Notes under the pieces: model-generated | Seen by the model: the letters and a program-made list of their open reading frames with translations, nothing else | The model's database searches: none | What the model was told of the DNA's origin: nothing | Position numbers and translations under genes: made by a program | Virus record (IMG/VR): IMGVR_UViG_3300042898_002099 | DNA length: 64,000 bases | Direction: 5' to 3' (one strand) | DNA from: a virus | Shown here: positions 1 to 64,000 of the stretch, one piece after another | Layout: each line of letters opens with the position of its first letter | Numbering within the stretch: position 1 is the stretch's first letter

Positions 1-269
1 TAATGCCAATTATTGTAGTTGTGGTCAAATGATATTGCATAGTGACAATCATAATTATCGGGTCTACGATTTTCACCAGTATAGAAAATCTTAACGCAAT
101 CCTTTTTAGACCATTTTTTATTTTCTGTACCGAAATTTTCGTCGCCGAAGATCAAATAGTCAGGATTTTCATTGTCAATTTCAATGTCATACCGATTAGA
201 CAATAAGCTATAAAAGAACTGACTTAGATGGTCGTGGGTGTCAGCAAACCCTAATTTTAATTTTTTCAT
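1..269 (-). CDS. GT10-family (alpha-1,3-fucosyltransferase-like) glycosyltransferase, N-terminal part (runs off window)
   Basis: Not in ORF track; translated by hand from ATG at 269: MKKLKLGFADTHDHLSQFFYSLLSNRYDIEIDNENPDYLIFGDENFG...KIFYTGENRRPDNYDCHYAISFDH. PDYLIF..FG / KIFYTGEN..PD / YAISFD resemble the FucT/GT10 N-terminus. ATGA overlap with the upstream gene. Confidence 0.75.
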   Translation of the reverse strand, partial: MKKLKLGFADTHDHLSQFFYSLLSNRYDIEIDNENPDYLIFGDENFGTENKKWSKKDCVKIFYTGENRRPDNYDCHYAISFDHNYNNWH

Positions 270-1225
270 AGGCTATCAGTCAATTCTTTCAAAGAGTTAT
301 GAATGTTTGCTATATCGTCTGAAGATAAAGTGCTAATATCACTAATAGGTGTAATAGTATATTTGCACTTAATATCTAAGCCATTTGACATTGTTTCTGT
401 AGGTGGTTTACCAATACCCCAACTTACATTATATGATAAGAACTTTTTATTTGGATTCATATAATTATTATATGTTTCGCAGAAGACAAACGGTCCTGAA
501 TTCTTACCTACGATTGCGTCACAATGTTCACTTAGGTATGAAATTTCCTGCAAGTCGCAGTTGTTAACTTCTCGATCTTCCCATGGAGCACGCTTGTCCT
601 CAACTTCATTATCTACAATAATATCATCAGTAAATAAAACATTGTTTAATGTAGTATCAAATTTTGTAGTGCAAATAAAATCGATGCTAGGAGATTCTTC
701 TGCAGCAAGATTAATGAAGTCTTGCATATTGTCTGAGAATGATTGACCGGACTTCGGCGGACCATTACAAATTAGAATCTTTTTATTAGTATTGGTCTTT
801 AAAAATTCATCGATACTAGACACATCAAATTTTGTAAAATCAATCTTTGGTAGATACGATTCTTTTTCTGCTCGTAATGCTATTTCTGTATTAAAATGAC
901 CATTAATTGTATCTAAGATTTTATCCCATTGATGCCACAGTGAGTTCATATTAATACCACCATGCTCACAGAAAATATCCCAGAAACAACCGATCCAAGT
1001 ATTAATATACAACACACCTTCGTCTTGATAGAAAGGAGTCTTTGCATCTAAATTTTCAGGTGCACCAATTACAGGAATATTTAAATCTCTGGTTAATTTG
1101 GGGTGATTAAAATGCATATACTCAAAAGTAAAATCAGGCAACTCATTTTGTAGTTGACGAATAAACTCTTTATGTGTTAGCAAATCACCTCGGTGATAGT
1201 GATTAAAGAAAATAATTTTAGACAT
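266..1225 (-). CDS. putative GT-B (GT9-like) glycosyltransferase
   Basis: N-terminal HRGDLL and C-terminal CDAIVGKNSGPF resemble GT9 motifs; sugar cluster context. Confidence 0.5.
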   Translation of the reverse strand: MSKIIFFNHYHRGDLLTHKEFIRQLQNELPDFTFEYMHFNHPKLTRDLNIPVIGAPENLDAKTPFYQDEGVLYINTWIGCFWDIFCEHGGINMNSLWHQWDKILDTINGHFNTEIALRAEKESYLPKIDFTKFDVSSIDEFLKTNTNKKILICNGPPKSGQSFSDNMQDFINLAAEESPSIDFICTTKFDTTLNNVLFTDDIIVDNEVEDKRAPWEDREVNNCDLQEISYLSEHCDAIVGKNSGPFVFCETYNNYMNPNKKFLSYNVSWGIGKPPTETMSNGLDIKCKYTITPISDISTLSSDDIANIHNSLKELTDSL

Positions 1226-1584
1226 TACTTAACACCTTTATATAATTTTACAGAATCTTCTACTAATGATCTGTTTGTTCTGATTGCATTATCGACCATT
1301 AAATTAACTGCTTGCACATAACGAGGTCTTTTAACTTTAAAGCAAATGTCGCACTTGCGTTTTAAGTCTGCAATTTCCTCATCTGATTTTGCAGCTTGAA
1401 TTGCATCTTCCAACATCCACATACGGATATGAATAATTGCGAGTTTTTCAATAACTTCGCCTAGGTTATCTGTTTCAATATATTCAGAGTCAGGAAGATC
1501 TCCCTTTGCTAATACATCATGAACAGTTTGTTTAATAATTTGTTCTATGCTCTCACCTAAATTTGTCATCAATTTTCTCCACAA
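1225..1584 (-). CDS. DUF4254-like helical protein (probable start MTNLGE)
   Basis: TDNLGEVIEKLAIIHIRMWMLED pattern typical of DUF4254-like proteins in glycosylation clusters. Confidence 0.5.
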   Translation of the reverse strand: MWRKLMTNLGESIEQIIKQTVHDVLAKGDLPDSEYIETDNLGEVIEKLAIIHIRMWMLEDAIQAAKSDEEIADLKRKCDICFKVKRPRYVQAVNLMVDNAIRTNRSLVEDSVKLYKGVK

Positions 1585-2749
1585 CTTGTTTTAAGAACGC
1601 CATATCTTTTTCAGTTACAAAATGATTGTTACCAATATAAACACCTTGAGTATGAACTAAATCTGCATTTGTTCTGTCTTTAGATGTTTCAATTTTGTAA
1701 CCATTTAAAAATGGCTGTGCCAATAAATTACCAGCAACAACCGGTCTATATTCAATACCATTTTCAGCAAATGTTTCCTTCATTGCCAACATAATCTCTT
1801 TAGACTTGCAGATGAAAGGTAAACAAAAACTGCTGTTCGTTGCTGAATTTTTAATATTATAAAATAAATGTTCGTGCTTGTCTATAATATCAGTAAATAA
1901 TTTGTGATTTCTATTCCTAATTTCAATCATTTTAGTCAAACGCTTTAATTGCGATGAACCTAGAACAGCACAAATCTCATGATTTCTAAAATTGTAGCCA
2001 TCCGTAACAAACAAAAATTGTTTATCAATGTCTGGATTAAGTGCAGCATAATCGGCAAATCTTGTAGACTCTCTTGCCATACCGTGACTACGTTTTAATT
2101 TCATTAAATCATATAGGTCAGTATTGTTTGTTGAAACCATACCACCTTCAACTGTAGACATATGATGTCCAAAATAGAAACTAAATGTTGCGCCTAAACT
2201 ATTCGCGCCACGTTTAACACCGCTAGGATCAGTACAACCATGTGATTCGCATACGTCATCTATAATAATTGCTTTAGGAAAAATCTTAGATAAAGATTCG
2301 TTGTCTGCGGAGAATCCTAATAGATGAGTAACAAAGATCATTTTAATGTCATGATTCTTAGAAATCTTTATTGCGTCTACAAGATCAAAACTAAAATTAT
2401 CAACATTAATATCGCAGAATACAGGTTCAAGGCCTAGTTGCATAATTGGTGCAACATTAGTCATCCAAGTACAGGCTGGCAATAATACTTTGTCGCCATT
2501 CTTCAAACCATATAATTCTTTAACTGCAGCTACCAATAAGAAGTTTGCTGTGCTTCCAGATGAAACATACAATGAATGTTTAGCACCAAGCCACTCACTC
2601 CATTCTTGCTCAAACTTTTTAACCTTTTCACCGAAGGTAAATTTCTTAGCTGTTAGCGCAAAATGCGCCATTTTTAATCTGTCACCGAGGGTGATTGTTT
2701 CACCCATTAAAGGCCATTTCATACTAACCCCTTTTCTTTTTTGTACCAA
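1553..2749 (-). CDS. colD: DegT/DnrJ-family PLP enzyme, ColD-like GDP-4-keto-6-deoxymannose 3-dehydratase (probable start MKWPLM)
   Basis: SSGSTAN, DDVCESHG and TFSFYFGHHMSTVEGG, with His in place of the Schiff-base Lys; no Cys-rich Fe-S insert of RfbH/E1; lies with gmd and fcl. Confidence 0.7.
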   Translation of the reverse strand: MVQKRKGVSMKWPLMGETITLGDRLKMAHFALTAKKFTFGEKVKKFEQEWSEWLGAKHSLYVSSGSTANFLLVAAVKELYGLKNGDKVLLPACTWMTNVAPIMQLGLEPVFCDINVDNFSFDLVDAIKISKNHDIKMIFVTHLLGFSADNESLSKIFPKAIIIDDVCESHGCTDPSGVKRGANSLGATFSFYFGHHMSTVEGGMVSTNNTDLYDLMKLKRSHGMARESTRFADYAALNPDIDKQFLFVTDGYNFRNHEICAVLGSSQLKRLTKMIEIRNRNHKLFTDIIDKHEHLFYNIKNSATNSSFCLPFICKSKEIMLAMKETFAENGIEYRPVVAGNLLAQPFLNGYKIETSKDRTNADLVHTQGVYIGNNHFVTEKDMAFLKQVVEKIDDKFR

Positions 2750-3654
2750 TCAATAGTTTGTTTTAAGCCCTTATCAAAAGTAACTTTAGCTTTCCAGCCG
2801 AGGTCTTTTAGCTTAGTGTTATCCATTTTGCGTCTTGGTGTGCCGTTTGGTTTATCTTTGTTCCAAACAATTTTACCTGTGAAACCCATTTCTTTTTTGA
2901 GCTTATTAACGAGATCTTTAATTGTAAGTTCTTCGTCACTACCAACATTAACAAATTCTGCTTTATCATAATTTTGCATCAACCAAAAACAAGCATCTGC
3001 TAGATCATCTACATATAAAAATTCTCTAGTTGGTGTACCATCACCCCAGCACTCTATGCTATTATCCCCTGTCTTCATAGCATTATGCATCTTGGTAATA
3101 ATACCAGGAATTACGTGACCATGTTCTGGAATAAAATTATCATTAGGCCCATATAAATTTGCAGGCATACAACTAATAGCATTAAAGCCATATTGACGTC
3201 TGTAATACTCACACATTCTTAAACCTGTAATCTTAGCTAATGCATAACCTTCATTAGTTGGTTCAAGCGGTGCTGTTAATAAGTATTCTTCTTTAATTGG
3301 TTGAGGTGTTACCTTAGGGTAAATACAGGCTGAGCCCAAGAACAATAGTTTCTGACAACCATTTCTATATGCAGAATCAATTACATTAGTTTGAATCTGT
3401 AAGTTGTCATAGATAAACTCACCGGGATTTGTCCAGTTCCAGTTAATGCCACCAACTTTAGCTGCTGCTAAGAAAACAAAGTCTGGTCTTTCTGTACTAA
3501 AGAAGTTTTTAACTGCTCGTTGGTCTCGTAAATCTAATTCGCCCTTTGATCTAAGAATTAAATTAGTATAACCTTCTTCTTTTAATTTTCTTACTATTGC
3601 TGATCCAACTAATCCTCTGTGACCAGCAACAAATATTTTGCTATTCTTTTCCAT
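2719..3654 (-). CDS. fcl: GDP-L-fucose synthase / GDP-colitose synthase (Fcl/WcaG/ColC)
   Basis: VAGHRGLVGSA, LAAAKVGGI, FLGSACIYP, YALAK, PANLYGPNDNF, WGDGTPTREFLYVDD. Confidence 0.93.
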   Translation of the reverse strand: MEKNSKIFVAGHRGLVGSAIVRKLKEEGYTNLILRSKGELDLRDQRAVKNFFSTERPDFVFLAAAKVGGINWNWTNPGEFIYDNLQIQTNVIDSAYRNGCQKLLFLGSACIYPKVTPQPIKEEYLLTAPLEPTNEGYALAKITGLRMCEYYRRQYGFNAISCMPANLYGPNDNFIPEHGHVIPGIITKMHNAMKTGDNSIECWGDGTPTREFLYVDDLADACFWLMQNYDKAEFVNVGSDEELTIKDLVNKLKKEMGFTGKIVWNKDKPNGTPRRKMDNTKLKDLGWKAKVTFDKGLKQTIDWYKKEKGLV

Positions 3655-3662
3655 TTTTATTC

Positions 3663-4322
3663 CTATCTTAAAGTAAACACATAATCGTGAAGGGATAATT
3701 TTTCAGTAAATTTATGAGTATTATCTACAACATCAATTATCTTTTGTATATCATCGTGCCATTCAACTAAAAGAACTTTCGGTAGATATTTTTCTATGGA
3801 AAAGCCTTTAAGGACTTCCAATTCATATCCTTCTACGTCTAATGAAAAAAAGTCTACTGTTGCTACATTTAATGATTCTAATATTGAATCTAGTGTTCGT
3901 GTAGGAACAACAAATTCATATCTAATTTCCTCTTCATTTAAAGCAGAGGCTTTTGCTGTCCAATTTTCATTTTTCCATATAGGAGAAGATTTTACAGAAG
4001 TCATTAATCCTGGATCGTCAGAATAAACCCGACGATGCGTCATAGTAATTTCCTTTGCGAGATTTCCGTGAGAAATTAAAGCAGAATTAAATACTTTAGA
4101 GTTGGGTCTATTATCGCGACACACCTCAAATGCTTCGGGGTTAGGTTCTACTAAAATACCTGTCCAACCTAGTTCTTCTTCGAGGTGCCATGTATTGCTT
4201 TGAGTAAAACCGTCAGCGCCGCCCACTTCAATAAAGAATCCATTTCTATAATTTAAATATTTTTCAACAACTTTGCGATTTACATCTTGGTATGAAGGAG
4301 GAAACATATTATCCTCAAGCAA
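3663..4322 (-). CDS. FkbM-family SAM-dependent methyltransferase
   Basis: [41 protein letters not shown]. Confidence 0.88.
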
Positions 4323-5328
4323 AATTAATGCACATATCTTCTACAAGAGCATCAAAAGAATGCTTAGGTGTCCAGCCGAGTACACTCTTGGCCTTTGACG
4401 AGTCACCCAATAATGTTTCTACTTCTGCAGGGCGGAAATATTTTTCATCTACGCGAACAATAATTTTTCCTGTATGCTCATTAATACCTACTTCATTAAG
4501 TCCTTCGCCTTCCCAGCGAATTTTTAATGCAAAATAAGGCGCGCATCTTTCAACAAATTCTTTAACTGAATATTGTTCACCTGTAGAAATAACAAAATCG
4601 TCAGGGGTATCTTGTTGCAACATTAACCACATTGCTTCAACATAGTCTTTAGCGTGACCCCAATCTCGTTTAGCATTCAAATTGCCTAGATATAAACACT
4701 CTTGGTTACCTGAGCTAATTGACTCTAAACCATTTACAATTTTCTTAGTTACAAAGTTGTGTCCACGACGAGGAGACTCGTGATTAAATAGAATGCCAGA
4801 GCAAGCAAACATATTATATGATTCACGATAGTTCTTAACTATCCAATATGCGTAGAGCTTAGCTACACCATACGGTGATCTAGGATAAAAGGGAGTTGTT
4901 TCTTTTTGCGGAATCTCTTGCACTAAACCATATAGTTCAGAAGTAGATGCTTGATAAATTTTACAGGTCTTTTCCATGTTAAGCAATCTAACAGCTTCAA
5001 GAATACGCAATGTACCTAAGCCATCAACCATAGCAGTATACTCAGGAGTTTCAAAAGAAACCTTAACGTGACTTTGAGCTGCAAGATTGTAGATTTCACA
5101 TGGATTGTGTTTCTTCAATACGTTCATAACAGACAAAGAATCTGTTACATCGCCATAATGAAGATGCAGATCTGGATTGTTGTAGATATGGTCAATGCGA
5201 CCTGTATTGATTGACGAGCTGCGACGGATAATACCGTGAACTTCGTAACCTTTAGACAATAAAAGTTCTGCTAGATAAGAACCGTCTTGTCCAGTAATGC
5301 CTGTAATAAGGGCTACTTTTTTACTCAT
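4315..5328 (-). CDS. gmd: GDP-mannose 4,6-dehydratase
   Basis: [59 protein letters not shown]. Confidence 0.97.
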
Positions 5329-5329
5329 A

Positions 5330-6169
5330 TTATAATCTCCTAAATAATATATCTTCTTTATAATTCAATATCTTATCAATATTGTTTACGGCGGAATTCC
5401 ACTCGCCTACTTTAAAATATTTATCGTCTGCGATATCCGCTATAAAAACATTAAGTTGTTCTTTTAACATTAAAGGATTCAAACTATGTTCTATGAATAG
5501 ATTGGTACAATAAAAGTTCTTTAAATTTTTAGAACAAAATGCAGATGAAATAGCAAAACTGCCAGCTCCAGATGTTGCTAGGTTTTTTGCCTTTAACATA
5601 AAGGAATATGCATCTTGAACAGATAAAAATCTAACATCAATACTATCACCTAATGTCTGATACAAACAAGGCACTATAGGATTTATATTATCTTCAGCTA
5701 GAAAAATTACTTTACCATGAAACAAGTTGTATAATTCCAAATAATATAGTAATGGATTTTGAGTATGTGAGTTAGGAAAATGGGTATACAAATCCCCGCT
5801 TCTTATATGTACGACACATACATCATCTAACGATTCTATTATTTCATCATGATCAATTTTTAAATTTGGTAGAATATATTTTTCACATATTTCTTTTCGT
5901 TTAAAATTTAAATCGGTTATATCTACATCGAAATCTTTATCAGGTCCCTCAAAAAAATAAAACCAATTGTGAGATGATTCGTTTATTTTAAATTCATTGT
6001 CCCCAAATGTCAATTCAATAGCATTAATAAATGGATGATCTGGTGACGTAAATTTTACTTTATTCTTTTCACAGAAATATATTCCATTAGAAATTTGCTG
6101 AATATTATTACCAAGCCGCCCAAACCACCTTGGGATAAATGTGTCGTGTACTATTTCGTTAGTGTGCAT
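5330..6169 (-). CDS. GT11-like (alpha-1,2-fucosyl/colitosyl) glycosyltransferase
   Basis: [10 protein letters not shown]-terminal motif and [11 protein letters not shown]-sugar binding motif. Confidence 0.65.
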
Positions 6170-6200
6170 AAAGAAAGGTGCAGGACGCCGAAGCGTCCTT
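6170..6200 (-). terminator. hairpin with C(UUCG)G tetraloop, probable terminator or stabilising hairpin after the AAA gene
   Basis: Minus strand AGGACGC-TTCG-GCGTCCT followed by GCACCTTTCTTT. Confidence 0.65.
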
Positions 6201-6219
6201 GTGTTAGATTAATTTATTA

Positions 6220-7404
6220 TTAGAATGGAATTTCGTCATCCACTTTGTTTACAGTTGGTTGTTCTTCAACGACAACTTCTGGTGTACTCATTTTAACATA
6301 CAAATCCATGAATGCAGTCTTTGTGTCATCGTCAAACCTATTGATACAATAAGTAATTGCGTCTTCTCTGCTATTAAAGATTGAATATGCTTGAACAATG
6401 TTTACCAAACGACGTGTACTGATAATCTCATCCACACCACCTTCTTCAAAGGTTTTACGAATAACTTCTGCCCAGCTAATCAATTTGTCCGCAAATTCCG
6501 TATCGACTTTGCCAAAGAATTCCATCTTATTAGCAATGATCTTTTTCTCAATCGCCGGTGACGGAAATTCTTGTTCTACAGTAATTGGGAATCGCTCAAG
6601 AAAAGCATCATCCAAAATCTGAGCTGCAATAAAACGACCGTCTTCTGTGCCTCGACCTTTAGTGTTGGCAGTTGCTACGATAGTGAAACCTTTTTCAGCA
6701 TAGATCATTTCACCTGTCTTTTTATTGAAATAAGGTTTGCCTTCTAGGATACTCTGCAGGCACATTAATTTATTTGAACCACGATCAATTTCGTCAATCA
6801 AAAGTACTGCACCTCGACGCATAGCCATTAGAACAGGACCTTCACGATAAATTACATTACCATCTTGCAATGTATTACCACCAATAAGATCATCCTCATC
6901 TGTTTCAATACTGATATTGACCCTGATACATTCACGACCTAATTTAGCCGCAGCTTGTTCTACCATTGTGGTCTTACCATTGCCTGATAGACCAGTAACA
7001 AAAACAGGATAAAATGTCTTGGATTTTAAGATCATTTCCAATTGTTTGTAAAAACCAAAAGGAACATACGTGTTATCTTTTGCGGGAATAGTACTATCAA
7101 TTTCTACAGCAATTCGTTTCTTCATAGGAATAATTTGTGCTTGTAATGCTGGGAAAACATCTTCAGATTGCATAGTCTCAACTTTTGTAGTTTCAAACAT
7201 TTGTGACAAGTCATATTGACTTTTGCCAATTTTAATTTCTCGGCATGCAACAATAAAGTGCGGATTAGGCAATTTATTAGTTTCACAATAAGAAAGAATT
7301 TGTTCTTTAGTTACAACTTTGCCGAATTCGGCAATCAATTTAGCAACCAATTCTTTGCGCTGTTCTTCAGAATAATGAGATTTAGACATGATATAAAGTT
7401 CCAA
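6220..7404 (-). CDS. MoxR/CobS-like AAA+ ATPase
   Basis: Walker A GLSGNGKT, Walker B LLIDEIDR, ATANTKGRG, LDDAFLERF, ISTRRLV. Confidence 0.9.
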   Translation of the reverse strand: MELYIMSKSHYSEEQRKELVAKLIAEFGKVVTKEQILSYCETNKLPNPHFIVACREIKIGKSQYDLSQMFETTKVETMQSEDVFPALQAQIIPMKKRIAVEIDSTIPAKDNTYVPFGFYKQLEMILKSKTFYPVFVTGLSGNGKTTMVEQAAAKLGRECIRVNISIETDEDDLIGGNTLQDGNVIYREGPVLMAMRRGAVLLIDEIDRGSNKLMCLQSILEGKPYFNKKTGEMIYAEKGFTIVATANTKGRGTEDGRFIAAQILDDAFLERFPITVEQEFPSPAIEKKIIANKMEFFGKVDTEFADKLISWAEVIRKTFEEGGVDEIISTRRLVNIVQAYSIFNSREDAITYCINRFDDDTKTAFMDLYVKMSTPEVVVEEQPTVNKVDDEIPF

Positions 7405-7424
7405 TTAAGTTCAATTCACAATTA

Positions 7425-7453
7425 ATTATAACACCTTTTTAATTGCGTGTCAA
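7425..7453 (-). promoter_or_regulatory. consensus sigma70-type (early) promoter
   Basis: Minus strand TTGACA-cgcaattaaaaaggtgt(17 nt)-TATAAT with extended -10 TG. Confidence 0.85.
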
Positions 7454-9735
7454 GCAATTTTATCGATAAATCTGCTCAAAAGCACACGGTTCACACTCTT
7501 GCTTTTCTGCATTTTCATGAACGCCGTTTTCAATTCGTTCTTTGAACTATTTGAATTGACATCCATTCCGTCTTCTTTAATTTCTAAATCATCACCACCG
7601 GGAATAATATAATAATCATCGTAGCCTACATTATTCAACATAAAGAATTTAGTCTTTCTAAATGATTTAAATTTCTCATCAAAATCGGTTATGTGTGTAC
7701 CTGATCTTTCAATTCTACCTAGAATATATCTTTTAGCATGTTTAGCTTGTGGTGTAATAAAAAATCCAATTACATTTACTCCAGTAATATTTTTAAGTAA
7801 ATTTAATAATCCAACTGTAAGATCTGCTCCTGGCGGTTTTTTACCTTCAGACATTGTACTAACGTCTCGAATAATAACATTTGAACTAAGAACAGAATGA
7901 GTAGTTCCAATATGTGTTTGACCAACTGCTCGTTGTTTATCTATAATCGTATTTGTATCATTGGATTCGCCATCTGTTAAAAACACGGTATTAACCACAT
8001 CCAATTTATAACTGGCTTTAAATTGTTTTACAATTGCTACGCTAGAAACAATTGCTTCATTTAAAGGTGTACCATTTAATACTTCGAATTCACTCAATTT
8101 AAATTCGCGAGGAAGACTAACATCACTCTGTTTATAATTCCAGCTACGATTAGAATGTAATTCACCAACCAATAACCAATACTTAACTGCTTCTTTAAAT
8201 TCTGTTCCAGACATTTCGCTAGAAATATATTCTCTCAATCTAAATCCATTAGAATTTAAGCACAACTCTTTATCATTTTCAGAAAACTTAGCGTACTTTG
8301 AAGCAAGTTTAGGATTGTTTATATACTTTGAAGTTGCCAAATATTCTTTATATTCTTCAGTATTAGGATAGTTCATTTCTTCTACTAGATTATTTGATAC
8401 TAAATCTGTAAAAGCATAAACTCGGAATGGAATATTTACTTTGCGACAAAATGTAGCAAGTACCAATGTTTGCTCAATAGTAGATTTAATATTGTCTGTC
8501 ATTGAACCAGAGTAATCAATGAACATTACTAAACCATGCGATTTACCTTTTGGCACAACTGTCATTCGACGAAACAAATCATCATTAAACTTATAACCAA
8601 ATACTTTTTTCATATCTAGTTCGCCAGTTTTAGACACACTTGCTCTTGCGAATTGACGTGCGTTTCTTTTAAGCTCAAATTCTTTAATTAGATAAGACAC
8701 ATACTTTTTGTTTGTGTCATAAAATCGTTTTAGCAATTTTGTTTTAGACGTTTCAATAAGTTCCAATGCCTGGTCTGCGGTGTATGAGAAATCAGCTACG
8801 CCAACAATCTCTGCATTTGGATATTTAAAATCATTATAATATTTTATAATATTTTTATAAGGAACAACGATATTTTCTAATTTGGGAGTAGGCATATTAA
8901 CATAGTAATATGGCTTTGTTTCATCGCTTAAAAAGTCTTTTTCACGCTTGCGAAAATTTTTATCAGTAATAGACTCTGGATCTAACTCGTCTAAATTATC
9001 CGATGATCCTGCTCTCCATCCACTACGTTTACCTTCACCATATTCGGTATCTTCCTCGTCTTCATCGGCGTCATCATAATCATAATCATTGCCATCCTCA
9101 TCTACATCTTCTTCGTCATAGAATTCATCTTCTAATTTATCTCGCAATTCTTGTTTGCCATTTTCAAATAACTCTTTAGCAATGTTATATACATCTTCCC
9201 AAGTGTCAAGTGAATCTAAACGATTTAAATATTCTTGTTCGTCAGAAGAAAATTGTACATTAAGATATGCTCCTACTTTATAGTGTAGGTTAATTCTATC
9301 AATCAGGGGAAGCGTATCAACATCGAGTTCTCCAGAATTGACACCGAAGAAATCGTTATGCATAAGTTCAGAATACCCTTTGATAAAGGATGTTTTGAGC
9401 CCGGGAAATTTTCTTTGAATTTGCTTTTCGATTCGAACATCTTCAACAACATTCAAATAGGTCTTGAAACCTTTGCTAACATTTCCAGTAACAGCAGTAT
9501 GCCAGCCTTCGGCAGGAGTAAAAAGAGCATGGCCTACTTCGTGACCCAATAACAGGTCATTTAGCCATTCAGACATGTTCTTCCAAATAGGAAGTACCAT
9601 TACTCTATTCTTAGTATCGAAATATGCGGTAGGGACTTTACGATGCTCAATCGTAATATTTTCAGAAGCGAGAAGTTTTGCTAGAAGGGATTTTGAAGAT
9701 TTAGATGTGTTTAACATTAGGTACTCCTTGGACAT
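7450..9735 (-). CDS. CobT-like protein: N-terminal HExxH peptidase-like domain, acidic linker, C-terminal VWA domain (alternative start at 9717 behind AAGGAG)
   Basis: LLGHEVGHAL; MIDAS FIDYSGSM...TPL...FLTDGE; adjacent to MoxR-type AAA gene. Confidence 0.82.
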   Translation of the reverse strand: MSKEYLMLNTSKSSKSLLAKLLASENITIEHRKVPTAYFDTKNRVMVLPIWKNMSEWLNDLLLGHEVGHALFTPAEGWHTAVTGNVSKGFKTYLNVVEDVRIEKQIQRKFPGLKTSFIKGYSELMHNDFFGVNSGELDVDTLPLIDRINLHYKVGAYLNVQFSSDEQEYLNRLDSLDTWEDVYNIAKELFENGKQELRDKLEDEFYDEEDVDEDGNDYDYDDADEDEEDTEYGEGKRSGWRAGSSDNLDELDPESITDKNFRKREKDFLSDETKPYYYVNMPTPKLENIVVPYKNIIKYYNDFKYPNAEIVGVADFSYTADQALELIETSKTKLLKRFYDTNKKYVSYLIKEFELKRNARQFARASVSKTGELDMKKVFGYKFNDDLFRRMTVVPKGKSHGLVMFIDYSGSMTDNIKSTIEQTLVLATFCRKVNIPFRVYAFTDLVSNNLVEEMNYPNTEEYKEYLATSKYINNPKLASKYAKFSENDKELCLNSNGFRLREYISSEMSGTEFKEAVKYWLLVGELHSNRSWNYKQSDVSLPREFKLSEFEVLNGTPLNEAIVSSVAIVKQFKASYKLDVVNTVFLTDGESNDTNTIIDKQRAVGQTHIGTTHSVLSSNVIIRDVSTMSEGKKPPGADLTVGLLNLLKNITGVNVIGFFITPQAKHAKRYILGRIERSGTHITDFDEKFKSFRKTKFFMLNNVGYDDYYIIPGGDDLEIKEDGMDVNSNSSKNELKTAFMKMQKSKSVNRVLLSRFIDKIA

Positions 9736-9740
9736 ACCTT

Positions 9741-9769
9741 ATTATAACACCTTTAGGGGCAGTTGTCAA
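9741..9769 (-). promoter_or_regulatory. consensus sigma70-type (early) promoter
   Basis: Minus strand TTGACA-actgcccctaaaggtgt(17 nt)-TATAAT. Confidence 0.85.
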
Positions 9770-9799
9770 GCCCCCAGTTAGCCATATAGTATGTGGGGT

Positions 9800-10075
9800 C
9801 TAAGACCTCGTTATAGCCAAAATTCGCTCAATTTGCTTTTCTATTAAAGGAATGCGGTTTGGCCAATGGATATAATCCTTATCCGAATTCTTCATCAAAT
9901 TAACCAAAAGAGGTAGAATTAGTTTTTCAACGCTAGCTAGCTTTTCTTTAACTTTCGAATCCGCAGTTTGATTCGCTTCACTTATGAATGGATCTGCAAC
10001 ATCCGACTCATGTACCGCCGTAAATCCGAAGTCGTTACTTAAATCTAAATATTCTGCAGGGATTTTACTTGACAT
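9800..10075 (-). CDS. conserved T4-like phage hypothetical protein
   Basis: DFGFTAV...ILPLLVNL.KN..KDYIHWPNR pattern; in operon downstream of gp46. Confidence 0.7.
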   Translation of the reverse strand: MSSKIPAEYLDLSNDFGFTAVHESDVADPFISEANQTADSKVKEKLASVEKLILPLLVNLMKNSDKDYIHWPNRIPLIEKQIERILAITRS

Positions 10076-10076
10076 A

Positions 10077-10670
10077 TTATTTCCAGCGTGGGCCGTGTAC
10101 CCAACCTACGAGTGCTTTACGTTGGCCTTTGGTAATGTGTTTTACATCATGTAATGTGTATGAGGGAAAGAAAGCAATAGTCCCTTTTGTTTGCGGAATA
10201 GCAAACGGAGTCTGCGATGTGTGCAAACGAGTTTCGCCACCTTCGTATTCTGATGGGTCGGTTAATTGCAATGAAAAACTTAATTTTCTTGGGTACTGAC
10301 CTGGACCTTGATAATGATGATCTACGTGTGCGTCATAGAAATCACCTTCATTGTAAACTGAATACTGAAGACCTTCGATGTTATGTAATTCAAACCCAAA
10401 CCATTTTTCATTTGCGGCTAGTACAACGTCTGTCAATTTTCTATATAACCAAGCATTTTCCTCGTTACCGGGAATCCATGCAATTTTTGTACTGCGAATA
10501 GTAGGATCTACTCTACCTTGTTCACCTGGACCTCCGCCGACATATGCCTGATCCAATCCCGCTTTTTCGCCAGCTGCAATAATGCCATTTATCATATCCT
10601 CATCAAATACGCCGTCATAATAACAAAACGCATTTACTGTATGTGTTGTTAGTTGCCATCCTAGTGTCAT
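10077..10670 (-). CDS. 2OG-Fe(II) oxygenase (prolyl-4-hydroxylase-like)
   Basis: YDAHVD (HxD), RKLSFSLQL, YEGG, FPSYTLHDV, G.RKALVGW. Confidence 0.9.
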   Translation of the reverse strand: MTLGWQLTTHTVNAFCYYDGVFDEDMINGIIAAGEKAGLDQAYVGGGPGEQGRVDPTIRSTKIAWIPGNEENAWLYRKLTDVVLAANEKWFGFELHNIEGLQYSVYNEGDFYDAHVDHHYQGPGQYPRKLSFSLQLTDPSEYEGGETRLHTSQTPFAIPQTKGTIAFFPSYTLHDVKHITKGQRKALVGWVHGPRWK

Positions 10671-10679
10671 AATATTCCT

Positions 10680-12395
10680 TTAAGTAGTAATTCTCGAAAA
10701 ATTCTGATGCTTTTCAAATTTAATAATACTTCTAAATTTATCAAAAAGCAAATCCCCTTTGTGACTAATAACGAATACATTAGTCTCTTCTCCTAATGTA
10801 TTTATTAAGTTCATCACGTAATCTGTGCCGTTAGCATCAAGAGATGAATCAAAAACCTCATCAAGTAACAGAAGGTTTGTGCTAGCACAATTCTTCATTT
10901 TAGCAATTGTTCTCCAGGTAAACAATAATGCCAAATCAATTCTTTGTTTTTCACCTTCACTAAATGAAGCATATGAAAATTCATCTCTGTGTCTAGATTT
11001 AATTGTCTCATTAAAGGTTTCATCCAATTCAAAGTGACAAAAGAAATCCATTGCAACAAGATATTTATTAACTAATTTATTGATGACAGGAAGATACTGC
11101 CTAATAATTTTAGTCTTAATACCTGTGTCTTTTAACAAAATACTCGCTATATCGAAATAGTGTTTATCCTCCGATAATTTGCTTTTTTCGCTGGCCGAAG
11201 CAACAACTTCTTTGGCCAACGCTTTAAGCTTCGTCTTTTCATCGTCAAGGTTTGCCGTATCATTAGTGTTGCTTGCCAGTTCCGTTTGCAATTTTTGTAT
11301 ATAACTCTGATTTGCAATAATTTTTGTATTGAGTTCGATAATGGTGTCGGTATGTTCAGAGATTTTCTTTTCGATATCAGCAATCGCATCAAGTCTAGTT
11401 TCAATATCTTGCAATTGTGTGGTAATGGTTTGAACTGCTGTCTCAACTTCTTCGAGTTTGTGTGTATGAAGTGAGATCGCTGAGTGTTTGTGATCTGTGT
11501 CAAGACCCTGGCTACACGTCGGACATACGTCATGTTCGTGGTAAAATTGTATGCTACTTTCTTGAGTCTTAATTCTCTCGGAAAGTTTTCGAAGGAGTTC
11601 TCCCATTTCAGTACGCTTGTTACGTTTCTCAGATGCGTCTGATATCGAGGATTTAAGATTACTTTCTTTTTGTTTTTGGTCAAGCACTCTGTCATTAAAC
11701 TGTGATATCTCTGTAGACGTTTCAGATATTCGTTTTTGTACATCATCTAATTTCTTTCTCTTGTCTTGCTCAAGTGTACCAATATACTGTTGTTGTATTT
11801 TAACCTTGCTTTTACCTAACTCAATAGCAGAATCAATTTCAGATATTTTAGTTTTAATGTCATTGACTTTATCTTTTAACACACTGTTCATTACAGTAAA
11901 GATTTGAATATCTAAAATGTCTTCAATAATTTCTCTACGATGTCCTAACGGCAATTGCATAAAAGGAGTAAAAGAAGCACTACCTAAAATTACAATTTGC
12001 GTAAACGACTTATAGTTTAATTTTAAAATACTATCTTCAAGATATTTCTGATAGTCTTTAGATGCCGCATCTTGGTTCAACAAAATACCCTGACAATGAA
12101 TTTCAAAAATGCCAGGTTTTATTCCCCGGACAATTTTATATTCTTTTTGCCCAATGTCAAATTCAATTTCAACTTGTAGGTTTTTACCGTTAATGCTATT
12201 CATTAACTGGGGTTTATTGATGCTTCTAAATGGTTTGTTAAATAGGCAAAAACAAATAGCATCAAGTATGGTACTTTTACCAGCACCATTCTCGCCTACA
12301 ATAAGTGTTGTGGATGTTTTATCTAATTTTACTTCTGTAAATTGACCACCCGTAGATAAAAAATTCTTCCACCTTACAGCTTTAAATCTTATCAT
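10680..12395 (-). CDS. gp46: recombination endonuclease ATPase subunit (Rad50/SbcC-like)
   Basis: KNFLSTG, GENGAGKST, zinc hook CPTC, FSEGEKQRIDLA, LLDEVFD. Confidence 0.96.
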   Translation of the reverse strand: MIRFKAVRWKNFLSTGGQFTEVKLDKTSTTLIVGENGAGKSTILDAICFCLFNKPFRSINKPQLMNSINGKNLQVEIEFDIGQKEYKIVRGIKPGIFEIHCQGILLNQDAASKDYQKYLEDSILKLNYKSFTQIVILGSASFTPFMQLPLGHRREIIEDILDIQIFTVMNSVLKDKVNDIKTKISEIDSAIELGKSKVKIQQQYIGTLEQDKRKKLDDVQKRISETSTEISQFNDRVLDQKQKESNLKSSISDASEKRNKRTEMGELLRKLSERIKTQESSIQFYHEHDVCPTCSQGLDTDHKHSAISLHTHKLEEVETAVQTITTQLQDIETRLDAIADIEKKISEHTDTIIELNTKIIANQSYIQKLQTELASNTNDTANLDDEKTKLKALAKEVVASASEKSKLSEDKHYFDIASILLKDTGIKTKIIRQYLPVINKLVNKYLVAMDFFCHFELDETFNETIKSRHRDEFSYASFSEGEKQRIDLALLFTWRTIAKMKNCASTNLLLLDEVFDSSLDANGTDYVMNLINTLGEETNVFVISHKGDLLFDKFRSIIKFEKHQNFSRITT

Positions 12396-13480
12396 ACTTC
12401 CTCATAATGTTGTGCTTCTACATATAGCGTTTTTAAAATACCCTTGAGACGATCTTTATCAGAATCAGTATCAACGCTGTCTACATAGTTAGATAATAAT
12501 GTCATTGTGTCTTCTAAGTCAATAGATTCATCTAGAGCTTCAGATTCAAACTCTGAAAAGTCCTCAATAATTTTCAATTCTATTGGGTTCTGTTTATATA
12601 TTGATTCTATGAATCCGTCAAACTTAACAAAATCTTTTTTGTTAACTACAATAATTTTTATTAGCTTAGATGCAAATCTAGTAATATCAATTTTTGTTAT
12701 ATCTTCTTTTTCATCATCGTAATAATACTTCTCAAATATTGTAAAAGGATTTTTAACAAATTCTAATTCTTTAGTTTCAGTATCAAAGATATGAAACCCT
12801 CGGTCATCGTCAAAATCATTCCAGAATAATTGATATGGATTGCCCAAATATTGAACATTGCCTTTACCGTGTTTGTGATGGAAATGCCCAGAACAAACTA
12901 GATCAAAGTTCTTGAAAATACTAGGATCCATGCCTGAGTGATCTAGATGTGCATCTTGACCTTTGAACATTACAAATCCGGACAATTCCAAATGACCAAA
13001 ACATATTTTTGCTTTAGTATTTTTAATCATGTCAGATGCTTCTTGAAAATTATCTGTACATAACCAAGGTATCATTAAAATACTAGTACCATCGAAATCT
13101 AATTCAGTAGGTTTATCCCAGGCATTGATATTTGTATACTCACCCAATAACAAATCTGGTGAGTTTACATCATTAGTATTCTTAAAAAATGTATCATGAT
13201 TGCCCACAATCATATCCATTTTAATATTACGAGTTTTTATTTCCTCAAAGAAATAATTCTTGCAAGACTTTAACGAATTAAAATTAATATATTTTCTGCG
13301 ATCAAAACAATCACCTAAGTGTATTACATTAGTAATGCCTCTTTTATCTAGTTCAGGAAAGAATATTTCACTATAGAATTTTTTAAAAAATGCATCAAAT
13401 GGTTGAGAGTCTGATCTTGCCCCAAAATGCGTATCAGTTACTAGCGCTATCTTCATCAATATACTCCCATGTAGAATCAC
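12392..13480 (-). CDS. gp47: recombination endonuclease nuclease subunit (Mre11/SbcD-like; probable start MKIALV)
   Basis: TDTHFGAR, HLGDCFDRR, VGNHD, GHLEL, SGHFH. Confidence 0.95.
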   Translation of the reverse strand: MILHGSILMKIALVTDTHFGARSDSQPFDAFFKKFYSEIFFPELDKRGITNVIHLGDCFDRRKYINFNSLKSCKNYFFEEIKTRNIKMDMIVGNHDTFFKNTNDVNSPDLLLGEYTNINAWDKPTELDFDGTSILMIPWLCTDNFQEASDMIKNTKAKICFGHLELSGFVMFKGQDAHLDHSGMDPSIFKNFDLVCSGHFHHKHGKGNVQYLGNPYQLFWNDFDDDRGFHIFDTETKELEFVKNPFTIFEKYYYDDEKEDITKIDITRFASKLIKIIVVNKKDFVKFDGFIESIYKQNPIELKIIEDFSEFESEALDESIDLEDTMTLLSNYVDSVDTDSDKDRLKGILKTLYVEAQHYEEV

Positions 13481-13916
13481 CCTTCTTTTGAACCGATGCT
13501 ACAAATTTGTAGTAATACGGAGGCCCTGCACACCAAGTTATAGGACTAATAGAGCTTAATATATTTTTATTTTTTATACTATCAAAATATAAAAAATACG
13601 GTTTACTATGTGTAACAATCATCCCAAATTCCGCACCGTGTACTAGTTCAGTTGCGTCTAGTCTATCAACAAGTTGTTTAGCTTGCTCTTGTAGAATATG
13701 TACCATTTCCATGATACGTTCATATTCTTGTTTGGCATGTTCTTTTGCAACATTTAAAGCAATGTCTTTTTCTTTTTCAATTTGAACAGGTGCAAAAAAT
13801 CCCGCACCTACTTCTACTGGATACTCACTTGAATTGCGATTAATAAAGGCAACTACTTGTCCATCAATAATAACATCTTTACTATTACGACCTTTTAAAA
13901 CATTACTTTCTTTCAT
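13434..13916 (-). CDS. DUF2452-like hypothetical protein
   Basis: YPVEVGAGFF.P, AKQEYERIME, C-terminal GDSTW. Confidence 0.55.
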   Translation of the reverse strand: MKESNVLKGRNSKDVIIDGQVVAFINRNSSEYPVEVGAGFFAPVQIEKEKDIALNVAKEHAKQEYERIMEMVHILQEQAKQLVDRLDATELVHGAEFGMIVTHSKPYFLYFDSIKNKNILSSISPITWCAGPPYYYKFVASVQKKGDSTWEYIDEDSASN

Positions 13917-14364
13917 ATTTTCCTTCTAAGTATTTTTCATTTTCTACCCATTTGCTGTCAACCAAGAAACCCCATTCTCTTGTTTGCTTACCAGGCATAA
14001 ACAATGTCCAACATTCGATATCTGGATCTAATTCTATACGATGATATGAAGTAGCGCTACAAGTTCTAAAATGACCAGGTTTTCTCCAACGAGCAATTTC
14101 ACTAATTTTTTTATTATTAGAATCAAAGATAGGTACCCACTCGTAGTATCCACCTTTAAGTATTATTGTTGCATATGGCCAGGGATGATCATGAACATCA
14201 TCAGGATCACCCTTTAAAAATTTATGCAGGAAGATATTAAACGGAAACTTTTTTCTATCTTTGAGGAAAAGATAATAGCGTTCGAGATATGGTTCGTTAT
14301 TTACACGATCCATAATAATTCTTTTTCTGTCTAATTTTTCTAAAATATTCAAAAACCACTTCAT
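13903..14364 (-). CDS. cupin-like phage protein
   Basis: PYLERY, LHKF..D.DDVHDHPW, GGYYE, YHRIEL, WTLF..G...REWGF. Confidence 0.65.
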   Translation of the reverse strand: MKWFLNILEKLDRKRIIMDRVNNEPYLERYYLFLKDRKKFPFNIFLHKFLKGDPDDVHDHPWPYATIILKGGYYEWVPIFDSNNKKISEIARWRKPGHFRTCSATSYHRIELDPDIECWTLFMPGKQTREWGFLVDSKWVENEKYLEGKYERK

Positions 14365-14379
14365 ATTAAATCCTACTAT

Positions 14380-14571
14380 TTACCAATGATGTATTACATT
14401 TATAATAATGAATAAGCACGTTACTATATGTATTGCTACCCAGAATGTTTTTAGGAATAATGCAATTTTTGCTTCTCGTAATGTAAGGATAGGAACATCT
14501 GGTCTATCATCATCGGTATTGCCCATCAGATGACCAGTTGCTCTTGCCCAGATTTTTTCTAAACTATTCAT
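14380..14571 (-). CDS. small membrane protein
   Basis: 63 aa with C-terminal hydrophobic helix; in operon. Confidence 0.65.
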   Translation of the reverse strand: MNSLEKIWARATGHLMGNTDDDRPDVPILTLREAKIALFLKTFWVAIHIVTCLFIIINVIHHW

Positions 14572-14740
14572 TAGAATCTTTTTTTATCCACGGGGGTATA
14601 TGGGCTAATGCCATTACTAGCCACATTAATGGCATCTCTAAGTGTAGTCCGCCGCAATGACTTGGGTTTGAGTAAGATACTGCGGCTAATATAACGCATA
14701 GTGGCGTTATTGACTTGTTCAATATTTGTAACATTAACAT
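14564..14740 (-). CDS. small membrane protein, 58 aa (below ORF-track cutoff)
   Basis: Hand translation MLMLQILNKSITPLCVILAAVSYSNPSHCGGLHLEMPLMWLVMALAHIPPWIKKDSNE*; fills the gap between neighbours; two hydrophobic stretches. Confidence 0.6.
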   Translation of the reverse strand: MLMLQILNKSITPLCVILAAVSYSNPSHCGGLHLEMPLMWLVMALAHIPPWIKKDSNE

Positions 14741-14749
14741 TCTTTATTA

Positions 14750-15439
14750 TTATTTCCTGTCACCAAACAGTTGCAATAGGTTAATAAACAAGTTAATGAA
14801 GTCCATGTATAAAGTTAATGCTCCACGCACCTCTGCGCTATCGCTAGTTTCTATACTAAGTTCTTCACGAATCTTTTGTGTGTCGTATGCTGTTAGTCCC
14901 AAAAATATAATAATTGCCAATGCGCTAATAACCATTTGCATTACAGTGCTACCGATAAAAATATTGACTATACTAGCAATAATGATAGCAATTAATCCAA
15001 CAAACATAAATTTGCCAAGACTATCTAGACTTTGTTTAGTAAAGTAACCATAGCCACTCATAACACCGAATAGGATTGCTGCACCCATAAAAGCACTGAC
15101 AATACTACCCATAGTAAACACAGCAAAGATCATTGCAAAGCTCAATCCCATTAATGCCGCAAAACCATGTAGACATAACTGGGCTACACCTTTGCTAGGA
15201 TTTCTACCTAACACATAGCTAACACCAAAGATCGCTACCAGAGGTGAAAAGATTACAATCCACTTTAGTATACCCGTAAAAAAGAATTGTAGTAACTCTG
15301 GGTTAGTGCCCACAAAATAACTAATAAACATTGATACCATAACAGCAAGACTCATATGTCCGTAGACACGGCCCATTGCTGAGTTAATTTCACTTGCAGA
15401 ACGATATGTCATTCCGCCTGTATAGTTTGTTCCAAACAT
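14750..15439 (-). CDS. Bax inhibitor-1/YccA family membrane protein
   Basis: About 7 TM helices; FLGLTAYDTQKIR and GALTLYMDFINLF signatures. Confidence 0.92.
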   Translation of the reverse strand: MFGTNYTGGMTYRSASEINSAMGRVYGHMSLAVMVSMFISYFVGTNPELLQFFFTGILKWIVIFSPLVAIFGVSYVLGRNPSKGVAQLCLHGFAALMGLSFAMIFAVFTMGSIVSAFMGAAILFGVMSGYGYFTKQSLDSLGKFMFVGLIAIIIASIVNIFIGSTVMQMVISALAIIIFLGLTAYDTQKIREELSIETSDSAEVRGALTLYMDFINLFINLLQLFGDRK

Positions 15440-15452
15440 TTTGTTTGTTCCT

Positions 15453-16037
15453 TTAAATATCTTTTAATAAAAATCCCAATCTATCTCCTGCAGGGCTAGA
15501 GTAAAACTCGTCACGCCAAACAGGTATAATAGTATTGGCATTGTGATTAACAAAATCATCATTGTATCTAAAATGCACTTCAATAATACGGTCACCTATT
15601 ACTTCTACATTGAACCAGGGATATCGATCTGCAACAGTTTGCAGTATCTCTGGCAATTTAAAGTCCATATCAATTTTTGTCCAACGACTAAATCTATCTA
15701 GGCGCATTGGATCATTTCTAAATCCCTCAACCGCTAGCGTTTGTTTGCCCCAATGGTAATCAAAACTTAAATGACGACCAGTAAACACCTCACACCAGAA
15801 ATAACCATCTGGAATTGAATCTGAATCTAGGTATTGTATTGTTGCGCCTACTGACATCATTTTTAGATTTACAATAGGGCGCACCACATACTTACCCGGA
15901 ACAGTGGGTGCTATACCTGCAGGACCACATTCATATCCTAACTTCTTTGATAGAATTAATTTATCTATACACCAAAGATCATCTAAGGATATACTGTCAA
16001 ATACATCTATATCACCAATCTGAAGTACAGCTGTCAT
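15453..16037 (-). CDS. hypothetical protein, possible truncated ATP-grasp fold
   Basis: DKLILSKKLGY, YVVRP, WCEVFTGRHLSFD, NVEVIGDRIIEVHFR resemble ATP-grasp elements. Confidence 0.45.
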   Translation of the reverse strand: MTAVLQIGDIDVFDSISLDDLWCIDKLILSKKLGYECGPAGIAPTVPGKYVVRPIVNLKMMSVGATIQYLDSDSIPDGYFWCEVFTGRHLSFDYHWGKQTLAVEGFRNDPMRLDRFSRWTKIDMDFKLPEILQTVADRYPWFNVEVIGDRIIEVHFRYNDDFVNHNANTIIPVWRDEFYSSPAGDRLGFLLKDI

Positions 16038-16044
16038 TTATAAA

Positions 16045-16521
16045 TTATTCAAATTCGTTATCTTCTCTGTGACCGACTCTCATTGCCATGTTTGCATCTG
16101 TTTCTCGTACTTCAACCTTACTGCACCAGACTCGTTCTGCTTCGGCTTTGCCATACATTGGGAGAAAGATAGTATTAATATACTCATAAAGAAAATCAGA
16201 AATCCCCTCACAACCTGTCTTCTCCACTTCTGTAATTTTTGCTAATTTTAATCTGCCTAATTCAAGCAAATGTTCTCGCATAGGATCATCCTGTGCGACT
16301 AATAGAGTATGGTCAAACCAATCCTCTAATTTTTCTTTTAATGGTTTAAGTCCACCAAAATCCATACACCAATTACGAGCATCCAATGTGTCACATTCAA
16401 ATTCAAAATGAAATGATAGTGCATATCCATGAACTAGATTACAATGACTATCAGCTCTCCATTGTCTGTATGCTACGGGACCTATTTGTTTATATGTTTT
16501 TGTTGAGATATATTTTGCCAT
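16045..16521 (-). CDS. queD: 6-carboxy-5,6,7,8-tetrahydropterin synthase
   Basis: SHCNLVHGY (CxxxHG), MDFGGLK, FDHTLL, GCE, VEVRET. Confidence 0.9.
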   Translation of the reverse strand: MAKYISTKTYKQIGPVAYRQWRADSHCNLVHGYALSFHFEFECDTLDARNWCMDFGGLKPLKEKLEDWFDHTLLVAQDDPMREHLLELGRLKLAKITEVEKTGCEGISDFLYEYINTIFLPMYGKAEAERVWCSKVEVRETDANMAMRVGHREDNEFE

Positions 16522-16590
16522 CTCTTGCCTCTCTGAGTAAGTTTGATGGCATGCAGAATATTTAGAGAGGGGTGAATGCCGGAGACCTCT
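16522..16590 (-). ncRNA. candidate cis-regulatory RNA (pseudoknot, riboswitch-like) in the queD leader
   Basis: AGAGG-UCUCCGGCAUUCACC-CCUCU-CUAAAUAUUCUGC-AUGCC; P1 AGAGG/CCUCU, P2 GGCAU/AUGCC; CCUCUCU can alternatively pair with RBS-region AGAGAGG. Confidence 0.4.
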
Positions 16591-17641
16591 TTGTCATTTT
16601 CTGAAAAGCCCTAGAATCATACCAATCGAATAAATCTTCGATAATTTTATCTAAGTTACATTCCGGCTTCCAAGAAGTTTCAGATTGTAATTTTTCAGAA
16701 TTTGCAATTAATATTGCAGGATCACCATTACGGCGAGGTGCAACATTGAAAACAATGCCGTTGTTAATTCTTTCTTGATCTATTAAAAAGGTTTCTGTTT
16801 TAACAAATACTTCAAGATTAGAATATCCTTTGACTGAACCTATATTATATATGCCTTTGATATTATTCTCAATAGCTAAGATGTGTGCTTTGGCAATATC
16901 CGTGACATGAATATAATCTCTGATACAGGTTTTATCTTTTGTCGGATAATCTATACCATACATTGTAAATGGTTCATCGTTTAGCGCTGCTTCAAAAATT
17001 TTAGCAAAAATATGAGTAGCATTTGGTTCTTGACCGTGTGTGCCACCTTCAACCGCACCGCAAGCATTGAAATATCTAAATGATACATACTGCAAACCAT
17101 ATGCCTTATTGTGCCAATTAAGCATCATCTCAGTCATTAGTTTGGATTCACCATATGGCGATATTGGATTAGTATCTGATTTTTCAAATAGCATATGACT
17201 TTTTTCAGGGTCGCCATACACCGAAGCACTGCTACTAAAAATGAATTTTGTACCTGGAGAATATTTGGTAATATATTCCAAATACTTTGCAGTTTTAGCA
17301 ACATTATTTTCATAATATTCTATTGGGTCAGACATGCTTGGGCCAACCAAACTAGTACCAGCACAATGAATAATTGCATCAGGTATATTATCAGCTATAC
17401 AGTTTAATGATTTAGTATCAATAAAATCGCATTGAATGAATTCATCATAGTATGATTCTAAGTGAGAACTAACCCGCCTGTCGACACCAACTACTCTATA
17501 GCCTTGTTTCTTAAGTTCAATACAAATAGCGCCACCGATATAACCGGCGGCACCTGTGACTATAACTGTTTTAATATTTTGCTGCTGGGACATGATCTCT
17601 GTAATCCTTACCACCTCGCCACCAATGTGATCCTTCGGCAT
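16562..17641 (-). CDS. galE: UDP-glucose 4-epimerase (probable start near 17593)
   Basis: VTGAAGYIG, IHCAGTSLVGPS, FSSSASVYG, SPYGESK (YxxxK), RYFNACGA, CIRDYIHV. Confidence 0.9.
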   Translation of the reverse strand: MPKDHIGGEVVRITEIMSQQQNIKTVIVTGAAGYIGGAICIELKKQGYRVVGVDRRVSSHLESYYDEFIQCDFIDTKSLNCIADNIPDAIIHCAGTSLVGPSMSDPIEYYENNVAKTAKYLEYITKYSPGTKFIFSSSASVYGDPEKSHMLFEKSDTNPISPYGESKLMTEMMLNWHNKAYGLQYVSFRYFNACGAVEGGTHGQEPNATHIFAKIFEAALNDEPFTMYGIDYPTKDKTCIRDYIHVTDIAKAHILAIENNIKGIYNIGSVKGYSNLEVFVKTETFLIDQERINNGIVFNVAPRRNGDPAILIANSEKLQSETSWKPECNLDKIIEDLFDWYDSRAFQKMTKRSPAFTPL

Positions 17642-18749
17642 TGAACATAATATCTATACAACGATCAATAGTATTAGATGTCCAAGTAGCTAATTTGCCT
17701 AGATTGGCTCGCTCTTGAAACAATAAACTATTTAGTTTAAACACTGCATCATCTTGTGACCATGGAATGTAAAGACATTCACGATCATTGGCAAATGTTT
17801 CAGGGAATGATCTATACGCAGGGTACAAACAATTTGTACCTAGTGCATCTGCTTCTGATGCCGTATTACTTACCCAATCTTGTAATGCACAATTAAATAA
17901 TACTCGGGAATCACCTAACAACTCATAGTATTCATTCTTTTTAAGATTCTCATAGATTTTAAAATTATGAGTCTTTTCCAATGCTCGCGCGCGATCCAAA
18001 TACTTTTGATTGTTACTACGTAAAGGACCGCCTGATAAAACAGCAAATTCTACAGCAGGATTAAGTGTATGGTATCTTTCAATTAGATCCATAAAGAAAT
18101 CAGGTTGTTTTTCTTGATCGAATCTTGCCGCAAACACTACACGAAGTTTGCGCTCATTAAAAGGAATCTGTTTCACTACACGACTGCGAACTTCATCTTT
18201 GTCAAATGCCAAACCAGAGATATTAAAGATTGGTGCTTCCCAACCTGCAATTTTCATATGAGCAACCATCTCTTCGTTAGATGCAAGTACACCTGTAACA
18301 AATTGGTCTGTCATTTTCTCATATAGACCCATCCACTTCTGCATATCCCATACGTGAACGAAATCATCTGGATCAATAGATTGTGCAAGGCAACGAACAA
18401 ATATTCGAGGCTGATACTCATAACTTACTTGATCCATAATATAAGGCAATGCCTCAATACCAGGAGTAAACATATCTTCAAAAAAGATTGTATCTTCGTA
18501 TGTAATTTCACCAGCTTTCATCTTCTTAATAAGATTAGCCATCTGTGTCAGCGAATAATAACTACGACCGTGTGCATCAAGCACTTGTCCTGTTACAATT
18601 GCTTTAGAGTCATCTAAAATATCACCATGAATTACTTCATAATCAATACCTCGGCGCTTAAATGCTGCCTCACTCCAATGCTGAAGCTGCAAGGTATAAC
18701 GACCTTCATACGGCTCCAAACCCATATAATATAATTTTCCCATTATCAA
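17571..18749 (-). CDS. GT-B fold glycosyltransferase (GT4-like)
   Basis: VVFAARFDQEKQPDFF, YYELLGDSRVLFNCALQD...EADALG..LYP...FPE. Confidence 0.75.
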   Translation of the reverse strand: MIMGKLYYMGLEPYEGRYTLQLQHWSEAAFKRRGIDYEVIHGDILDDSKAIVTGQVLDAHGRSYYSLTQMANLIKKMKAGEITYEDTIFFEDMFTPGIEALPYIMDQVSYEYQPRIFVRCLAQSIDPDDFVHVWDMQKWMGLYEKMTDQFVTGVLASNEEMVAHMKIAGWEAPIFNISGLAFDKDEVRSRVVKQIPFNERKLRVVFAARFDQEKQPDFFMDLIERYHTLNPAVEFAVLSGGPLRSNNQKYLDRARALEKTHNFKIYENLKKNEYYELLGDSRVLFNCALQDWVSNTASEADALGTNCLYPAYRSFPETFANDRECLYIPWSQDDAVFKLNSLLFQERANLGKLATWTSNTIDRCIDIMFNAEGSHWWRGGKDYRDHVPAAKY

Positions 18750-19144
18750 TCCCTAGTAAAATACATTCTGCAACCGTTTTCGCCATCTTCTGAGACTTCG
18801 ATTACATAATCTCGATCAGGCCACTGAGCAATTAATTTTGCGTGTAAATCTTTAGCAATCATCTCACAAGATTTGTGATTCAATTGCAATGTGTCTTCAT
18901 TATACCAGCGTTCAATAGTACGCTTTGCTTGTATAAATTCAACATCCCTATCATCATGAAACACTTCCATCTCAACACGGAAATGAAAAATGTGTCTATG
19001 CAAGTCTGCAAGGAAAGACACATCTAGCCAATGATCATCTGGTTTACCAAAACGCTTTGTTGCTAATTTCGGATCCGTTGCCGCTGCTGGGTAACGATGA
19101 ATACCTTCCTTCTGAAAGGTAACAAAAATAAAACTCTTGTTCAT
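18746..19144 (-). CDS. QueD-paralogous T-fold protein, DpdL-like
   Basis: EGIH, LADLHRHIFHF (LxxxHRHxF), RDVEFI, SCEMIA, IEVSEDGENG; directly downstream of dpdA. Confidence 0.65.
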   Translation of the reverse strand: MNKSFIFVTFQKEGIHRYPAAATDPKLATKRFGKPDDHWLDVSFLADLHRHIFHFRVEMEVFHDDRDVEFIQAKRTIERWYNEDTLQLNHKSCEMIAKDLHAKLIAQWPDRDYVIEVSEDGENGCRMYFTRD

Positions 19145-20430
19145 GCAAATAAGTCCTCAAGTGTTGATGGGGCTACCTCGCTAACAGGTTCTGAATCCAT
19201 AAACCTGCCAACGTTCTTTTCCCAATAAAGAAAATCATCAGTGTTTTTCACATCGAATAATGTTGAAAATTCGTTCTCACAATTTTTATCTCTGCAGAAT
19301 CTTAAAAATTCTTCTTTAGAATTCATAAGTGTACTAACATCTAATGTGAAGTTATGCACATTAGTTAAGATAAATGCAAGTCTGGCTCTCATAACATCTA
19401 CAAATTTGCCGCCATTTTCAAGATATTCGCCTACAGAAATATTCATTAATTTATGATAATTTTCTGCGGTATATTCTGTGCCACACACAGCATTAATTTC
19501 TGCAACAACTGTTCTATAGATATTTGAAAATGGTCTTCCCATTTTTACAGATGAGCCACCATAATCACCGGGATTCTTTTTCTTGCTATGTGAAAAATAA
19601 AACAATCCATTATCTAAAGACATAGAATGTGTTGTCGAATCATATGAAATATCAATGCCATCATATAAGCCAGTTTGACTAAACAACAAATATGGCAAGA
19701 TACGTTTTAATGCACCTACACCCAATACGTGTAGATGAAATGGTCTTTCAAATGGTACAGCATTAACAAAGAATGCTCGCTTAACATCTTCAAGTGGTCC
19801 CATACCTAGAGCAGCTGATCCCATAGCTACACCACCAATACGATGATGTAATTCTTTTGGAATCTCATCAAGCATTGCCTCGCCCCATAACTTATAAGTT
19901 TCTTGACCTGAACCTTGAATAATAACAAACGGTCTGCAAGAACTTTTCATATCATCAAATCTTTGAATTTGTTCTAATACATTTTTACCAGTTTGTCTAG
20001 CATAACTTTCAAAATTTTCCATGTCAACATATCTACGCTTAGTATCAATTTTAGATGACACACCAGATGCAGATGTAGACTTAACCGGAATCTCATCAAA
20101 TGCCATTCCTATGTCTGCGTATGTTGCTTGATTCTCAAACACCTTATTACGAGTCTCAGATGTGTTTGGTAAACCTCTAGTAATAATCTGCAAACCTCCA
20201 GAGTCGGCATGAATGTTTTTAATTACTGGTCTAAATTTTTGTAATTTTGCACCAAAGTTCTTTTCAGTAAAACCATTATACAATAAAGAAAACTGATGAT
20301 TGTTTTTATTGTGAACAGTTCTGGAAATCATGTCTTTAATCATTTCCAATGTCTCAGGGTCATTACATTGTTCTGCACCCAACCTCAGATAAGCGGGACC
20401 TGATATAACATATTCTAATTGTCTGCTCAT
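19141..20430 (-). CDS. dpdA: TGT-family DNA 7-deazaguanine transglycosylase (DpdA-like)
   Basis: TGT motifs HADSGGLQ, MAFDEIP, IIQG, GGVAMG, HLHVLGVG, SYDSTT; clustered with folE/queD/queE. Confidence 0.82.
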   Translation of the reverse strand: MSRQLEYVISGPAYLRLGAEQCNDPETLEMIKDMISRTVHNKNNHQFSLLYNGFTEKNFGAKLQKFRPVIKNIHADSGGLQIITRGLPNTSETRNKVFENQATYADIGMAFDEIPVKSTSASGVSSKIDTKRRYVDMENFESYARQTGKNVLEQIQRFDDMKSSCRPFVIIQGSGQETYKLWGEAMLDEIPKELHHRIGGVAMGSAALGMGPLEDVKRAFFVNAVPFERPFHLHVLGVGALKRILPYLLFSQTGLYDGIDISYDSTTHSMSLDNGLFYFSHSKKKNPGDYGGSSVKMGRPFSNIYRTVVAEINAVCGTEYTAENYHKLMNISVGEYLENGGKFVDVMRARLAFILTNVHNFTLDVSTLMNSKEEFLRFCRDKNCENEFSTLFDVKNTDDFLYWEKNVGRFMDSEPVSEVAPSTLEDLFA

Positions 20431-21329
20431 AAAAATAAACTTTCTAATGAAGACTTTTGTGTGTCTCCAGCTTTTTCTGTTAAATTAACTGTAATCTGTT
20501 TTAGCTTAGGATTCTTTTGCTTGAACATTCTCATCCAAGTTCCTTTTGCTACTGTATCTTGTTTAGGCAAGTTCCATATCTCTGATATAAATTTTAGACC
20601 AGATGCTGTTCTTTCCCATCTTTGTTCTGCAGTCATTCCGGTTGACCAAGTAGACTTTTCGGGAGTTGCTTGTTCTTCTTTAAAAATAATGTTATTACAG
20701 ATAAAAACACCTAGACCGTTTTGAATAAATTCAATACCAAAATTTTGATCTTCACACGGAATTAGAGTACCATCCGAATTGACAAACTTCTCATCAAAAT
20801 ATATTTCTTTATTGTGATGTTTCTTAATATTCTTAATAATTAGAATACTTGTTTTTGTCATAAATGTTGGCCTGAATCTCCATCTAATTTTATCACCTTC
20901 AGCGTTTTCTGTCAAGTCCTTTGTGAAAGGCTGATTAGCAGGATTGACAGGTAAAAACATATCTACGTCTGCAAGATTCTCAAATGGAATATTTCTGAAT
21001 GTTTGAACAAAGGTATCATTCGCCCCATACTTTTGACCAGTATAAAGGTATGTGTCGTTGTCAGCAAAAATGGCATAATCCTCATCCGAATTGTAAAATT
21101 CTTTTAAGAGGACATTTCTTGCATCACCTGGAGTTAATACTTTACCTTGGTGTTTGATATATTGAACACCATCTTCGTATTGTTCTTCTTTGTAATTTTG
21201 AGCAAACACTACAGGCTGAAGATCATTTTTCTTAACCCAATCTAATTGCCGTTTGTGTATTTCTGCACGTCTAGCATTTGTGCTATCAGGGCCGAACCAT
21301 GATATAATGTAGCATTTCTCAAACTTCAT
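20427..21329 (-). CDS. GT-A fold glycosyltransferase, possibly DNA-base glycosyltransferase
   Basis: ARNVLL, YAIFADND (DxD), CEDQNFG; ATGA-coupled to dpdA; C-terminal SLESLFL. Confidence 0.62.
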   Translation of the reverse strand: MKFEKCYIISWFGPDSTNARRAEIHKRQLDWVKKNDLQPVVFAQNYKEEQYEDGVQYIKHQGKVLTPGDARNVLLKEFYNSDEDYAIFADNDTYLYTGQKYGANDTFVQTFRNIPFENLADVDMFLPVNPANQPFTKDLTENAEGDKIRWRFRPTFMTKTSILIIKNIKKHHNKEIYFDEKFVNSDGTLIPCEDQNFGIEFIQNGLGVFICNNIIFKEEQATPEKSTWSTGMTAEQRWERTASGLKFISEIWNLPKQDTVAKGTWMRMFKQKNPKLKQITVNLTEKAGDTQKSSLESLFL

Positions 21330-21839
21330 TTACTCACCTAGCATTTTAATCAAGTGTTTTGTCTGATGCATAGCATCGTCAAGAGCATTATGGTAAACGC
21401 CTTCTCGTTCGTCAGCAGGAATCCAATTGAATAATGCCTTTACTGTACGATAACATCTATCATCCCAGCATTTCCATGGTGGTTCTCTGTCTGTAATAAA
21501 GTAGGCATTTGATAAAATTGTATTATCAAAGACAGCACCGTTGCCCCAAACAGGCAAACTCTTAGGACCAAACCATTCCTCAAAATCATCTAATGCTTGA
21601 TTCAAAGGAATGTTATTACGAGTAAGTTCTCGCAAAGCTTCTTTATTTTGCTCCGACCACCATTTGATAGTTTCTTTAGAAACATGCATACCTACATCTT
21701 TGCAGGTTTTAAGATCAATGGTGCAATAGAAGGTATCTAAAATTTCTTTACCTTCAAATTTTACTGCACCAATTGAACAGATAGCGGCATTTGATCTTGT
21801 TGACATTGTCTCCAAGTCAACCATTACATTAACTGTCAT
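21330..21839 (-). CDS. DEDDh 3'-5' exonuclease (DexA/Rv2179c-like)
   Basis: VMVDLETMST, WGNGAVFD, HNALDDA. Confidence 0.85.
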   Translation of the reverse strand: MTVNVMVDLETMSTRSNAAICSIGAVKFEGKEILDTFYCTIDLKTCKDVGMHVSKETIKWWSEQNKEALRELTRNNIPLNQALDDFEEWFGPKSLPVWGNGAVFDNTILSNAYFITDREPPWKCWDDRCYRTVKALFNWIPADEREGVYHNALDDAMHQTKHLIKMLGE

Positions 21840-22516
21840 TTACATCCTTGTCTTGCAATCTGATAAAATTCATTTCTAACTTCTGGGTGATTTTTAAATC
21901 CGCCACCTAAACGAACTGTTACTGTAGAACTACCTGTATCTTCAACGCCTCTAGATTTGACACAATAGTGTTGTGCATCAATTAATACAGCAACATCTTC
22001 AGTATCAAGAATATATTGTAGTGTGTGGAAAATTTGTTCTGTTAGTCGTTCTTGAATCTGTGGTCGCTTGCTGAAATATTCTACAATACGATTAATTTTA
22101 GATAGACCAAGAACTTTGTTCTTCGGAACATAAGCAACAGTTGCTAAACCATCGATAACAACAAAGTGATGTTCACAATTAGATTGAACATTAACATTGC
22201 GCTCAACAACCATTTCATTATATTTCATTTTGTTGTCAACGGTTGTGCATTTAGGGAATGCATCATAATCGAGTCCCCAAAAGATTTCGTTAACATACAT
22301 TTTAGCAACACGTTTAGGAGTCTCATTTAGACTATCGTCATCTAAGTCGAGACCTAATACCTGCATAATATGTGCAAAGCTTTTTTCAATTTCCGCAATT
22401 TTATCTTTGCGATCCATTGATATTTTAAATGTTGGTGTTTCCACTCCCATTTTAACCAAATGTTCGTGAACTTGTTGTCCCAATAATGGGTCTGTTTTTG
22501 TCTTGTTATATGACAT
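21836..22516 (-). CDS. folE: GTP cyclohydrolase I
   Basis: ETPKRVAKMY, SNCEHHF, GLSKINRIV, RPQIQERLT, HYCVKSRGV. Confidence 0.96.
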   Translation of the reverse strand: MSYNKTKTDPLLGQQVHEHLVKMGVETPTFKISMDRKDKIAEIEKSFAHIMQVLGLDLDDDSLNETPKRVAKMYVNEIFWGLDYDAFPKCTTVDNKMKYNEMVVERNVNVQSNCEHHFVVIDGLATVAYVPKNKVLGLSKINRIVEYFSKRPQIQERLTEQIFHTLQYILDTEDVAVLIDAQHYCVKSRGVEDTGSSTVTVRLGGGFKNHPEVRNEFYQIARQGCK

Positions 22517-22576
22517 TTTGAATCCTTCCTAACTCGGATATGATGATTGAAATTTGTTACCTTTGTGTAACATTAT

Positions 22577-22584
22577 TATTTATA
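22577..22584 (-). promoter_or_regulatory. T4-type late promoter TATAAATA upstream of folE
   Basis: Exact TATAAATA on the minus strand in the queE-folE gap. Confidence 0.7.
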
Positions 22585-23445
22585 TTAAGTGCCCCATGCA
22601 TTTTTAAATAATGGGATTTGTAATCTGTCGGAATATCTCCAACCTTTTTTCATTGCCAATTCTGCAACACTACGATTGTTCAACGAATACATTTCTTCTG
22701 TACCACCACAAGGCATAATATAAACAGCGCCACCGAAACCAGATTTGCGATATTCATTTACTGCTTGTTCTGCTTCTTCAGCATCTTCTTTAGTTGCAAC
22801 TACAAATTTAAGATATGTATTACCTAACAATTGATATTGTTGAACAACTTCTGGTCTGATTGCATCTTCCCATTTTTCACCGCTAATTGATAATTTAGGG
22901 GATACTGAAAATGTTATATTACCATAGTCTCGACCAAACCTTGTCCACTCCTGAAATAAGTATTCATCAAACTCATCAGTTATAAGTTGTGTACCATTAG
23001 TTTCAAAAGTAAGTTCTTTTAGAGCTTGCATCTTAGGATGTTCTAAAAGATCAGGATAAGCTTTTTGCCAACCCAATAAAGGCTCACCGCCTGTAATTAC
23101 AAGATGTTCGTCTCGCCATTCCTTGTACGGTAACGTATCAACAATAGCATCGGCAATCGCATCAGTAGAAAGAACGGGAGACAAATGCTTAAAACGAGGA
23201 TCCCAAGAAGCATAACTATCACAACCCGTAGACACCAAAGGTAACGATTTATATTCTGTATACTTAGAAGGGTCAACATTGTTTGCTTCATTGCTAAGTT
23301 CTCCTTTAGGCATACCAAAACCTGCACATTTAAAGTTACAACCAAATGTTCTTAAAAACACTGAGGGTACGCCCATATAGCGACCTTCACCCTGTATGCT
23401 ATAAAATAATTCTGCAATCTTAATTTTGCTCATATTCACTTTCAA
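22585..23445 (-). CDS. queE: 7-carboxy-7-deazaguanine synthase, radical SAM
   Basis: ELFYSIQGEG, FLRTFGCNFKC...GCDS, VITGGEPLL, FETNGT, SVSPKL. Confidence 0.92.
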   Translation of the reverse strand: MKVNMSKIKIAELFYSIQGEGRYMGVPSVFLRTFGCNFKCAGFGMPKGELSNEANNVDPSKYTEYKSLPLVSTGCDSYASWDPRFKHLSPVLSTDAIADAIVDTLPYKEWRDEHLVITGGEPLLGWQKAYPDLLEHPKMQALKELTFETNGTQLITDEFDEYLFQEWTRFGRDYGNITFSVSPKLSISGEKWEDAIRPEVVQQYQLLGNTYLKFVVATKEDAEEAEQAVNEYRKSGFGGAVYIMPCGGTEEMYSLNNRSVAELAMKKGWRYSDRLQIPLFKNAWGT

Positions 23446-23710
23446 AAATAGTAGACCATTTCTTTAGTTTTTCAATTTTAGCCAATTTAGCAACACGCAA
23501 ATGTTCTAAGTCAACTACACCCATACCGCATAAAATATCTATCATAGCCAGCATGTCACCGAGCTCTTCTTCTAGATGTTCTCTATTTGTTTTGGGTTTG
23601 TTGGGTTTAAAATTGTCAATACCAAAGCGTTCGCATTTGCTAACTGCTTGTATAACTTCAGCACATTCTTCTTGCAGAATGTTAAAGACTTCTTTGATTT
23701 TTGTATTCAT
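23420..23710 (-). CDS. MazG-like NTP pyrophosphohydrolase
   Basis: LQEECAEVIQA...LEEELGDML. Confidence 0.75.
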   Translation of the reverse strand: MNTKIKEVFNILQEECAEVIQAVSKCERFGIDNFKPNKPKTNREHLEEELGDMLAMIDILCGMGVVDLEHLRVAKLAKIEKLKKWSTIFESEYEQN

Positions 23711-23715
23711 AACGA

Positions 23716-23744
23716 ATTATATGACATTTAGTCAGTAATGTCAA
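23716..23744 (-). promoter_or_regulatory. consensus sigma70-type promoter, probably giving a leaderless mazG-queE transcript
   Basis: TTGACA-ttactgactaaatgtca(17 nt)-TATAAT-tcgtt-ATG. Confidence 0.82.
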
Positions 23745-24363
23745 TTATGGGATTATCCTTTTCAGACGCTTTCTTTTTACGAGCTTTTGTCTCGGATGCC
23801 GTTTCTCGTTTTTCGGGATCGATTGTGTCTAATTGCTTTTTCAAATAATCAATCAAATGGCGGCCTGCTTCCGAATCTTCTGCATTTTGAATAATAGAAT
23901 CAATATCCATATTCTCCATGAGTTTATATTTCGTTGCCTGTTGTTTCTTTTCCTTTTGAATTCTGCGAATAAAGGCAAAGTAAATAATTTGAGTATAATA
24001 GGCAAATGGATTAGATGATTTTGTGGGATCAAATTTTGCAACAGCAGTTAGGCAATTTTCAATGCCATCCGAAACCATATCATCTCTAAATGTGTAATTG
24101 ATAAAATTAGATTTATATGATAAATGTGTTGCAATTTTAATAAAGCATTCGCCTATATATCGAGGTACTCGAGTCGGTTCCTCTCCTGCAGCTTTGGCTT
24201 TGTCTAATGCCTCTTTATATTCTATAAGAGCAGCAAGAAACTGTTTGTTGTTTACATAATGGGCAGGGGCCTTGGCGGGGATTTCTTCTTTAATGAAGGA
24301 TTCTTCTATTTCCTCGATCAATTCTAATATCTCGCTCTCCGGCGTCGTCGTTGTTTTCGTCAT
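23728..24363 (-). CDS. gp55: late transcription sigma factor
   Basis: HYVNNKQF, YIGECFIKIATHLS, FINYTFRDDMVSDGIENC, NPFAYYTQIIYFAFIRRIQKEKKQ. Confidence 0.95.
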   Translation of the reverse strand: MTKTTTTPESEILELIEEIEESFIKEEIPAKAPAHYVNNKQFLAALIEYKEALDKAKAAGEEPTRVPRYIGECFIKIATHLSYKSNFINYTFRDDMVSDGIENCLTAVAKFDPTKSSNPFAYYTQIIYFAFIRRIQKEKKQQATKYKLMENMDIDSIIQNAEDSEAGRHLIDYLKKQLDTIDPEKRETASETKARKKKASEKDNPIIDITD

Positions 24364-24772
24364 TCACATCTCCTAAAGATTGTTCAAATTTTTCAAATAA
24401 TTCTTCAATAATTTCTTCATCTGTTTCTTCAGCGTCATCGCTTTCAGTATACAGCTCGTCTTTGTTGTCTCTATACATTATATACTCTAAGTAGTTATTT
24501 TTCAAGCTTTCTTTGATGTTTGTTGCAACTACAATTTGATGTACTGGGATTTCATATACGTTTTCCTCTGAAAAACTAAATAAAGGAAACAATACGTATG
24601 ATTCTATTAACACACCATCTCTAGGCAATCGTAACATATTTAAGATTACTGGGTCTGTCACACTAATGATGCGCTTGCCTGTCAATTGTTTACAATCATC
24701 TTTCGTTTTACAGATTATGCTATCGCCAGATGTGAGGCGCAAAAATTTATAATTTACTTTTTCTTCTTCCAT
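24290..24772 (-). CDS. conserved hypothetical protein between uvsW and gp55 (Sm-like fold possible)
   Basis: LRLTSGDSIIC N-terminus, acidic tail; syntenic position in T4-like phages. Confidence 0.6.
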   Translation of the reverse strand: MEEEKVNYKFLRLTSGDSIICKTKDDCKQLTGKRIISVTDPVILNMLRLPRDGVLIESYVLFPLFSFSEENVYEIPVHQIVVATNIKESLKNNYLEYIMYRDNKDELYTESDDAEETDEEIIEELFEKFEQSLGDVNDENNDDAGERDIRIDRGNRRILH

Positions 24773-26253
24773 TATAATGATACCTTTACTAATTTATAGT
24801 TAAAATGCTCATCATTATAAATTTTTATTCGTTCAATCATATGCAATAATGTATAATTCTTTTTAGATTTCCATGTTAAATCATCTGCAATGTCATATAG
24901 TTTACACGATGTCTTACTTTCACTTGTTCTCAAGCCTCGACCAATAGATTGTAAGTTTCTTACTCTCGATTTTGAGGGTGAAGCAAAAATAATATTATGC
25001 AGGTTTTTAATATTTATTCCTGTAGAGAAAGTACCATAGCTAGCAACAATAATTGCATCAGTCTCTGTTTCGGTAATTCTACGAATATCTTCACGCTGCT
25101 CAGTATCAGTTCCACCATAAACAAAAAACACTTTTCGATTCACCGCTTTTTCTTCAATCATATCTTTTAAAACTTTGCCATGTTTTTCAACATACTGAAA
25201 TAACACTAACGTATTGCTCGTCTGTGTTATTGCAAGATTTCTAATAAATTTATTTCTAGCTTCATGCTGAACTAAAAAATCCATTTCATCTTGATATGAT
25301 TTACCTTTTTGGGCTTTTTTAATTTCATCAGAATATTCTAAAATGATATTAAAAATTTCTAAGTCTGCAAGTGTTTTATCGTTAATTAATTTTTTGGTTG
25401 TTGTGACTTTATAAACTGGCCCAAACAATCCTTCTAGAACTAATTTATGGGTATGAGTACCATCCAATGTCCCTGTCGTCCCAACTCTATATGGAGTAGT
25501 AGTACATTTATTTAGTATACTTGTTAATGACTTTGCTTTAAATAAATGAGCTTCGTCACCATAAATTGCTTTAAAATCTGCAAAGAACTGTTTGGGCAAT
25601 TTATAAATTGATTGCCAAGTACTAATGACTATATCATATTCATTAGACTTTTCGTGCCCGCCATAAATACGATGACAATGTTCTGAGGCTTTCCAGCCAT
25701 TTAAACAAGAATAATCTTGAAAATCCGAATACATCTGTTCAACTAAAGAAGTCGTTGGAACAAGTATTAATTGTCTACGACCAACTCGTTCATGCCATCT
25801 GATTAAACAGTAAATGATAAGAGATTTACCTGACCCTGTTGGGGACAATAATAATCTCCTGCCATCTTTAATTGCTTGAAATACTGCATCAAATTGATAA
25901 TCCCTAATTTGTATAGGTTTACCCTTTGAGCCAACATTTAGATCTTCGCAAAACTTTCTAACTATGTCGTAAGTAACTGCATCGTTTTCTTCTACATAAT
26001 TAGAATAATCAATAACATAATCTCGTTCTTCGCAGAATCGTTCTAGGTAGCTTTTTAGTCCTACATATAATTCTTGTGTGAACATAGAGTAAAGTCGTAC
26101 TTTACCATCCCACATACGAGATTTATAAAGAGGATGAAACTTAGCACCAGGAACATCAAAAGAAAAATGATCGTTTAACTCTTGTCCTATTGAAGGTTCA
26201 CATCTTACTTTTAAATATGCTTCGTCTTTTTTCGATAATTCGATATCTGCCAT
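24772..26253 (-). CDS. uvsW: RNA-DNA/DNA-DNA helicase
   Basis: RDYQ, SPTGSGKS, VPTTSLVEQM, GDEAH, GTTGT, LQSIGRGLR. Confidence 0.96.
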   Translation of the reverse strand: MADIELSKKDEAYLKVRCEPSIGQELNDHFSFDVPGAKFHPLYKSRMWDGKVRLYSMFTQELYVGLKSYLERFCEERDYVIDYSNYVEENDAVTYDIVRKFCEDLNVGSKGKPIQIRDYQFDAVFQAIKDGRRLLLSPTGSGKSLIIYCLIRWHERVGRRQLILVPTTSLVEQMYSDFQDYSCLNGWKASEHCHRIYGGHEKSNEYDIVISTWQSIYKLPKQFFADFKAIYGDEAHLFKAKSLTSILNKCTTTPYRVGTTGTLDGTHTHKLVLEGLFGPVYKVTTTKKLINDKTLADLEIFNIILEYSDEIKKAQKGKSYQDEMDFLVQHEARNKFIRNLAITQTSNTLVLFQYVEKHGKVLKDMIEEKAVNRKVFFVYGGTDTEQREDIRRITETETDAIIVASYGTFSTGINIKNLHNIIFASPSKSRVRNLQSIGRGLRTSESKTSCKLYDIADDLTWKSKKNYTLLHMIERIKIYNDEHFNYKLVKVSL

Positions 26254-26693
26254 TACATCATGCCGTTGGTAAATTTATTCCATTCAATAGCATTTTTAAT
26301 ATCCCATGTTCTACTGTTCAAAGAGCGAATGATTTGTTCTAACTGATACATTACTGTTTTAAAATATTCGACTTTGTCTTGATATAAAACAAGATCATAA
26401 TCAACAGTTAGAAACTCATCCATTTCATTCTTTAATGGTTTATTGCCTTGCCATTGTTCCCAACCCTCGTCTGTCAATTCTGCTTGTGACATCTCGCCGC
26501 GATAATAACGATATTTCTTACGACGACAATTCAAATAGTCAGACTCAGCTTTACGAAGGTTGAGGCGTGTTGAAGATAGGTAGTTCAAATACTTGGCATG
26601 AAGGTTTGGAGTCCTCGCAGATTCATGGCCAAGATTCATCTCATTAATCTTACAATCCTCTGCCCAGGATTCTTGTAGATCTGATAATTTCAT
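26253..26693 (-). CDS. uvsY: recombination mediator protein
   Basis: W.EDC.I, PNLHAKYL, YYRG, RTWDIKNAIEW; adjacent to uvsW. Confidence 0.9.
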   Translation of the reverse strand: MKLSDLQESWAEDCKINEMNLGHESARTPNLHAKYLNYLSSTRLNLRKAESDYLNCRRKKYRYYRGEMSQAELTDEGWEQWQGNKPLKNEMDEFLTVDYDLVLYQDKVEYFKTVMYQLEQIIRSLNSRTWDIKNAIEWNKFTNGMM

Positions 26694-26709
26694 AATATAA
26701 TTTACCTAT

Positions 26710-27609
26710 TTAACCAACTTGGATAATTTGCGAAGGATTACCTTGGAAGTTGAATGAACCGTAGTGGTTCAAGGAGATTGAAGGATCAAGCCAGATTTCT
26801 CCGCCGATATCTTGCCAGCGTCTGCTGAATGTGTAATCCTCAGACAAATAACGCTTGTCTTTAGGATCAATCATTGTGTCGAAGAATGCATAGAAGTGAG
26901 GATTCAATTCTGGAGGTGTATTCAAGTCGTTGTTATATTTTAACTCTGGATACTTCTCAATCATCTGGTCTATAACTTCACGCTTAATCATCATGAAGCC
27001 TGTTGCGCCGTCGTGTAGACGAATTAGACCATTTTCAATTGCAATTTGTTTTTGTTCGCGATTAAGGAACTTAAAGTTAATTGCGTAGTCACTACCAAAA
27101 GATGCAATTGCTTTGTCATCAAGTGGTTGGTCTGTTTGTTTAACGCTATCACGAATGCGCTGCCAATTAACACCCTTCTTAGGATAGGCACCAACTGCAA
27201 CATCTTTGTTGTGTGCAATTAATTTAATAACGTCTTCAACCTGATATTCGATATCAGCATCAATAAACATCAAACGAGTGAAATTACTTTGTAGAAAATA
27301 TGCCACAAGAACATTACGTGCTCTTGTAACTAAAGATTCATTTGCAATTGTACCAAACGCTACTGGGATTTGATGTTGATTGCAAAATGTTAATAAACGA
27401 ATTGTTGATCGAAAATAAGCTTCCGTTAATTGACCGCCGTAGCACGGGGTCGCAATAAAGATTCTTTCTTTACGAAGAGCATCTAGACTAACTTCTAATT
27501 TTTTTTCATTAGGAGCAGCTGCAGCTGCGCTAGATTGTTGTCCCGCTTTAGGCAAGTTAGGAACAGGGGGCAAAGCCATAGGCGATACTTTTTTAATTTT
27601 TTTATCCAT
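26710..27609 (-). CDS. GT-A fold glycosyltransferase-like protein
   Basis: IATPCYGG, ESLVTRARN, MFIDADI (DxD), GATGFMMI, YLSEDYTF. Confidence 0.75.
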   Translation of the reverse strand: MDKKIKKVSPMALPPVPNLPKAGQQSSAAAAAPNEKKLEVSLDALRKERIFIATPCYGGQLTEAYFRSTIRLLTFCNQHQIPVAFGTIANESLVTRARNVLVAYFLQSNFTRLMFIDADIEYQVEDVIKLIAHNKDVAVGAYPKKGVNWQRIRDSVKQTDQPLDDKAIASFGSDYAINFKFLNREQKQIAIENGLIRLHDGATGFMMIKREVIDQMIEKYPELKYNNDLNTPPELNPHFYAFFDTMIDPKDKRYLSEDYTFSRRWQDIGGEIWLDPSISLNHYGSFNFQGNPSQIIQVG

Positions 27610-27626
27610 AATAACTCCAAGTTATA

Positions 27627-28214
27627 TTATAAAGGTTCTACTTCGAAAATAGTATATTTGAACGATGCTATCGCTGTAAAATATTCTACGCTTGCTGACG
27701 CAATATCAAAATCTAAGGCTTGTAGGGACACAGGGAATAGATTTTTAAATATTATATTTACTTTAGGCGTATTTGTCGAGTCGAGAATAGTCAAAGTACC
27801 ATCCGAGTATGCCAAAACTTCTTCTTTTCCGCTTGTTTTTGTAACAAACGGGAATCTGCTCGGCCTATTACTTGTAAATGTTTTGAATTGAGAATAATTG
27901 TCAGGGAATCCCAGAGCAATTAACCATCTATACATTTCCAAATAATTGGACATATCCTCAGCTATAATGAAACGAATTGTAAATTCACCGAAATTAATTT
28001 TATCACCTATTGTCGGCACATCGATAAAAGGTGTTGGTTGTGTAGCAAATCCTAATTGCAAGTCAGGGATGTTTGCTGATTGACAGGTAAAAGATGTCTT
28101 AGGCATGTCCTTAATACTAAACTTAAATGCGTTCGGTCTTAAGAAATCATTCGTCGTGGGTGTTGAATTTGTCCAACTATCTTTTACGACATCAATGTTT
28201 GCAGTATAAGCCAT
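27627..28214 (-). CDS. gp3: tail completion / tube terminator protein
   Basis: FLRPNAFKF, CQSANIP, FIIAEDMSNY, SDGTLTIL, F.NLFPVSL; position after gp23. Confidence 0.88.
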   Translation of the reverse strand: MAYTANIDVVKDSWTNSTPTTNDFLRPNAFKFSIKDMPKTSFTCQSANIPDLQLGFATQPTPFIDVPTIGDKINFGEFTIRFIIAEDMSNYLEMYRWLIALGFPDNYSQFKTFTSNRPSRFPFVTKTSGKEEVLAYSDGTLTILDSTNTPKVNIIFKNLFPVSLQALDFDIASASVEYFTAIASFKYTIFEVEPL

Positions 28215-28237
28215 CTGTTTCCTTTATGCTATCTATA

Positions 28238-28245
28238 TATTTATA
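28238..28245 (-). promoter_or_regulatory. T4-type late promoter for gp3
   Basis: TATAAATA on the minus strand. Confidence 0.8.
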
Positions 28246-28267
28246 GCCTGTAGTATGTGCAAAGATT

Positions 28268-28294
28268 AAAAAAGGGGGAATTACTTCCCCCTTT
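28268..28294 (-). terminator. rho-independent terminator after gp23
   Basis: AAAGGGGGAA-GTAA-TTCCCCCTTT followed by a T run. Confidence 0.88.
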
Positions 28295-28317
28295 AAATCC
28301 GATCTTCGCCGGCTTGA

Positions 28318-29604
28318 TTACATTAGGTTGATAACCCGTGTACGACGATAATACTGATTGCGGTTCGCAGTGAAATTCGATGCGTCAGAATCAGATAAGC
28401 TATCGCTAGATGTAACGTATGGGTTAGCAATTAAACCGTAACGTGTCTTGAAGCCAATCTTTGGCTGGAAGCTGTTAGGATCAATTGCACGAACCATTTG
28501 TAAAGGAACATATGGGCAGTAGAACATACCTGCGTCATATGGGCTAGAACCCTTATAACCAACCATGTAGAACTGATTTGCAGCGCCTAGGTTTGCAGAA
28601 TACGGATCAATGTACACACGGTAGCGTCCGTTTAGAACACCTGCGAATGTATTGCCTGTATCGTCAACATTTAAGTTTGTTGACAAAGCTGGAGTGTAGT
28701 CTAGAACACCAGACATAGCTAATGCACTTGCAACGTCTGCAGAGCAAACGATGAAGTTACCTTTACCACGACGTGTGTCTTGTGCAATGTGGTTAGCATC
28801 ACGTTCAATGTTGAACAATAGACCTTTGAAACGCTCTACAGACCAACGACCATTAGAATCAACGTCTAGGTCAAATGTGCCTGCTGTTGCTGTTCCTGGA
28901 GAACCAGGCTTAGCAACTTTGTAAATTGTACGAACAACTTCGCGATTAATTTCAAACATGAACTCTTGTGACAAGATGTTTGATAATTCTGCTTCTGCGT
29001 CAAGACCGTGAATTGCTTTCAAGTCTTGTGCCAATTCAACTGTATATTCAGCTTTCAATGCACGAGATTTAGCAGTAACAGTTGTCTTGTCAATAGAGAA
29101 AGACATTTCGCCGAAAGTATCTTGACCTTCCATTGAACCTGTTGTTGTAGCGTTACCAGTATTATATGTTCCAAATACTGGGTTGTTGCCTTCTGCATTT
29201 TGCATAGAGCTAGAGAAAGAAGTATTTGCTTCGTTGAACAATGCTTCTTTTCTTGTTGTTGTGTTGTTACGCTCTGCACCATAGATAGAACGCATTGCAA
29301 AGATCAAGCCTGTTGGGCCTGTCATTGGCTGTACACCGCAAATGTCATATGCCATTAGGTTAGGCATTGCACGACGTACTAAACCGATCATGATCGGGTC
29401 ATACTTGTCAATACCGCTAGTAGCAGAAATGTTGTTTGTTGGAGCTGTCTCAAACAATGCATTACGCTCTTCACGTAATGAACGCTCTTGGTTCTCTAAC
29501 AATACAGACGTAACTTGACGTTTGTAGTTGTCTTTAATTGGAGGAAGGTCTGGGTGATCCAGAATTGCTTCCCATTTCTTTTGGTAGTTTTCGGATAAAA
29601 ACAT
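28318..29604 (-). CDS. gp23: major capsid protein
   Basis: LVRRAMPNLMAYDICGVQPMTGPTGLIFAMRS, AKSRALKAEYTVELAQDLKAIHGLDAE, FQPKIGFKTRYG. Confidence 0.99.
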   Translation of the reverse strand: MFLSENYQKKWEAILDHPDLPPIKDNYKRQVTSVLLENQERSLREERNALFETAPTNNISATSGIDKYDPIMIGLVRRAMPNLMAYDICGVQPMTGPTGLIFAMRSIYGAERNNTTTRKEALFNEANTSFSSSMQNAEGNNPVFGTYNTGNATTTGSMEGQDTFGEMSFSIDKTTVTAKSRALKAEYTVELAQDLKAIHGLDAEAELSNILSQEFMFEINREVVRTIYKVAKPGSPGTATAGTFDLDVDSNGRWSVERFKGLLFNIERDANHIAQDTRRGKGNFIVCSADVASALAMSGVLDYTPALSTNLNVDDTGNTFAGVLNGRYRVYIDPYSANLGAANQFYMVGYKGSSPYDAGMFYCPYVPLQMVRAIDPNSFQPKIGFKTRYGLIANPYVTSSDSLSDSDASNFTANRNQYYRRTRVINLM

Positions 29605-29644
29605 TTATGTCTCCTTGTTGTGACTGTTTTAAATAACTTTTACT

Positions 29645-29652
29645 TATTTATA
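29645..29652 (-). promoter_or_regulatory. T4-type late promoter for gp23
   Basis: TATAAATA on the minus strand. Confidence 0.85.
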
Positions 29653-29654
29653 AG

Positions 29655-30791
29655 TTATTGTCTTTTGATTGTTCTTGATAAGGCATTTGCATAAGCTGAA
29701 ACAACATCGTTACTTTGCGTGAAGCTAGCTGGCGTGTCAGTCTCCTCTGTTAGCGCTTGCTTGGCTGTCTCTTTAATTACAGCGTCGCGTGGAAAATAAT
29801 TTTCCTTAATAACAGAAACTTTTTCTTTGTAGATTTCTTCATTCTCGAAATCAACACCTTCTAAAAGTTTTGTCAATTTATTTACTTCAGTATCTGCTAG
29901 ATCCTTAGCCATTTCCTTAATAATAAGTTTGCGCTTTAGTTCTGTTACTGATGTATTTAAGCCAACATTGTTTTCTACTTGGCCATTTAGGCTTTCTTCC
30001 AACTCTGTTACCTTAGCTTGCAATTCACCGATTACATCATATTTTTCCTCAGGCACTTCAATATAGTGTTCTTTGAAGAGCGCCTTAAGACCTGTCATAA
30101 AGTCTTCAGCAATTTCGCCGCGAAGACCATTTTCTACTGCCAATTTATTTTCTTCTATGTAATTTTCAACTACATAGTTAAGATATGCATCTACTTTTTC
30201 AACAATGCTTTCCTTGTATTCGAGGAATTCTTCAGCATATTTTTCTTCAAGTGATGCTGCAACTTTTTCCATTTCATTATTAACGCGAGCAATAACTGCT
30301 GCCTCAAAAATGGATGTTGCTTTTTGTCTAAAATCTTCTGAAAGTTCTTCACCGAAGATTGGAGAAAGATCGATAGGTTCAACTATTGATTCTTGTTCTT
30401 CTTCTGTTGTTTCTTCTTCAGATACAACTTCTGCAGATGCATCAGTTTCTTCATCTTCATGAATACCTGTGTTCTGCGGAATAGATGAAAGATCTTTTAC
30501 TGTTGTGAAGTTTGGTGCTGCACCAACAGGGCCCTTCATTGCAATAGTATTCTTAGAAATACCTTTTGCAGTAATGGCTCCTTGGTTCACATCCTTCTCA
30601 TCACGATCTTCGTGACTTGCAGATTCTGAATCACCCTGTTTAGGGTTTCCTGTATCGCCAGCATTAGCAGGCTTGATTGTGGAATCTTTTCCGCTAGTTG
30701 GAACCATTGGTCCTGCGCCCTCATTAACTTCCTGCGAAGTCTTAACAGAAACGCGTTCTAGCAATTCCTTAACTTTACTTTCTACTGACAT
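29655..30791 (-). CDS. gp22: prohead core scaffold protein
   Basis: LSEDFRQKATSIFEAAV, KVDAYLNYVVE, GLKALFKEHYIEVPEEK. Confidence 0.93.
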   Translation of the reverse strand: MSVESKVKELLERVSVKTSQEVNEGAGPMVPTSGKDSTIKPANAGDTGNPKQGDSESASHEDRDEKDVNQGAITAKGISKNTIAMKGPVGAAPNFTTVKDLSSIPQNTGIHEDEETDASAEVVSEEETTEEEQESIVEPIDLSPIFGEELSEDFRQKATSIFEAAVIARVNNEMEKVAASLEEKYAEEFLEYKESIVEKVDAYLNYVVENYIEENKLAVENGLRGEIAEDFMTGLKALFKEHYIEVPEEKYDVIGELQAKVTELEESLNGQVENNVGLNTSVTELKRKLIIKEMAKDLADTEVNKLTKLLEGVDFENEEIYKEKVSVIKENYFPRDAVIKETAKQALTEETDTPASFTQSNDVVSAYANALSRTIKRQ

Positions 30792-30826
30792 TAGAGTCTC
30801 CTAAATGTATGAATGTTCTCAATCTA

Positions 30827-30834
30827 TATTTATA
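30827..30834 (-). promoter_or_regulatory. T4-type late promoter for gp22
   Basis: TATAAATA on the minus strand. Confidence 0.82.
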
Positions 30835-30841
30835 AGTTTTA

Positions 30842-31492
30842 TTACCTAGACAATTGATTGACGAATTGTTCAAAAATTTGTAATTTAACTTCGTCTAAAT
30901 TCTTAGCTGAAGTCTTCCTTATTTGCTTTTGTGCATTTTCAATTTGTATTGCTTTCCACACGCCATTTTCAAGAATCCACTCCGCAGATTCCATGATTCC
31001 TTGAACAAAGGCGTCTGGGGCAGATGGGTCAGCAACAATGTCAACAGTTGCAAGGTGAAAATCACCTTGTACTTCGTTGATTCCTTCGGAGTTCATTTTT
31101 AACGATCCTAAACCTCTTGTGGATACGCCTAGTTGAACTTCATTTTCTATTAAATTCTTTGCTATAATTCCCATAGGTGTGTCCAATATTTTGGCTCTAC
31201 CTATAACATCATTACCTTCCATCTTTAGGCTAGTAATTAGATGGGAAACCTGATGTAAGTTAATTGAAGGATTCTCAGGATGACCTAGCTCTCCTAAAGA
31301 ACGCTTTTGTCCAATAAGCTCTTGATACTTTTGGACTTCGCGTTCCATGATACCTCTACCATAAGAACGATTGTTTCTATTTGGTTTTTCAGCTTGAGCA
31401 AAGATACCTTCAATAAAGATATTTTTTCCGCCACCTTGTTTGTCTTCTACAAGGTAGTGTAAATCTTGTGCAACTTCTTTAATTAATCTCAT
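30842..31492 (-). CDS. gp21: prohead protease
   Basis: IEGIFAQAE..NRN.R.Y, LGELGHP, GVSTRGLGSL, DIVADPSAPDAFV. Confidence 0.97.
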   Translation of the reverse strand: MRLIKEVAQDLHYLVEDKQGGGKNIFIEGIFAQAEKPNRNNRSYGRGIMEREVQKYQELIGQKRSLGELGHPENPSINLHQVSHLITSLKMEGNDVIGRAKILDTPMGIIAKNLIENEVQLGVSTRGLGSLKMNSEGINEVQGDFHLATVDIVADPSAPDAFVQGIMESAEWILENGVWKAIQIENAQKQIRKTSAKNLDEVKLQIFEQFVNQLSR

Positions 31493-31504
31493 ATTAGTTC
31501 CTAA

Positions 31505-31906
31505 TTATCTCTTAGTCTGTTGGTCTGGCTCAATAAAACCAGCAGGCTTAGATATGTGTAAATACATTGTACTATTTGCAGGCATTGTAACTGTAATATT
31601 TGCACTATTATTTGAGGTATCAACAAAGCCAAACATCTGCGATGTTGACCAATTGTCATTGCCATTTAATATCATTACCGTTGAATTATTACGAGTGATA
31701 ACAATTGGAAATGCGCCAGGCGTAGTCCACATCATACCAGTAATATTCATTTGTATATTTGGTAGATCTAAAGTTTCATCTGCTAATTTTAAATCAAACG
31801 GCGTAATGTTTGCCGTTCCATCAGATGTACCTGCAGAACGATCGCCTACAATTTTTACAACTGCTTGTTGTCTTACCTTTTTAAGGACTGTACGAATTAC
31901 TGGCAT
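31505..31906 (-). CDS. hypothetical head-region protein
   Basis: Beta-rich 133 aa ORF immediately upstream of gp21. Confidence 0.65.
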   Translation of the reverse strand: MPVIRTVLKKVRQQAVVKIVGDRSAGTSDGTANITPFDLKLADETLDLPNIQMNITGMMWTTPGAFPIVITRNNSTVMILNGNDNWSTSQMFGFVDTSNNSANITVTMPANSTMYLHISKPAGFIEPDQQTKR

Positions 31907-31923
31907 CTTAATATCCTATTATT

Positions 31924-32517
31924 TTATTCTTTACTAACACTTGACGCATGATGTTTAGAAAGCTGGAATGTAAATTTTCCACCTTGAACTGGCTGACCAG
32001 TATGAATAGCCTGGTGCTTAACATCTGTACCGTGAATAGCATTAGCAACAGAAAGATTGGCGTGTGTGTGAATATTGCCATCTGAGTCTTTTGTAACAAC
32101 AAGCGGGTCTTCATGTGTTGTTTCAACTTCTTCATTTACATCTTTATTCGATTGCATATAATCTCTAACTGTTGATATATAATCAGCACTTAAAGTAATT
32201 TTACTCTGTACCCATTCTGCAAGGTTAGTATTATCTTCTAACATATCATGCACTGTCTGAGCATTGGCAATAATAGATCTCAGTTGAGACTTGGCCATAT
32301 CGCCTTCATAGTCATACTCACGAGAATCTTTTGCCTCATTGGTTTTCTTTGCACCATAAGATGCGCCCAACGCCATACGAATACGTTCTTTTTTAGACTT
32401 ACCGGCAAATTTAGGATTATCCGAATGGACAAAATCGCTAATATATTTGCCCGCAGGATCAGAAGCCTTTAGTTTTTCTTCTAAAGTTTCTTCTCTGATA
32501 CTATTAAACGTTTTCAT
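31924..32517 (-). CDS. putative prohead core/internal protein
   Basis: Starts MKTF...EE; modules separated by EE/NE, like gp21-cleaved internal proteins; located between gp20 and gp21. Confidence 0.55.
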   Translation of the reverse strand: MKTFNSIREETLEEKLKASDPAGKYISDFVHSDNPKFAGKSKKERIRMALGASYGAKKTNEAKDSREYDYEGDMAKSQLRSIIANAQTVHDMLEDNTNLAEWVQSKITLSADYISTVRDYMQSNKDVNEEVETTHEDPLVVTKDSDGNIHTHANLSVANAIHGTDVKHQAIHTGQPVQGGKFTFQLSKHHASSVSKE

Positions 32518-32695
32518 TTTCTTGTTCTTCTACGTCTATTGTAGTTTTACCTATAGCTGATGCAATCTCTACTTTTCTAACATCAAGGGCATCAGAAATT
32601 TTATTTGCCATTGCTGTATTAAAATCTTGTAAAGCGTCAGCCTGCTTGTTGTTGATAATATTATCAATCATATTTTGAATAACTGCGGATTCCAT
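32504..32695 (-). CDS. prohead core protein (gp67-like)
   Basis: Small acidic helical protein directly after portal: F..AMANKISDALD..K.EIA. Confidence 0.7.
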   Translation of the reverse strand: MESAVIQNMIDNIINNKQADALQDFNTAMANKISDALDVRKVEIASAIGKTTIDVEEQENENV

Positions 32696-32704
32696 ACTTT
32701 TTCC

Positions 32705-34261
32705 TTACTGTGAATTATTTATAGGTTCTTGTCCCGGAGGTAATTGGCCTGGGGGCATGCCCGGCATTCCAATTTGCGGCGGAGGACCTTCATCTTCAAT
32801 TTGTGTCTTCATTTCTTGAATCTCTTTGTCAGACATTCTTAAAATATTTTTCATTACATAATCTTGACTGTAATATGCGCCTACAAAGGGCTGAACTTGA
32901 TTCAATAAATCTATACGATTTCTTAAATTCTCAGCATTTTTCATTTCTTCAAAATACTGATCTTGTGCATATCTATATTGAATGTCATCTTTAATAACAT
33001 TCCAGTCTTTATCTGTTAGAACACCTTTTAAAATTAATTGTGTTCTTAACAAATCGCCAAATATTTCATTAAACTTTTTGCGTAATCTACCAACAAATTT
33101 GGCAAATTTTAATTCGTCTCTTGTTATCTCTGTTGCTCTACCAAAAGAAATACCAGTTTGCGGTTGCATTCTAGAAAGCGGAACATTTAATGCTTGATAT
33201 AATTTACCTTGGAAGTAATTAATATCTTCAATCTGTCCCAAATTTTCGCCGCCAGGTAATGTAGTAATCTCAGTACCTCTGCCGCCTTCTCTTCTTGGCA
33301 ACCAAAAATCTTCTAACATAGACATCATTTTACGATCATCTCGTATCTCGCCAGTATTAGAATCATAAACGATCTTATTACGATAACGAGCCATAATATC
33401 TTTTAAATATTGTTCAGCTTTCAATTTAGGCAAATTGCCCACATCAATATAAAATATTCTTCTTTCAGGTGCTCTAGCCAATCTATAGATTACTAAGGCA
33501 TCTTCCATCATCTTTAACTGATTCACAGGTTTAATGGCTTTATGTAAGTGACTTAACACTACATTTTTATCCAAATCCATAATCCCAGAAGGTACAAATG
33601 TTATTGCATCTGTTGATATCTTAATACCTTGCGTTGGGTTATTTGCAGTATAACCCGGATTATACGTAATACCTTTTTCATTATATAAGAAAAATTCTTC
33701 TACTGATTTGATAATATCAACACCAGTCTTTTGATCTTTCTCTTTTTTAACTTCTCTAATCTTTTTAATTTTTCTAGGATCTATAATTAGTGTTTCCAAA
33801 ATACCACGTTTTGGATTGCTAGTGTCTATAATCTTCTGAAAATAAATTCTTCCATCGATATACCATCTACGAAAATAATCAAATCCTCTAGTATCAAATT
33901 CAATCAATTTGTAAATCACTTCAAATTCTTTAATGATACTATCTTTAATATCTTGAGGAATCTTTGATTGATCCAAATTAATTTGTACTAATGCTTCATC
34001 ATCAACTGCTGCAATGGCCTCAGTTAAAATTTCATCAATAGCTGCGGATGTATCTGAATACATTGCCGCTTCACGATATCGTGTAATAAGTTCATACTCA
34101 GATTTCGCAGTCGCATCTAGATCAACGTATGTGCCAAAATGCCCACCCGCTTGTACTGTTGATGCACCGTCGTCAGAAACAGGAGTAGCGAAACCTTGCA
34201 GTTTACGATCTATCTCATCTTCCTCACGACTAATATTAAAACCAAATAATTTAATTGCCAT
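32705..34261 (-). CDS. gp20: portal protein
   Basis: RRWYIDGRI, KPVNQLKMMEDALVIYRLARAPERRIFYIDVGNLPK, EDFWLPRREGGRGTEITTLPGG. Confidence 0.98.
   Translation of the reverse strand: MAIKLFGFNISREEDEIDRKLQGFATPVSDDGASTVQAGGHFGTYVDLDATAKSEYELITRYREAAMYSDTSAAIDEILTEAIAAVDDEALVQINLDQSKIPQDIKDSIIKEFEVIYKLIEFDTRGFDYFRRWYIDGRIYFQKIIDTSNPKRGILETLIIDPRKIKKIREVKKEKDQKTGVDIIKSVEEFFLYNEKGITYNPGYTANNPTQGIKISTDAITFVPSGIMDLDKNVVLSHLHKAIKPVNQLKMMEDALVIYRLARAPERRIFYIDVGNLPKLKAEQYLKDIMARYRNKIVYDSNTGEIRDDRKMMSMLEDFWLPRREGGRGTEITTLPGGENLGQIEDINYFQGKLYQALNVPLSRMQPQTGISFGRATEITRDELKFAKFVGRLRKKFNEIFGDLLRTQLILKGVLTDKDWNVIKDDIQYRYAQDQYFEEMKNAENLRNRIDLLNQVQPFVGAYYSQDYVMKNILRMSDKEIQEMKTQIEDEGPPPQIGMPGMPPGQLPPGQEPINNSQ
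32716..32723 (-). promoter_or_regulatory. T4-type late promoter within the gp20 3' end, for the prohead genes
   Basis: TATAAATA about 20 nt upstream of the ATG at 32695. Confidence 0.7.
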
Positions 34262-34282
34262 AATTTAATTCACTTTATATGA

Positions 34283-34858
34283 TTAAGCCAAAGTTGTAAT
34301 AGCGTCTACCAATTGTTGTGCTGGATTATTAGAGAATTCAAAAGTTTGATACTGGAAAGATACCGAGAATGTCGATAACTGATCGTTGCTACCAAAGTCT
34401 AAACCAACTGCTCCCAACTCAACTGGGAAGGCGCCTATTAATTTATATTGTTTCAGAACTGAACCATTACGATCCAATTGAGAAATAAACATATCTGTTT
34501 GATACTGAGCAGGCTGTAATGCACCTGTTTTATTTCCGAGATTTTCCATTCCGTTCATCCATTGTTCTATTGCGGATCTAATAGTAAATCCGGAATCATT
34601 TAGAACTGTACATTGGAACGGTGCAAATTCTCTGTCGCCAGCCATCTTAATTAGACGTCCTCTGTAATATACTGGAGCAACACCAATTGTTTGTCCTGGT
34701 AATTCAGCCACACTAATTAAAAATGGGGACTTTGTCACAGCCGCCGCTCGACCTGTGACATAGTTTGGAAATGTCAACTGAACCGCAAACTGATTGGGAC
34801 GAGCCCCACCGTTTGTTAGTTCGGATTTAAATCTCTCTACATTAAATGGTATTGCCAT
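34283..34858 (-). CDS. gp19: tail tube protein
   Basis: GGARPNQF, YRGRLIKMAGDREF, QLDRNG, GAFP. Confidence 0.95.
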   Translation of the reverse strand: MAIPFNVERFKSELTNGGARPNQFAVQLTFPNYVTGRAAAVTKSPFLISVAELPGQTIGVAPVYYRGRLIKMAGDREFAPFQCTVLNDSGFTIRSAIEQWMNGMENLGNKTGALQPAQYQTDMFISQLDRNGSVLKQYKLIGAFPVELGAVGLDFGSNDQLSTFSVSFQYQTFEFSNNPAQQLVDAITTLA

Positions 34859-34873
34859 TTCTTATACTCCTAA

Positions 34874-37543
34874 TTAGGCGCCGACTTCTTCAAACGACAC
34901 GCCACTTCTTGTAGCTACAAAATTCAACTGAATAAAGTTGATTGCTCTTGCAGGCTTGATGAATATGTCTGCAACAAATTCATTACGGTCTACAACCGAT
35001 CCTGGATTATTTGTGTCATCACATATTACTCTAAAGTCTGTAATACCACGACGACCTTGCACATCTCTTAAGAATGGTTCAACAAGATTTCTAAATTGAG
35101 CTCTTGTAAACGGATCATTAAATTCAAATAATTGGAATTTAGATGCTGTAGAAATTGCTTTTTCTAATACGATAAACAATCTACGAACATTGATACGATC
35201 AAATGCACTTGGTCTTGCTAATAGAGTTTTATCTCCAAATAACAATGTTCCTTGTCCAGGGAATGTTACTACTGGGTTAATACCTTTCTTGTACAGATCA
35301 TCTCTGTCTGTCTTAGTAGGTGAGAAAGCCAATTTAACAACATTCTTAATAACGCCTCTGTTATAGCCTGCAGGAGAGAACCAAGGATCAGCAATGTAAT
35401 CTGTTCTTGCAGCTAAGCCTGCGACGTCACCATTTAATGGAACATATCGATATTTATCATTGTAACGATCGTACTGATATTTCCAACCTGAATCCAATAC
35501 CGCAAATGAGGAACTTGTTAAGGTATCTCTGTATGCTGCAATTTTGCTTGCTTGGTTCGTAGTATTAACTACATCTACATATGGAGGAGATACAAATACT
35601 ACACAATCTCTTCTTGCTTCAGCAATACCAATAACAGTATTAACTACACCAACATTTGTCGTTGGTCCCATTGGAATTAAGCTTACATCAAACAATTCGT
35701 CATTACTAAACAATTCATATCCGGCTTGGACATTTCCTGCAGAAACAGATGAGCCTGTTACACCGCCGGTTAATGTAGTTGTAATATTTGCAGTTAATGT
35801 TGCAAATGTTTTAGCCGAACCTGTTGTTCCCCAATTTGTTCCTGCTATTGGGTGATCCAACCAACTAATATATCTAGATTGATTGTTAATCACATCTTTG
35901 TAATAGTTTGTAGAATTGTCAGAATTTTTAGCGTCTGATGCTTTAGAAATATATGAGAATTTTTCAAGTACTGTACCAGCAGTACCTGTCCAATTTCCAG
36001 TTGCATCTAGAACAATTACGTGTAATTCATCTGCAGAACCATTTCTAGCAGAAACCCAAGCCGATGTGCCTGGAGCAGAATTGAATTGGTTGGCATATTG
36101 CCAGCCTGCGAATGTATTGGAATCAGCAACCGATACTTTTAATGAATTTCCCAATGTTCCTGGATATTTAGCAATAAATTCGCCATATCCAAATCCGCCT
36201 GTGCTATATTCGCTATCATATACATCAGAGTTTTCAATTAATAATGCGTCAAAAGATACAGTTGCGTTACCCGTTGCGGTAATATTTTGCGAATCTACAA
36301 TAGTAACTGTTGGTACCGATGTATATCCGGCGCCTGCATTTGTTATAGTAATACTAGAAAGCGTACGTCCGACAGATGCTACAGCTGCCGCATTACTACT
36401 AATAAAATTAGAGTCTCCTAATACTGGAGTAATAATTACATTAGGTCTTGTTACGTATCCAGAACCACCGTTTGTTACGATAATTGAATCAATTAGTGCT
36501 TCTATTCTAGCAGTTGCGTTAGCAGTTGCACCACCTAAAAGATTATTTTTATTAATAACAACATTAGGAGTAAACGTATAACCACCAGCACCAGGATTAA
36601 TGATGTTGATACTGTTAATAATACCGTATCCTAAATTGGCTGTTAAAACAGCACTAGTACCAGTGTTACCATCTAAACGAGTTAAAACAATATTAGGTGC
36701 GGCCAAATAGCCGTTACCATTATTTGTAATTGTATAACCTGTAATAATATTACCTGTAATAATAGGATATGCTGTTGCTTGTCTACCACCAGGAACTAAT
36801 ACACCACCAGAAATTGAAATATTACATGCTGTGTTTGCAGGTCCAAAGTTTGAACCTGGATTTGATATTTGAATATCTTTTAAACTAAAGTGTATTACTA
36901 AATTTGCGCTGGCGCTTGTTGAATCTTGATTTTGAATAACTACATTAGATAAACTATTATAGTTATTTCCTACGTCTTGAACATTTATAGCTCCAATTCC
37001 ACCCGATCCCAAAACAGCAGTTGCAGTTGCTCCAGAACCACTACCACCCTCGAAAGTAACTGTTGGTACGGCAGAATATCCAAAACCAGAAGTCGATAAA
37101 TTAATTTCACTAATTCTACCAGTTGTTGATAATACTGCATTGCCTAATGCTCTTGTACCATTAGTAGGTGCTGCAAATGTAACTGTCACGTCTGCAGCTG
37201 ATATAAATGTATTTGGTGTATTGGTAATTGTTACGCCAGAAACTCTACCAGAAGGTGTAGAAACTGCGTTTCTTGCAACAGATTTATCTGCTACTCTGAC
37301 TAATTTTAAATTATTTCCATATGATAAAAAGTTTGCCGCTGTGAAAAAATAACCTGCAGTATCATCATTTGGATTACCAAATTGTTCTACAAGATTTCTT
37401 TCCGTGTCTACGGTTGTAACTTTTTCGACCGGTCCCCATTGAAAGGCTCCCGAAAATGCTCCAGCAGAAGTTGCTACCGCGGGAACAACCGTACTTTTAT
37501 CTTCCTCGGTAACTAAAACGCCAGGTGAAAGCTGAAATGCCAT
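34874..37543 (-). CDS. gp18: tail sheath protein with large repeat insertion
   Basis: SPGVLVTEED, FQWGP, AANFLSYG, PWFSPAGYNRG, FDRINVRRLF, IKPARAINFIQLNF. Confidence 0.97.
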   Translation of the reverse strand: MAFQLSPGVLVTEEDKSTVVPAVATSAGAFSGAFQWGPVEKVTTVDTERNLVEQFGNPNDDTAGYFFTAANFLSYGNNLKLVRVADKSVARNAVSTPSGRVSGVTITNTPNTFISAADVTVTFAAPTNGTRALGNAVLSTTGRISEINLSTSGFGYSAVPTVTFEGGSGSGATATAVLGSGGIGAINVQDVGNNYNSLSNVVIQNQDSTSASANLVIHFSLKDIQISNPGSNFGPANTACNISISGGVLVPGGRQATAYPIITGNIITGYTITNNGNGYLAAPNIVLTRLDGNTGTSAVLTANLGYGIINSINIINPGAGGYTFTPNVVINKNNLLGGATANATARIEALIDSIIVTNGGSGYVTRPNVIITPVLGDSNFISSNAAAVASVGRTLSSITITNAGAGYTSVPTVTIVDSQNITATGNATVSFDALLIENSDVYDSEYSTGGFGYGEFIAKYPGTLGNSLKVSVADSNTFAGWQYANQFNSAPGTSAWVSARNGSADELHVIVLDATGNWTGTAGTVLEKFSYISKASDAKNSDNSTNYYKDVINNQSRYISWLDHPIAGTNWGTTGSAKTFATLTANITTTLTGGVTGSSVSAGNVQAGYELFSNDELFDVSLIPMGPTTNVGVVNTVIGIAEARRDCVVFVSPPYVDVVNTTNQASKIAAYRDTLTSSSFAVLDSGWKYQYDRYNDKYRYVPLNGDVAGLAARTDYIADPWFSPAGYNRGVIKNVVKLAFSPTKTDRDDLYKKGINPVVTFPGQGTLLFGDKTLLARPSAFDRINVRRLFIVLEKAISTASKFQLFEFNDPFTRAQFRNLVEPFLRDVQGRRGITDFRVICDDTNNPGSVVDRNEFVADIFIKPARAINFIQLNFVATRSGVSFEEVGA

Positions 37544-37594
37544 CTTCTTCTCCTTGATAATTTTATAGATAGCTCTATAATATGATTTTCTATT

Positions 37595-37602
37595 TATTTA
37601 TA
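37595..37602 (-). promoter_or_regulatory. T4-type late promoter for gp18
   Basis: TATAAATA on the minus strand. Confidence 0.82.
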
Positions 37603-37613
37603 AGTATGTTCAT

Positions 37614-39299
37614 TTAGACATTTTCAAGGAATTTTCTTTGCATTTCGTGAATCTCATCTGGAGATTTGGATGATGCTGTAAACCATATTTCGTCAGTTGT
37701 TATTACTGGAGCTTCGTGTTCTGGAACTCCCCTATCAACAATACCAAACGGAGTCAGATTTTCTTCAATCTGTTTAAATTGTTCTTCGTACAGGGCTTTT
37801 CTTAAATTGCTATCAGTTAGGTCTTTAAAAAATGATTCGTTAGTTGCCCATGCAAACAGTACCAGAGTCATAACCAAATCGTCATGATACCCCTCGTCTG
37901 CTTTGTGTGTTCCCCGAACTTCAATAAACGTAGAAATTTCGTTTATAATATCTGGATCATGAATTAGTAATTTTGTGCCCTCAACTAAACTCTTGAACGA
38001 TGTACATCCCAATCGTTTAACTTGTTTAGTTGTTCTTACACCAAGGGTTGCCCCATTTGAAAATCCGCCAGACAGATACTGTCCCGATTTACTGTTATTT
38101 CCGACAAAGAATACATTTTCATATTCTAAGTCCATGTATAATGTATCAGCCACTTGTTGACCGTTATCATTAATCTCAACTAAGCAATATGCTTTGTTGT
38201 AATCTTTTGCTACTTTATATATTATATTTGGAAAAAGCAAAGGACTTATCTTGTTGTTTCTATACTTGGCAACTACGGAATACGGGTATGCTGTGATATC
38301 CAATACTGTAAATGCTGAGTAATCTCCCCCTACTCCTCTGGATGTATCAGCTACAAGCATATACACCTTGTCCTCTTCTGGTTCCACAAATACATCTAAA
38401 CCATCTTTACTATAGATATAGGGCTTAACCGACATTCTACCAATTGTGTCTGGATTGACTAGGGTATTAGAAGATCCAAGGAATCTACATAAAACTTCTT
38501 GGTTGAACTTGAGTTCGCCCAGCATAGCTTTTTGTTCTGCGGCCCATTTATCATCTCTACCAGGTATTTTGCTATATGGAATAAACAATGGAACAAAGCC
38601 ATTCAATTCTTGTTCAGCCTCATTCCAGAATTTCCAGAAGTGATTGTAACCAAGCGGTGTAGATGTTAATAAAATCTTTGTGGTATTACCAGCAGAAATT
38701 GTTGGATAAACAGATGTGAAGAAATCTTCTGCAACATTATTAGGAATAATTGCTGCCTCGTCAATGTACAACCAGTTTACAGATTTACCTCGAATACCGG
38801 ATGAGCTTGTTGCTGCTGTGAATACTTTAGAACCATTCTCAAGTTCAATGTCACCTTTGTTAAATGTCTTTACACCTTGTTGCATCCATATTGGAAGCAT
38901 CTCATACATTAGTTCGTATCTAGAAAGTACTTCTCGAGCAGCTGAAGATTTATTTGCTAGGATGGCGACTGTCTTATTTTCTTGAAATAACGTATACCAA
39001 AGAATACAGGCGGCGGCAGTAATTGTCTTGCCTTGTTGTCGACCTTCCATCAGTATAACTTTACGATTATTAAGTATAATGTTTACTTTTTCTTTTTGAC
39101 AATCGTATAATTTAAAAGGGATTAGACCTTTATCCAATGAAACAATTTTACAATAGTTCTCAATAAAGTAAATTGGATCTTGACTGCATTTTATAATTTC
39201 TTTAACCTGTTCCGAAGAATATGATATGACCGTACCAATCTGTTTTAGATTGGGGTTACCATTGTAGGATAATTTTTTATTGGTCGATGATGTTGTCAT
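37614..39299 (-). CDS. gp17: terminase large subunit
   Basis: YNGNPNLK, RQQGKT, YIDEAA, STPLGYNHF, ADTSRGVGGDYSAF, HDDLVM. Confidence 0.98.
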   Translation of the reverse strand: MTTSSTNKKLSYNGNPNLKQIGTVISYSSEQVKEIIKCSQDPIYFIENYCKIVSLDKGLIPFKLYDCQKEKVNIILNNRKVILMEGRQQGKTITAAACILWYTLFQENKTVAILANKSSAAREVLSRYELMYEMLPIWMQQGVKTFNKGDIELENGSKVFTAATSSSGIRGKSVNWLYIDEAAIIPNNVAEDFFTSVYPTISAGNTTKILLTSTPLGYNHFWKFWNEAEQELNGFVPLFIPYSKIPGRDDKWAAEQKAMLGELKFNQEVLCRFLGSSNTLVNPDTIGRMSVKPYIYSKDGLDVFVEPEEDKVYMLVADTSRGVGGDYSAFTVLDITAYPYSVVAKYRNNKISPLLFPNIIYKVAKDYNKAYCLVEINDNGQQVADTLYMDLEYENVFFVGNNSKSGQYLSGGFSNGATLGVRTTKQVKRLGCTSFKSLVEGTKLLIHDPDIINEISTFIEVRGTHKADEGYHDDLVMTLVLFAWATNESFFKDLTDSNLRKALYEEQFKQIEENLTPFGIVDRGVPEHEAPVITTDEIWFTASSKSPDEIHEMQRKFLENV

Positions 39300-39702
39300 C
39301 TTTTTTACCTAACAATTTCATTAGTTCGCTAGTAGAACCAGCAAATACTACATTATTTTGAGTACCAATTTGAACTGGATCGTCAGCTTGCAATTCTTTA
39401 ACTTGTTTCTGTAATCCTAATAAATCTTTTGAGACATCAGATAAGGTTTTAATAAATTGCCCTGTTACCTCATAACTTCTAGGATGCTCAGAATTTTTAG
39501 ATAAACTAATTAATTCTTCCAAAGTATCCTCACCTTTTAGCAACAATTTTCTCATTGTTTGTCTGGCCAATTGGTAATCATCTTCCTGATCCATTGCTTT
39601 TGTTGCATTTAAATTTTCAGGAATTGAGGGTAAATTTGTATTTTCAGTTTCATCCATTGGATTTATATTAAAAATATCATTCAAATTTTCTATATTTTTC
39701 AT
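39277..39702 (-). CDS. gp16: terminase small subunit
   Basis: DDYQLAR, SEHPRSYEV, NNVVFAGSTSELMKLL. Confidence 0.92.
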   Translation of the reverse strand: MKNIENLNDIFNINPMDETENTNLPSIPENLNATKAMDQEDDYQLARQTMRKLLLKGEDTLEELISLSKNSEHPRSYEVTGQFIKTLSDVSKDLLGLQKQVKELQADDPVQIGTQNNVVFAGSTSELMKLLGKKDDNIIDQ

Positions 39703-39704
39703 AT

Positions 39705-40454
39705 TTAAAAGTCTTCAAAGTTTTCAATATATCCAAACGAATCAGTTACATTTGCAGTTACCGGATCAGGTTGTACTGTTATTATTTGTTGCTGAGATGT
39801 AAGTTCCGCATCATTAAAAATATTAGATGTTGTCTTTTTAATGATACCTTGTTTATTAACAGGACCATAAAAATTAAGTTTCATCACAAAACTTAATGTC
39901 CATATAATAGATCTTCTTGTAGTTAAGTCGCCCTCATAATCATCTTCGAATCCTATAGAATTCAAAATTATAGGCAAATCGTTTTTAATGTTAAGTTGCG
40001 GTACAGCTTTAATAGTTAAATTATAATCAGGATTAAAATAAGGTAGAATTTGTTCTATTACTTGTAATGCATCATCTTGATTTTTTGCATATACATATAA
40101 AATTACATTTATATTATACGGGGTAGGAGCATATTGTGCGTTTGCTGCAGTTGAACTATTAATTGTTCTTGATTGTTGTATTGGACTTATTTTTCTGTTA
40201 GGATCATAGTCCAACGAAATCATTTCAAATCCCATTCTAGGCAATAGAACTTGTACGTTTTGAACGTCTACATTAGGTTGTTGTCTTATCTTAGTTAAGA
40301 ATTTTTGTTTAGGTGAATATGACAGCGGTACTTTTTGTAGTTGCACTACATTGCCATCAGCATCTACTCTTTGTATGGTAATATTATTAAACATATTACC
40401 AAACGCAACGATTGCTTTACGTATTGTTCCCCAATAAAAACGTTGGTCTAACAT
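39705..40454 (-). CDS. gp15: tail sheath stabiliser / tail terminator
   Basis: FY..TIRK.IVAFG.MFN, VPLSYSPKQKF, LPRMGFE, EQILPYFNP. Confidence 0.94.
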   Translation of the reverse strand: MLDQRFYWGTIRKAIVAFGNMFNNITIQRVDADGNVVQLQKVPLSYSPKQKFLTKIRQQPNVDVQNVQVLLPRMGFEMISLDYDPNRKISPIQQSRTINSSTAANAQYAPTPYNINVILYVYAKNQDDALQVIEQILPYFNPDYNLTIKAVPQLNIKNDLPIILNSIGFEDDYEGDLTTRRSIIWTLSFVMKLNFYGPVNKQGIIKKTTSNIFNDAELTSQQQIITVQPDPVTANVTDSFGYIENFEDF

Positions 40455-41203
40455 TATTTACTAACCTCACCAAAAGGATTTCTTTCAGAAAAATCCAAAA
40501 CGTTATCTGCTTCTGCAGTAAAATAATCATTGTCTGCAGCACTAGGATCATTATTTGTAGTCTGTGCTTCATTAATTATTGGAGACAAAGAATTCGATTC
40601 TGTAACTAGAGTTTCGCCGTTTTCTTGTAGCATTTCAAAATTATCCAATGGATCAGCAAATTGATTAAACAGGTTATCTATTTCTTCGACACCGGTTTCA
40701 AACACCTCATTGGAATATTGCATTAATTCACAACTCATTCTAAAAACAAATAATTTACCCACTTGGAAAAACGGTGTTTGGCTGTCTACTTTTCTAATCT
40801 CAAATAAAGATTTTGTTAAAGGCATATAAATTATATCACCCTCAGCTGGTCTAATACTCAATACCGAATTGCCAGTTGAACCAATTGTTTCGACCCACCT
40901 TTTTCTAGAAACAACAAAATTCGCCTGGTCTCTGATTTCCAAACCGAATTTAGTAATTATTTCATCGTCACCATCGTAACCCGAAACATTTTCCATATAC
41001 ATCTCAATCGGATAAGCGTATTCATAACTGTTGTAAGGATCTTCTGTTAATATAGGATCAGGGTTGAAAGGTTTTCTAGGCAAATAATAGACTTCTACGC
41101 CGTAAATCTTCATGGATTCGATAATCAACTCTTCGTATAAATTCTGTTCAGAGCTACGACCTATCGTTTTGCCTGACTGAAAATAATGATTAACTGTTGC
41201 CAT
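40454..41203 (-). CDS. gp14: neck protein
   Basis: EQNLYEELIIES.KIYG.EVYYLPR, KFGLEIRD, RPAEGDIIY, DFSERNPFG. Confidence 0.94.
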   Translation of the reverse strand: MATVNHYFQSGKTIGRSSEQNLYEELIIESMKIYGVEVYYLPRKPFNPDPILTEDPYNSYEYAYPIEMYMENVSGYDGDDEIITKFGLEIRDQANFVVSRKRWVETIGSTGNSVLSIRPAEGDIIYMPLTKSLFEIRKVDSQTPFFQVGKLFVFRMSCELMQYSNEVFETGVEEIDNLFNQFADPLDNFEMLQENGETLVTESNSLSPIINEAQTTNNDPSAADNDYFTAEADNVLDFSERNPFGEVSK

Positions 41204-41210
41204 TTTACTA

Positions 41211-41239
41211 TTGACTTCCTATTGACATGATGTTATCAT
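41211..41239 (+). promoter_or_regulatory. putative sigma70-type promoter on the + strand, antisense to gp13
   Basis: TTGACT-17 nt-TATCAT with extended -10 TG in the gp13/gp14 gap; second TTGACA at 41222. Confidence 0.5.
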
Positions 41240-41271
41240 CATCTATGTACCGGTTTAATAAAGCCTACAAA

Positions 41272-42015
41272 TTATCCAGTAAACATATCCACTGGTAATT
41301 CAAATCTAGATTGCATCTCTGCTTCAATCTTGTTAATTTCCTCTAACGCATCTTCATATATTTTATCGGCATTAAGTGTAACTCCCCCCGGAAGTTGTAC
41401 ACCTGCAAACTTTTTAAGATTCTCTCCCCATTGTCTTTTAAATAGGGCAGTAGTATATTGCTTTAGAAATCTATCGTTATATACGTCTCTATATGTGTCT
41501 GGATCTAATATTCTGTAACATTCAACAATAATGTAATCACCGACATTAGCATCTGCGCCCCAATCCATATCTACGTATAATCGATTCATATGCCTATTAA
41601 ATCTAATTGGTTTAGTACCAACTAATACTTGATTAATTAATTCTAATTCTTGTTTAACCTGATAGTAATAAATCAAATTAGTAGACATTAAGCTATAAAG
41701 GTCATTAATTAAAATTTGGTATCTAATACTAAACATATTAGTACCATCTGATCTATCAGAAAATGGTAAAATTCTGTTGATACCTACAACAGTATCGGGT
41801 ACCGAAATATATTGATTAGTTAAATCTTGTGCAGTAAATTGATGTTTTAGATAAACCATTTCTACAGCATCATAATGATATTCTCTGTAGAATTGAAACG
41901 CGTCATCTATACGATCTTCAATTTGATCATCATCTACATTTATCTCAATAACAGGCGCACCTAATCTGCGCAGGCAATAATCTTTAAGTTGTTCTCTTGT
42001 TGTTACGGTTGCCAT
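41272..42015 (-). CDS. gp13: neck protein
   Basis: LKDYCLRRLGAPVIEINVDDDQIEDRID, KRQWGENLKKF.GVQLPGGVTLN. Confidence 0.95.
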   Translation of the reverse strand: MATVTTREQLKDYCLRRLGAPVIEINVDDDQIEDRIDDAFQFYREYHYDAVEMVYLKHQFTAQDLTNQYISVPDTVVGINRILPFSDRSDGTNMFSIRYQILINDLYSLMSTNLIYYYQVKQELELINQVLVGTKPIRFNRHMNRLYVDMDWGADANVGDYIIVECYRILDPDTYRDVYNDRFLKQYTTALFKRQWGENLKKFAGVQLPGGVTLNADKIYEDALEEINKIEAEMQSRFELPVDMFTG

Positions 42016-42042
42016 AATAGTCCTTTAAATATATATCTACTT

Positions 42043-45000
42043 TTAAAATGTAGATAACGCGTATCTAACCCAATAATCTTGTTCTACGCATAAGTATACA
42101 TAATTTGCGTCTGCAATTATAGAACCTTGTGCACCTCGACTAGATGATGAAGTTGGTATAGCTGGTGAATATTTATTTGTAGATGGCGCAAAATTGCAAC
42201 CATGTGTCAACACGGGCCACAAGTTGCTGCCATTGGATAATGTTTTTCTGGCGGCATCTTCTGAAAATCCTGCGGCAGGCCACCAGCCACAACCAATAAA
42301 TGATATTGGAAATACAACAGATGAATCAGATGCTTCCAATGCTACCCAATGTGAAGAAATAGTACCAGGTATACCATTAAAGCTACACCCAGTAAGAATT
42401 CCTGTTAAGCCTGGTCTGCTTACAGTTTGTTCTACCCAACATTGTGCTTTACCGCCATTGTGTTCAAAGTAAACTCCGTGTAGCGCAAAACCATTCGATG
42501 ATTCTTGTCCACCTACACTGTCTCCACCTGAATTAGTTAATCGCAATCCCCATTTAGATGTGGATAAATCTGTACCCGTACCATTGCCTTCAAAACTGCC
42601 GCCTATATAATTAAATGTACCTGCTCCTACTACCCAACCACCATAAAAATAATTGTTACCTACAGTACAACCTATCATAGTAATAGCATTTGGGCTAGAA
42701 TTAGGTGTTGAAGCTGCATTTCTTTCAAATCTAAATCCATTATTATTAAATGACAATGTTGCTCTTTGTATATGGCTGCTTAAGAAATTAGACGCATATA
42801 TGCCTGTACCAAACCCTTTAATATTTACATCATCTATTTCAAAATATGCAAGTTGATTCATTGTCAGCCCTGCGCCAAACCCTGATGCGGTTCCAAGTAT
42901 ACCCATTTTTCTTATAGCGGAATAACCGCCAAAAGAACTAGCACTAGCACCAGTAAAATTAATACCATTTTGCCCTGAAGTTTCTTGGTAAATATAACTT
43001 GAAGCAGAACCTTCACCTTCGAAATTTACCACTTTAATAGGATCAAGTCTAAATGGCACTGATACATTTATTGGAGATGTTATTTTATAAGTGCCTGCGG
43101 GGAAAAATATTGTGCCGCCATTTGCTGCTAAAGCTGCCGCTACTGCAGCATTGATTGCAGCAGTGTCATTAGTTGTACCATTTCCTACAGCGCCATAAGT
43201 TTTTACATTATAAGTAAAACCAACTCCGGTTGCACCTACCGCCCCCGACGCGCCGGTTGAACCAACTGTACCTATACCCGTCGCACCCGTTGCACCATTT
43301 TGTCCACTAGCGCCGGTTGCACCTGTTGCCCCGACTGAGCCTGCACCCGTGGCGCCTGTTGCTCCGACTGAGCCTGTACCAGTAGCACCAGTTGCACCAG
43401 TTGCACCGGGAATAGTACTTGCCGCTCCCGTAAGACCTGTAGAGCCTCGTACACCTGTAGCACCAGTAGTGCCTAATAGTCCTGTTGCACCGGTCAACCC
43501 TGTTGCGCCAATTACACCTGAAGAACCAGTTGCACCTACAACACTAGCTCCTGAGGCTCCTGTTGCACCAATAACACTTAAACCAGACGCGCCTGTTAGT
43601 CCAGTTGCACCTTGGACGCCAGTAGCACCTGTTGTCCCCGCTCCTGTTCCACCGGTCAATCCTGTTGCACCGGTTAATCCTTGTACACCTGTGGCGCCTC
43701 TCAATCCTGTTGCGCCTAATCCAGTAGCACCAGTCGCACCCAAATTTCCTGTGGCTCCCGTAGATCCCGTTGGACCTATTAATCCTGTTGCGCCTGTGGC
43801 GCCAGTTCCACCTATACTTCCAGGTGTGCCCGTTGCTCCTGTTAAACCAGATGCGCCACTAAACCCTGAGGCACCAGTTGCCCCAGGTAAACTTAGTCCA
43901 GACGCACCAGTTAGTCCTGTTGCTCCGGTTAATCCTGTAGCACCAGTTGATCCTATTCCTGTTGCTCCTGTAGATCCCGTTGCGCCTGTCGATCCGGGTA
44001 TTACAGACGCAGCACCAGTTGAACCGGTCAATCCTGTTGCGCCAGTTGATCCTATTCCTGTGGCTCCCGTAGATCCAGTTGGACCTGTTAATCCTGTTGC
44101 ACCTGTTGGGCCACCTGAAGGACCTGTTGCGCCGGTTGCACCATCAACACCAGCACTACCTGTGGCACCTGTTGGACCACCCGATGGGCCTGTGGCACCT
44201 GTTAATCCTGTTGCGCCAGTTGTTCCTTCGCCGGTTGCGCCTGTTAATCCTGTGGCTCCCGTAGATCCCGTTAAACCTTGTATACCTGTAGCACCTCTGA
44301 AACCTGTTGCACCAGTTGCCCCTGATGACCCATCTATTCCAGACGTTCCCATATTTCCTGTAGCACCTGTAGCACCATCTGAACCAGTGGCGCCAACTAA
44401 ACCTGTGGCTCCTCTTAGCCCAGTTGAACCAGTTAAACCAGTAGATCCCTGTGTGCCTGTAGCACCAACTGATCCTATTCCTGTTGCCCCTGATGCTCCT
44501 GTTGCACCCGAACCTGTGGCGCCTGTTAATCCTGTTGATCCTCGTAGTCCGGTTGCACCAATTAATCCTGATGCACCGGTTGAACCTTGTATACCTGTAG
44601 CACCATCAATCCCCGAGACACCTGTTGCACCAGGTATTCCTGTTGAACCTCTGCTACCAGTTAAACCAGTTGCTCCAGTTAATCCTGTAGCGCCTGTTAG
44701 ACCAGTTGAACCATTAATTCCTGATGCACCAGTTAAACCAGTGGCGCCTGTTGAACCAGTTGCACCATTTGGTCCTCTTATGCCTGTTGCTCCAGTAATA
44801 CTTTGTCCTGTGGCACCAACAGATCCTGTAGCACCTTGTAATCCAGTTGCGCCTGAAGCACCAGATCCTGTAGCGCCTGTTAGACCAGTTGATCCTGTTG
44901 CACCTGTTAGACCAGTTAAACCAGTAGCACCAGATGGGCCTGTTGCACCATCATATAAGAATATTGCGTTTTGCGATATAGGTGTGCCTGGGACAACTAT

Positions 45001-45336
45001 AACATTACCAGTTTGTCCAGGTTCAACTTCAACGATACCTTCTGCTATTCTATAACTTGTAGTTGTGTTTGCAGCATCTACATAGTAAATATATCTACCA
45101 ACATTAATATTTGCTGTACTAGAATTACTCAATCCTATAGCAATTACACCATTTGATGCATCAATTACTGTAGTTATAAGTGCTGCTACAGCATTCGCAG
45201 TAGTATAAGATTTTTTAACGTAACCGTAGACATTAAACCCATTTAAATTTATGGGTTGTTTTTGATTGTCAACAAACGTTATTTGGTCCGAATACGTCGT
45301 ACCTTGAATTACTGTAAAATTAACAACTATTGACAT
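42043..45336 (-). CDS. collagen-like fibre: N-terminal BppU-like anchor, long G-x-T repeat shaft, C-terminal pectate-lyase-like beta-helix
   Basis: IQGTTYS..ITF...PINLNG N-terminus; GAT/GST/GLT triplets; [23 protein letters not shown]...[11 protein letters not shown]. Confidence 0.85.
43222..44949 (-). repeat. collagen-like Gly-X-Thr coding repeat (about 1.7 kb)
   Basis: Degenerate 9-nt repeats (ggtgcaaca/ggcgcaact etc.) encoding GATG units. Confidence 0.95.
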
Positions 45337-45530
45337 TATAGACCGTTATTTTTTATTTCATTATCAACTAATGTCATCAAATCATCGTTTATTGTCGTGT
45401 GGATTCCTGATAAAATAACTCGTACTTTATCTTTAACTTTTTGTAATGACCCCACAGTTTCATAAATTTCTGCAGTAATAGTTGTAGTATCTGCAACATG
45501 ATCTGCTGTAAGTTGTGTAATATTGATCAT
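45336..45530 (-). CDS. small hypothetical protein
   Basis: Tightly packed in the structural operon. Confidence 0.6.
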
Positions 45531-46009
45531 TTGAATCTTCCGTAATAAATTCTATATGCTAAGTTAATAATCTCATCGCCTGTAATATTAGTAAATCCTT
45601 GTCTGTCAAACTTGTGCTTGCATACTATTTTTAAAATTCCAGGTTCAACTATTGTTGTTATTATAGATGAACCAAGATACAACCCTGTACTAGGTTGTAT
45701 AATTTCTCTGACCATAACTGAACCAGACCCACTAATTACAGAACTTCCCGAATCTGCAATACCGCCATTTATTTTATAAAATGGCATAACAAAATAGTCA
45801 TCAGTATTTATTAAAGAATTATTAATCAGAATGAATTCGTCAGAACGATCTACATACTTAGCAGTTGGACTTAACGCTAATACTTTTGGAATACTAATAA
45901 CACCAGGTGTGTTATACAATATGTGGGGCATTCTTTTATCTAAAGAAAACTTAGTATTTCCCGACCTATCGGTTATATTGAATGCGCCAGAATTTAAAGA
46001 AATACCCAT
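45527..46009 (-). CDS. hypothetical virion protein
   Basis: Beta-rich, translationally coupled in the tail operon. Confidence 0.6.
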   Translation of the reverse strand: MGISLNSGAFNITDRSGNTKFSLDKRMPHILYNTPGVISIPKVLALSPTAKYVDRSDEFILINNSLINTDDYFVMPFYKINGGIADSGSSVISGSGSVMVREIIQPSTGLYLGSSIITTIVEPGILKIVCKHKFDRQGFTNITGDEIINLAYRIYYGRFK

Positions 46010-47151
46010 TATTGAATTCCAAGATAAACTAAATTACCCGTTACCTCTACGCTTCCGTTTAGGAAATAATTAGTTGTATTATATTTGTATGTTAAAGACG
46101 AACCAAGACCAGCAAGAGTTTCTCCTTGAGGCCAAATGATACTGTCTGTCTGTAATGTAACTGCACCATTTCGTTCATCATATAAACCACCAGTTTGCGG
46201 ATCTTCGCTACTAGCATTTTCTATAGTTCTACCCTCATTATAACCAGTTGTTATATAGTGAATAGTTGCATTATAAGTATCATATCCATACAACGATCTA
46301 ATATCTGCATATTTGTTTAAGTACGCAATAGGATCAAAGGTAATTGTGCGATCTCCCTTTTCATTTGCATAATGTAATTGGCCTTTATTATAATCTGACC
46401 CATACGCAAGTATTAAATCTGCATAACTAGCAATATATCTTAATGCATCTGCGGGAGAAATATAAAATAAGTTTATTGGCAAAACACCGTTTGTTCCTTC
46501 GGGTTCTCCCGGAATACTATTTAAATATGTGTTAGGATTTATAGTTGTCGGTATCGAAGTTATTTCCTCATTCCCCGTCAGTCTTCTTAAGAATAGATTT
46601 AATTGTGTTGGTATATACTCATATACGCCATTTACTAAATTTGCAGTATACAATAAGTTTTTGCTAATTTCTATAGCATAACCTAAATCATTTGGTTGTT
46701 CTGTATAAACATACTTGGAACCAACTCTTTCCCAATTATAATAAGTATATTTTGTTTGTTTAGTAACTAATCCTGTAAATGTTTGACCACCTACAAAGAA
46801 TTGAAAAAATCCTGTTCTAACAGGTGGCTTATCTAATAGTAAAAGATTGATAAATGTATTGGTATTCAAATCACCGTTAACAGAATAGTTTTCTATAAAT
46901 GGACCTAATACTGGAACATCGGGTCCAATATTTTCTCTTTTAGATATTTGGCTGTAATCTGTAATCTTTATACCGTTTTGCGTTTCTTGATATAGTCTTA
47001 AATCATTAGACTGTAAAGTTTTAGTAAAAGCATAGTTTGCCGCAGATGAATATTGAGCAGTATTTTTGTAAAGATAACTTTTATCTGTACTAAATACATT
47101 ACCCATAGACACAAAATCTTGGGTTAAATTTAAAAGATAAACATTAGCCAT
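46009..47151 (-). CDS. hypothetical virion protein with YIASY.DL...HY...G..EGR repeats
   Basis: Two tandem repeats near the C-terminus resembling repeats of bacterial surface/RTX-type proteins. Confidence 0.6.
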   Translation of the reverse strand: MANVYLLNLTQDFVSMGNVFSTDKSYLYKNTAQYSSAANYAFTKTLQSNDLRLYQETQNGIKITDYSQISKRENIGPDVPVLGPFIENYSVNGDLNTNTFINLLLLDKPPVRTGFFQFFVGGQTFTGLVTKQTKYTYYNWERVGSKYVYTEQPNDLGYAIEISKNLLYTANLVNGVYEYIPTQLNLFLRRLTGNEEITSIPTTINPNTYLNSIPGEPEGTNGVLPINLFYISPADALRYIASYADLILAYGSDYNKGQLHYANEKGDRTITFDPIAYLNKYADIRSLYGYDTYNATIHYITTGYNEGRTIENASSEDPQTGGLYDERNGAVTLQTDSIIWPQGETLAGLGSSLTYKYNTTNYFLNGSVEVTGNLVYLGIQ

Positions 47152-47152
47152 A

Positions 47153-47656
47153 TTAGAAAGATGGTACCGATGCTGTATTTTCGAATGTTAACAAAGTATA
47201 TCTTCTTGTCAGTGTCGTCAATGAATCTGTGTTAACAATATTTCGTTCTTTGATGTAAAATTTAGTACTATCCATTGCCAATGATACAATTCTAAATGAA
47301 TTATTATTTACAATTTGCGCATATGTGTGTCCTGCTATAATTTCTCTTGTGTCATAATCTATTAAAATTGCAGCTGGTACATATCCAAAATTATGTATTG
47401 ATATGGTATATTCGTTGGTATTTTTAGTTGTAACACTTGGATCGGGATCCGCAGTAACTAAAGAATAATTTTGAACAAAATCTGTTTTCGATAAAATATT
47501 TAGATAATCAAATCTAGTATCAAAATATATTCTATTCAAATATGTTGTAGGATTTGTCAATGGTAAATTACTACCCTGTTGTCCCGTGGGGTTATTAAAG
47601 ATAGATACTACCTTTTTGCCCCCAGTTGTGCCCGCCCACAAAACATTAGTTGTCAT
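47153..47656 (-). CDS. hypothetical virion protein
   Basis: P..YLNRIYFDTRFDYL and HNFGYVP; tail-fibre-associated context. Confidence 0.6.
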   Translation of the reverse strand: MTTNVLWAGTTGGKKVVSIFNNPTGQQGSNLPLTNPTTYLNRIYFDTRFDYLNILSKTDFVQNYSLVTADPDPSVTTKNTNEYTISIHNFGYVPAAILIDYDTREIIAGHTYAQIVNNNSFRIVSLAMDSTKFYIKERNIVNTDSLTTLTRRYTLLTFENTASVPSF

Positions 47657-49266
47657 AATTCAATTCTGATAAATTTACTGTTTAAATCAATAACCATTCT
47701 ACCATCAGTTGATCTTAAAATTCCTGAAGTAATAGTACCAGCATTTTGAGAAACTTCTGATAATGCGTTTGCCGTTACTGTGATACCAGTAAAAATATTT
47801 GCAACCAATTGAGATCTAGTAATAGTACCACTTACAATTTTTGTTCCGCTAATAGAATTGCTAGCAATTTCTACCCCTGTTATTGAACCGGGTTGTATTT
47901 TACCTGTCGTAACAGCATTTGCGCCTAATTTACTAGATGTTACCGCTCCGTTAAACAACTCTCTTGTTGTTATAGTATTACTTACTAATTTTTCTCCAGT
48001 AATAACATTTGCTGCAATTTTAGATGTTATTATTGCATTAGATGCTATCTGTACATTACCTACTTGGCCTGCATTTAGAACAATATTTGTTACAGTGCCA
48101 CTTACACCTGGAGAATAAAAATCCCAACTAGTTTTAGTTGTATTTAAAATATAGCTAGTACCACCTACAATAATTAAATCGCCCGGATTAAATAGTGTTA
48201 CATCTGATGGCAATGATGCCAATGTTCTAACTCTTGCGGTGCCAGTATTTGCTGTAAATTGTTGTATTGTATTCCATGTACCGGAATAGATATATAACCC
48301 TTGATCTATACCAGATGTTTTTCTAAACAACTCAAATGCATTTGCTGTTGCTGGTAAAGAACCACCCGAAGAAATTCCTCCGCCTGCACCAGAAGAACTA
48401 GAAACATAATCACTTAAATTTTTCCATGCATTATTAATAAAGATATAAGCAATTGACCCTACAACAACTGTTCTACCTGAATAATTTCCTGCATCGCCTA
48501 CTACAGGCAACGTAACTAATACTTCTAGACCCGACGGTGCGCTAGATGTTATAACACTTGATAATGTTTTCCATTGACCAGAAATAAACAAATACGGTAT
48601 AGCATTTGCTGTTTCATAAAAGACTGTGCCTTCTGGCGCTGTCTGCGGTTTAACCGCACCTATAGCAAATGCTGTATCGCCTCTAAATCTTACCCATCTA
48701 GAATCGGAACCAGCTAATCTTGCAATTGCAGAATCTGCCGGTAATCCTGTACCATTGCCTACGGGGTATTTAGAGAATACCCAAACATCTCCAGAATTAA
48801 ATACAATCCTGCCTTCATAGTTACCCAATGTCGGTAAAGATGAAACTACAGGAATACCATTAACAGTTACATTTGCCGTACCTGAACCAGTGACAACAGT
48901 AATGTTTGCGCCGCTTATACCGCCAGTAAATGCGGCTAATCTAGCTAACACATAATCTTGTGTTGCTAATTCATTTGTATACCATTTAATAGTGCCATTC
49001 TCATTCAATATTAAAGAATCTGCGCCGTTTAAAGAAAAGCCAATAACACCCGAGGCTTGTCTGTACATTCCGGTGTCTTTATCACCTTGCCAAGCATATC
49101 CTGGTAATATTTTAGAATCAGATCCATAGCTTACAACTTGCCCGCCAGTATAAAGCGAATTAAAATTGTCGTTTACTTTGATGAAGGCATCGCGAAGTAA
49201 ATCGCCGTCTCCACTATTCGGTGTTGTTCCTACAAGAACATTTGGTAGATTTTTTGGGGCAGCCAT
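47653..49266 (-). CDS. baseplate-attached tail fibre (gp9/gp10-like N-terminus)
   Basis: VGTTPNSGDGDLLRDAFIKVNDNFNSLY; internal VV.SLP..GNY.GR repeats; C-terminal (A/S)IT..KI repeats. Confidence 0.75.
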   Translation of the reverse strand: MAAPKNLPNVLVGTTPNSGDGDLLRDAFIKVNDNFNSLYTGGQVVSYGSDSKILPGYAWQGDKDTGMYRQASGVIGFSLNGADSLILNENGTIKWYTNELATQDYVLARLAAFTGGISGANITVVTGSGTANVTVNGIPVVSSLPTLGNYEGRIVFNSGDVWVFSKYPVGNGTGLPADSAIARLAGSDSRWVRFRGDTAFAIGAVKPQTAPEGTVFYETANAIPYLFISGQWKTLSSVITSSAPSGLEVLVTLPVVGDAGNYSGRTVVVGSIAYIFINNAWKNLSDYVSSSSGAGGGISSGGSLPATANAFELFRKTSGIDQGLYIYSGTWNTIQQFTANTGTARVRTLASLPSDVTLFNPGDLIIVGGTSYILNTTKTSWDFYSPGVSGTVTNIVLNAGQVGNVQIASNAIITSKIAANVITGEKLVSNTITTRELFNGAVTSSKLGANAVTTGKIQPGSITGVEIASNSISGTKIVSGTITRSQLVANIFTGITVTANALSEVSQNAGTITSGILRSTDGRMVIDLNSKFIRIEL

Positions 49267-49270
49267 ATGG

Positions 49271-49477
49271 TTAACTTAAATTTAGATGGTTTTTAATTTT
49301 ATCAATTTCCGCTTTTAACATATTTATTTCGTCTTTCATATCCTGAATTAGTTTAGTCTGTTTTCTTTTTTGCTTATACTCAATTAACGCATGAGTATTA
49401 GTATTAAGAATTGCAGAACTTGCTGGGTCTATAACATACCCAGGATCGTTTTCTACGGGAATATATCTTGAATTCAT
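49271..49477 (-). CDS. conserved small structural-region protein
   Basis: IPVE..PG..ID..S.AILN followed by a coiled coil, typical downstream of VrlC-like genes. Confidence 0.7.
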   Translation of the reverse strand: MNSRYIPVENDPGYVIDPASSAILNTNTHALIEYKQKRKQTKLIQDMKDEINMLKAEIDKIKNHLNLS

Positions 49478-49478
49478 T

Positions 49479-51197
49479 TTATAATAATGAAGTTGCTACT
49501 AAGTTTTTAATCTTAGGTAAATAAACTGGATTGTTTGCGTAGAACACAATCTTAACTTGATAATTTGCAAAAGTTTCATATGTAGATGTTATTGCAACAT
49601 TTGAAACTAAGTTTGCAGAGTTTGAATATGTCAAAGCAGGTTCTAATAGTCTGTATGTTTCCTCCGTGAATAAATCGTCATTTGTTCCTGCATAAGATTT
49701 ACTCACAGGCGAAACTAATGGAAGTTTAATAAAAGGTCTTGCTACTATACCATTGACAAAACTTTTATCGTTTCTAGATAATACTCTAACAAAAACTTCG
49801 ATATCTGTACCAATTTTTCTATTGACATTTACTTTTACTTCCATGCCTGTAGAGTCAAATTGGTCTGCAAGCGATACAACTTTACTAATATATCTTGCCT
49901 TCGCTGTTCCGTGATTTGCAGCTAATTCAGATGTAGAAATATCTGCACTATAAGGCAATACGTTATTTCTAAATATTTGAGCTTTCATCAACTGTTTATC
50001 TAAAAATGGCGCAACATCTTTAGATTTTGTTGTTAATGATACTTGTAATTTTAAATCGCCGTTTTCTCGTAAAGATTGTCTTCCTGTTAAATTCAATTCC
50101 GAACCAGGAACAATATCGGTAAATTTTGTTTTATCTCTAGAGTTAGTATCTTCAGTTGTTTGTATTTTATATGTAACTTGTGCGGTATCACCCAAAGCAA
50201 CTTCTGTACTTAACAAACGAATTCTATTATAATCTATTTCAGCAAGAGCAGGGGTTGTCATTTCAAAAGTTACTGTGCCAGGATCAAATTTTGCTTTACC
50301 TAACATAAAAGTTAAATCCTCATTCTCATCACCCAGCCAATCTGTAGTATTCTGTGCTTTAAATAACCTACCAGCAAACGGTTGCTTAACTGTTTTACCA
50401 TCGCCTGTTTTTGCGGACAATAATTGATATTTGTCCGATTTAGTATATACACAGAATGCATATTCGCCAGGCTTCAAATATATTGGATTTGCGAATACAA
50501 ATGTTGTTGCTTTTGCCCCTGCTGTTGCGTCATATACGTTTATATCTGTAGGTGTCTTTGTTGATACTGTACCAGACATATATTCTGTTGTAGACGGTTT
50601 GCTACCAGACATAGGTCTTAATTCTATACTTACAGGTAACTTATCGTCTTTAGTATAGAAGAATAAATTAATATAAGTTAAAACAATACCCAATGGATAT
50701 GTCCCTGCATCTATTGTGAATGTTTGCGATAACGGATCCAATCTTTTCTGAGTATTATTTGCATCCGCGGAAGATCCTAACGGAGAAGTTCTAAATTTTT
50801 CCGTTGTTCTTAGCGCAATTGTACCACCTTGTTCTGGATCTACGATATTTAACCCGTGATTCATTAAAGTGGTTTCAGAAATATACTTACATTTTTCTAT
50901 ACCATCTGCACTATCACCAAATGTTAGACGAATTTCACCTGCATTAAATTTGTATTTGCCTTCGGTGCTAGGTATATACACAAAACCAAGTGCACTACCT
51001 AATTGATCTGTAGTAATAGTATCACCTAATAATGCGCCAGTTGTTACCGGTGCTGTAAAAGGAGTTATATTAACACCATTTACATAAGTATAAATTTTTA
51101 TACCAGGTGGCATTTGAGCCACCGTAAAAGACATAACCTCAGATCCCGCATAAATCGGTATTTCTGCATCTCTGGTTGATGTTATATTTGTCGCCAT
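49479..51197 (-). CDS. virion structural protein, C-terminal half of VrlC/DUF4815-like protein
   Basis: DPLSQTF, LFFYTKD..LPVSIELRP, T.F.FANPIYL..GEYA, G.LFKAQN...W....EDL.F, ARYISKVVSL, YQVKIV. Confidence 0.8.
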   Translation of the reverse strand: MATNITSTRDAEIPIYAGSEVMSFTVAQMPPGIKIYTYVNGVNITPFTAPVTTGALLGDTITTDQLGSALGFVYIPSTEGKYKFNAGEIRLTFGDSADGIEKCKYISETTLMNHGLNIVDPEQGGTIALRTTEKFRTSPLGSSADANNTQKRLDPLSQTFTIDAGTYPLGIVLTYINLFFYTKDDKLPVSIELRPMSGSKPSTTEYMSGTVSTKTPTDINVYDATAGAKATTFVFANPIYLKPGEYAFCVYTKSDKYQLLSAKTGDGKTVKQPFAGRLFKAQNTTDWLGDENEDLTFMLGKAKFDPGTVTFEMTTPALAEIDYNRIRLLSTEVALGDTAQVTYKIQTTEDTNSRDKTKFTDIVPGSELNLTGRQSLRENGDLKLQVSLTTKSKDVAPFLDKQLMKAQIFRNNVLPYSADISTSELAANHGTAKARYISKVVSLADQFDSTGMEVKVNVNRKIGTDIEVFVRVLSRNDKSFVNGIVARPFIKLPLVSPVSKSYAGTNDDLFTEETYRLLEPALTYSNSANLVSNVAITSTYETFANYQVKIVFYANNPVYLPKIKNLVATSLL

Positions 51198-51198
51198 A

Positions 51199-54100
51199 TT
51201 AAATTCCTACTAAAGAATAGTTTACTGATTTATATCCGTTATTTTCAATTTGCACAGCTTTAGGATAACGCTTTTCAACTTCGTGAGCCATATATCCTTC
51301 AAACACGCCATGTCCTGCAATATCTTTAAATTCTTTTCTATATTCATATTGATATAGATTTAACCCGTTTGGCATTTTTCTAACAAACTTGACGTTTGTT
51401 TTCATTCTTTCATCTGAGAATAATTTTTTAAGACCCTTCCATACAACTTTTACTACTTTAACTGCAACATATGCAACAGCAACAACTGCCGCAACTTGAA
51501 TAAGTACGGGTGCGGTACTAATATATGCAGCAAATGTAGTAGCACCAGATGCAATTGCTGCGGTTGCAGCTCCTAAAATAGGCACGCCGGTGGTTGCTGC
51601 AGCTAATGCACTCGCCCCCTGTGCAATTCCAGCAAAGACAAATGTTGCAGACGCTGATACAAGTTGTGTTAATCCTGTTTGCAATCCTGATAATGTAGTA
51701 CTAAAAGAATTTGAAAAGATGCCGCCCAATGTGTCTGTTAAACTGGTCAATGCTGTACTAAAATTGGCAGCTCCAGAAGTTAATAGTTGAGAATTTAATA
51801 AAGATAACTCAGTCGCAGTAGCCAATCCTGCAGTTGTGCTTGGTATTACGCTACTACTACCTGTTAACCAATCGGATACAAAACTTGTCATGTCTTTCAA
51901 AGTTGTAAAACCAGAATTTACAAATTTAGATAGTCCATCTATAGAACTTATTGAATTATAAAAATTCAAACCAATATCTCGAACCGCTCCCCACGCTACA
52001 GATAATATACTTTCTCCATAAAATGCTGCCGTATTTGCGAATCCCCCAATTCCGATGCCATCCGCAAGGGCAGCAATACTATATGCTGTAATTACTTTTG
52101 ATGCAACTAACCCACCAAATAATAACAGGCCTCCGGTTAACCATATATTAATATTAAAGGAATTTTTCTTTGAAATTTCTGCTCTACCCACACCATCATT
52201 AATAGCACCAGGATTTACATTAATAAAACTATTTGCTTCTAATTGTGATGCAAATACTTCATTTACATATTTCATAGTAATAAGATCATTTATTTCTAAA
52301 ATGTCTATATCTGCTACCACATTTAAATCTACATTATATACTGCAAAACCGGGGAAACATTCTTGTTCGTCAGTATCAACAGCAACACCAAAATAACCAC
52401 TTGTAAGATCAGCTTTATCTGTGTCGGTAAAATCTTCAACTAAAATGCCAGATTTCAACAATGTATCGCCGTTATCATTTGTTACAATGGATCTCAAATT
52501 TGCAATTTCAATACTTTGTAATTTTACTGCTTTATCTAAATTAATTGCAAGAGTTTCAATTTTGCCTATGTCTCGCATAGTGAAGCGTTTATTATCATCA
52601 TATGTTATTTTAACATCAAAAGAACTTCTTGCATATGGTGGTATTTCTAAAACTGCAAGACTCAATTTGCTAATATCCGAGATATCGTTAATTTCTTTTG
52701 GGTTAGCGGATTCGATACCTTGTTGTACATAGAATTTATTATACGGAGAATCATAATTTTGTAACGTATTAGTCACATAAATTCTATCTTTTCTGCCAAG
52801 ATAATAAGTAACATCTGCTTCAGTGTTAACTGTAGATGTTGGTATGATTGAGGCCGCAAAATTATAATAAAGACTATCATCAATTCTTCTTGGTCTAAAA
52901 TCTATTGCATCTCTCAAATTAAATTCATTTGAATCTACAACCGATCTATAGGTTGGTATTCTAGAATAGTATGAAGCTGGATATGATTGTACTGTAGCTG
53001 GTCCTTCGCCCGTATGTGTAAAATAATCAAATAACACTAAAACATTTCCAGGAGGATTTGCTGCAGAAATAAATTTAACTGTTCCATGATCATAGAAAGT
53101 ATCTCGTTGACCATTATCTAAAATATAATTGGTGTTAGTCTCAGAAATCAACGACGTCCATGCATTGGCATTTACTGGCGAAATATTAGACGTTGGTGCA
53201 ATTGCAATATATGCGGTACTATCTAAAGTTACTATGTCATTATAATTATATGATGTTGTAGAAATCCAAGATCCAAGATATTTTCCAACATTTGATAATG
53301 CATATAAATTCTTAAACGATGTAATATCGGATTTACCTAACGAATACGCATAATCAGCCAATGCAACATTTACAATTTTTGCATGATTCTCAACTAAAGT
53401 TTTTGTTCTTGGTTGTAAATCGTCGCTTTCAATTTTTAAAGATACATCAGCAATTCCGGTGAATGACGGATCATTCATATTAATAGTTAATGTAGCGGAA
53501 TCACCGGCAATTGTTGTTGTGCCTCTTTCAAAATTATAAGCACCTAAATTTGTATTGCCTGTTGCTCCACTTTTTACCAACACAATAAAGTTTGTTCTTG
53601 CAGTACTTGCAGGAATTATACCATCACCCAATGCAAATGTTTCTGGTGCAGATAATGTCTTTGAAAATACCCCAGAACTAAACACAGCATTATTAAAAAC
53701 TCTTATATACTCACTTCTAATAGTATCAACATTTTTTACATATGTTTTATTAATAGGAAATAACAATCGTTCTGCTGGTCTATTAGAATCAAATATTGTA
53801 GTTACGCCAGATGTAGCAATACCATCACTTGCAATATCTGCATAGAAGAAAGGTGAAGAATATGTAGCCGCAGTACCATGTGATGTAAGACCATTTGATA
53901 CACCGACTACACTTCGTATTTGTTTTACGTTAATTAAACCATCATAGAATGGACTACCGTTTACAACTTCTAAATATGCTTTAACATTAGTTAATGATCT
54001 AGCTTTATCAGTTGGATCCGCGGTGGCCGAAGATACTGCCGCAACTACCTCAGCCCTGACTTTTTCAATGTCTTTATTATTATTGATCCAAGTGTTGTAC

Positions 54101-55833
54101 CAAAAATATACGCCTTCAACATCAGGCTCTCTGAATAATCCATAATATGGAGTATTTGCTGGACCATATCGCCCCCAAAGCTCATTTGATGTATAAATTA
54201 CGTTTGCAATATATTGCCCATCGGCAACTGAAACTCCATATTTCGTGGACCAATCTGCCCACGATGCTGGCACTTCTTTTACTGGGGAATATAAGTGATA
54301 GAATAATTTATATTGAGGTGCAACGTTGACTCCTCCAATATAACTATCATATTCAATGTTTTTATATGCAAGTGTACCAACTAATGTATTTGCACCTGTT
54401 GGATTTTTTACACTATGTAATTCCAAAAACAACGAGCTTGCAGTTAGTTCTGTAGGTGAAATAATCTTATACTGCAAATTAGCTAATTTAAAATAATTAC
54501 CCTGTGTAGTATTAATATTATAACCAGTCTTTGTTTCTGTCAAAGTAGACTTAGGAACAGAAACTTCTGTAGCACCTACCGTTCTTACTGGCAATCCCCC
54601 GACATATGCTTTACCCTCAGACAAAGAGAATTTTAAATCTGCATCAGTTTCTAGCCCAACAATTGGCGAAATCTTAAATTGATTTACTACATAGCTTCCA
54701 GATTCATCGTATGTTCTTTCTGCTAATTTTTTATCTAAATCGGCATCTGCAGTTAACTCTGCAAGGAATTCAATTTGCCCTTTATTGTAATTTAATAAAG
54801 GAATTACATCGCCGGCAACGGTACCTTCAACTTTACCATCGTCATTGACATCTAAACTTACGAGGTTTAGATCTACTTTTAATCTATCAGCACCCGTTGC
54901 AAAATAATTTGAACTACCAAACGCAGGATCTAAAAGTGTATTATCATCCTCACTTGTAATAATTTGTTGATCACTTAAATAACCAACCAATTTTGTTGGG
55001 TAAGCTGTGTTTTTATCCGGTACAATTCTTTGTAATGATGCTTTAACAAAAAACCCATATTTGTAAAAGATTGCATCATCCTGTGATACTATAGTTGTTG
55101 GATTTGTTGGTTTGGTAACATAAGCAACATTTTGCCCACCAATAACAACATCCGGTGCATCACTAATTTCTATTTCTAAAGTATTTACAATTTTAGTGAC
55201 ATACAGTTTCTTTGTTATAGAAGGATGTACTAATAAATCACCCACTTTAATAATTGTACTTGGGTTTGTTAGGACAACCGTTTTAGAAAATTGTTTAAGT
55301 GTAGATATTGCATTTTTTGTAATATCGGTTGTTGCAATTGCAGTGTAGCTAGGTGTTGCTTTGTTTAATGCATCTGTATAATCAGTATAAAAATACAGTT
55401 CATCGTTTTCTGTAAACATACCATCATTTTCTATATTGTATTTCTTTAAAGAAATAACAATACTAATAGGGTCACCTAATTCAGGATCATCTGCTTCATA
55501 TACAAACTCTACATAACCTAAAACTTCTGATGTTGCTGTAGTAACATACGTGTTCAATAAATTTGAAACAGTAATAGGTGTGCCGCGCGAATCTGTATTT
55601 TTTAAACGAATTGTTCTTGCATCAAGATTAACTGACGGGGCAGGGCCTGAAACTTTACTACCATCTTTGAATAGAAAATTACCTACAGACTTAATTTGAT
55701 TTTGTAATATTGTCTGCGATTGAGTTAGTTCTCTTGCTTGTACCGCTACACCGGGTTTGAATAACACTCGAACGAAGTTTTTATCTTCATCGAAGTCATC
55801 AAAATATGGTGAAACATTTGTTAGTACAGTCAT
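51199..55833 (-). CDS. VrlC/DUF4815-like large baseplate/tail protein with hydrophobic C-terminal region and S74 intramolecular chaperone
   Basis: NVSPYFDDFDEDKNF.RVLFKPG.AVQARELTQ.Q, GADRLK, LAERTYDESGSY, DNGQRD, DFRPR, NKRFTMRDIGKIE; terminal SDERMKTNV...YMAHEVEKRYPKAV...YKSVNY. Confidence 0.88.
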   Translation of the reverse strand: MTVLTNVSPYFDDFDEDKNFVRVLFKPGVAVQARELTQSQTILQNQIKSVGNFLFKDGSKVSGPAPSVNLDARTIRLKNTDSRGTPITVSNLLNTYVTTATSEVLGYVEFVYEADDPELGDPISIVISLKKYNIENDGMFTENDELYFYTDYTDALNKATPSYTAIATTDITKNAISTLKQFSKTVVLTNPSTIIKVGDLLVHPSITKKLYVTKIVNTLEIEISDAPDVVIGGQNVAYVTKPTNPTTIVSQDDAIFYKYGFFVKASLQRIVPDKNTAYPTKLVGYLSDQQIITSEDDNTLLDPAFGSSNYFATGADRLKVDLNLVSLDVNDDGKVEGTVAGDVIPLLNYNKGQIEFLAELTADADLDKKLAERTYDESGSYVVNQFKISPIVGLETDADLKFSLSEGKAYVGGLPVRTVGATEVSVPKSTLTETKTGYNINTTQGNYFKLANLQYKIISPTELTASSLFLELHSVKNPTGANTLVGTLAYKNIEYDSYIGGVNVAPQYKLFYHLYSPVKEVPASWADWSTKYGVSVADGQYIANVIYTSNELWGRYGPANTPYYGLFREPDVEGVYFWYNTWINNNKDIEKVRAEVVAAVSSATADPTDKARSLTNVKAYLEVVNGSPFYDGLINVKQIRSVVGVSNGLTSHGTAATYSSPFFYADIASDGIATSGVTTIFDSNRPAERLLFPINKTYVKNVDTIRSEYIRVFNNAVFSSGVFSKTLSAPETFALGDGIIPASTARTNFIVLVKSGATGNTNLGAYNFERGTTTIAGDSATLTINMNDPSFTGIADVSLKIESDDLQPRTKTLVENHAKIVNVALADYAYSLGKSDITSFKNLYALSNVGKYLGSWISTTSYNYNDIVTLDSTAYIAIAPTSNISPVNANAWTSLISETNTNYILDNGQRDTFYDHGTVKFISAANPPGNVLVLFDYFTHTGEGPATVQSYPASYYSRIPTYRSVVDSNEFNLRDAIDFRPRRIDDSLYYNFAASIIPTSTVNTEADVTYYLGRKDRIYVTNTLQNYDSPYNKFYVQQGIESANPKEINDISDISKLSLAVLEIPPYARSSFDVKITYDDNKRFTMRDIGKIETLAINLDKAVKLQSIEIANLRSIVTNDNGDTLLKSGILVEDFTDTDKADLTSGYFGVAVDTDEQECFPGFAVYNVDLNVVADIDILEINDLITMKYVNEVFASQLEANSFINVNPGAINDGVGRAEISKKNSFNINIWLTGGLLLFGGLVASKVITAYSIAALADGIGIGGFANTAAFYGESILSVAWGAVRDIGLNFYNSISSIDGLSKFVNSGFTTLKDMTSFVSDWLTGSSSVIPSTTAGLATATELSLLNSQLLTSGAANFSTALTSLTDTLGGIFSNSFSTTLSGLQTGLTQLVSASATFVFAGIAQGASALAAATTGVPILGAATAAIASGATTFAAYISTAPVLIQVAAVVAVAYVAVKVVKVVWKGLKKLFSDERMKTNVKFVRKMPNGLNLYQYEYRKEFKDIAGHGVFEGYMAHEVEKRYPKAVQIENNGYKSVNYSLVGI

Positions 55834-55842
55834 ATCTTTTCC

Positions 55843-57141
55843 TTAAAATTCTATTACAAGATGTAAATTATCTGTTTGATCTATTGTTCTAGTTACAGGT
55901 TCTCTATTTTCCAAATAAAGTATTTCACCGGTGTCTTGCATTACTTCTGATAATAAAGATTGTGTAACTATTGCTGTTGCTCCGGAAGTCCTGCCTATCA
56001 CAGACTCTCCGATTGTAAATGGTTTATAATTTTCTGTTGTTCCAAATGATTGAATATATCTAATATATCCGTTTCCTGAAACCACATTTGATGTTACTGC
56101 ATAAGCATTTGCTTTACTAGTAATACCAACAAGGTATTCGTTGTTTATAAATGTGCCATTTACGTTACTTACATTTATACCAACCAATCCAGATAATGTT
56201 GCAGCATTTGCCAAAACATTGCCTGTCTGCATTGGATTTTTAACTATACCCACTTTTCTAAAAGAAAATCCTGTAGGGAAATCTCCGTATCCTTCATTGT
56301 ATTCGGCTTTTACATTTAACATAACATAATACGCACCTAATTCCGATACAGGATCATATCCATGCCCATTAACAGGACTCAATATTGCTTTAATGTTTGC
56401 TAACCTGCCTGTGCCTTGATTGTCTGAAATATATGCATTTGCAAATCTATATTTTGAACCAGCATTGGTATATACAAAATCATAGATAACGCCTAAATTT
56501 TGTTTGGCTGAAATATTTGCATTTATGCCGTCGCCCTCTATTGTAACTTTTGAGAATACTGAATAATCTAAACCGCCATTATAAATTTTAATATTTTCTA
56601 TAGCACCATCTTTTGCAACAGTTGCAACATCTGTATTTGTTCTTACGGGCATCCAATTGTCTGTTAAGAACTTTAATTTGTCTGATGTAGATACAGTATA
56701 TAAGTATTTCCACTTATAACTATCAGAAGTAGTAAATATATTTAAACTTTTTCCCGTTGGTTCTACTGTAGATGCAGATCCACCTACATTGTCGATACAC
56801 TTATATACATCAAAATCTCTATTGATTACATAGAAATTTTTTGTCAATAATTCTGTGTCCTCGTGGTCATATTCAGCATATATTGTTTGAGCCTCCCAAT
56901 TTATACGCTTAATAACATTAACCATATTAGTAGGCACTATGCGTTTTAAACTAACAATTTCATCCCATGTTTTAGAATAATTTTGTTGTGAATCTTTAGG
57001 GTCTGGCGGAAAATCGCCCTCACCCCAGGGGTCGGGTTTTGCTAAGAACATATATAATGTGTTTTCTCCGGAAACAGTATAACTGTCCAAGAAACTCTTA
57101 GCATTACTGATTTTAAATTTGTTAGTTACTATGTTAGGCAT
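55843..57141 (-). CDS. gp8: baseplate wedge subunit
   Basis: YMFLAKPDPW, FYVIN..FDVYKCIDN, STVEPT, YKWKYLY, GHGYDPVSELGA, GEILYLENR. Confidence 0.9.
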   Translation of the reverse strand: MPNIVTNKFKISNAKSFLDSYTVSGENTLYMFLAKPDPWGEGDFPPDPKDSQQNYSKTWDEIVSLKRIVPTNMVNVIKRINWEAQTIYAEYDHEDTELLTKNFYVINRDFDVYKCIDNVGGSASTVEPTGKSLNIFTTSDSYKWKYLYTVSTSDKLKFLTDNWMPVRTNTDVATVAKDGAIENIKIYNGGLDYSVFSKVTIEGDGINANISAKQNLGVIYDFVYTNAGSKYRFANAYISDNQGTGRLANIKAILSPVNGHGYDPVSELGAYYVMLNVKAEYNEGYGDFPTGFSFRKVGIVKNPMQTGNVLANAATLSGLVGINVSNVNGTFINNEYLVGITSKANAYAVTSNVVSGNGYIRYIQSFGTTENYKPFTIGESVIGRTSGATAIVTQSLLSEVMQDTGEILYLENREPVTRTIDQTDNLHLVIEF

Positions 57142-57151
57142 CTATTATTTA

Positions 57152-60100
57152 TTATAAGTTAAATAGCGATGTTACGGAATCGGCTGTCAAACTATTGGAT
57201 GCATTGCTTGCACGCAATGCAGGATTATCTATAGTAATTGCCGAGAACGTATCTATTTCTGTATCGTTTGTTACTTTCACTTCTAACGACTTTGCATTAT
57301 ATGGCATTGTTTCATTATTTATTTCGCTAAAAACACTCAATCCTGCAGGATGTAGTACAGAGCGAATACTGCTACCCCATTCTTCTATAGACTTAGATGA
57401 ACGTATAACATACGAAAATGGTTGATAAAATGCAATCGAATCTTCTGTTGCATATTGGGTCTTGCCTTGCAGATACATATTTTCTGATAGCTGTCCCGAT
57501 GTATCTTTCCAATATGATTTTGCAATAGCCATACCACCTATGTTGGCACGCAATGTTGCAGTATCTAAAAAGCGAAGGACTATATTTCCAGTATGCGTAG
57601 CAGCCGAAGATAAATATGTGTTTCCAGAATCTATAATTTCAATTAAAGGTGATGATGTATTCCTATTTGGTATTTCTATATAGAAAAATTCAGCTTGCTC
57701 AAACAAATAATCGTCTCTAATTTCAAGAGTTATATTTGCAATGTTTGAACTAATTGCAGGAAAATACCCGTCTAAAGAACTTATTCTATCAAAATCACCT
57801 AAAGTAATATCACCCTTTTGACCTATAATTCTCCAAGGAATTATAGTACCGTCAGGTATATTTGAAGTGACTAATGATAAAGTAACATTGCTACCTTCAA
57901 CTACCCTGGTCCTATTTGCGTTAATAACAAAATCGGGTCTGGTTGTAACTGAAGTATCTAATACTGTTATTGTACTTGATACTTGTAAAGAATATGGAAA
58001 AGTAGGATCTAATAATAAAACTATTGTTTCAAGCCCTTCAGATTTTTTATCATCTAAAACAGTTAACGTAAGATTTGCTTGTGTTTGGTTTGCTGTTCCT
58101 GTAGGTAAAAATGTAAGAACTCCGGTAAGAACACCTTCTGCAATATCATCTGCTTGTATACCAAATATTCTATATGGCACAACTGTACCAGGAGTTAGAT
58201 CTACTGCCTTTATAAAGAAGTTAGCATAACTACCTTCATATATTGCAGAAGAAACAGATGTTATACTAAATTTAACTACTATATTTGACGTTGTAGTTGA
58301 AGTATCTTTTACGATGACGCCTATGTTTTGATTTGCGCCCGTACCTGTTAAAGTTAAATAAAATGTTTCATCAAATTCTGTTTTTAAATCTTTTTTAAGA
58401 TCCAGTGTTATTCTGCCTTGATTGCTACGAACATTAAAATTTCCAGACAACGAAGTTAATCCGGTAAAATCATCTGTACCAATACCAGTTCCCGTAATTG
58501 TAAATGGCACCAATGTGTTATTAGGTATACCGCTGGTATCCAATATAATCGTTACATTGGAGCCTTCGTTTACCGTAGATGAAGTTGTTGATAGGGTATA
58601 CGTTGGCACCACAATAGGATCTACAGATTTAAGTTTCACAGAAATATCATCATTGCCAGTATTAATATACAACGTGTCTATTAATGTAAGATAACGATTG
58701 GGCGACCCCTGCAAACTAAAAAGGTCATTAGCACCTCCAGCAGTGTCTGGAATTTGATTTAATTTAGCATTTGCTATTATAAGATTTCGAGCAGCACTAT
58801 GAGATAATGTCGGCGATGCTTCTAACGCACATGCCAACATGCCGGTGACCTGCGGCGCAGCCATACTCGTCCCACTAAGTTTTGCTATATAATAAGCGCT
58901 GTTTCTTGGATCAGGTACAGGAGTAGTACCTGTCGTGGCGCCGGTAGTTGTAAGCCACGCACTGGCAATAAGTGCTCCGGGTGCATACAAATCAACTCTT
59001 GGACCACAAGAGCTCGTGTCTTGTTTTCTGTCTGCACCTGGACTTGAAATTGAAGATGATATATTACCTACACATATGACAGTCGATGTGGAACCCGGTG
59101 AAGAACCTTGGTTAAAATATATAGGATTACCCGAATTAATTCCCGATGCTGTCACAGTATTGTTATAATCAATATCGGTGGGATCGGTTGTTATTTTAAC
59201 ACTATCATTACCAGCGCAGGCTACCATAATAATGCCAGCATCAATACAAGCTTGTATATCAGCATCCATCGCAGCATTTCTTAGTCCAATAAGAACATTA
59301 TTGCTGGAGTTAACAATAATGCCATACGTTGCCAGCTGATTAATAGTAAATGGGCCAGACACAGTTGAGCCACGATATGTCAGAGAAGTGATATTACCAT
59401 ATGGGATTGTGTAGCGAGAATACCAACTACTGTTTACGATTGTTGGCGTCATGTTGCCAACTGAACGTTTTTGGTTGTGCCACTCTAATATGTATTTGTA
59501 CAAATAGGTATATTGTACGCCACCTGTTACATATTGAGGACTTATGTTATAGATGTTAGCATTAGGCGCCCAACCTTGCGTATTTCCCGCAGCAATACCT
59601 GCCACGTGTGCTGCATGTCTGCTATCATCAGAAGAAGAAGTACGATTAGTTGTTATTGGAGGATTATATACACTGCCATATGCGGCATCACCGGGTATGT
59701 TTAGATTATACCAATTAAAATACTTTACTCTACTGCCGCCAGTGCCATCTGAATTCACAGCAAATTCAGGATGAGATGGATCTAAGACCCCATCTACGAT
59801 AACTATATCAACGTTTTTACCACTGGCTTTAAGCGCAACTGTACCAGACAAGTTTGAAGTTGCAGTGGCTGGCGAAGATCCCCAATTGTTATTAGGATTA
59901 GACCCATACCAAGACCTATATAATCCCCAATTGCGGTCTAAATTAGTCACAGTAAATGACTTGCTCCAACTGCCAGATGTTCTAGACCAAGAAATCAAAT
60001 TAGTTGAGTCAATCAAAAGCCCACCTGCAACGCCAGATAGTCTCAATACAAATGTTTCATCTGATTCTGTTTTTAAATCGTTCTTAATATTTAAAGTTAT

Positions 60101-60298
60101 TCTACCTTGATTATTGAGAATAATAAAGTTACCAGACAACGAAGCTAAACCTACAAAATCGTCTGTATCAATACCTGTACCAGTAATTGTATATGGCACA
60201 AGTGTATTATTCGGTATACCTACAGTATCCAATGTAATTGTTACAGCGGAACCTTCGTTTACTGTAGATGATGTTGCTGATAGAGTATACGTTGCCAT
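57152..60298 (-). CDS. gp7 C-terminal part fused to Calx-beta/Ig-like repeats and a subtilisin (S8) protease domain
   Basis: Triad VIVDG / RHAAHVAGIAAG / SGTSMAAPQVTG; repeats beginning VNEGS/IYEGS/VVEGS; gp7-type end YQPFSYVIRS....W...IRSVLHPAG. Confidence 0.82.
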   Translation of the reverse strand: MATYTLSATSSTVNEGSAVTITLDTVGIPNNTLVPYTITGTGIDTDDFVGLASLSGNFIILNNQGRITLNIKNDLKTESDETFVLRLSGVAGGLLIDSTNLISWSRTSGSWSKSFTVTNLDRNWGLYRSWYGSNPNNNWGSSPATATSNLSGTVALKASGKNVDIVIVDGVLDPSHPEFAVNSDGTGGSRVKYFNWYNLNIPGDAAYGSVYNPPITTNRTSSSDDSRHAAHVAGIAAGNTQGWAPNANIYNISPQYVTGGVQYTYLYKYILEWHNQKRSVGNMTPTIVNSSWYSRYTIPYGNITSLTYRGSTVSGPFTINQLATYGIIVNSSNNVLIGLRNAAMDADIQACIDAGIIMVACAGNDSVKITTDPTDIDYNNTVTASGINSGNPIYFNQGSSPGSTSTVICVGNISSSISSPGADRKQDTSSCGPRVDLYAPGALIASAWLTTTGATTGTTPVPDPRNSAYYIAKLSGTSMAAPQVTGMLACALEASPTLSHSAARNLIIANAKLNQIPDTAGGANDLFSLQGSPNRYLTLIDTLYINTGNDDISVKLKSVDPIVVPTYTLSTTSSTVNEGSNVTIILDTSGIPNNTLVPFTITGTGIGTDDFTGLTSLSGNFNVRSNQGRITLDLKKDLKTEFDETFYLTLTGTGANQNIGVIVKDTSTTTSNIVVKFSITSVSSAIYEGSYANFFIKAVDLTPGTVVPYRIFGIQADDIAEGVLTGVLTFLPTGTANQTQANLTLTVLDDKKSEGLETIVLLLDPTFPYSLQVSSTITVLDTSVTTRPDFVINANRTRVVEGSNVTLSLVTSNIPDGTIIPWRIIGQKGDITLGDFDRISSLDGYFPAISSNIANITLEIRDDYLFEQAEFFYIEIPNRNTSSPLIEIIDSGNTYLSSAATHTGNIVLRFLDTATLRANIGGMAIAKSYWKDTSGQLSENMYLQGKTQYATEDSIAFYQPFSYVIRSSKSIEEWGSSIRSVLHPAGLSVFSEINNETMPYNAKSLEVKVTNDTEIDTFSAITIDNPALRASNASNSLTADSVTSLFNL

Positions 60299-61675
60299 TT
60301 AAAATCCAGGATATTTGTATCTAATTGATCTTACATTTGGAATAGATGTAATTGTAGCATTATGTGAGGTATTGTCAATTGGACTAAACACATTTCCAGT
60401 ATAATATGCGTTTATATTTTTACCTCTGACTAAACCGTGTTGTATTGGAAATGTTAAGGTAACTTGTCCATTTTTAACAATATAAGTTCCTGTTAAAGAT
60501 TCAGTTGGTAATCCGGGATCAATTATTGTCTTTGCGCTATAATTTAATCCGGGTTCAATAATTTCTATATTTGTGATTGCGCCAAATCTATTCACACTAT
60601 TAATTTTTGCTCTTCCAAGAATACCCGCCTCGTCAGTAATATTTATTGCATTATTCTTTTTATATCCTAACCCACCGTCGACGATATCTATTCTGCTAAC
60701 AACTGAATATAGTCTTGCTGTTAATTTGGTTGTTGTAAAATTTTCACCTGTGAGTAATATAGTTTTTGTTGCAGATATTTGTTCGTCTGCTAAAAATTCT
60801 CCAGTAATACTAGTTGTATCTAACATTAATTCATATACATCAAATCCGTTCAAATCAATTTTAATTACTTTATTAACAATTGCTTTTGCTTTTGACGTTA
60901 TACCAACTATTTCAGTATTTTCAAAATCAAAAATGTTTTGTCTACCGGTAATTTGCTTAACTCTTAGAGCTCTAGGAGTAACCAATTTTCCATCAGATGA
61001 TTTTAAAACAATATCATACGGATAGAAGAAATCAATAGATTCTCTGTAAAGAACATTGAACAATAATCTATATGCGGGCTCAGTGCCTTTTTTACTATAG
61101 ATTTCTCTTATTTTCTTTATCAGCAACCTATTATTTGCGCTGCTAGAAACAGTTAAATCGCTTGCATAATTTTGAATAAATCTAGTAACTAAATTTTCTG
61201 TTGTCTCATCGATGTCTGCATATTTAGAAATATCCTGTAATATCTCTTGTGCTTGATTATTTTGTTCTAAAAATTCATAGTATGCTTTTATGAATGTGAC
61301 AAACATACCATAATCAGATTGTATGAAATCTGGTAACTGATCCTCAACTAAAATTGATAATCTATTTTGTATTCTTTTAAAAGGATTCTCTGCACCATTA
61401 CCGTTATGCAAGGTATAAATTAAAGGATCTCTTAATTGTGCTAAATTCTTAAAACTATCTGGTATATAAAATTCACCCGTTCTACCATAAAATGTTAGTG
61501 TCTGATAAATGCCTTTGCCGGCTCTATCTATATCTGCTTGTATTGCTTCTTTACGTGTAGTGTATAACGGATAAAACCATCCTTCTAGATAACCAGCAAA
61601 AGATTCGGGTCTAGATGTTCCGTATAATTTTAAAGGACCCAATAAAGTATCGGGCGCAAAAATATTTTCTGCCAT
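60299..61675 (-). CDS. baseplate wedge initiator gp7-like, N-terminal part
   Basis: QLPDFIQSDY..FVTFIKAYYEFLE, IKKIREIYSKKGTE.AYRLLFNVLY, YPYD.VLKSSDGK. Confidence 0.82.
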   Translation of the reverse strand: MAENIFAPDTLLGPLKLYGTSRPESFAGYLEGWFYPLYTTRKEAIQADIDRAGKGIYQTLTFYGRTGEFYIPDSFKNLAQLRDPLIYTLHNGNGAENPFKRIQNRLSILVEDQLPDFIQSDYGMFVTFIKAYYEFLEQNNQAQEILQDISKYADIDETTENLVTRFIQNYASDLTVSSSANNRLLIKKIREIYSKKGTEPAYRLLFNVLYRESIDFFYPYDIVLKSSDGKLVTPRALRVKQITGRQNIFDFENTEIVGITSKAKAIVNKVIKIDLNGFDVYELMLDTTSITGEFLADEQISATKTILLTGENFTTTKLTARLYSVVSRIDIVDGGLGYKKNNAINITDEAGILGRAKINSVNRFGAITNIEIIEPGLNYSAKTIIDPGLPTESLTGTYIVKNGQVTLTFPIQHGLVRGKNINAYYTGNVFSPIDNTSHNATITSIPNVRSIRYKYPGF

Positions 61676-61676
61676 T

Positions 61677-63521
61677 TTATTGTGCGGTTACTGTTACTGT
61701 TAACCCAGCTAAACGCTTGGATGTTGTATCTAATGTGCCATCATCTATAATAAGTATTAAATCTTTTGTTGCGTTAATATCTAATTCTTCAATTTTAGCA
61801 TAAAATCGAATGTCACTTGTGTTTTCAATATATCCTGCAGGATTTAAACTTGCTATAGATATTGTTCCATTGACATAATCAACGGTTCCTAGTGATGATA
61901 CTAATAAACTATCTGTATAAAGATCATATAAATTTAAACTACTAGTACCGTTTGTTGTTAAAATATCTTTAATGTATACTGCTTTTATATCATCATTTAT
62001 TTTATAAAAAAATCCTGTAGACTGTATGCTTCCTGATAATAATTTATTTGCAAATTTTATAGTTGTTGCGCCGGTATAACTATTTGATATATTAACTACA
62101 GGCGTTATTCTTTTATGAATTCTAAAATTTGTTACGTTACCAACAATGGATGAGTTAATTGAATCTATTGTCTTAGATAATTTAGAATATACAAAATCCT
62201 TATCAAATTGTTGTAGTTCTGTAGAAAAATATTCTTCAATTTTTGCTTTAGCTAAGATTTGTATTTCGGGTGTGGTATATCTTGAATTTGCTGGATCAAA
62301 TTTTACTTTTGTTTCCAAAGTAATATGTAAGTAATTTGGATCAACAAATTCAGGTATAATAGACATTATTTTTTTATCTTGTAAAATGTCTTGCAATATT
62401 TTATTTTTAAGTTCTGTATTAATAGTGTAGCCAAAATATGGCTTCAATGAAATAATAACCTTACCATATTTTGGTGGAATGTTTTCTTCTCCTCCCCAAA
62501 CAGATACAGATTCCACTAACGGATAATTGGATTCAATAATTGCTTTATAATCTTTTGCTGTCACTGCTCTATTAAATGAAGATAAGAAACGAGGAGCTTT
62601 AAATTTAATGTCTTCTAATGTGTCTGGTTCAGCACCACCCGTTGAGTTTGTTGCCGCTATTATAGTAGACCCTAAATTAACACCGCCTACAAGTGCGCCC
62701 AACGAAAATCTTTGTTCTATCTCCCCAGACACATTGCAAACGGAACCATTACTAATTAAGTATTCAATTTTTACTAAATTACCAGATACTAATTTTTTGC
62801 CCAAAATATTGTCACCAAAAAATATTTCATAAAATCCAGAAGGATTTTCTTCTAAGAAAAACACTTTTGATTCGGCTGTCAATGCTTCTAAATTGTCTGT
62901 TAGACTATAACTTTGTGTTGTTAGATCAGTGTACGAATTTTGAACCGTTACCCTAATTGTGGTTGTATCTATATTTTTATTTGGTATTGTATATTTTTCT
63001 TCAGGTCCAGAAACATCAACTCTATAAACATAACTTAATGATTCACCCTCTACTATGTCAATATCTGTGAATGTATAGACACCATTTGTTGGTTTAATTG
63101 TTACTGAATCTAAGTTTGAAAACGTATACTGAGTATTATTAATTGTTGTGGTAAAGGGTGAAAACTTAGGTAGTGTTAAAGTGGGCGGCGTATCTACCGG
63201 ATCATTAATTGTGAATGAAACTTTTGCTATAGCGCTTCTATAAGACAATGGTCGATATCCCAAATGTTTTGCAATTGATACCGCAGATTCTCTTTTAACG
63301 ACAGAATCTAAAAACATTTCATTCGCAACCATATTTGCTAAGTAAGCATTATAGTGTGTATTGTATGATAACAAATCTATTAGTATAGATAAACTAGATG
63401 CTTCAAAATCATAATCTTTAAAAATAAGATTATTATCTTTATCTCTATAGTTTGTTAAAAATTGTTTGAGATTGACTTTAATATCATCAAAGTCTAATTC
63501 TGCTAATCTGTAATTTGCCAT
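61677..63521 (-). CDS. gp6: baseplate wedge subunit
   Basis: ELDFDDIK.NLK, DYDFEAS.LS.LID.LSYNTHYNAY.ANM..NE.FLDS, RAVTAKDY, VWGGEEN.PP.YGKV.IS. Confidence 0.96.
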   Translation of the reverse strand: MANYRLAELDFDDIKVNLKQFLTNYRDKDNNLIFKDYDFEASSLSILIDLLSYNTHYNAYLANMVANEMFLDSVVKRESAVSIAKHLGYRPLSYRSAIAKVSFTINDPVDTPPTLTLPKFSPFTTTINNTQYTFSNLDSVTIKPTNGVYTFTDIDIVEGESLSYVYRVDVSGPEEKYTIPNKNIDTTTIRVTVQNSYTDLTTQSYSLTDNLEALTAESKVFFLEENPSGFYEIFFGDNILGKKLVSGNLVKIEYLISNGSVCNVSGEIEQRFSLGALVGGVNLGSTIIAATNSTGGAEPDTLEDIKFKAPRFLSSFNRAVTAKDYKAIIESNYPLVESVSVWGGEENIPPKYGKVIISLKPYFGYTINTELKNKILQDILQDKKIMSIIPEFVDPNYLHITLETKVKFDPANSRYTTPEIQILAKAKIEEYFSTELQQFDKDFVYSKLSKTIDSINSSIVGNVTNFRIHKRITPVVNISNSYTGATTIKFANKLLSGSIQSTGFFYKINDDIKAVYIKDILTTNGTSSLNLYDLYTDSLLVSSLGTVDYVNGTISIASLNPAGYIENTSDIRFYAKIEELDINATKDLILIIDDGTLDTTSKRLAGLTVTVTAQ

Positions 63522-63920
63522 TTATCGTACTCTACTTAGTAAAGTTGTAATTGTTATTGGATTGTCTGTATTCTTTAAAGCAAATACTATATTCACAAGT
63601 AAATCGTTATCCTCAACTGTTTCCGAAACATTTACCTCTATTAATCTAACTCTTGTTTCAAATTTTGTTATTGATTGCTGTATAGTTCTTTCCATTGCAA
63701 GTTTTACTGCTGGCGAAAAGTTTTCAAAAAGCAATGAATGTACTTGTGTACCTATTTCGGGATGAAAAGGTCTTTCAAAATTTCGTGTTTGTATTAGATG
63801 TTTTAAAGCTGTTTTAACTGCTTCCTCATCTGTTTTTAAATACAGGTCTTTCGTAAAAGGGTTAACCTTAAAAGAAAGATCTAAATCTACAAACTTTTTT
63901 ATCGATTTTTGTGTTGCCAT
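63522..63920 (-). CDS. gp25: baseplate wedge subunit
   Basis: DLDLSF..NP.T.D, ERPFHPEIG....LLFEN, FETRV. Confidence 0.94.
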   Translation of the reverse strand: MATQKSIKKFVDLDLSFKVNPFTKDLYLKTDEEAVKTALKHLIQTRNFERPFHPEIGTQVHSLLFENFSPAVKLAMERTIQQSITKFETRVRLIEVNVSETVEDNDLLVNIVFALKNTDNPITITTLLSRVR

Positions 63921-64000
63921 AATTGATATTTATTAACCTAGATTTACCAATTTATTGTATTTAGATTGATGGTTCACAAATGTTTGAACACTTGCGCCCC

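What the first reader, a model, noticed from the sequence alone, without database searches (positions are those of the whole stretch)
16045..23710. 7-deazaguanine DNA-modification island with no QueC, interleaved with two glycosyltransferases and GalE: candidate glycosylated deazaguanine base
Seen: one tightly packed minus-strand run of mazG-like, queE, folE, exonuclease, GT-A, dpdA(TGT), DpdL-like, GT-B, galE, queD, with several overlapping or abutting genes. No queC, queF or gat-queC is in the window. Known: FolE, QueD and QueE make 7-carboxy-7-deazaguanine (CDG); QueC is needed for preQ0; DpdA exchanges guanine in DNA for deazaguanines. The phage derivatives I know of (dPreQ0, dPreQ1, dG+, dADG, dDG, dCDG, methyl/formyl-preQ1) carry no sugar. 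Inference: the two glycosyltransferases flank dpdA/dpdL and a UDP-sugar epimerase sits inside the operon, suggesting a CDG-derived base that is further mono- or di-glycosylated (e.g. Gal/GalNAc). This would be a purine analogue of T4 glucosyl-hmC, presumably for anti-restriction.
Basis: partly seen in the sequence, partly recalled or inferred. Interest (0 to 1): 0.92.

Follow-up and report, generated by a model that had tools for sequence, protein, structure and literature searches.

The report
Sugar transferases inside deazaguanine DNA operon
An uncultured T4-like phage carries the genes that replace guanine in its DNA with 7-deazaguanine, joined to a sugar epimerase and two sugar-transferring enzymes, one of which ends in the DNA polymerase's sliding-clamp docking tail, so its DNA probably holds a sugar-bearing purine that I found described in no paper.

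Summary
Window 16045-23710 (minus strand) is one packed run behind a perfect sigma-70 promoter: mazG, queE, folE, exonuclease, GT-A, dpdA, dpdL, GT-B, galE, queD. QueC, QueF and ThyA-type hydroxymethylases are absent from the 119-kb contig, and QueC and ThyA also from four complete relatives.

- **GT-B is tied to the pathway.** In 160 IMG/VR loci (32-65% GC) its family lay within 2.5 kb of dpdL in 150, with dpdA in 140, GalE in 130 and QueC in none. All five hits among 50,697 phage records lie beside dpdA.
- **Docking tail.** DpdA and the GT-A end in the motif that ends this phage's own polymerase and T4 gp43/gp55. GT-B and DpdL never carry it.
- **Swapped cassette.** Close kin carry a tail-bearing GT4-like enzyme in the GT-A's slot.
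- **Position.** The island occupies T4's a-gt slot.
- **DpdA type.** It is DpdA2-type, not phiST's DpdA3.

Best reading (about 0.55): DpdL makes 7-deazaguanine, a clamp-tethered DpdA inserts it, and the base carries Gal/GalNAc-type sugar(s). The attachment site is unknown and nothing here is chemical evidence. This scan already reported the same module in at least 33 other genomes. PA5oct, ACP17, BUCT-ZZ01 and BUDD are cultured test cases.

The parts
23716..23744 (-). sigma-70-type promoter (TTGACA, 17 nt, TATAAT; 12 of 12) at the head of the island
   Evidence: It lies between the end of gene 55 (23728) and the mazG start (23710). It is a consensus match only; function was not tested.
23420..23710 (-). 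MazG-like nucleoside triphosphate pyrophosphohydrolase (96 aa)
   Evidence: PF03819 at 29.6 bits and phrog_4856 at E 4e-23. Present in only 19 of 160 related loci, so probably an accessory.
22585..23445 (-). QueE, 7-carboxy-7-deazaguanine (CDG) synthase, radical SAM; likely ATG at 23433
   Evidence: phrog_2076 at E 2e-55, plus TIGR03963/TIGR03365 hits below their cut-offs
21836..22516 (-). FolE, GTP cyclohydrolase I
   Evidence: PF01227 at E 2e-61; NF006824 at 324 bits against a cut-off of 202
21330..21839 (-). Rv2179c-like DEDD 3'-5' exonuclease (169 aa); probably not part of the core module
   Evidence: PF16473 at E 3e-47. Present in 48 of 160 loci, all of the T4-like arrangement.
20427..21329 (-). 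GT-A-fold glycosyltransferase (300 aa) with DxD (D90-N-D92) and a C-terminal clamp-docking tail; a lineage-specific cassette
   Evidence: AlphaFold model pLDDT 89. Every listed Foldseek PDB hit is a GT-A glycosyltransferase (6yv7 at E 4e-8, then TarP, LH3, TarS). Invariant residues come from alignment A1. Window 20454-21329 has no DNA match in kin that carry a GT4-like gene at this position.
20430..20453 (-). C-terminal tail SSLESLFL of the GT-A (predicted gp45 clamp-docking motif)
   Evidence: Compare the phage's own PolB tail ATLEGLFG, T4 gp43 ASLDFLFG and T4 gp55 SLDFLY. The strict motif is in 5 of 5 GT-A homologues against 3 of 2698 background ORFs.
19141..20430 (-). DpdA, DNA guanine transglycosylase of the DpdA2 type (429 aa) with a clamp-docking tail
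   Evidence: hhalign against Vibrio phage nt-1 DpdA2: probability 100, E 2e-53, 407 columns. Against phiST DpdA3: probability 26. The PDB profile search hits only TGTs, with the DSGG and FDE motifs aligned. phrog_10773 at E 9e-93.
19144..19167 (-). C-terminal tail STLEDLFA of DpdA (predicted gp45 clamp-docking motif)
   Evidence: 60 of 140 DpdA homologues carry the strict motif. The tail co-varies with the polymerase tail in ACP17 and in L011.
18746..19144 (-). DpdL, QueD-like T-fold protein, proposed CDG decarboxylase (132 aa)
   Evidence: The motif LADLHRHIF matches LxxxHRHxF of Cui et al. 2023. 54% identical to ACP17 DpdL. H16, H49, H51 and E69 are invariant in alignment A7.
17571..18749 (-). 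GT-B, a GT4-like retaining-type glycosyltransferase (392 aa; likely ATG at 18743); the conserved partner of DpdL
   Evidence: PF00534 at 29.5 bits. Model pLDDT 93.5. VIA Z 24-27 to the GT4 enzymes SPS, BshA, MshA, SenB and BH4 glucosyltransferase. R209 and K214 are invariant and E299 nearly so. Co-occurrence.
16562..17641 (-). GalE, UDP-hexose 4-epimerase (likely ATG at 17593)
   Evidence: TIGR01179 at 290.6 bits against a cut-off of 262.3. S124, Y149 and K153 (E. coli numbering) are conserved, and the gatekeeper Y299 aligns with Leu. Present in 130 of 160 related loci.
16045..16521 (-). QueD, 6-carboxytetrahydropterin synthase
   Evidence: PF01242 at E 3e-15; phrog_2389 at E 2e-41. 70% identical to ACP17 QueD.
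23728..24363 (-). gene 55-like late sigma factor (upstream boundary of the slot)
   Evidence: tblastn with T4 gp55 at E 5e-22; PF04542
10680..13480 (-). gp46/gp47-like recombination nuclease genes (downstream boundary; in T4, a-gt lies between genes 55 and 47)
   Evidence: ORFs of 571 and 362 aa. Their counterparts in L003 and L004 carry SMC_N/AAA_23 and Metallophos. T4 gene order.

Best explanation
The island is an early-expressed DNA hypermodification module.

1. FolE, QueD and QueE turn GTP into 7-carboxy-7-deazaguanine (CDG). These are established family functions.
2. DpdL removes the carboxyl group to give 7-deazaguanine. This was proposed for phage phiST and has not been shown biochemically.
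3. A DpdA2-type transglycosylase docks on the gp45 sliding clamp through a polymerase-like C-terminal tail. It exchanges guanine in newly replicated DNA for the deazaguanine. This step is inferred.
4. GT-B is a GT4-like enzyme found only together with dpdL. It uses a UDP-sugar supplied by the co-encoded GalE (UDP-Gal or UDP-GalNAc) to put a sugar on the deazaguanine.
   - I think this happens slightly more probably on the free base before insertion than on DNA.
   - The reasons are that GT-B has no clamp tail, its acceptor domain is acidic, and its nearest structures act on small molecules.
5. The clamp-tailed GT-A then adds a further sugar on the DNA. Close relatives carry a GT4-like enzyme in its place, so sugar patterns would differ between strains, as they do among T-even phages.

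The attachment atom is unknown. I favour the position-7 side in the major groove, by inference only. The likely benefit is evasion of restriction and other DNA-targeting defences; that too is inferred.
For: - **Gene identities:**
- **No competing pathway:** QueC and ThyA are absent from the contig and from four complete relatives; QueF and ThyX are absent from the contig.
- **GT-B is specific to the module.**
  - All 5 tblastn hits among 50,697 phage records lie beside dpdA.
  - In 160 IMG/VR loci spanning 32-65% GC, dpdL lies within 2.5 kb of GT-B in 150. dpdA is present in 140, GalE in 130 and QueC in none.
  - HMM labelling adds PA5oct, Phosso and BCSR5.
- **The dependence runs one way.** DpdL occurs without GT-B (phiST, whose DNA holds dDG by mass spectrometry), but I never saw GT-B without DpdL.
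- **Clamp tail.**
  - Tails: own PolB ATLEGLFG, DpdA STLEDLFA, GT-A SSLESLFL, T4 gp43 ASLDFLFG, T4 gp55 SLDFLY.
  - Strict-motif counts: GT-A 5/5, GT4-like second transferase 37/44, DpdA 60/140, GT-B 0/158, DpdL 0/149, background ORFs 3/2698.
  - The tails co-vary within phages: ACP17 polymerase SLDDLFE with DpdA TLDELFE; L011 polymerase ...DFF with DpdA ...IFF and GT-A ...YFF.
- **Cassette swap** between identical flanks.
- **Position:** the island lies between genes 55 and 47, where T4 has a-gt.
- **Promoter:** a perfect sigma-70 consensus upstream of mazG.
- **Published context:**
  - ACP17 dpdL plus dpdA alone gave no dDG in E. coli, and the authors suspected missing enzymes. The GT-B gene lies between those two genes.
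  - PA5oct carries the module, and its DNA resists enzymes that cut at G-containing sites. The base has not been identified.
Against: - No chemical datum shows a sugar on any deazaguanine.
- 7-deazaguanine has no hydroxyl or amine side chain at position 7, so an ordinary O- or N-glycosylation site is not obvious.
- The function of DpdL is itself only predicted.
- GT-B fold matches tie across many GT4 enzymes and say nothing about the acceptor.
- GT-A relatives also sit on short contigs without deazaguanine genes.
- Only 60 of 140 DpdA homologues carry the strict tail.
- Clamp binding was not tested.
- The window holds a second sugar-nucleotide cluster, so the phage may glycosylate other things too.
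- The QueC HMM used on the 160 loci had only two seed sequences.
Confidence: 0.55

Rival explanations
1. The DNA carries plain 7-deazaguanine (dDG) as in phiST. The transferases and GalE glycosylate something else: another DNA position, a phage or host protein, or a cell-envelope glycan.
For: - DG lacks an obvious glycosylation handle.
- The phiST-type system makes dDG with no transferase.
- GT-A relatives occur away from deazaguanine genes.
- The window has a further GDP-sugar cluster.
Against: - GT-B was never seen away from dpdL, across hosts of 32-65% GC and several phage architectures.
- GalE moves with the module.
- No ThyA-type hydroxymethylase exists to make an hmC or hmU acceptor.
- The clamp tail on the second transferase argues for DNA as its workplace.
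Confidence: 0.17
2. GT-B acts only on a free small molecule: DG, CDG or a pterin intermediate. It makes a glycoside that is a transient intermediate, a solubilised or carrier form, or a by-product. The base that ends up in DNA carries no sugar from GT-B.
For: - GT-B has no clamp tail (0 of 158).
- Its N-terminal acceptor domain is acidic (pI 4.8, net charge -11).
- Its closest structures are small-molecule GT4 enzymes, among them tetrahydrobiopterin glucosyltransferase.
- It keeps close to dpdL more constantly than to dpdA.
- ACP17 dpdL plus dpdA failed in E. coli without it.
Against: - A second, clamp-tailed transferase in 49 of 160 loci implies a sugar acceptor on DNA.
- A dedicated GalE is costly for a by-product.
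- TGT-family enzymes can take bulky 7-substituents such as queuine (my own knowledge), so insertion of a glycosylated base is feasible.
Confidence: 0.15
3. The modification is made before replication. The deazaguanine base is converted to a nucleotide (by the phosphoribosyltransferase seen in many related loci), reduced, phosphorylated and incorporated by the polymerase. MazG removes dGTP. DpdA plays a minor or repair-like role.
For: - A small PF00156 phosphoribosyltransferase sits in 58 of 160 related loci, in BUCT-ZZ01 and in PA5oct.
- MazG is in this island.
Against: - This window has no such phosphoribosyltransferase.
- DpdA is present in 140 of 160 loci and carries a clamp tail.
- nt-1 DpdA2 inserts preQ0 into DNA in E. 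coli.
- The phosphoribosyltransferase could equally salvage the guanine that DpdA releases.
Confidence: 0.05

Closest known systems
DpdL-type 7-deazaguanine (dDG) system of Cellulophaga phage phiST (Cui, Hutinet et al., NAR 2023, PMC10516641)
   Same: FolE, QueD, QueE, DpdL with the LxxxHRHxF signature, a MazG-like gene, a DpdA-family enzyme, and no QueC.
   Different: - phiST uses a 259-aa DpdA3 with no clamp tail.
- phiST has no glycosyltransferase and no GalE.
- Here DpdA is a 429-aa DpdA2-type enzyme, and GT-B, GalE and a second transferase are built into the operon.
DpdA2 of Vibrio phage nt-1 (inserts preQ0 into DNA in E. coli; same paper)
   Same: Full-length homology: hhalign probability 100, E 2e-53. 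Both phages are T4-like.
   Different: - nt-1 encodes QueC beside DpdA2 and has low-level dPreQ0 and dG+.
- Its DpdA2 ends without the clamp motif.
- It has no DpdL and no GT-B.
T4 alpha- and beta-glucosyltransferases acting on hydroxymethylcytosine DNA
   Same: - A phage-encoded UDP-sugar transferase linked to a non-canonical base.
- The same genomic slot between genes 55 and 47.
- Transferases that are exchanged between close relatives.
   Different: - No significant sequence similarity.
- No gp42-type hydroxymethylase.
- The modified base is a purine analogue inserted by base exchange.
- T4 a-gt and b-gt end without the clamp motif.
Acidovorax phage ACP17, Pseudomonas phage PA5oct, Synechococcus phage BUCT-ZZ01, Xanthomonas phages BUDD and X1 (cultured carriers of the same module)
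   Same: dpdA, GT-B and dpdL lie together with FolE and QueE. ACP17 and BUCT-ZZ01 have no Pfam QueC match; BUDD has only a sub-threshold 19-bit match far from the cluster; PA5oct was not searched.
   Different: - None of them has the GT-A.
- BUCT-ZZ01 has the GT4-like second transferase.
- PA5oct has only a truncated epimerase.
- Their DNA bases have not been identified chemically. PA5oct DNA resists enzymes that cut at G-containing sites.

Membership tests
DpdL-type dDG pathway (phiST type) | FolE, QueD and QueE present for CDG synthesis | tested here: met
DpdL-type dDG pathway (phiST type) | DpdL with LxxxHRHxF in place of QueD's CxxxHGH | tested here: met
   LADLHRHIF in the 132-aa ORF; motif conserved in alignment A7
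DpdL-type dDG pathway (phiST type) | no QueC or QueF | tested here: met
   for the contig. QueC is also absent from the complete relatives BUCT-ZZ01, ACP17, G002 and G003. The contig itself is only about 69% complete.
DpdL-type dDG pathway (phiST type) | DpdA3-subfamily transglycosylase | tested here: not met
   hhalign probability 26 against phiST DpdA3, but 100 against nt-1 DpdA2
DpdL-type dDG pathway (phiST type) | dDG as the base found in virion DNA | not testable with these tools
   needs nucleoside mass spectrometry
DpdA2 DNA transglycosylase | full-length homology to nt-1 DpdA2 and the TGT catalytic motifs | tested here: met
   E 2e-53 over 407 columns. DSGG (D76) and FDE (D112) align with Z. 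mobilis TGT.
DpdA2 DNA transglycosylase | preQ0 as the inserted substrate | not testable with these tools
   Unlikely here, because no QueC is encoded; needs an assay.
GT4-like retaining GT-B glycosyltransferase | two-Rossmann GT-B fold with the R/K phosphate binders and the glutamate of the EX7E region | tested here: met
   pLDDT 93.5; Z 24-27 over 320-345 residues; R209 and K214 invariant, E299 nearly invariant; PF00534 above the gathering score
GT-A glycosyltransferase | GT-A fold with a DxD metal and nucleotide-sugar motif | tested here: met
   D90 and D92 invariant. No Pfam, NCBIfam or PHROG family matches it.
T4 AGT/BGT DNA glucosyltransferases | sequence homology to a-gt or b-gt | tested here: not met
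   hhalign probabilities 1.7 and 0.8
T4 AGT/BGT DNA glucosyltransferases | a hydroxymethyl-pyrimidine acceptor made by a gp42-like enzyme | tested here: not met
   no PF00303 match in the contig or in complete kin
GalE UDP-hexose 4-epimerase | equivalog score and the Ser/Tyr/Lys catalytic triad | tested here: met
   TIGR01179 at 290.6 against 262.3; S124, Y149 and K153 conserved
gp45 sliding-clamp clients (T4 gp43, gp55 type) | C-terminal (S/T)L(D/E)xLF-type tail like the phage's own polymerase | tested here: met
gp45 sliding-clamp clients (T4 gp43, gp55 type) | physical binding to the clamp | not tested
   The gp45 homologue was found (G000 14745-15401) and aligned (A4), but the complex-prediction service did not complete.

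The most novel reading that the evidence does not exclude
The free 7-deazaguanine made by DpdL is glycosylated at carbon 7 by GT-B before insertion. This would be a C-glycoside, perhaps formed together with the decarboxylation. The clamp-riding DpdA2-type enzyme then inserts this pre-glycosylated base in place of guanine. Exchangeable clamp-riding transferases (the GT-A here) extend it to a disaccharide on DNA. That would be a sugar-bearing purine in DNA, of which I found no report, and a base-level rather than polymer-level route to glycosylated DNA.
Probability: 0.13. Interest if true: 0.95.

Novelty: new variant of a known kind. Interest (0 to 1): 0.8.

Why it matters
- **A new class of DNA base.** The phage DNA sugar modifications I know of sit on pyrimidines (glucosyl- and arabinosyl-hmC, and hmU derivatives). 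The eight 7-deazaguanine DNA derivatives listed by Cui et al. 2023 carry no sugar. A glycosylated deazaguanine would therefore be new, and it would matter for restriction, CRISPR and DNA-glycosylase defences.
- **It is widespread.** GT-B has more than 8000 close metagenomic homologues and 819 clusters at 50% identity.
- **It is present in cultured phages, including Pseudomonas phage PA5oct.** The prediction can be tested now.
- **The clamp tail offers a mechanism** for how a base-exchange enzyme can modify a whole genome. It also explains why DpdA and DpdL alone failed in E. coli: the transferase gene between them, and the phage clamp, were left out.

Tried and rejected
- **Complex prediction.** I tried clamp trimer with the GT-A tail, then GT-B with DpdL. 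The service was unreachable in all eight tries, so there is no result.
- **Megablast of the island against 50,697 phage records.** No match.
- **Homology of GT-B to T4 a-gt or b-gt.** Not significant.
- **DpdL fused to GT-B.** The 'longer' search found only 232-355-aa DpdL-containing proteins and no fusion of about 500 aa. This is weak evidence either way.
- **Supplementary tables of Cui et al.** Not held, so the published subfamily label of ACP17 DpdA could not be read.
- **Literature searches.** Searches for a glycosylated deazaguanine in phage DNA, and for DpdA together with a sliding clamp, found no report.
- **The QueF hit of 17 bits.** Rejected as a T-fold cross-match inside folE.
- **The idea that the transferases serve hmC or hmU.** Rejected for lack of any ThyA-type hydroxymethylase, or of ThyX in the contig.
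- **The exonuclease and MazG as core parts.** Rejected on their frequency in related loci, 48 and 19 of 160.

Full report
**What is there**

The window is bases 19037-83036 of a 119,376-bp linear IMG/VR viral contig that CheckV rates about 69% complete. It is about 35% G+C. The contig is T4-like: it encodes gp23-type capsid neighbours in relatives, UvsW, UvsY, gp55, gp46/47, gp32, a family-B polymerase and a gp45 homologue.

On the minus strand between 23710 and 16045 lie ten genes: mazG, queE, folE, an Rv2179c-like exonuclease, a 300-aa ORF, a 429-aa ORF, a 132-aa ORF, a GT-B glycosyltransferase, galE and queD. Overlaps of 4 nt or abutting ends join exo, the 300-aa ORF, dpdA, dpdL and GT-B. 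A 12-of-12 sigma-70 consensus lies at 23744-23716, just upstream of mazG. This fits early transcription of the run as one unit, but it is only a consensus match.

**The three unnamed genes**

- **The 132-aa protein is DpdL.** It carries LADLHRHIF, the LxxxHRHxF signature that Cui, Hutinet et al. used to separate DpdL from QueD. It is 54% identical to the ACP17 protein that those authors cloned as DpdL.
- **The 429-aa protein is a DpdA.**
  - A profile of it and nine relatives hits only tRNA-guanine transglycosylases in the PDB, with the DSGG and FDE motifs aligned.
  - It aligns over its whole length with DpdA2 of Vibrio phage nt-1: hhalign probability 100, E 2e-53.
  - It barely aligns with the 259-aa DpdA3 of phiST, at probability 26.
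- **The 300-aa protein is a GT-A glycosyltransferase.**
  - It has no Pfam, NCBIfam or PHROG match.
  - Its AlphaFold model (pLDDT 89) is a GT-A fold, and every listed PDB neighbour is a GT-A glycosyltransferase.
  - D90 and D92, a DxD motif, are invariant among 20 homologues.

GT-B models at pLDDT 93.5. It matches GT4-type retaining transferases at Z 24-27. R209 and K214 are invariant and E299 nearly so; these are the donor-site residues.

GalE passes NCBI's equivalog cut-off and keeps the Ser/Tyr/Lys triad. The residue aligned with E. coli Tyr299 is Leu. From my own knowledge of GalE classes, this leaves room for N-acetylated substrates.

**What is missing**

- Pfam QueC finds nothing in the contig.
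- QueF gives only a 17-bit cross-match inside folE.
- ThyA and ThyX find nothing.

Because the contig is incomplete, I searched complete relatives that carry the same module: Synechococcus phage BUCT-ZZ01, Acidovorax phage ACP17, and two IMG/VR genomes rated 100% complete (222 and 190 kb). None has QueC or a ThyA-type enzyme. So the pathway stops at CDG or DG, and no hydroxymethyl-pyrimidine is available as a conventional sugar acceptor.

**Are the transferases part of the pathway?**

For GT-B the answer is clear.
- It has more than 8000 close metagenomic homologues and 819 clusters at 50% identity.
- Among 50,697 phage records tblastn finds only BUCT-ZZ01, BUDD, X1 and two ACP17 records. Each hit lies beside the dpdA homologue.
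- I took 160 IMG/VR loci in two scans: 60-100% and about 31-42% identity, 32-65% G+C, contigs up to 385 kb. I labelled them with HMMs built here.
  - dpdL lies within 2.5 kb of GT-B in 150 loci, and within 100 nt in 71.
  - dpdA is present in 140, GalE in 130, a small phosphoribosyltransferase in 58, and QueC in none.
  - The 10 loci without a labelled dpdL include contig-edge cases and L130/L132, which have an unlabelled ORF in that position.
- The same HMMs find GT-B next to dpdL in the jumbo phages PA5oct and Phosso, and 2.7 kb from dpdL, beside the dpdA-like gene, in BCSR5.
- The dependence runs one way. DpdL occurs without GT-B in phiST, where mass spectrometry showed dDG, and in RHph_I1_18, D479, Ahp1 and others. 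I never saw GT-B without DpdL. This is what one expects if GT-B acts on the product of DpdL.

For the GT-A the link is looser.
- It has only 21 homologous clusters.
- Homologues at 30-54% identity sit inside other deazaguanine clusters (L009, L010/L011, the P0125 contig, L130/L132).
- Three others lie on 5-8-kb contigs that show no deazaguanine gene.

**The clamp tail**

- The phage's own polymerase ends in ATLEGLFG, DpdA in STLEDLFA and the GT-A in SSLESLFL.
- T4 gp43 ends in ASLDFLFG and T4 gp55 in SLDFLYEAND. From established T4 biology (my knowledge), these are the tails that dock on the gp45 clamp.
- A strict pattern picks out only DpdA and the GT-A among the contig's ORFs of 60 aa or more. 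The polymerase tail was seen by eye.
- Across the 160 loci the strict motif ends 5 of 5 GT-A homologues, 37 of 44 copies of the GT4-like second transferase and 60 of 140 DpdAs. It ends none of 158 GT-B, 149 DpdL or any other cluster protein, and 3 of 2698 background ORFs.
- The tails co-vary with the polymerase inside a phage. In ACP17 the polymerase ends SLDDLFE and DpdA ends TLDELFE. In L011 the polymerase ends ...DFF, DpdA ...IFF and the GT-A homologue ...YFF.
- nt-1 DpdA2 and phiST DpdA3 lack the tail.
- I found no paper that links DpdA with a sliding clamp.
- Binding itself is untested. The complex-prediction service did not complete.

**A swappable cassette in T4's a-gt slot**

- Relatives with 93% identical GT-B carry a 447-455-aa GT4-like protein between the same exo and dpdA genes. 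It has an EX7E motif and the same tail.
- DNA alignment shows homology on both sides and none across window 20454-21329.
- The island lies between gene 55 and genes 47/46, the place where T4 keeps a-gt.

**Mechanism**

Shown by family membership: FolE, QueD and QueE make CDG, and GalE interconverts UDP-hexose 4-epimers.

Proposed by others and untested: DpdL decarboxylates CDG.

Inferred here:
- DpdA rides the clamp and exchanges G for the deazaguanine behind the fork.
- GT-B puts a Gal/GalNAc-type sugar on the deazaguanine.
- The clamp-tailed second transferase adds to it on DNA.

I lean slightly to GT-B acting on the free base. It has no tail. Its acceptor domain has pI 4.8. Its nearest structures act on small molecules, among them a pterin glucosyltransferase. 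It stays close to dpdL more constantly than to dpdA. None of these is decisive.

The main weakness is chemical. 7-deazaguanine offers no ordinary hydroxyl or amine at position 7, so the linkage would have to be unusual, or DpdL does something other than proposed.

**Published context**

- Cui et al. report that ACP17 dpdL plus dpdA gave no dDG in E. coli and suggest that other enzymes may be needed. In ACP17 the GT-B gene lies between those two genes.
[quoted passage not shown] PA5oct carries dpdA, GT-B, dpdL, a truncated epimerase, a phosphoribosyltransferase and QueE in a row.

**Earlier notes of this scan**

One search returned 40 findings in at least 33 other genomes that describe the same module, among them the clamp tail and the a-gt slot. 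I reached those points before reading the notes and checked them on this window, so they agree with my reading but do not count as support. This report adds:
- the DpdA2 assignment, where the earlier notes name DpdA3;
- the motif counts;
- the cassette boundaries;
- the mixed contexts of the GT-A family;
- the one-way dependence of GT-B on DpdL.

**Verdict**

This is a new variant of known kinds (Dpd-type deazaguanine systems and phage DNA glycosylation), and it can be tested directly in cultured phages.

Noticed in passing
window 266-6169 (minus strand): A second sugar-nucleotide cluster: DegT-type aminotransferase (1553-2749), SDR epimerase/reductase (2719-3654), FkbM methyltransferase (3663-4322) and GDP-mannose 4,6-dehydratase (4315-5328), plus unassigned ORFs. 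It could supply a deoxy-amino sugar donor, perhaps for the clamp-tailed transferase. A Gmd-like gene also lies downstream in relative L004.
   Followed up: partly
window 14750-15439 (minus strand): A Bax1-I (BI-1/YccA-like) membrane protein (PF01027, E 7e-53) two genes downstream of queD; it is unusual phage cargo.
   Followed up: no
L014 (Stenotrophomonas phage Moby) 4505-8197: An annotated inositol-3-phosphate synthase and a QueC-like gene lie next to a clamp-tailed DpdA (tail SLDDLFG), with no DpdL or GT-B. This may be a different, undescribed deazaguanine derivative.
   Followed up: no
L001 4748-5209; L179 9175-9609; 58 of 160 IMG/VR loci: A small PF00156 phosphoribosyltransferase travels with the module in many lineages but is absent from this window. 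It could salvage the guanine that DpdA releases, or make a deazaguanine nucleotide.
   Followed up: partly
L009 4709-9756: A distant GT-A homologue (30% identity) lies between FolE and a 270-aa QueC-like protein, in a phage that also carries NAD-salvage genes and has no GT-B within reach.
   Followed up: no
L183 7221-8372 (Vibrio phage Bakedbeans); L187 7431-8312 (Chryseobacterium phage MA9V-3); P0292-P0356: DpdL also occurs fused to 110-250 extra residues with no Pfam match, giving proteins of 232-383 aa. The added domain is unidentified.
   Followed up: partly
window 6220-7404 and 10077-10670: A CbbQ/NirQ-like AAA ATPase and a 2OG-Fe(II) oxygenase. Both are conserved in the relatives L003 and L004.
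   Followed up: no

Follow-up and report, generated by a model that had tools for sequence, protein, structure and literature searches.

A conserved pseudoknot upstream of a phage queD-like gene, a candidate riboswitch resembling the preQ1-I class

The preQ1-I riboswitch (Rfam RF00522, types I-III; for example B. subtilis queC, T. tengcongensis, C. antarcticum and E. coli) is a small H-type pseudoknot linked to genes of the 7-deazaguanine pathway. Its defining features (PMC11625349) are a 5-bp P1, a P2 formed between the P1 loop and the 3' tail, a conserved U or UU directly after the P1 5' strand, a specificity cytosine immediately before the P1 3' strand (UC or AC), an A-rich L3 tail docking in the P1 minor groove and a P2 3' strand that carries Shine-Dalgarno (SD) nucleotides, or an aptamer followed by a terminator, giving an OFF switch. 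Other H-type pseudoknot riboswitches (SAM-II/SAM-V, guanidine-III and fluoride) are likewise compact pseudoknot aptamers that control translation. In T4-like phages the gene 32 leader pseudoknot (cited in PMC10690425) is a protein-bound translational operator, which nucleates binding of its own ssDNA-binding protein and represses.

The element studied here is located in the leader of a queD-like gene of an uncultured T4-like phage, on the minus strand of a 64,000-nt stretch of DNA (hereafter the window) belonging to the 119-kb IMG/VR virus record IMGVR_UViG_3300042898_002099. The first-pass annotation had proposed an H-type pseudoknot at this position, together with an alternative helix sequestering the ribosome-binding site (RBS), and what it saw in the sequence was confirmed, all strings and coordinates of the two helices being correct (Table 1). 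The 7-nt sequence CCUCUCU at 16570-16564 is also, as proposed, the exact complement of AGAGAGG at 16534-16528. The aptamer is 48% G+C against about 35% for the surrounding window. When folded alone the sequence is no better than shuffled sequences (z -1.12 for 91 nt and +0.25 for 161 nt), which says nothing either way, and the support comes instead from covariation across homologous leaders and from negative controls.

Table 1. Positions of the element, its surroundings and related features (window coordinates unless a homologous locus, numbered L, is given)
Position	Strand	Feature	Observation
16548..16590	-	Aptamer core, H-type pseudoknot from the P1 5' strand to the P2 3' strand	Covariance model built from 115 unique homologues hits 16545-16592(-) at 59.2 bits, E 6e-12; only hit in the 119-kb record
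16586..16590	-	P1 5' strand (AGAGG)	Pairs with 16566-16570; three of the five pairs covary (AU/UA/GU, GC/CG/UA, CG/AU/UA), the top two G-C pairs are invariant
16581..16585	-	L1; first nucleotide varies in the family (U/C/A), then an invariant CU, then a variable spacer	Starts UCU in 76, CCU in 57 and ACU in 53 of 186 unique aptamers
16576..16580	-	Distal P2 5' strand (GGCAU)	Pairs with 16548-16552; all five pairs change on both sides; 83% of cells paired, against 40-50% when the partner strand is slid; partner permutation z about 7.6
16573..16575	-	Conserved UCA (proximal P2); U16575 faces C16553 as a U.C mismatch, C16574 pairs with G16554, A16573 pairs with U16555	C-G invariant in 115/115; A-U in 111 and G-C in 4, none unpaired; 182 and 4 over 186 unique sequences
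16571..16572	-	Two-nucleotide junction; C16571 directly 5' of the P1 3' strand, where preQ1-I has its specificity cytosine	C present in every leader found through the protein alone, with no such requirement imposed; preceded by U, C or A; junction 2 nt long in 179/186
16566..16570	-	P1 3' strand (CCUCU)	
16556..16565	-	L3 (10 nt, family pattern NNANANAYUC)	Contains the epimerase stop codon UAA at 16564-16562; A at positions 3, 5 and 7 and UC at positions 9-10 invariant in 186 unique sequences
16553..16555	-	3' side of proximal P2 (UG) plus C16553 of the U.C mismatch	
16548..16552	-	Distal P2 3' strand (AUGCC), the strand that switches partners	Pairs with 16576-16580 in the knot or, as part of 16545-16551, with the start region
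16545..16551	-	Anti-start strand (UGCCAUC)	7-bp helix with 16516-16522 in the minimum-energy fold (-12.6 kcal/mol for the platform alone)
16528..16534	-	Shine-Dalgarno region (AGAGAGG)	Inside the platform hairpin, part of it paired to an upstream CUC; target of the lineage-specific alternative helix
16516..16522	-	Start-codon strand (GAUGGCA)	AUG at 16521-16519
16045..16521	-	Regulated gene, 158-aa QueD-like PTPS-family protein	Pfam PF01242 E 3e-15; PHROG 2389, QueD-like, E 1.5e-41; NCBIfam QueD 36.6 bits against a cut-off of 89
16562..17641	-	Upstream NAD-dependent epimerase (GalE-like) ORF, last codons encoded by the aptamer	Pfam Epimerase E 1e-55; overlap specific to this lineage (12/115)
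16844..16872	-	Promoter-like site (TTGAGA-17-TATAAT, 11/12) inside the epimerase gene	About 250 nt upstream of the aptamer; could be a source of transcripts that carry it
18746..19144 and 19141..20430	-	132-aa T-fold protein with LADLHRHIF (DpdL signature), overlapping a 429-aa TGT-related protein	Homologues at 44-63% identity in 8 of 9 motif-bearing phage records tested
14750..15439 and 15453..16037	-	Directly downstream of the queD-like gene, a 194-aa protein of an unknown PHROG (3577) and a Bax1-I family membrane protein	Pfam E 7e-53 for the second, an unusual gene for a phage
L161:6747-7172 and L161:6234-6725	-	Canonical QueD and HGY type in tandem behind one element	
L012:2456-2484	+	Sigma-70-like promoter (TTTACA-17-TATAAT with a TG extension)	Embedded in L3, the P2 3' strand and the anti-SD hairpin loop

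To collect homologous leaders a protein-anchored search was performed, which returned 80 viral loci whose QueD-like protein is 85-100% identical, and 68 of these carry one copy of the element on the strand of the gene, showing the same architecture with visibly different helix sequences. Two DNA pattern scans of viral contigs were then run, with patterns that specified only L2, the first two bases of the P1 3' strand and L3 and so said nothing about the P1 5' strand, P2 or the gene. In these scans, which were not exhaustive and gave at least 115 and at least 120 matches, a perfect 5-bp P1 partner was present in 96/115 and 111/120, while the same pattern in bacterial and archaeal genomes gave at least 120 matches, of which only 4/120 had a P1 partner and none looked like the motif. 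As that scan was not exhaustive either, absence from bacteria is not proven. The covariance model scores true members at 35-63 bits and the bacterial matches at 27.7 bits or less, and only as partial hits. Altogether at least 270 viral contigs carry exactly one copy each, giving at least 186 unique aptamer sequences.

Absence of conservation or covariation among homologous leaders had been named in advance as the outcome that would overturn the proposal, and the alignment of 115 unique sequences clearly shows the opposite. Three of five P1 pairs and six of seven P2 pairs change on both sides, 92.9% of cells are paired against 33-50% for slid partners, and 0/500 shuffles reach the observed score, although P1 pairing is 100% by construction in the sequences collected by pattern and the shuffle controls do not correct for phylogeny. 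The pseudoknot helix was never used to select the sequences, and swapping 3' partners between sequences lowers the best-helix score from 4.02 to 3.15 +/- 0.11. The alignment also revealed that P2 continues toward P1, with two further pairs beyond a conserved U.C mismatch, so that the refined model has a 2-nt junction ending in an invariant C, a 10-nt L3 and a two-part P2, the proximal part being invariant (apart from the A-U pair that becomes G-C in 4 sequences) and the distal part freely covarying. Positions 4 and 6 of L3 track the identity of the middle P1 pair, even within one platform type: when this pair is C-G, L3 reads Y at position 4 and A at position 6, and when it is A-U or U-A, L3 reads A at position 4 and Y at position 6, with very few exceptions in 186 unique sequences. 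This is a possible base-triple signature and what docking of L3 in the P1 minor groove would produce. No covariation was seen between L1 position 1 and the junction or L3.

Of 152 ORFs downstream of the element, 146 fall in one PTPS-family cluster and lie directly after it, while the other six copies have a single inserted ORF followed by a PTPS gene. In the second, independent scan 111/111 copies have a PTPS gene within 204 nt, and all of the roughly 270 copies precede a PTPS/QueD-family gene. The extra ORFs found in some phages between the element and the PTPS gene (loci L146, L154, L162, L184, L065, L029/L031, L047 and L058/L060; 58-282 aa, unrelated to each other, not annotated) look like insertions into the regulated leader. 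Members precede several PTPS subfamilies, and in locus L161 the element precedes a canonical CxxxHGH QueD which is followed by a copy of the CxxxHGY type found in the window. The protein of the window has CxxxHGY instead of the QueD signature, and a Tyr where the canonical copy has the N-terminal His, it scores far below the NCBIfam QueD cut-off, and a sequence search of the PDB gave no hit. As L161 carries both types in tandem behind one element, the HGY type may not be an ordinary QueD.

The queD-like gene closes a minus-strand run containing a MazG-like gene, a QueE-like gene, a GTP cyclohydrolase (FolE), an exonuclease, the TGT-related protein and the 132-aa protein. The latter carries the LxxxHRHxF signature, which PMC10516641 assigns to DpdL, the proposed CDG decarboxylase of QueC-less phages. 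Nine motif-bearing phage records examined have no convincing QueC, and eight of them encode a DpdL-like protein, so these phages probably make no preQ0 or preQ1. Among five motif-less relatives three have DpdL and two have QueC, numbers too small for either gene to be taken as a predictor of the element. The closest cultured QueD relatives, Acidovorax phage ACP17 (70%) and Xanthomonas phage X1 (63%), have no room for the element and no hit to the covariance model, and blastn of the locus and of two element variants against GenBank phages gave only chance-level hits.

When analysing the region downstream of the aptamer, the distal P2 3' strand was found to belong to a 7-nt strand pairing with the start region, in a hairpin that also buries part of the SD. 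Other lineages use different platforms, at least four architectures in all, but in each one the same strand forms the base of a helix that covers the SD or the AUG, the alternative partner being the start codon in the window and its lineage and the SD in other lineages, and some relatives (for example loci L032, L104 and L177) keep the anti-start helix through changes on both sides, reaching into the second and third codons. In 93.6% of 109 leaders at least two of the first five nucleotides after L3 pair with the SD or AUG window, against 80% after swapping that strand between sequences, a control that is already high because many members share P2 3' sequences, and 54% after shuffling it. P1 is compatible with both states, so only P2 competes, and forming the knot should therefore free the RBS. 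This ON logic is inferred from thermodynamic folds of the platform alone, as pseudoknot energies were not computed, and a stable knot 5-20 nt upstream of the SD could also hinder 30S binding. No terminator-like site was found.

The promoter content of the element was also examined. In the lineage with the CCUAUG-type platform 87/101 unique members carry a sigma-70-like promoter with an extended -10 (score of at least 9/12) overlapping L3 to the hairpin loop, so part of the sequence conservation there may act at the DNA level, and this lineage may also make a second transcript that lacks the aptamer. The site is nearly absent from other lineages (4/131) and the element of the window has no promoter-like site. 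MotA-box and late-promoter readings of L3 were likewise rejected for the window, since by inspection the MotA-box spacing is wrong and the late-promoter motif TATAAATA occurs in only some lineages.

A comparison with the Rfam preQ1 model, proposed beforehand as a check, gave no match to RF00522 at E up to 10 on 2.2 kb or on a 106-nt slice, nor at E up to 5 on ten diverse member loci, and no other Rfam 15 family matched the window or these members at permissive thresholds. In common with preQ1-I the element has the H-type topology with both helices covarying, a 5-bp P1 topped by G-C and the cytosine directly before the P1 3' strand, whose contact with any ligand is unknown. In contrast, L1 reads N-C-U rather than U or UU, P2 is longer (2 invariant pairs, the mismatch, then 4-7 variable pairs) and excludes the SD, which lies 5-25 nt downstream, and the inferred wiring is ON rather than OFF. 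L3 bears adenines and its correlation with the middle P1 pair fits docking in the P1 minor groove, but the tail ends in a conserved YUC instead of an A-run, observations which do not decide whether it is equivalent to the preQ1-I tail. For SAM-II/SAM-V, guanidine-III and fluoride riboswitches no Rfam model matches, and gene association and conserved nucleotides are unrelated. The T4 gene 32 element is likewise a pseudoknot in a T4-like phage mRNA leader governing translation initiation, while here the gene is a metabolic enzyme, the knot competes with an anti-RBS helix and the expected effect is activation. Literature searches for phage, queD or 7-deazaguanine riboswitches found no description of the element, the key phage 7-deazaguanine paper does not mention riboswitches, and a survey of over ten thousand viral structured-RNA candidates mentions neither queD nor riboswitches in its text, although an unnamed listing in its tables, which were not covered, is not ruled out. 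The element was found only in uncultured phage contigs.

The interpretation favoured, with moderate confidence, is a cis-acting translational switch in the leader of the queD-like gene, most likely a small-molecule riboswitch of a class not yet catalogued. The fold, its conservation, its exclusive link to PTPS/QueD-family genes and, by computation only, the mutually exclusive pairing rest directly on the analysis. It is by inference that the anti-RBS hairpin forms and translation is off without ligand, while a bound ligand locks P2, frees the RBS and turns queD on, and that the ligand presents a guanine-like face to the junction C. Binding was not assayed for preQ1 or any other compound, nor was an effect of ligand on expression, so riboswitch status is itself an inference, and an ON switch on a biosynthetic gene is unusual. 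Both 7-deazapurines and pterins have a guanine-like Watson-Crick face, and ON switches usually respond to a compound that the regulated gene consumes. The QueD substrate H2NTP (feed-forward activation) or a related reduced pterin is therefore ranked about level with CDG, 7-deazaguanine, preQ0 or preQ1, with guanine lower.

The interpretation given in the first-pass annotation was thus partly supported: a conserved pseudoknot of preQ1-I-like topology with a different tail, tied to the queD-like gene, is borne out, the suggested ligand classes (a deazaguanine, pterin or guanine intermediate) were not tested, and the proposed mechanism is not supported as stated.

Among the alternatives, a real pseudoknot without a small-molecule ligand is possible but less likely, being either a protein-bound translational operator held by the QueD-like protein or another phage factor, or a ligand-independent folding device setting the timing or level of queD translation within a polycistronic mRNA. 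T4-like phages use RNA operators, the closest cultured relative of this phage carries regA, no ligand is shown, and most copies lie 4-50 nt after an upstream stop codon, so terminating ribosomes will keep remodelling the structure. However, the element is exclusive to one enzyme family and precedes divergent PTPS subfamilies at 26-58% identity, which is hard to square with one protein-RNA interface, and eleven invariant unpaired or junction nucleotides in a 43-nt RNA, with an invariant C at the preQ1-I specificity position, look like a ligand pocket.

A diverged true member of the preQ1-I class still sensing preQ1 or preQ0 is doubtful. The shared fold, the cytosine, the adenine-bearing L3 and the link to a que-pathway gene speak for it, and the lack of any RF00522 match, the unconserved first L1 nucleotide, a P2 without the SD, the ON wiring and the absence of a convincing QueC speak against it.

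The mechanism first proposed, in which the P1 3' strand sequesters the RBS when P1 is open, possibly coupled to termination of galE translation inside the element, is unlikely. The perfect complement exists here and the epimerase stop codon lies in L3, so terminating ribosomes must open P1, but a helix of 5 bp or more is found in 16/21 unique members whose P1 3' strand is CCUCU and in only 5/89 with other P1 sequences. It is therefore a lineage by-product that follows from CCUCU resembling an anti-SD, rejected as a family feature, and although it may add to the OFF state in this lineage it is absent from the minimum-energy fold of the window leader. The upstream ORF runs into the aptamer in only 12/115 unique members, where the encoded protein tail differs between relatives while the RNA pairs are kept, and in 87 it stops 3-127 nt upstream.

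Conservation through a DNA-level signal such as a promoter is very unlikely and is excluded for the window, whose element has no promoter-like site. In spite of the promoter in the CCUAUG lineage, a promoter cannot explain compensatory changes in two helices, and short-loop variants lose the -10 but keep the hairpin.

Riboswitch classes encoded only by viruses are very rare and none is known to govern DNA base hypermodification. It is about as likely as not that this large and well-defined family is a new class confined to phages, a structural cousin of preQ1-I that binds a different guanine-faced metabolite (H2NTP or another pterin, CPH4, CDG or 7-deazaguanine) and activates queD translation, which would make it the first riboswitch dedicated to a phage DNA-hypermodification pathway and the first ON-type relative of the preQ1-I fold. 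If a ligand is confirmed, this roughly 45-nt RNA would show how the smallest known aptamer fold was re-tuned in both specificity and logic and would supply a very compact ON switch for engineering. It would also reveal that phages meter the entry of H2NTP, which is shared with folate synthesis, into 7-deazaguanine synthesis, as a pterin sensor would let the phage divert H2NTP from folate synthesis only when it is plentiful.

Follow-up and report, generated by a model that had tools for sequence, protein, structure and literature searches.

Clients of PCNA and of the beta-clamp, among them Dnmt1, UNG2, FEN1 and ligase I, use the sliding clamp as a toolbelt that brings post-replicative enzymes to new DNA. 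For clamp-tethered DNA-maintenance enzymes, see also PMC9690074. In phage T4, the clamp gp45 is bound by the C-terminal end of the polymerase gp43 (EKASLDFLFG) and by an internal loop of the DNA ligase (LDFLF); the ligase peptide has been crystallised with gp45 and binds with a Kd of about 11 uM, the middle F of LDFLF inserting into a pocket of the clamp (PMC6212786). The ends of T4 gp43, gp33 and gp55 are interchangeable (PMC2988020). An interaction between the T4 alpha-GT and gp45 was reported from in vitro work (Sommer 2004, as cited in PMC6024577) but was reproduced neither in vitro nor in vivo in a 2025 preprint.

The insertion of 7-deazaguanine into phage DNA by DpdA is treated as post-replicative in published work, and the complete replacement found in some phages and the failure of some DpdA systems in Escherichia coli have been left open (PMC10516641). 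One of the latter is the ACP17 system: E. coli expressing only its dpdA and dpdL genes yielded no modified DNA (PMC10516641). Term searches of PMC6884629 (Hutinet 2019) and PMC10516641 (Cui 2023) gave no mention of a sliding clamp under any name, nor of a C-terminal motif of DpdA.

The window, which is the whole 64,000-nucleotide stretch of DNA that was analysed, from an uncultured T4-like phage, encodes a dpdA locus that resembles the phage DpdA2/ArcS systems of those two studies in having FolE, QueD, QueE and a DpdL-like protein but no QueC, and differs from the published DpdA2/ArcS pathways in that glycosyltransferases, absent from those pathways, lie close to dpdA. The deazaguanine genes cluster with dpdA within 7 kb and comprise folE (21836-22516, minus strand), encoding GTP cyclohydrolase I, the first enzyme of the pathway (Pfam, E = 2e-61); queD (16045-16521, minus strand), of the PTPS family (Pfam, E = 3e-15); a queE-like radical SAM gene (22585-23445, minus strand; Pfam Radical_SAM and Fer4_12), the counterparts of which are annotated as QueE in BUCT-ZZ01, ACP17 and Moby; and a gene for a DpdL-like T-fold protein (18746-19144, minus strand; phrog_17812), a proposed 7-carboxy-7-deazaguanine decarboxylase whose LADLHRHIF segment fits the DpdL signature LxxxHRHxF (PMC10516641). 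A second glycosyltransferase, of the GT-B type (17571-18749, minus strand; Pfam Glycos_transf_1), ends in HVPAAKY; neither it nor the DpdL-like protein carries the C-terminal tail described below. Neither a hydroxymethylase of the thymidylate synthase family nor QueC was found in this contig or in three complete relatives, so that a T4-style hydroxymethylcytosine acceptor for the glycosyltransferase is unlikely.

The dpdA gene itself (19141-20430, minus strand) encodes a DpdA2-like DNA guanine transglycosylase of 429 aa, assigned on its (beta/alpha)8 tRNA-guanine transglycosylase fold (Foldseek against the Zymomonas mobilis TGT, probability 1.0), its match to phrog_10773 and its identity to DpdA2 of Vibrio phage nt-1. 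The latter (YP_008125322, at the ORF390 locus) is experimentally characterised and homologous to the first 274 residues of the present protein, with 35.6% identity over residues 5-274. In the homologue alignment, H74, D76-S-G-G and G237-x-G239 are invariant and correspond to the DSGG and GVG segments of TGT. The gene immediately upstream (20427-21329, minus strand) overlaps the start of dpdA by 4 nt (ATGA) and encodes a 300-aa protein of predicted GT-A glycosyltransferase fold, matching TarP, TarS, PcManGT and GalNAc-T2 (Foldseek, probability 1.0); D90 and D92 of its DxD motif (D90-N-D92) are invariant among homologues and N91 nearly so. This protein matched no Pfam or PHROG family, and its assignment as a GT-A enzyme is made on the modelled fold and the DxD motif. 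Fold searches were needed because Pfam and PDB sequence searches recognised neither DpdA nor GT-A, and a megablast search of the region against isolate phages gave no match.

Both proteins end as the sequence-only reading had noted, DpdA in APSTLEDLFA and GT-A in QKSSLESLFL, each after a polar stretch. The proposed docking peptide of DpdA, STLEDLFA (19144-19167, minus strand), follows a variable and weakly ordered linker of about residues 409-421 (19168-19206, minus strand); the model of the protein has a mean pLDDT of 90 overall and of 57 in the last block, where a short helix is predicted at residues 424-428. The corresponding peptide of GT-A, SSLESLFL (20430-20453, minus strand), follows a linker of about residues 283-292 (20454-20483, minus strand) in a gapped and variable part of the alignment; here the model has a pLDDT of 89, dropping from 71 to 47 along the linker and lying below 50 at residues 290-300.

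The same kind of tail is found on the replicative polymerase of this phage. Its gp43, whose gene lies on the same contig at a distance of 35 kb, ends in ATLEGLFG, which aligns with the gp45-binding end ASLDFLFG of T4 gp43. The pattern [ST]L[DE]xLF occurs three times in the 119-kb contig (all ORFs of at least 80 aa), at the extreme C-terminus of gp43, DpdA and GT-A, and in a complete relative of 202,665 bp it likewise occurs only three times, at the C-termini of the polymerase, DpdA and the glycosyltransferase. Within two residues of a protein end, 0.0018 occurrences were expected against the three seen (142 likely genes; 20,000 resamplings). A clamp of the gp45 Pfam family and the gp44/62 loader are encoded on the same contig, and the clamp has 1B77, 1B8H and 1CZD as relatives of solved structure (profile match to 1B77/1CZD, E = 1e-24). 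We put at roughly three in four the probability that DpdA and the neighbouring glycosyltransferase dock on gp45 of this phage through their tails, which are of the same kind as that of gp43.

Three further candidates for tail carriers were rejected. The 230-aa ORF with LEGLQNFFV at its end encodes a baseplate hub protein (phrog_150). The LEGLFG within UvsW (window positions 24772-26253) is internal and falls, in the alignment to the T4 UvsW structure 2OCA, in a conserved segment, and the internal LEFLFG of a 255-aa cytidylyltransferase-cupin enzyme belongs to a fold element (FGxGG) and is not retained as a motif in a homologue; no tail is involved in any of the three.

When DpdA residues 392-429 were folded with the trimer of gp45, the model weakly favoured docking, with a score of 0.60 against 0.01 for the best of three controls. 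In calibration, 58 of 80 solved complexes and 2 of 110 mismatched pairs passed the mark, but only 7 of the 80 solved complexes, and both of the passing mismatches, did so with scores no higher than 0.60. Similar complexes have already been solved, so this pass may reflect prior exposure of the model to them. At least 49% of contacts are shared between runs, the partner pLDDT is at least 40, and no interface is given.

In an unlikely alternative, the likeness to T4 is misleading and the common partner of the tails is not gp45 but, for instance, a chaperone, a protease adaptor or a different component of the replisome; the tails might instead serve to join DpdA to the glycosyltransferase. The gp55 and gp33 proteins, which would be expected to be clamp clients, lend this some weight and count against docking on gp45, as in this lineage they carry other conserved tails (DNPIIDITD and RGKLPL, respectively); the analogy originally drawn to T4 gp43, gp55 and gp33 accordingly held for the polymerase and failed for the other two. 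The middle residue of the motif also departs from T4, being G, D or S where LDFLF has F, so that the binding mode may differ from that in T4. Against another partner stand the polymerase tail, which is the counterpart of the T4 gp45-binding end in both position and sequence, the confinement of the motif to the same three proteins in both genomes and, with little weight, the gp45-DpdA model.

The motif is conserved among homologues of both enzymes, as the docking proposal had predicted. Of 120 DpdA homologues, the most distant at 40% identity, 110 keep the tail, and 93 of 144 full-length DpdA representatives (clustered at 50% identity or below) fit a strict or loose form of the pattern, many of the others being evident variants. 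Across 59 aligned homologues, L424 is invariant and E425, L427 and F428 are retained in 52, 50 and 58 sequences, respectively; these four positions have entropies of 0-0.9 bits, whereas most linker columns lie at 2-3 bits, with S413, V416 and P421 conserved. GT-A homologues of at least 45% identity (P0122-P0134) end in (L/F)xx(L/F)F followed by 0-3 residues. In related loci, the gene upstream of dpdA often differs while its tail does not: in 61 of 80 loci it encodes a protein of about 450-457 aa that replaces GT-A and bears the same tail, and all four such proteins scanned are GT-B enzymes unrelated to GT-A. The 300-aa GT-A is kept in six further loci, giving a tailed upstream gene in 67 of the 80.

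The tail also varies together with the polymerase end. All 16 related contigs with an intact polymerase end and DpdA carry the tail on both proteins, and in six of seven phage lineages the tail follows the polymerase variant, LF or FF. The polymerase and DpdA both end in LFE in ACP17, whose DpdA carries the tail, and in LFG in BUDD and Moby; FF-form ends occur on the polymerase, DpdA and GT-B of BUCT-ZZ01. In nt-1, which has an FF-form polymerase end, DpdA2 has no tail and the FF form is instead found at the end of ArcS, the substrate of which is DNA-borne preQ0. The mismatch, which speaks against the docking reading, is pf16, with TLDLMCA on DpdA against SLEDFFS on the polymerase. Unusual DpdA tails (LFDFL, LEGLI and LW types) could not be paired with polymerases: IMG/VR contains no relative for two of the queries, and the third had four of its five matches on contigs of 4-11 kb and the fifth, a distant one at 30%, in a record of 158,136 bp. 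Two distant DpdA contigs do not include the polymerase.

It is similarly improbable that the tails bind gp45 in order to regulate, competing with the polymerase or the late-transcription machinery and so pacing replication or late expression. A gp45 trimer has only three pockets, which many clients share, and competition is to be expected because the tails closely resemble that of the polymerase. The carriers, however, are enzymes with a DNA substrate, putatively so for the glycosyltransferases, and the persistence of the tail where a different glycosyltransferase family has taken over, together with its presence on nt-1 ArcS, seems to fit recruitment of catalysts better. A reading in which the tails are functionless, either 3' gene ends copied by recombination between neighbouring genes or a sequence maintained because the downstream gene, which overlaps it, needs its ribosome-binding site or start codon there, is largely refuted and very improbable. 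All three genes do end in xxA-TGA overlapping an ATG, and the codons TTA GAA AGT TTA TTT are identical in GT-A and several GT-B tails. At the DNA level, however, the tail has 29 variants in dpdA and 27 in the glycosyltransferase gene, with synonymous variation at every motif codon and the peptide retained; it is thus the peptide that is under selection, and a ribosome-binding-site or recombination origin was rejected on this ground. The tail also persists in DpdA homologues of below 50% identity and in differing gene neighbourhoods, and the polymerase lies 35 kb distant.

The best reading of the sequence evidence is therefore that DpdA and the glycosyltransferase would join the known T4-type clamp toolbelt as new clients, coupling deazaguanine insertion and glycosylation to replication; the proposal that both enzymes ride the clamp is supported by the gp43 match, by conservation in homologues and by the presence of gp45 and gp44/62 on the contig. 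As in T4 and RB69 gp43, T4 gp33 and gp55, and the T4 ligase loop, a short hydrophobic-acidic motif sits on a flexible, divergent linker, and as with T4-type clients it matches the end of the phage's own polymerase, in a phage that has a gp45-family clamp and gp44/62. Unlike the T4 clients, the carriers here are hypermodification enzymes, namely a base-exchange transglycosylase and glycosyltransferases, and unlike clients of PCNA and the beta-clamp they differ in clamp family, motif and chemistry (base exchange and glycosylation). The proposal made for T4 alpha-GT likewise has a phage DNA glycosyltransferase holding the clamp right behind the fork, but that claim is biochemical, whereas the evidence here is a conserved polymerase-type peptide known from sequence.

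Under clamp recruitment, both enzymes would probably modify DNA during its copying, docked on the sliding clamp. Clamps loaded by gp44/62 at primer ends would stay on the new duplex and there carry or recruit DpdA. Docking on gp45 would be by the terminal 6-8 residues of each enzyme, DpdA and the glycosyltransferase, which hang on flexible linkers of about 10-13 residues. DpdA would then swap guanine for the 7-deazaguanine base supplied by FolE, QueD, QueE and the DpdL-like protein, and clamps would likewise recruit the glycosyltransferase. Such tethering may make the enzymes locally more concentrated and more processive on phage DNA that is being replicated, and would couple its modification to that process. 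The tail had also been taken as independent support for a glycosyltransferase that acts on DNA; it argues for work at replicating DNA but does not itself identify the acceptor, and it is the tail together with the 4-nt overlap with dpdA that points to DNA as the putative acceptor. What the sequences and models show directly is the motif, its match to the polymerase tail, its confinement to three proteins, its conservation and covariation, the folds of the enzymes and the genes for clamp and loader; we infer from these that the tails bind gp45 and that the enzymes act on nascent DNA, and any benefit for efficiency, any selectivity (including the self/non-self selectivity of the sequence-only reading) and the acceptor of the sugar are likewise inferred.

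A more specific form, which we regard as possible though doubtful, has DpdA and the glycosyltransferase forming an assembly line on a single gp45 trimer behind the fork, each occupying one pocket, with the clamp as an obligatory cofactor. If true, this would account for the very high guanine replacement achieved by post-replicative base exchange, and for the lack of modified DNA when dpdA and dpdL of ACP17 are expressed alone.

A literature search found no paper describing clamp tails on DpdA or on its glycosyltransferase neighbour. DpdA, nt-1 ArcS and two glycosyltransferase families that are unrelated to each other all bear such a tail, which offers a testable answer to both questions left open for DpdA, complete replacement and failure in E. 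coli: that the clamp recruits the modification enzymes to newly made phage DNA. If this is true, DNA hypermodification enzymes join the gp45 toolbelt, for which the only earlier such claim, that of T4 alpha-GT, is now disputed. For T4-like phages it would also provide an annotation rule, under which a protein ending in the polymerase's own tail probably acts on replicating DNA, and reconstitutions should therefore include gp45 and gp44/62.

The window corresponds to positions 19037-83036 of an IMG/VR contig of 119,376 bp, which derives from an uncultured T4-like phage and has a completeness estimate of 69%. Four minus-strand ORFs, linked by successive 4-nt overlaps (ATGA), encode a 300-aa protein (window 20427-21329), a 429-aa protein (19141-20430), a 132-aa DpdL-like T-fold protein (18746-19144) and a 392-aa GT-B glycosyltransferase (17571-18749), an overlap pattern suggestive of translational coupling across the four genes as one unit. 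Pfam recognised no family for the 300-aa or 429-aa protein. The 429-aa protein matches phrog_10773, shares 35.6% identity over residues 5-274 with the locus of DpdA2 from Vibrio phage nt-1 and is modelled with a tRNA-guanine transglycosylase fold (pLDDT 90), while the 300-aa protein, in which D90-N-D92 is conserved, is modelled with a GT-A glycosyltransferase fold (pLDDT 89).

Translation of both ORFs reproduced exactly the C-termini described in the sequence-only reading, ...APSTLEDLFA for DpdA and ...QKSSLESLFL for the GT-A protein, and the comparison with the phage's own polymerase that it had called for revealed the same motif, gp43 (830 aa, contig 2488-4980, minus strand) ending in ...KPQATLEGLFG. 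The contig also encodes the gp45 clamp (14745-15401) and the clamp loader genes gp44 and gp62. Among contig ORFs of at least 80 aa, [ST]L[DE]xLF has three matches, lying one residue short of the end in each of gp43, DpdA and the GT-A protein, against a chance expectation of 0.0018 matches per genome when C-termini are resampled from each protein's own composition; the shared tail is real, beyond chance. In T4, the gp43 end EKASLDFLFG binds gp45, as does an LDFLF loop of the ligase, seen in a crystal structure with a Kd of ~11 uM (PMC6212786), and the ends of gp43, gp33 and gp55 are mutually interchangeable (PMC2988020). The middle residue of the motif is G, D or S here, whereas that of T4 is F, seated in a gp45 pocket (PMC6212786).

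Three further internal matches to a looser pattern were set aside as fold elements or irrelevant. One internal LEGLFG, at residue 273 of UvsW (window 24772-26253), has the same letters as the polymerase tail but was rejected as a docking loop and taken as a fold element, because the corresponding part of the T4 UvsW structure (2OCA) is a conserved helicase segment.

The motif is also kept in homologues, as the sequence-only reading required. The C-terminus fits [ST]L[DE]x[LFM][FY] plus 0-3 residues in 110 of 120 DpdA homologues (99-39% identity), and two of the ten others are truncated fragments. In a 59-sequence alignment L424 is invariant and S/T423 (57/59), E425 (52/59), L427 (50/59) and F428 (58/59) are largely retained, while the nine preceding residues are variable, most of these columns having 2-3 bits of entropy. 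A strict or loose tail pattern fits 93 of 144 full-length DpdA cluster representatives (50% identity), and many of the remainder carry evident variants such as TLEGLI, SLEEFM and SLFDFL. Among 21 GT-A homologues, those of at least 45% identity (P0122-P0134) terminate in (L/F)xx(L/F)F followed by a few residues, and one lies in the identical order folE-exonuclease-GT-dpdA-dpdL. A ribosome-binding-site constraint or recent gene conversion is ruled out as the cause of the tail, because, among 29 DNA variants of the DpdA tail and 27 of the GT tail, every motif codon shows synonymous changes with the peptide unchanged.

A tailed gene lies immediately upstream of dpdA in 67 of 80 related IMG/VR loci, with the 300-aa GT-A protein filling this slot only in the closest relatives. 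In the others, which are most of the relatives, the slot encodes a protein of ~450-457 aa ending in [ST]LE[SD]LF (L024:3637-5004, L058:3634-5004 and L002:4665-6008), and all four such proteins scanned against Pfam, including one from phage BUCT-ZZ01, are Glycos_transf_1 (GT-B). The pattern resembles non-orthologous gene replacement within a single slot, and the presence of tails on two unrelated glycosyltransferase folds argues that the tail is needed for the slot's job.

In most of the phages compared, the tails resemble those of the cognate polymerases. All 16 related contigs that retain an intact polymerase end together with DpdA show [ST]LEGLFx on the polymerase and [ST]LExLFx on DpdA. A complete relative, whose 202,665-bp sequence has terminal repeats, likewise contains the core motif exactly three times, once each on the polymerase, DpdA and GT-B. 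The respective polymerase and DpdA ends are SLDDLFE and TLDELFE in ACP17, SLESLFG and SLEELFG in BUDD, SLEDLFGW and SLDDLFG in Moby, and TLDDFFS and SLDSFFD in BUCT-ZZ01, where GT-B ends in SLEDFFND; pf16 is a mismatch (SLEDFFS and TLDLMCA). In nt-1, with polymerase end TLESFFG, DpdA2 is without a tail, and the adjoining ArcS (DUF5591, ORF388, L010:2498-3178), which converts DNA-borne preQ0 to dG+ (PMC10516641), ends in NSLANFF, resembling the polymerase end. The LF or FF form tracks the polymerase in 6/7 lineages, a pattern that is suggestive, the lineages being few and partly related. In one relative (G018, L114-L116, contig positions 37586-40336) the gp43 gene is in pieces, interrupted by an in-frame TAA together with inserted sequence; an intron, intein or homing-endonuclease insertion may be the cause.

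The gp45-peptide fold proposed in the sequence-only reading, run with the gp45 trimer (alignment A1) and DpdA residues 392-429 (alignment A2), scored 0.60 against 0.01 for the best of three controls, with runs agreeing in at least 49% of contacts and partner pLDDT of at least 40. Of 80 solved complexes, 58 reached the fold mark, as did 2 of 110 mismatched pairs; just 7 of the 80 solved complexes, but both passing mismatches, did so at 0.60 or below. The score above controls lends weak support, but little weight is placed on it because similar complexes (1B8H and the T4 ligase peptide) have been solved and the model may have passed by remembering these.

The neighbouring genes comprise folE, a queE-like radical SAM gene, queD, a GT-B glycosyltransferase, a GalE-like epimerase and an Rv2179c-like 3'-5' exonuclease (window 21330-21839), placed between folE and GT-A here and likewise in a second lineage. 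LADLHRHIF in the 132-aa protein matches LxxxHRHxF, the signature of DpdL, a proposed CDG decarboxylase (Cui et al. 2023, PMC10516641). Neither QueC nor thymidylate-synthase-family hydroxymethylases were found in the contig or three complete relatives; given the lack of QueC and the presence of the DpdL-like protein, the base is predicted to be either 7-deazaguanine or a compound derived from its carboxy precursor. In a distant relative (L130:11589-13444), the genes that come after dpdA and dpdL encode a cytidylyltransferase-cupin sugar-nucleotide enzyme, which has a homologue in the studied phage (contig 106868-107635), and an uncharacterised 358-aa protein; sugar chemistry therefore repeatedly accompanies this DpdA family.

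In T4 the ends of gp43, gp33 and gp55 are highly similar, whereas here the late sigma factor gp55 (window 23728-24363) ends in ..DNPIIDITD and the co-activator gp33 (contig 94839-95105, L006:11803-12069) in ..RGKLPL (..QNYFKKRGKLPL), both unlike the gp43 tail and both kept in a complete relative. In this lineage it is therefore the modification enzymes, not the late-transcription proteins, that share the tail, and clamp coupling of late transcription may work differently in this phage.

The proposal that both enzymes ride the replication clamp is supported, although clamp binding and function are what we infer from sequence; we put the probability that the DpdA and GT-A tails are gp45 clamp-docking peptides at about three in four. 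A 2025 preprint did not reproduce the reported interaction of T4 alpha-GT with gp45 (Sommer 2004, as cited in PMC6024577). A full-text literature search returned no paper in which a sliding clamp or C-terminal motif is connected with DpdA or with a deazaguanine pathway of phages. Need for the phage clamp would be one possible reason why ACP17 dpdA and dpdL formed no dDG in E. coli (Cui et al., PMC10516641). What is new here is that DpdA and its glycosyltransferase emerge as putative clients of a T4-type clamp-docking peptide already known on the polymerase.
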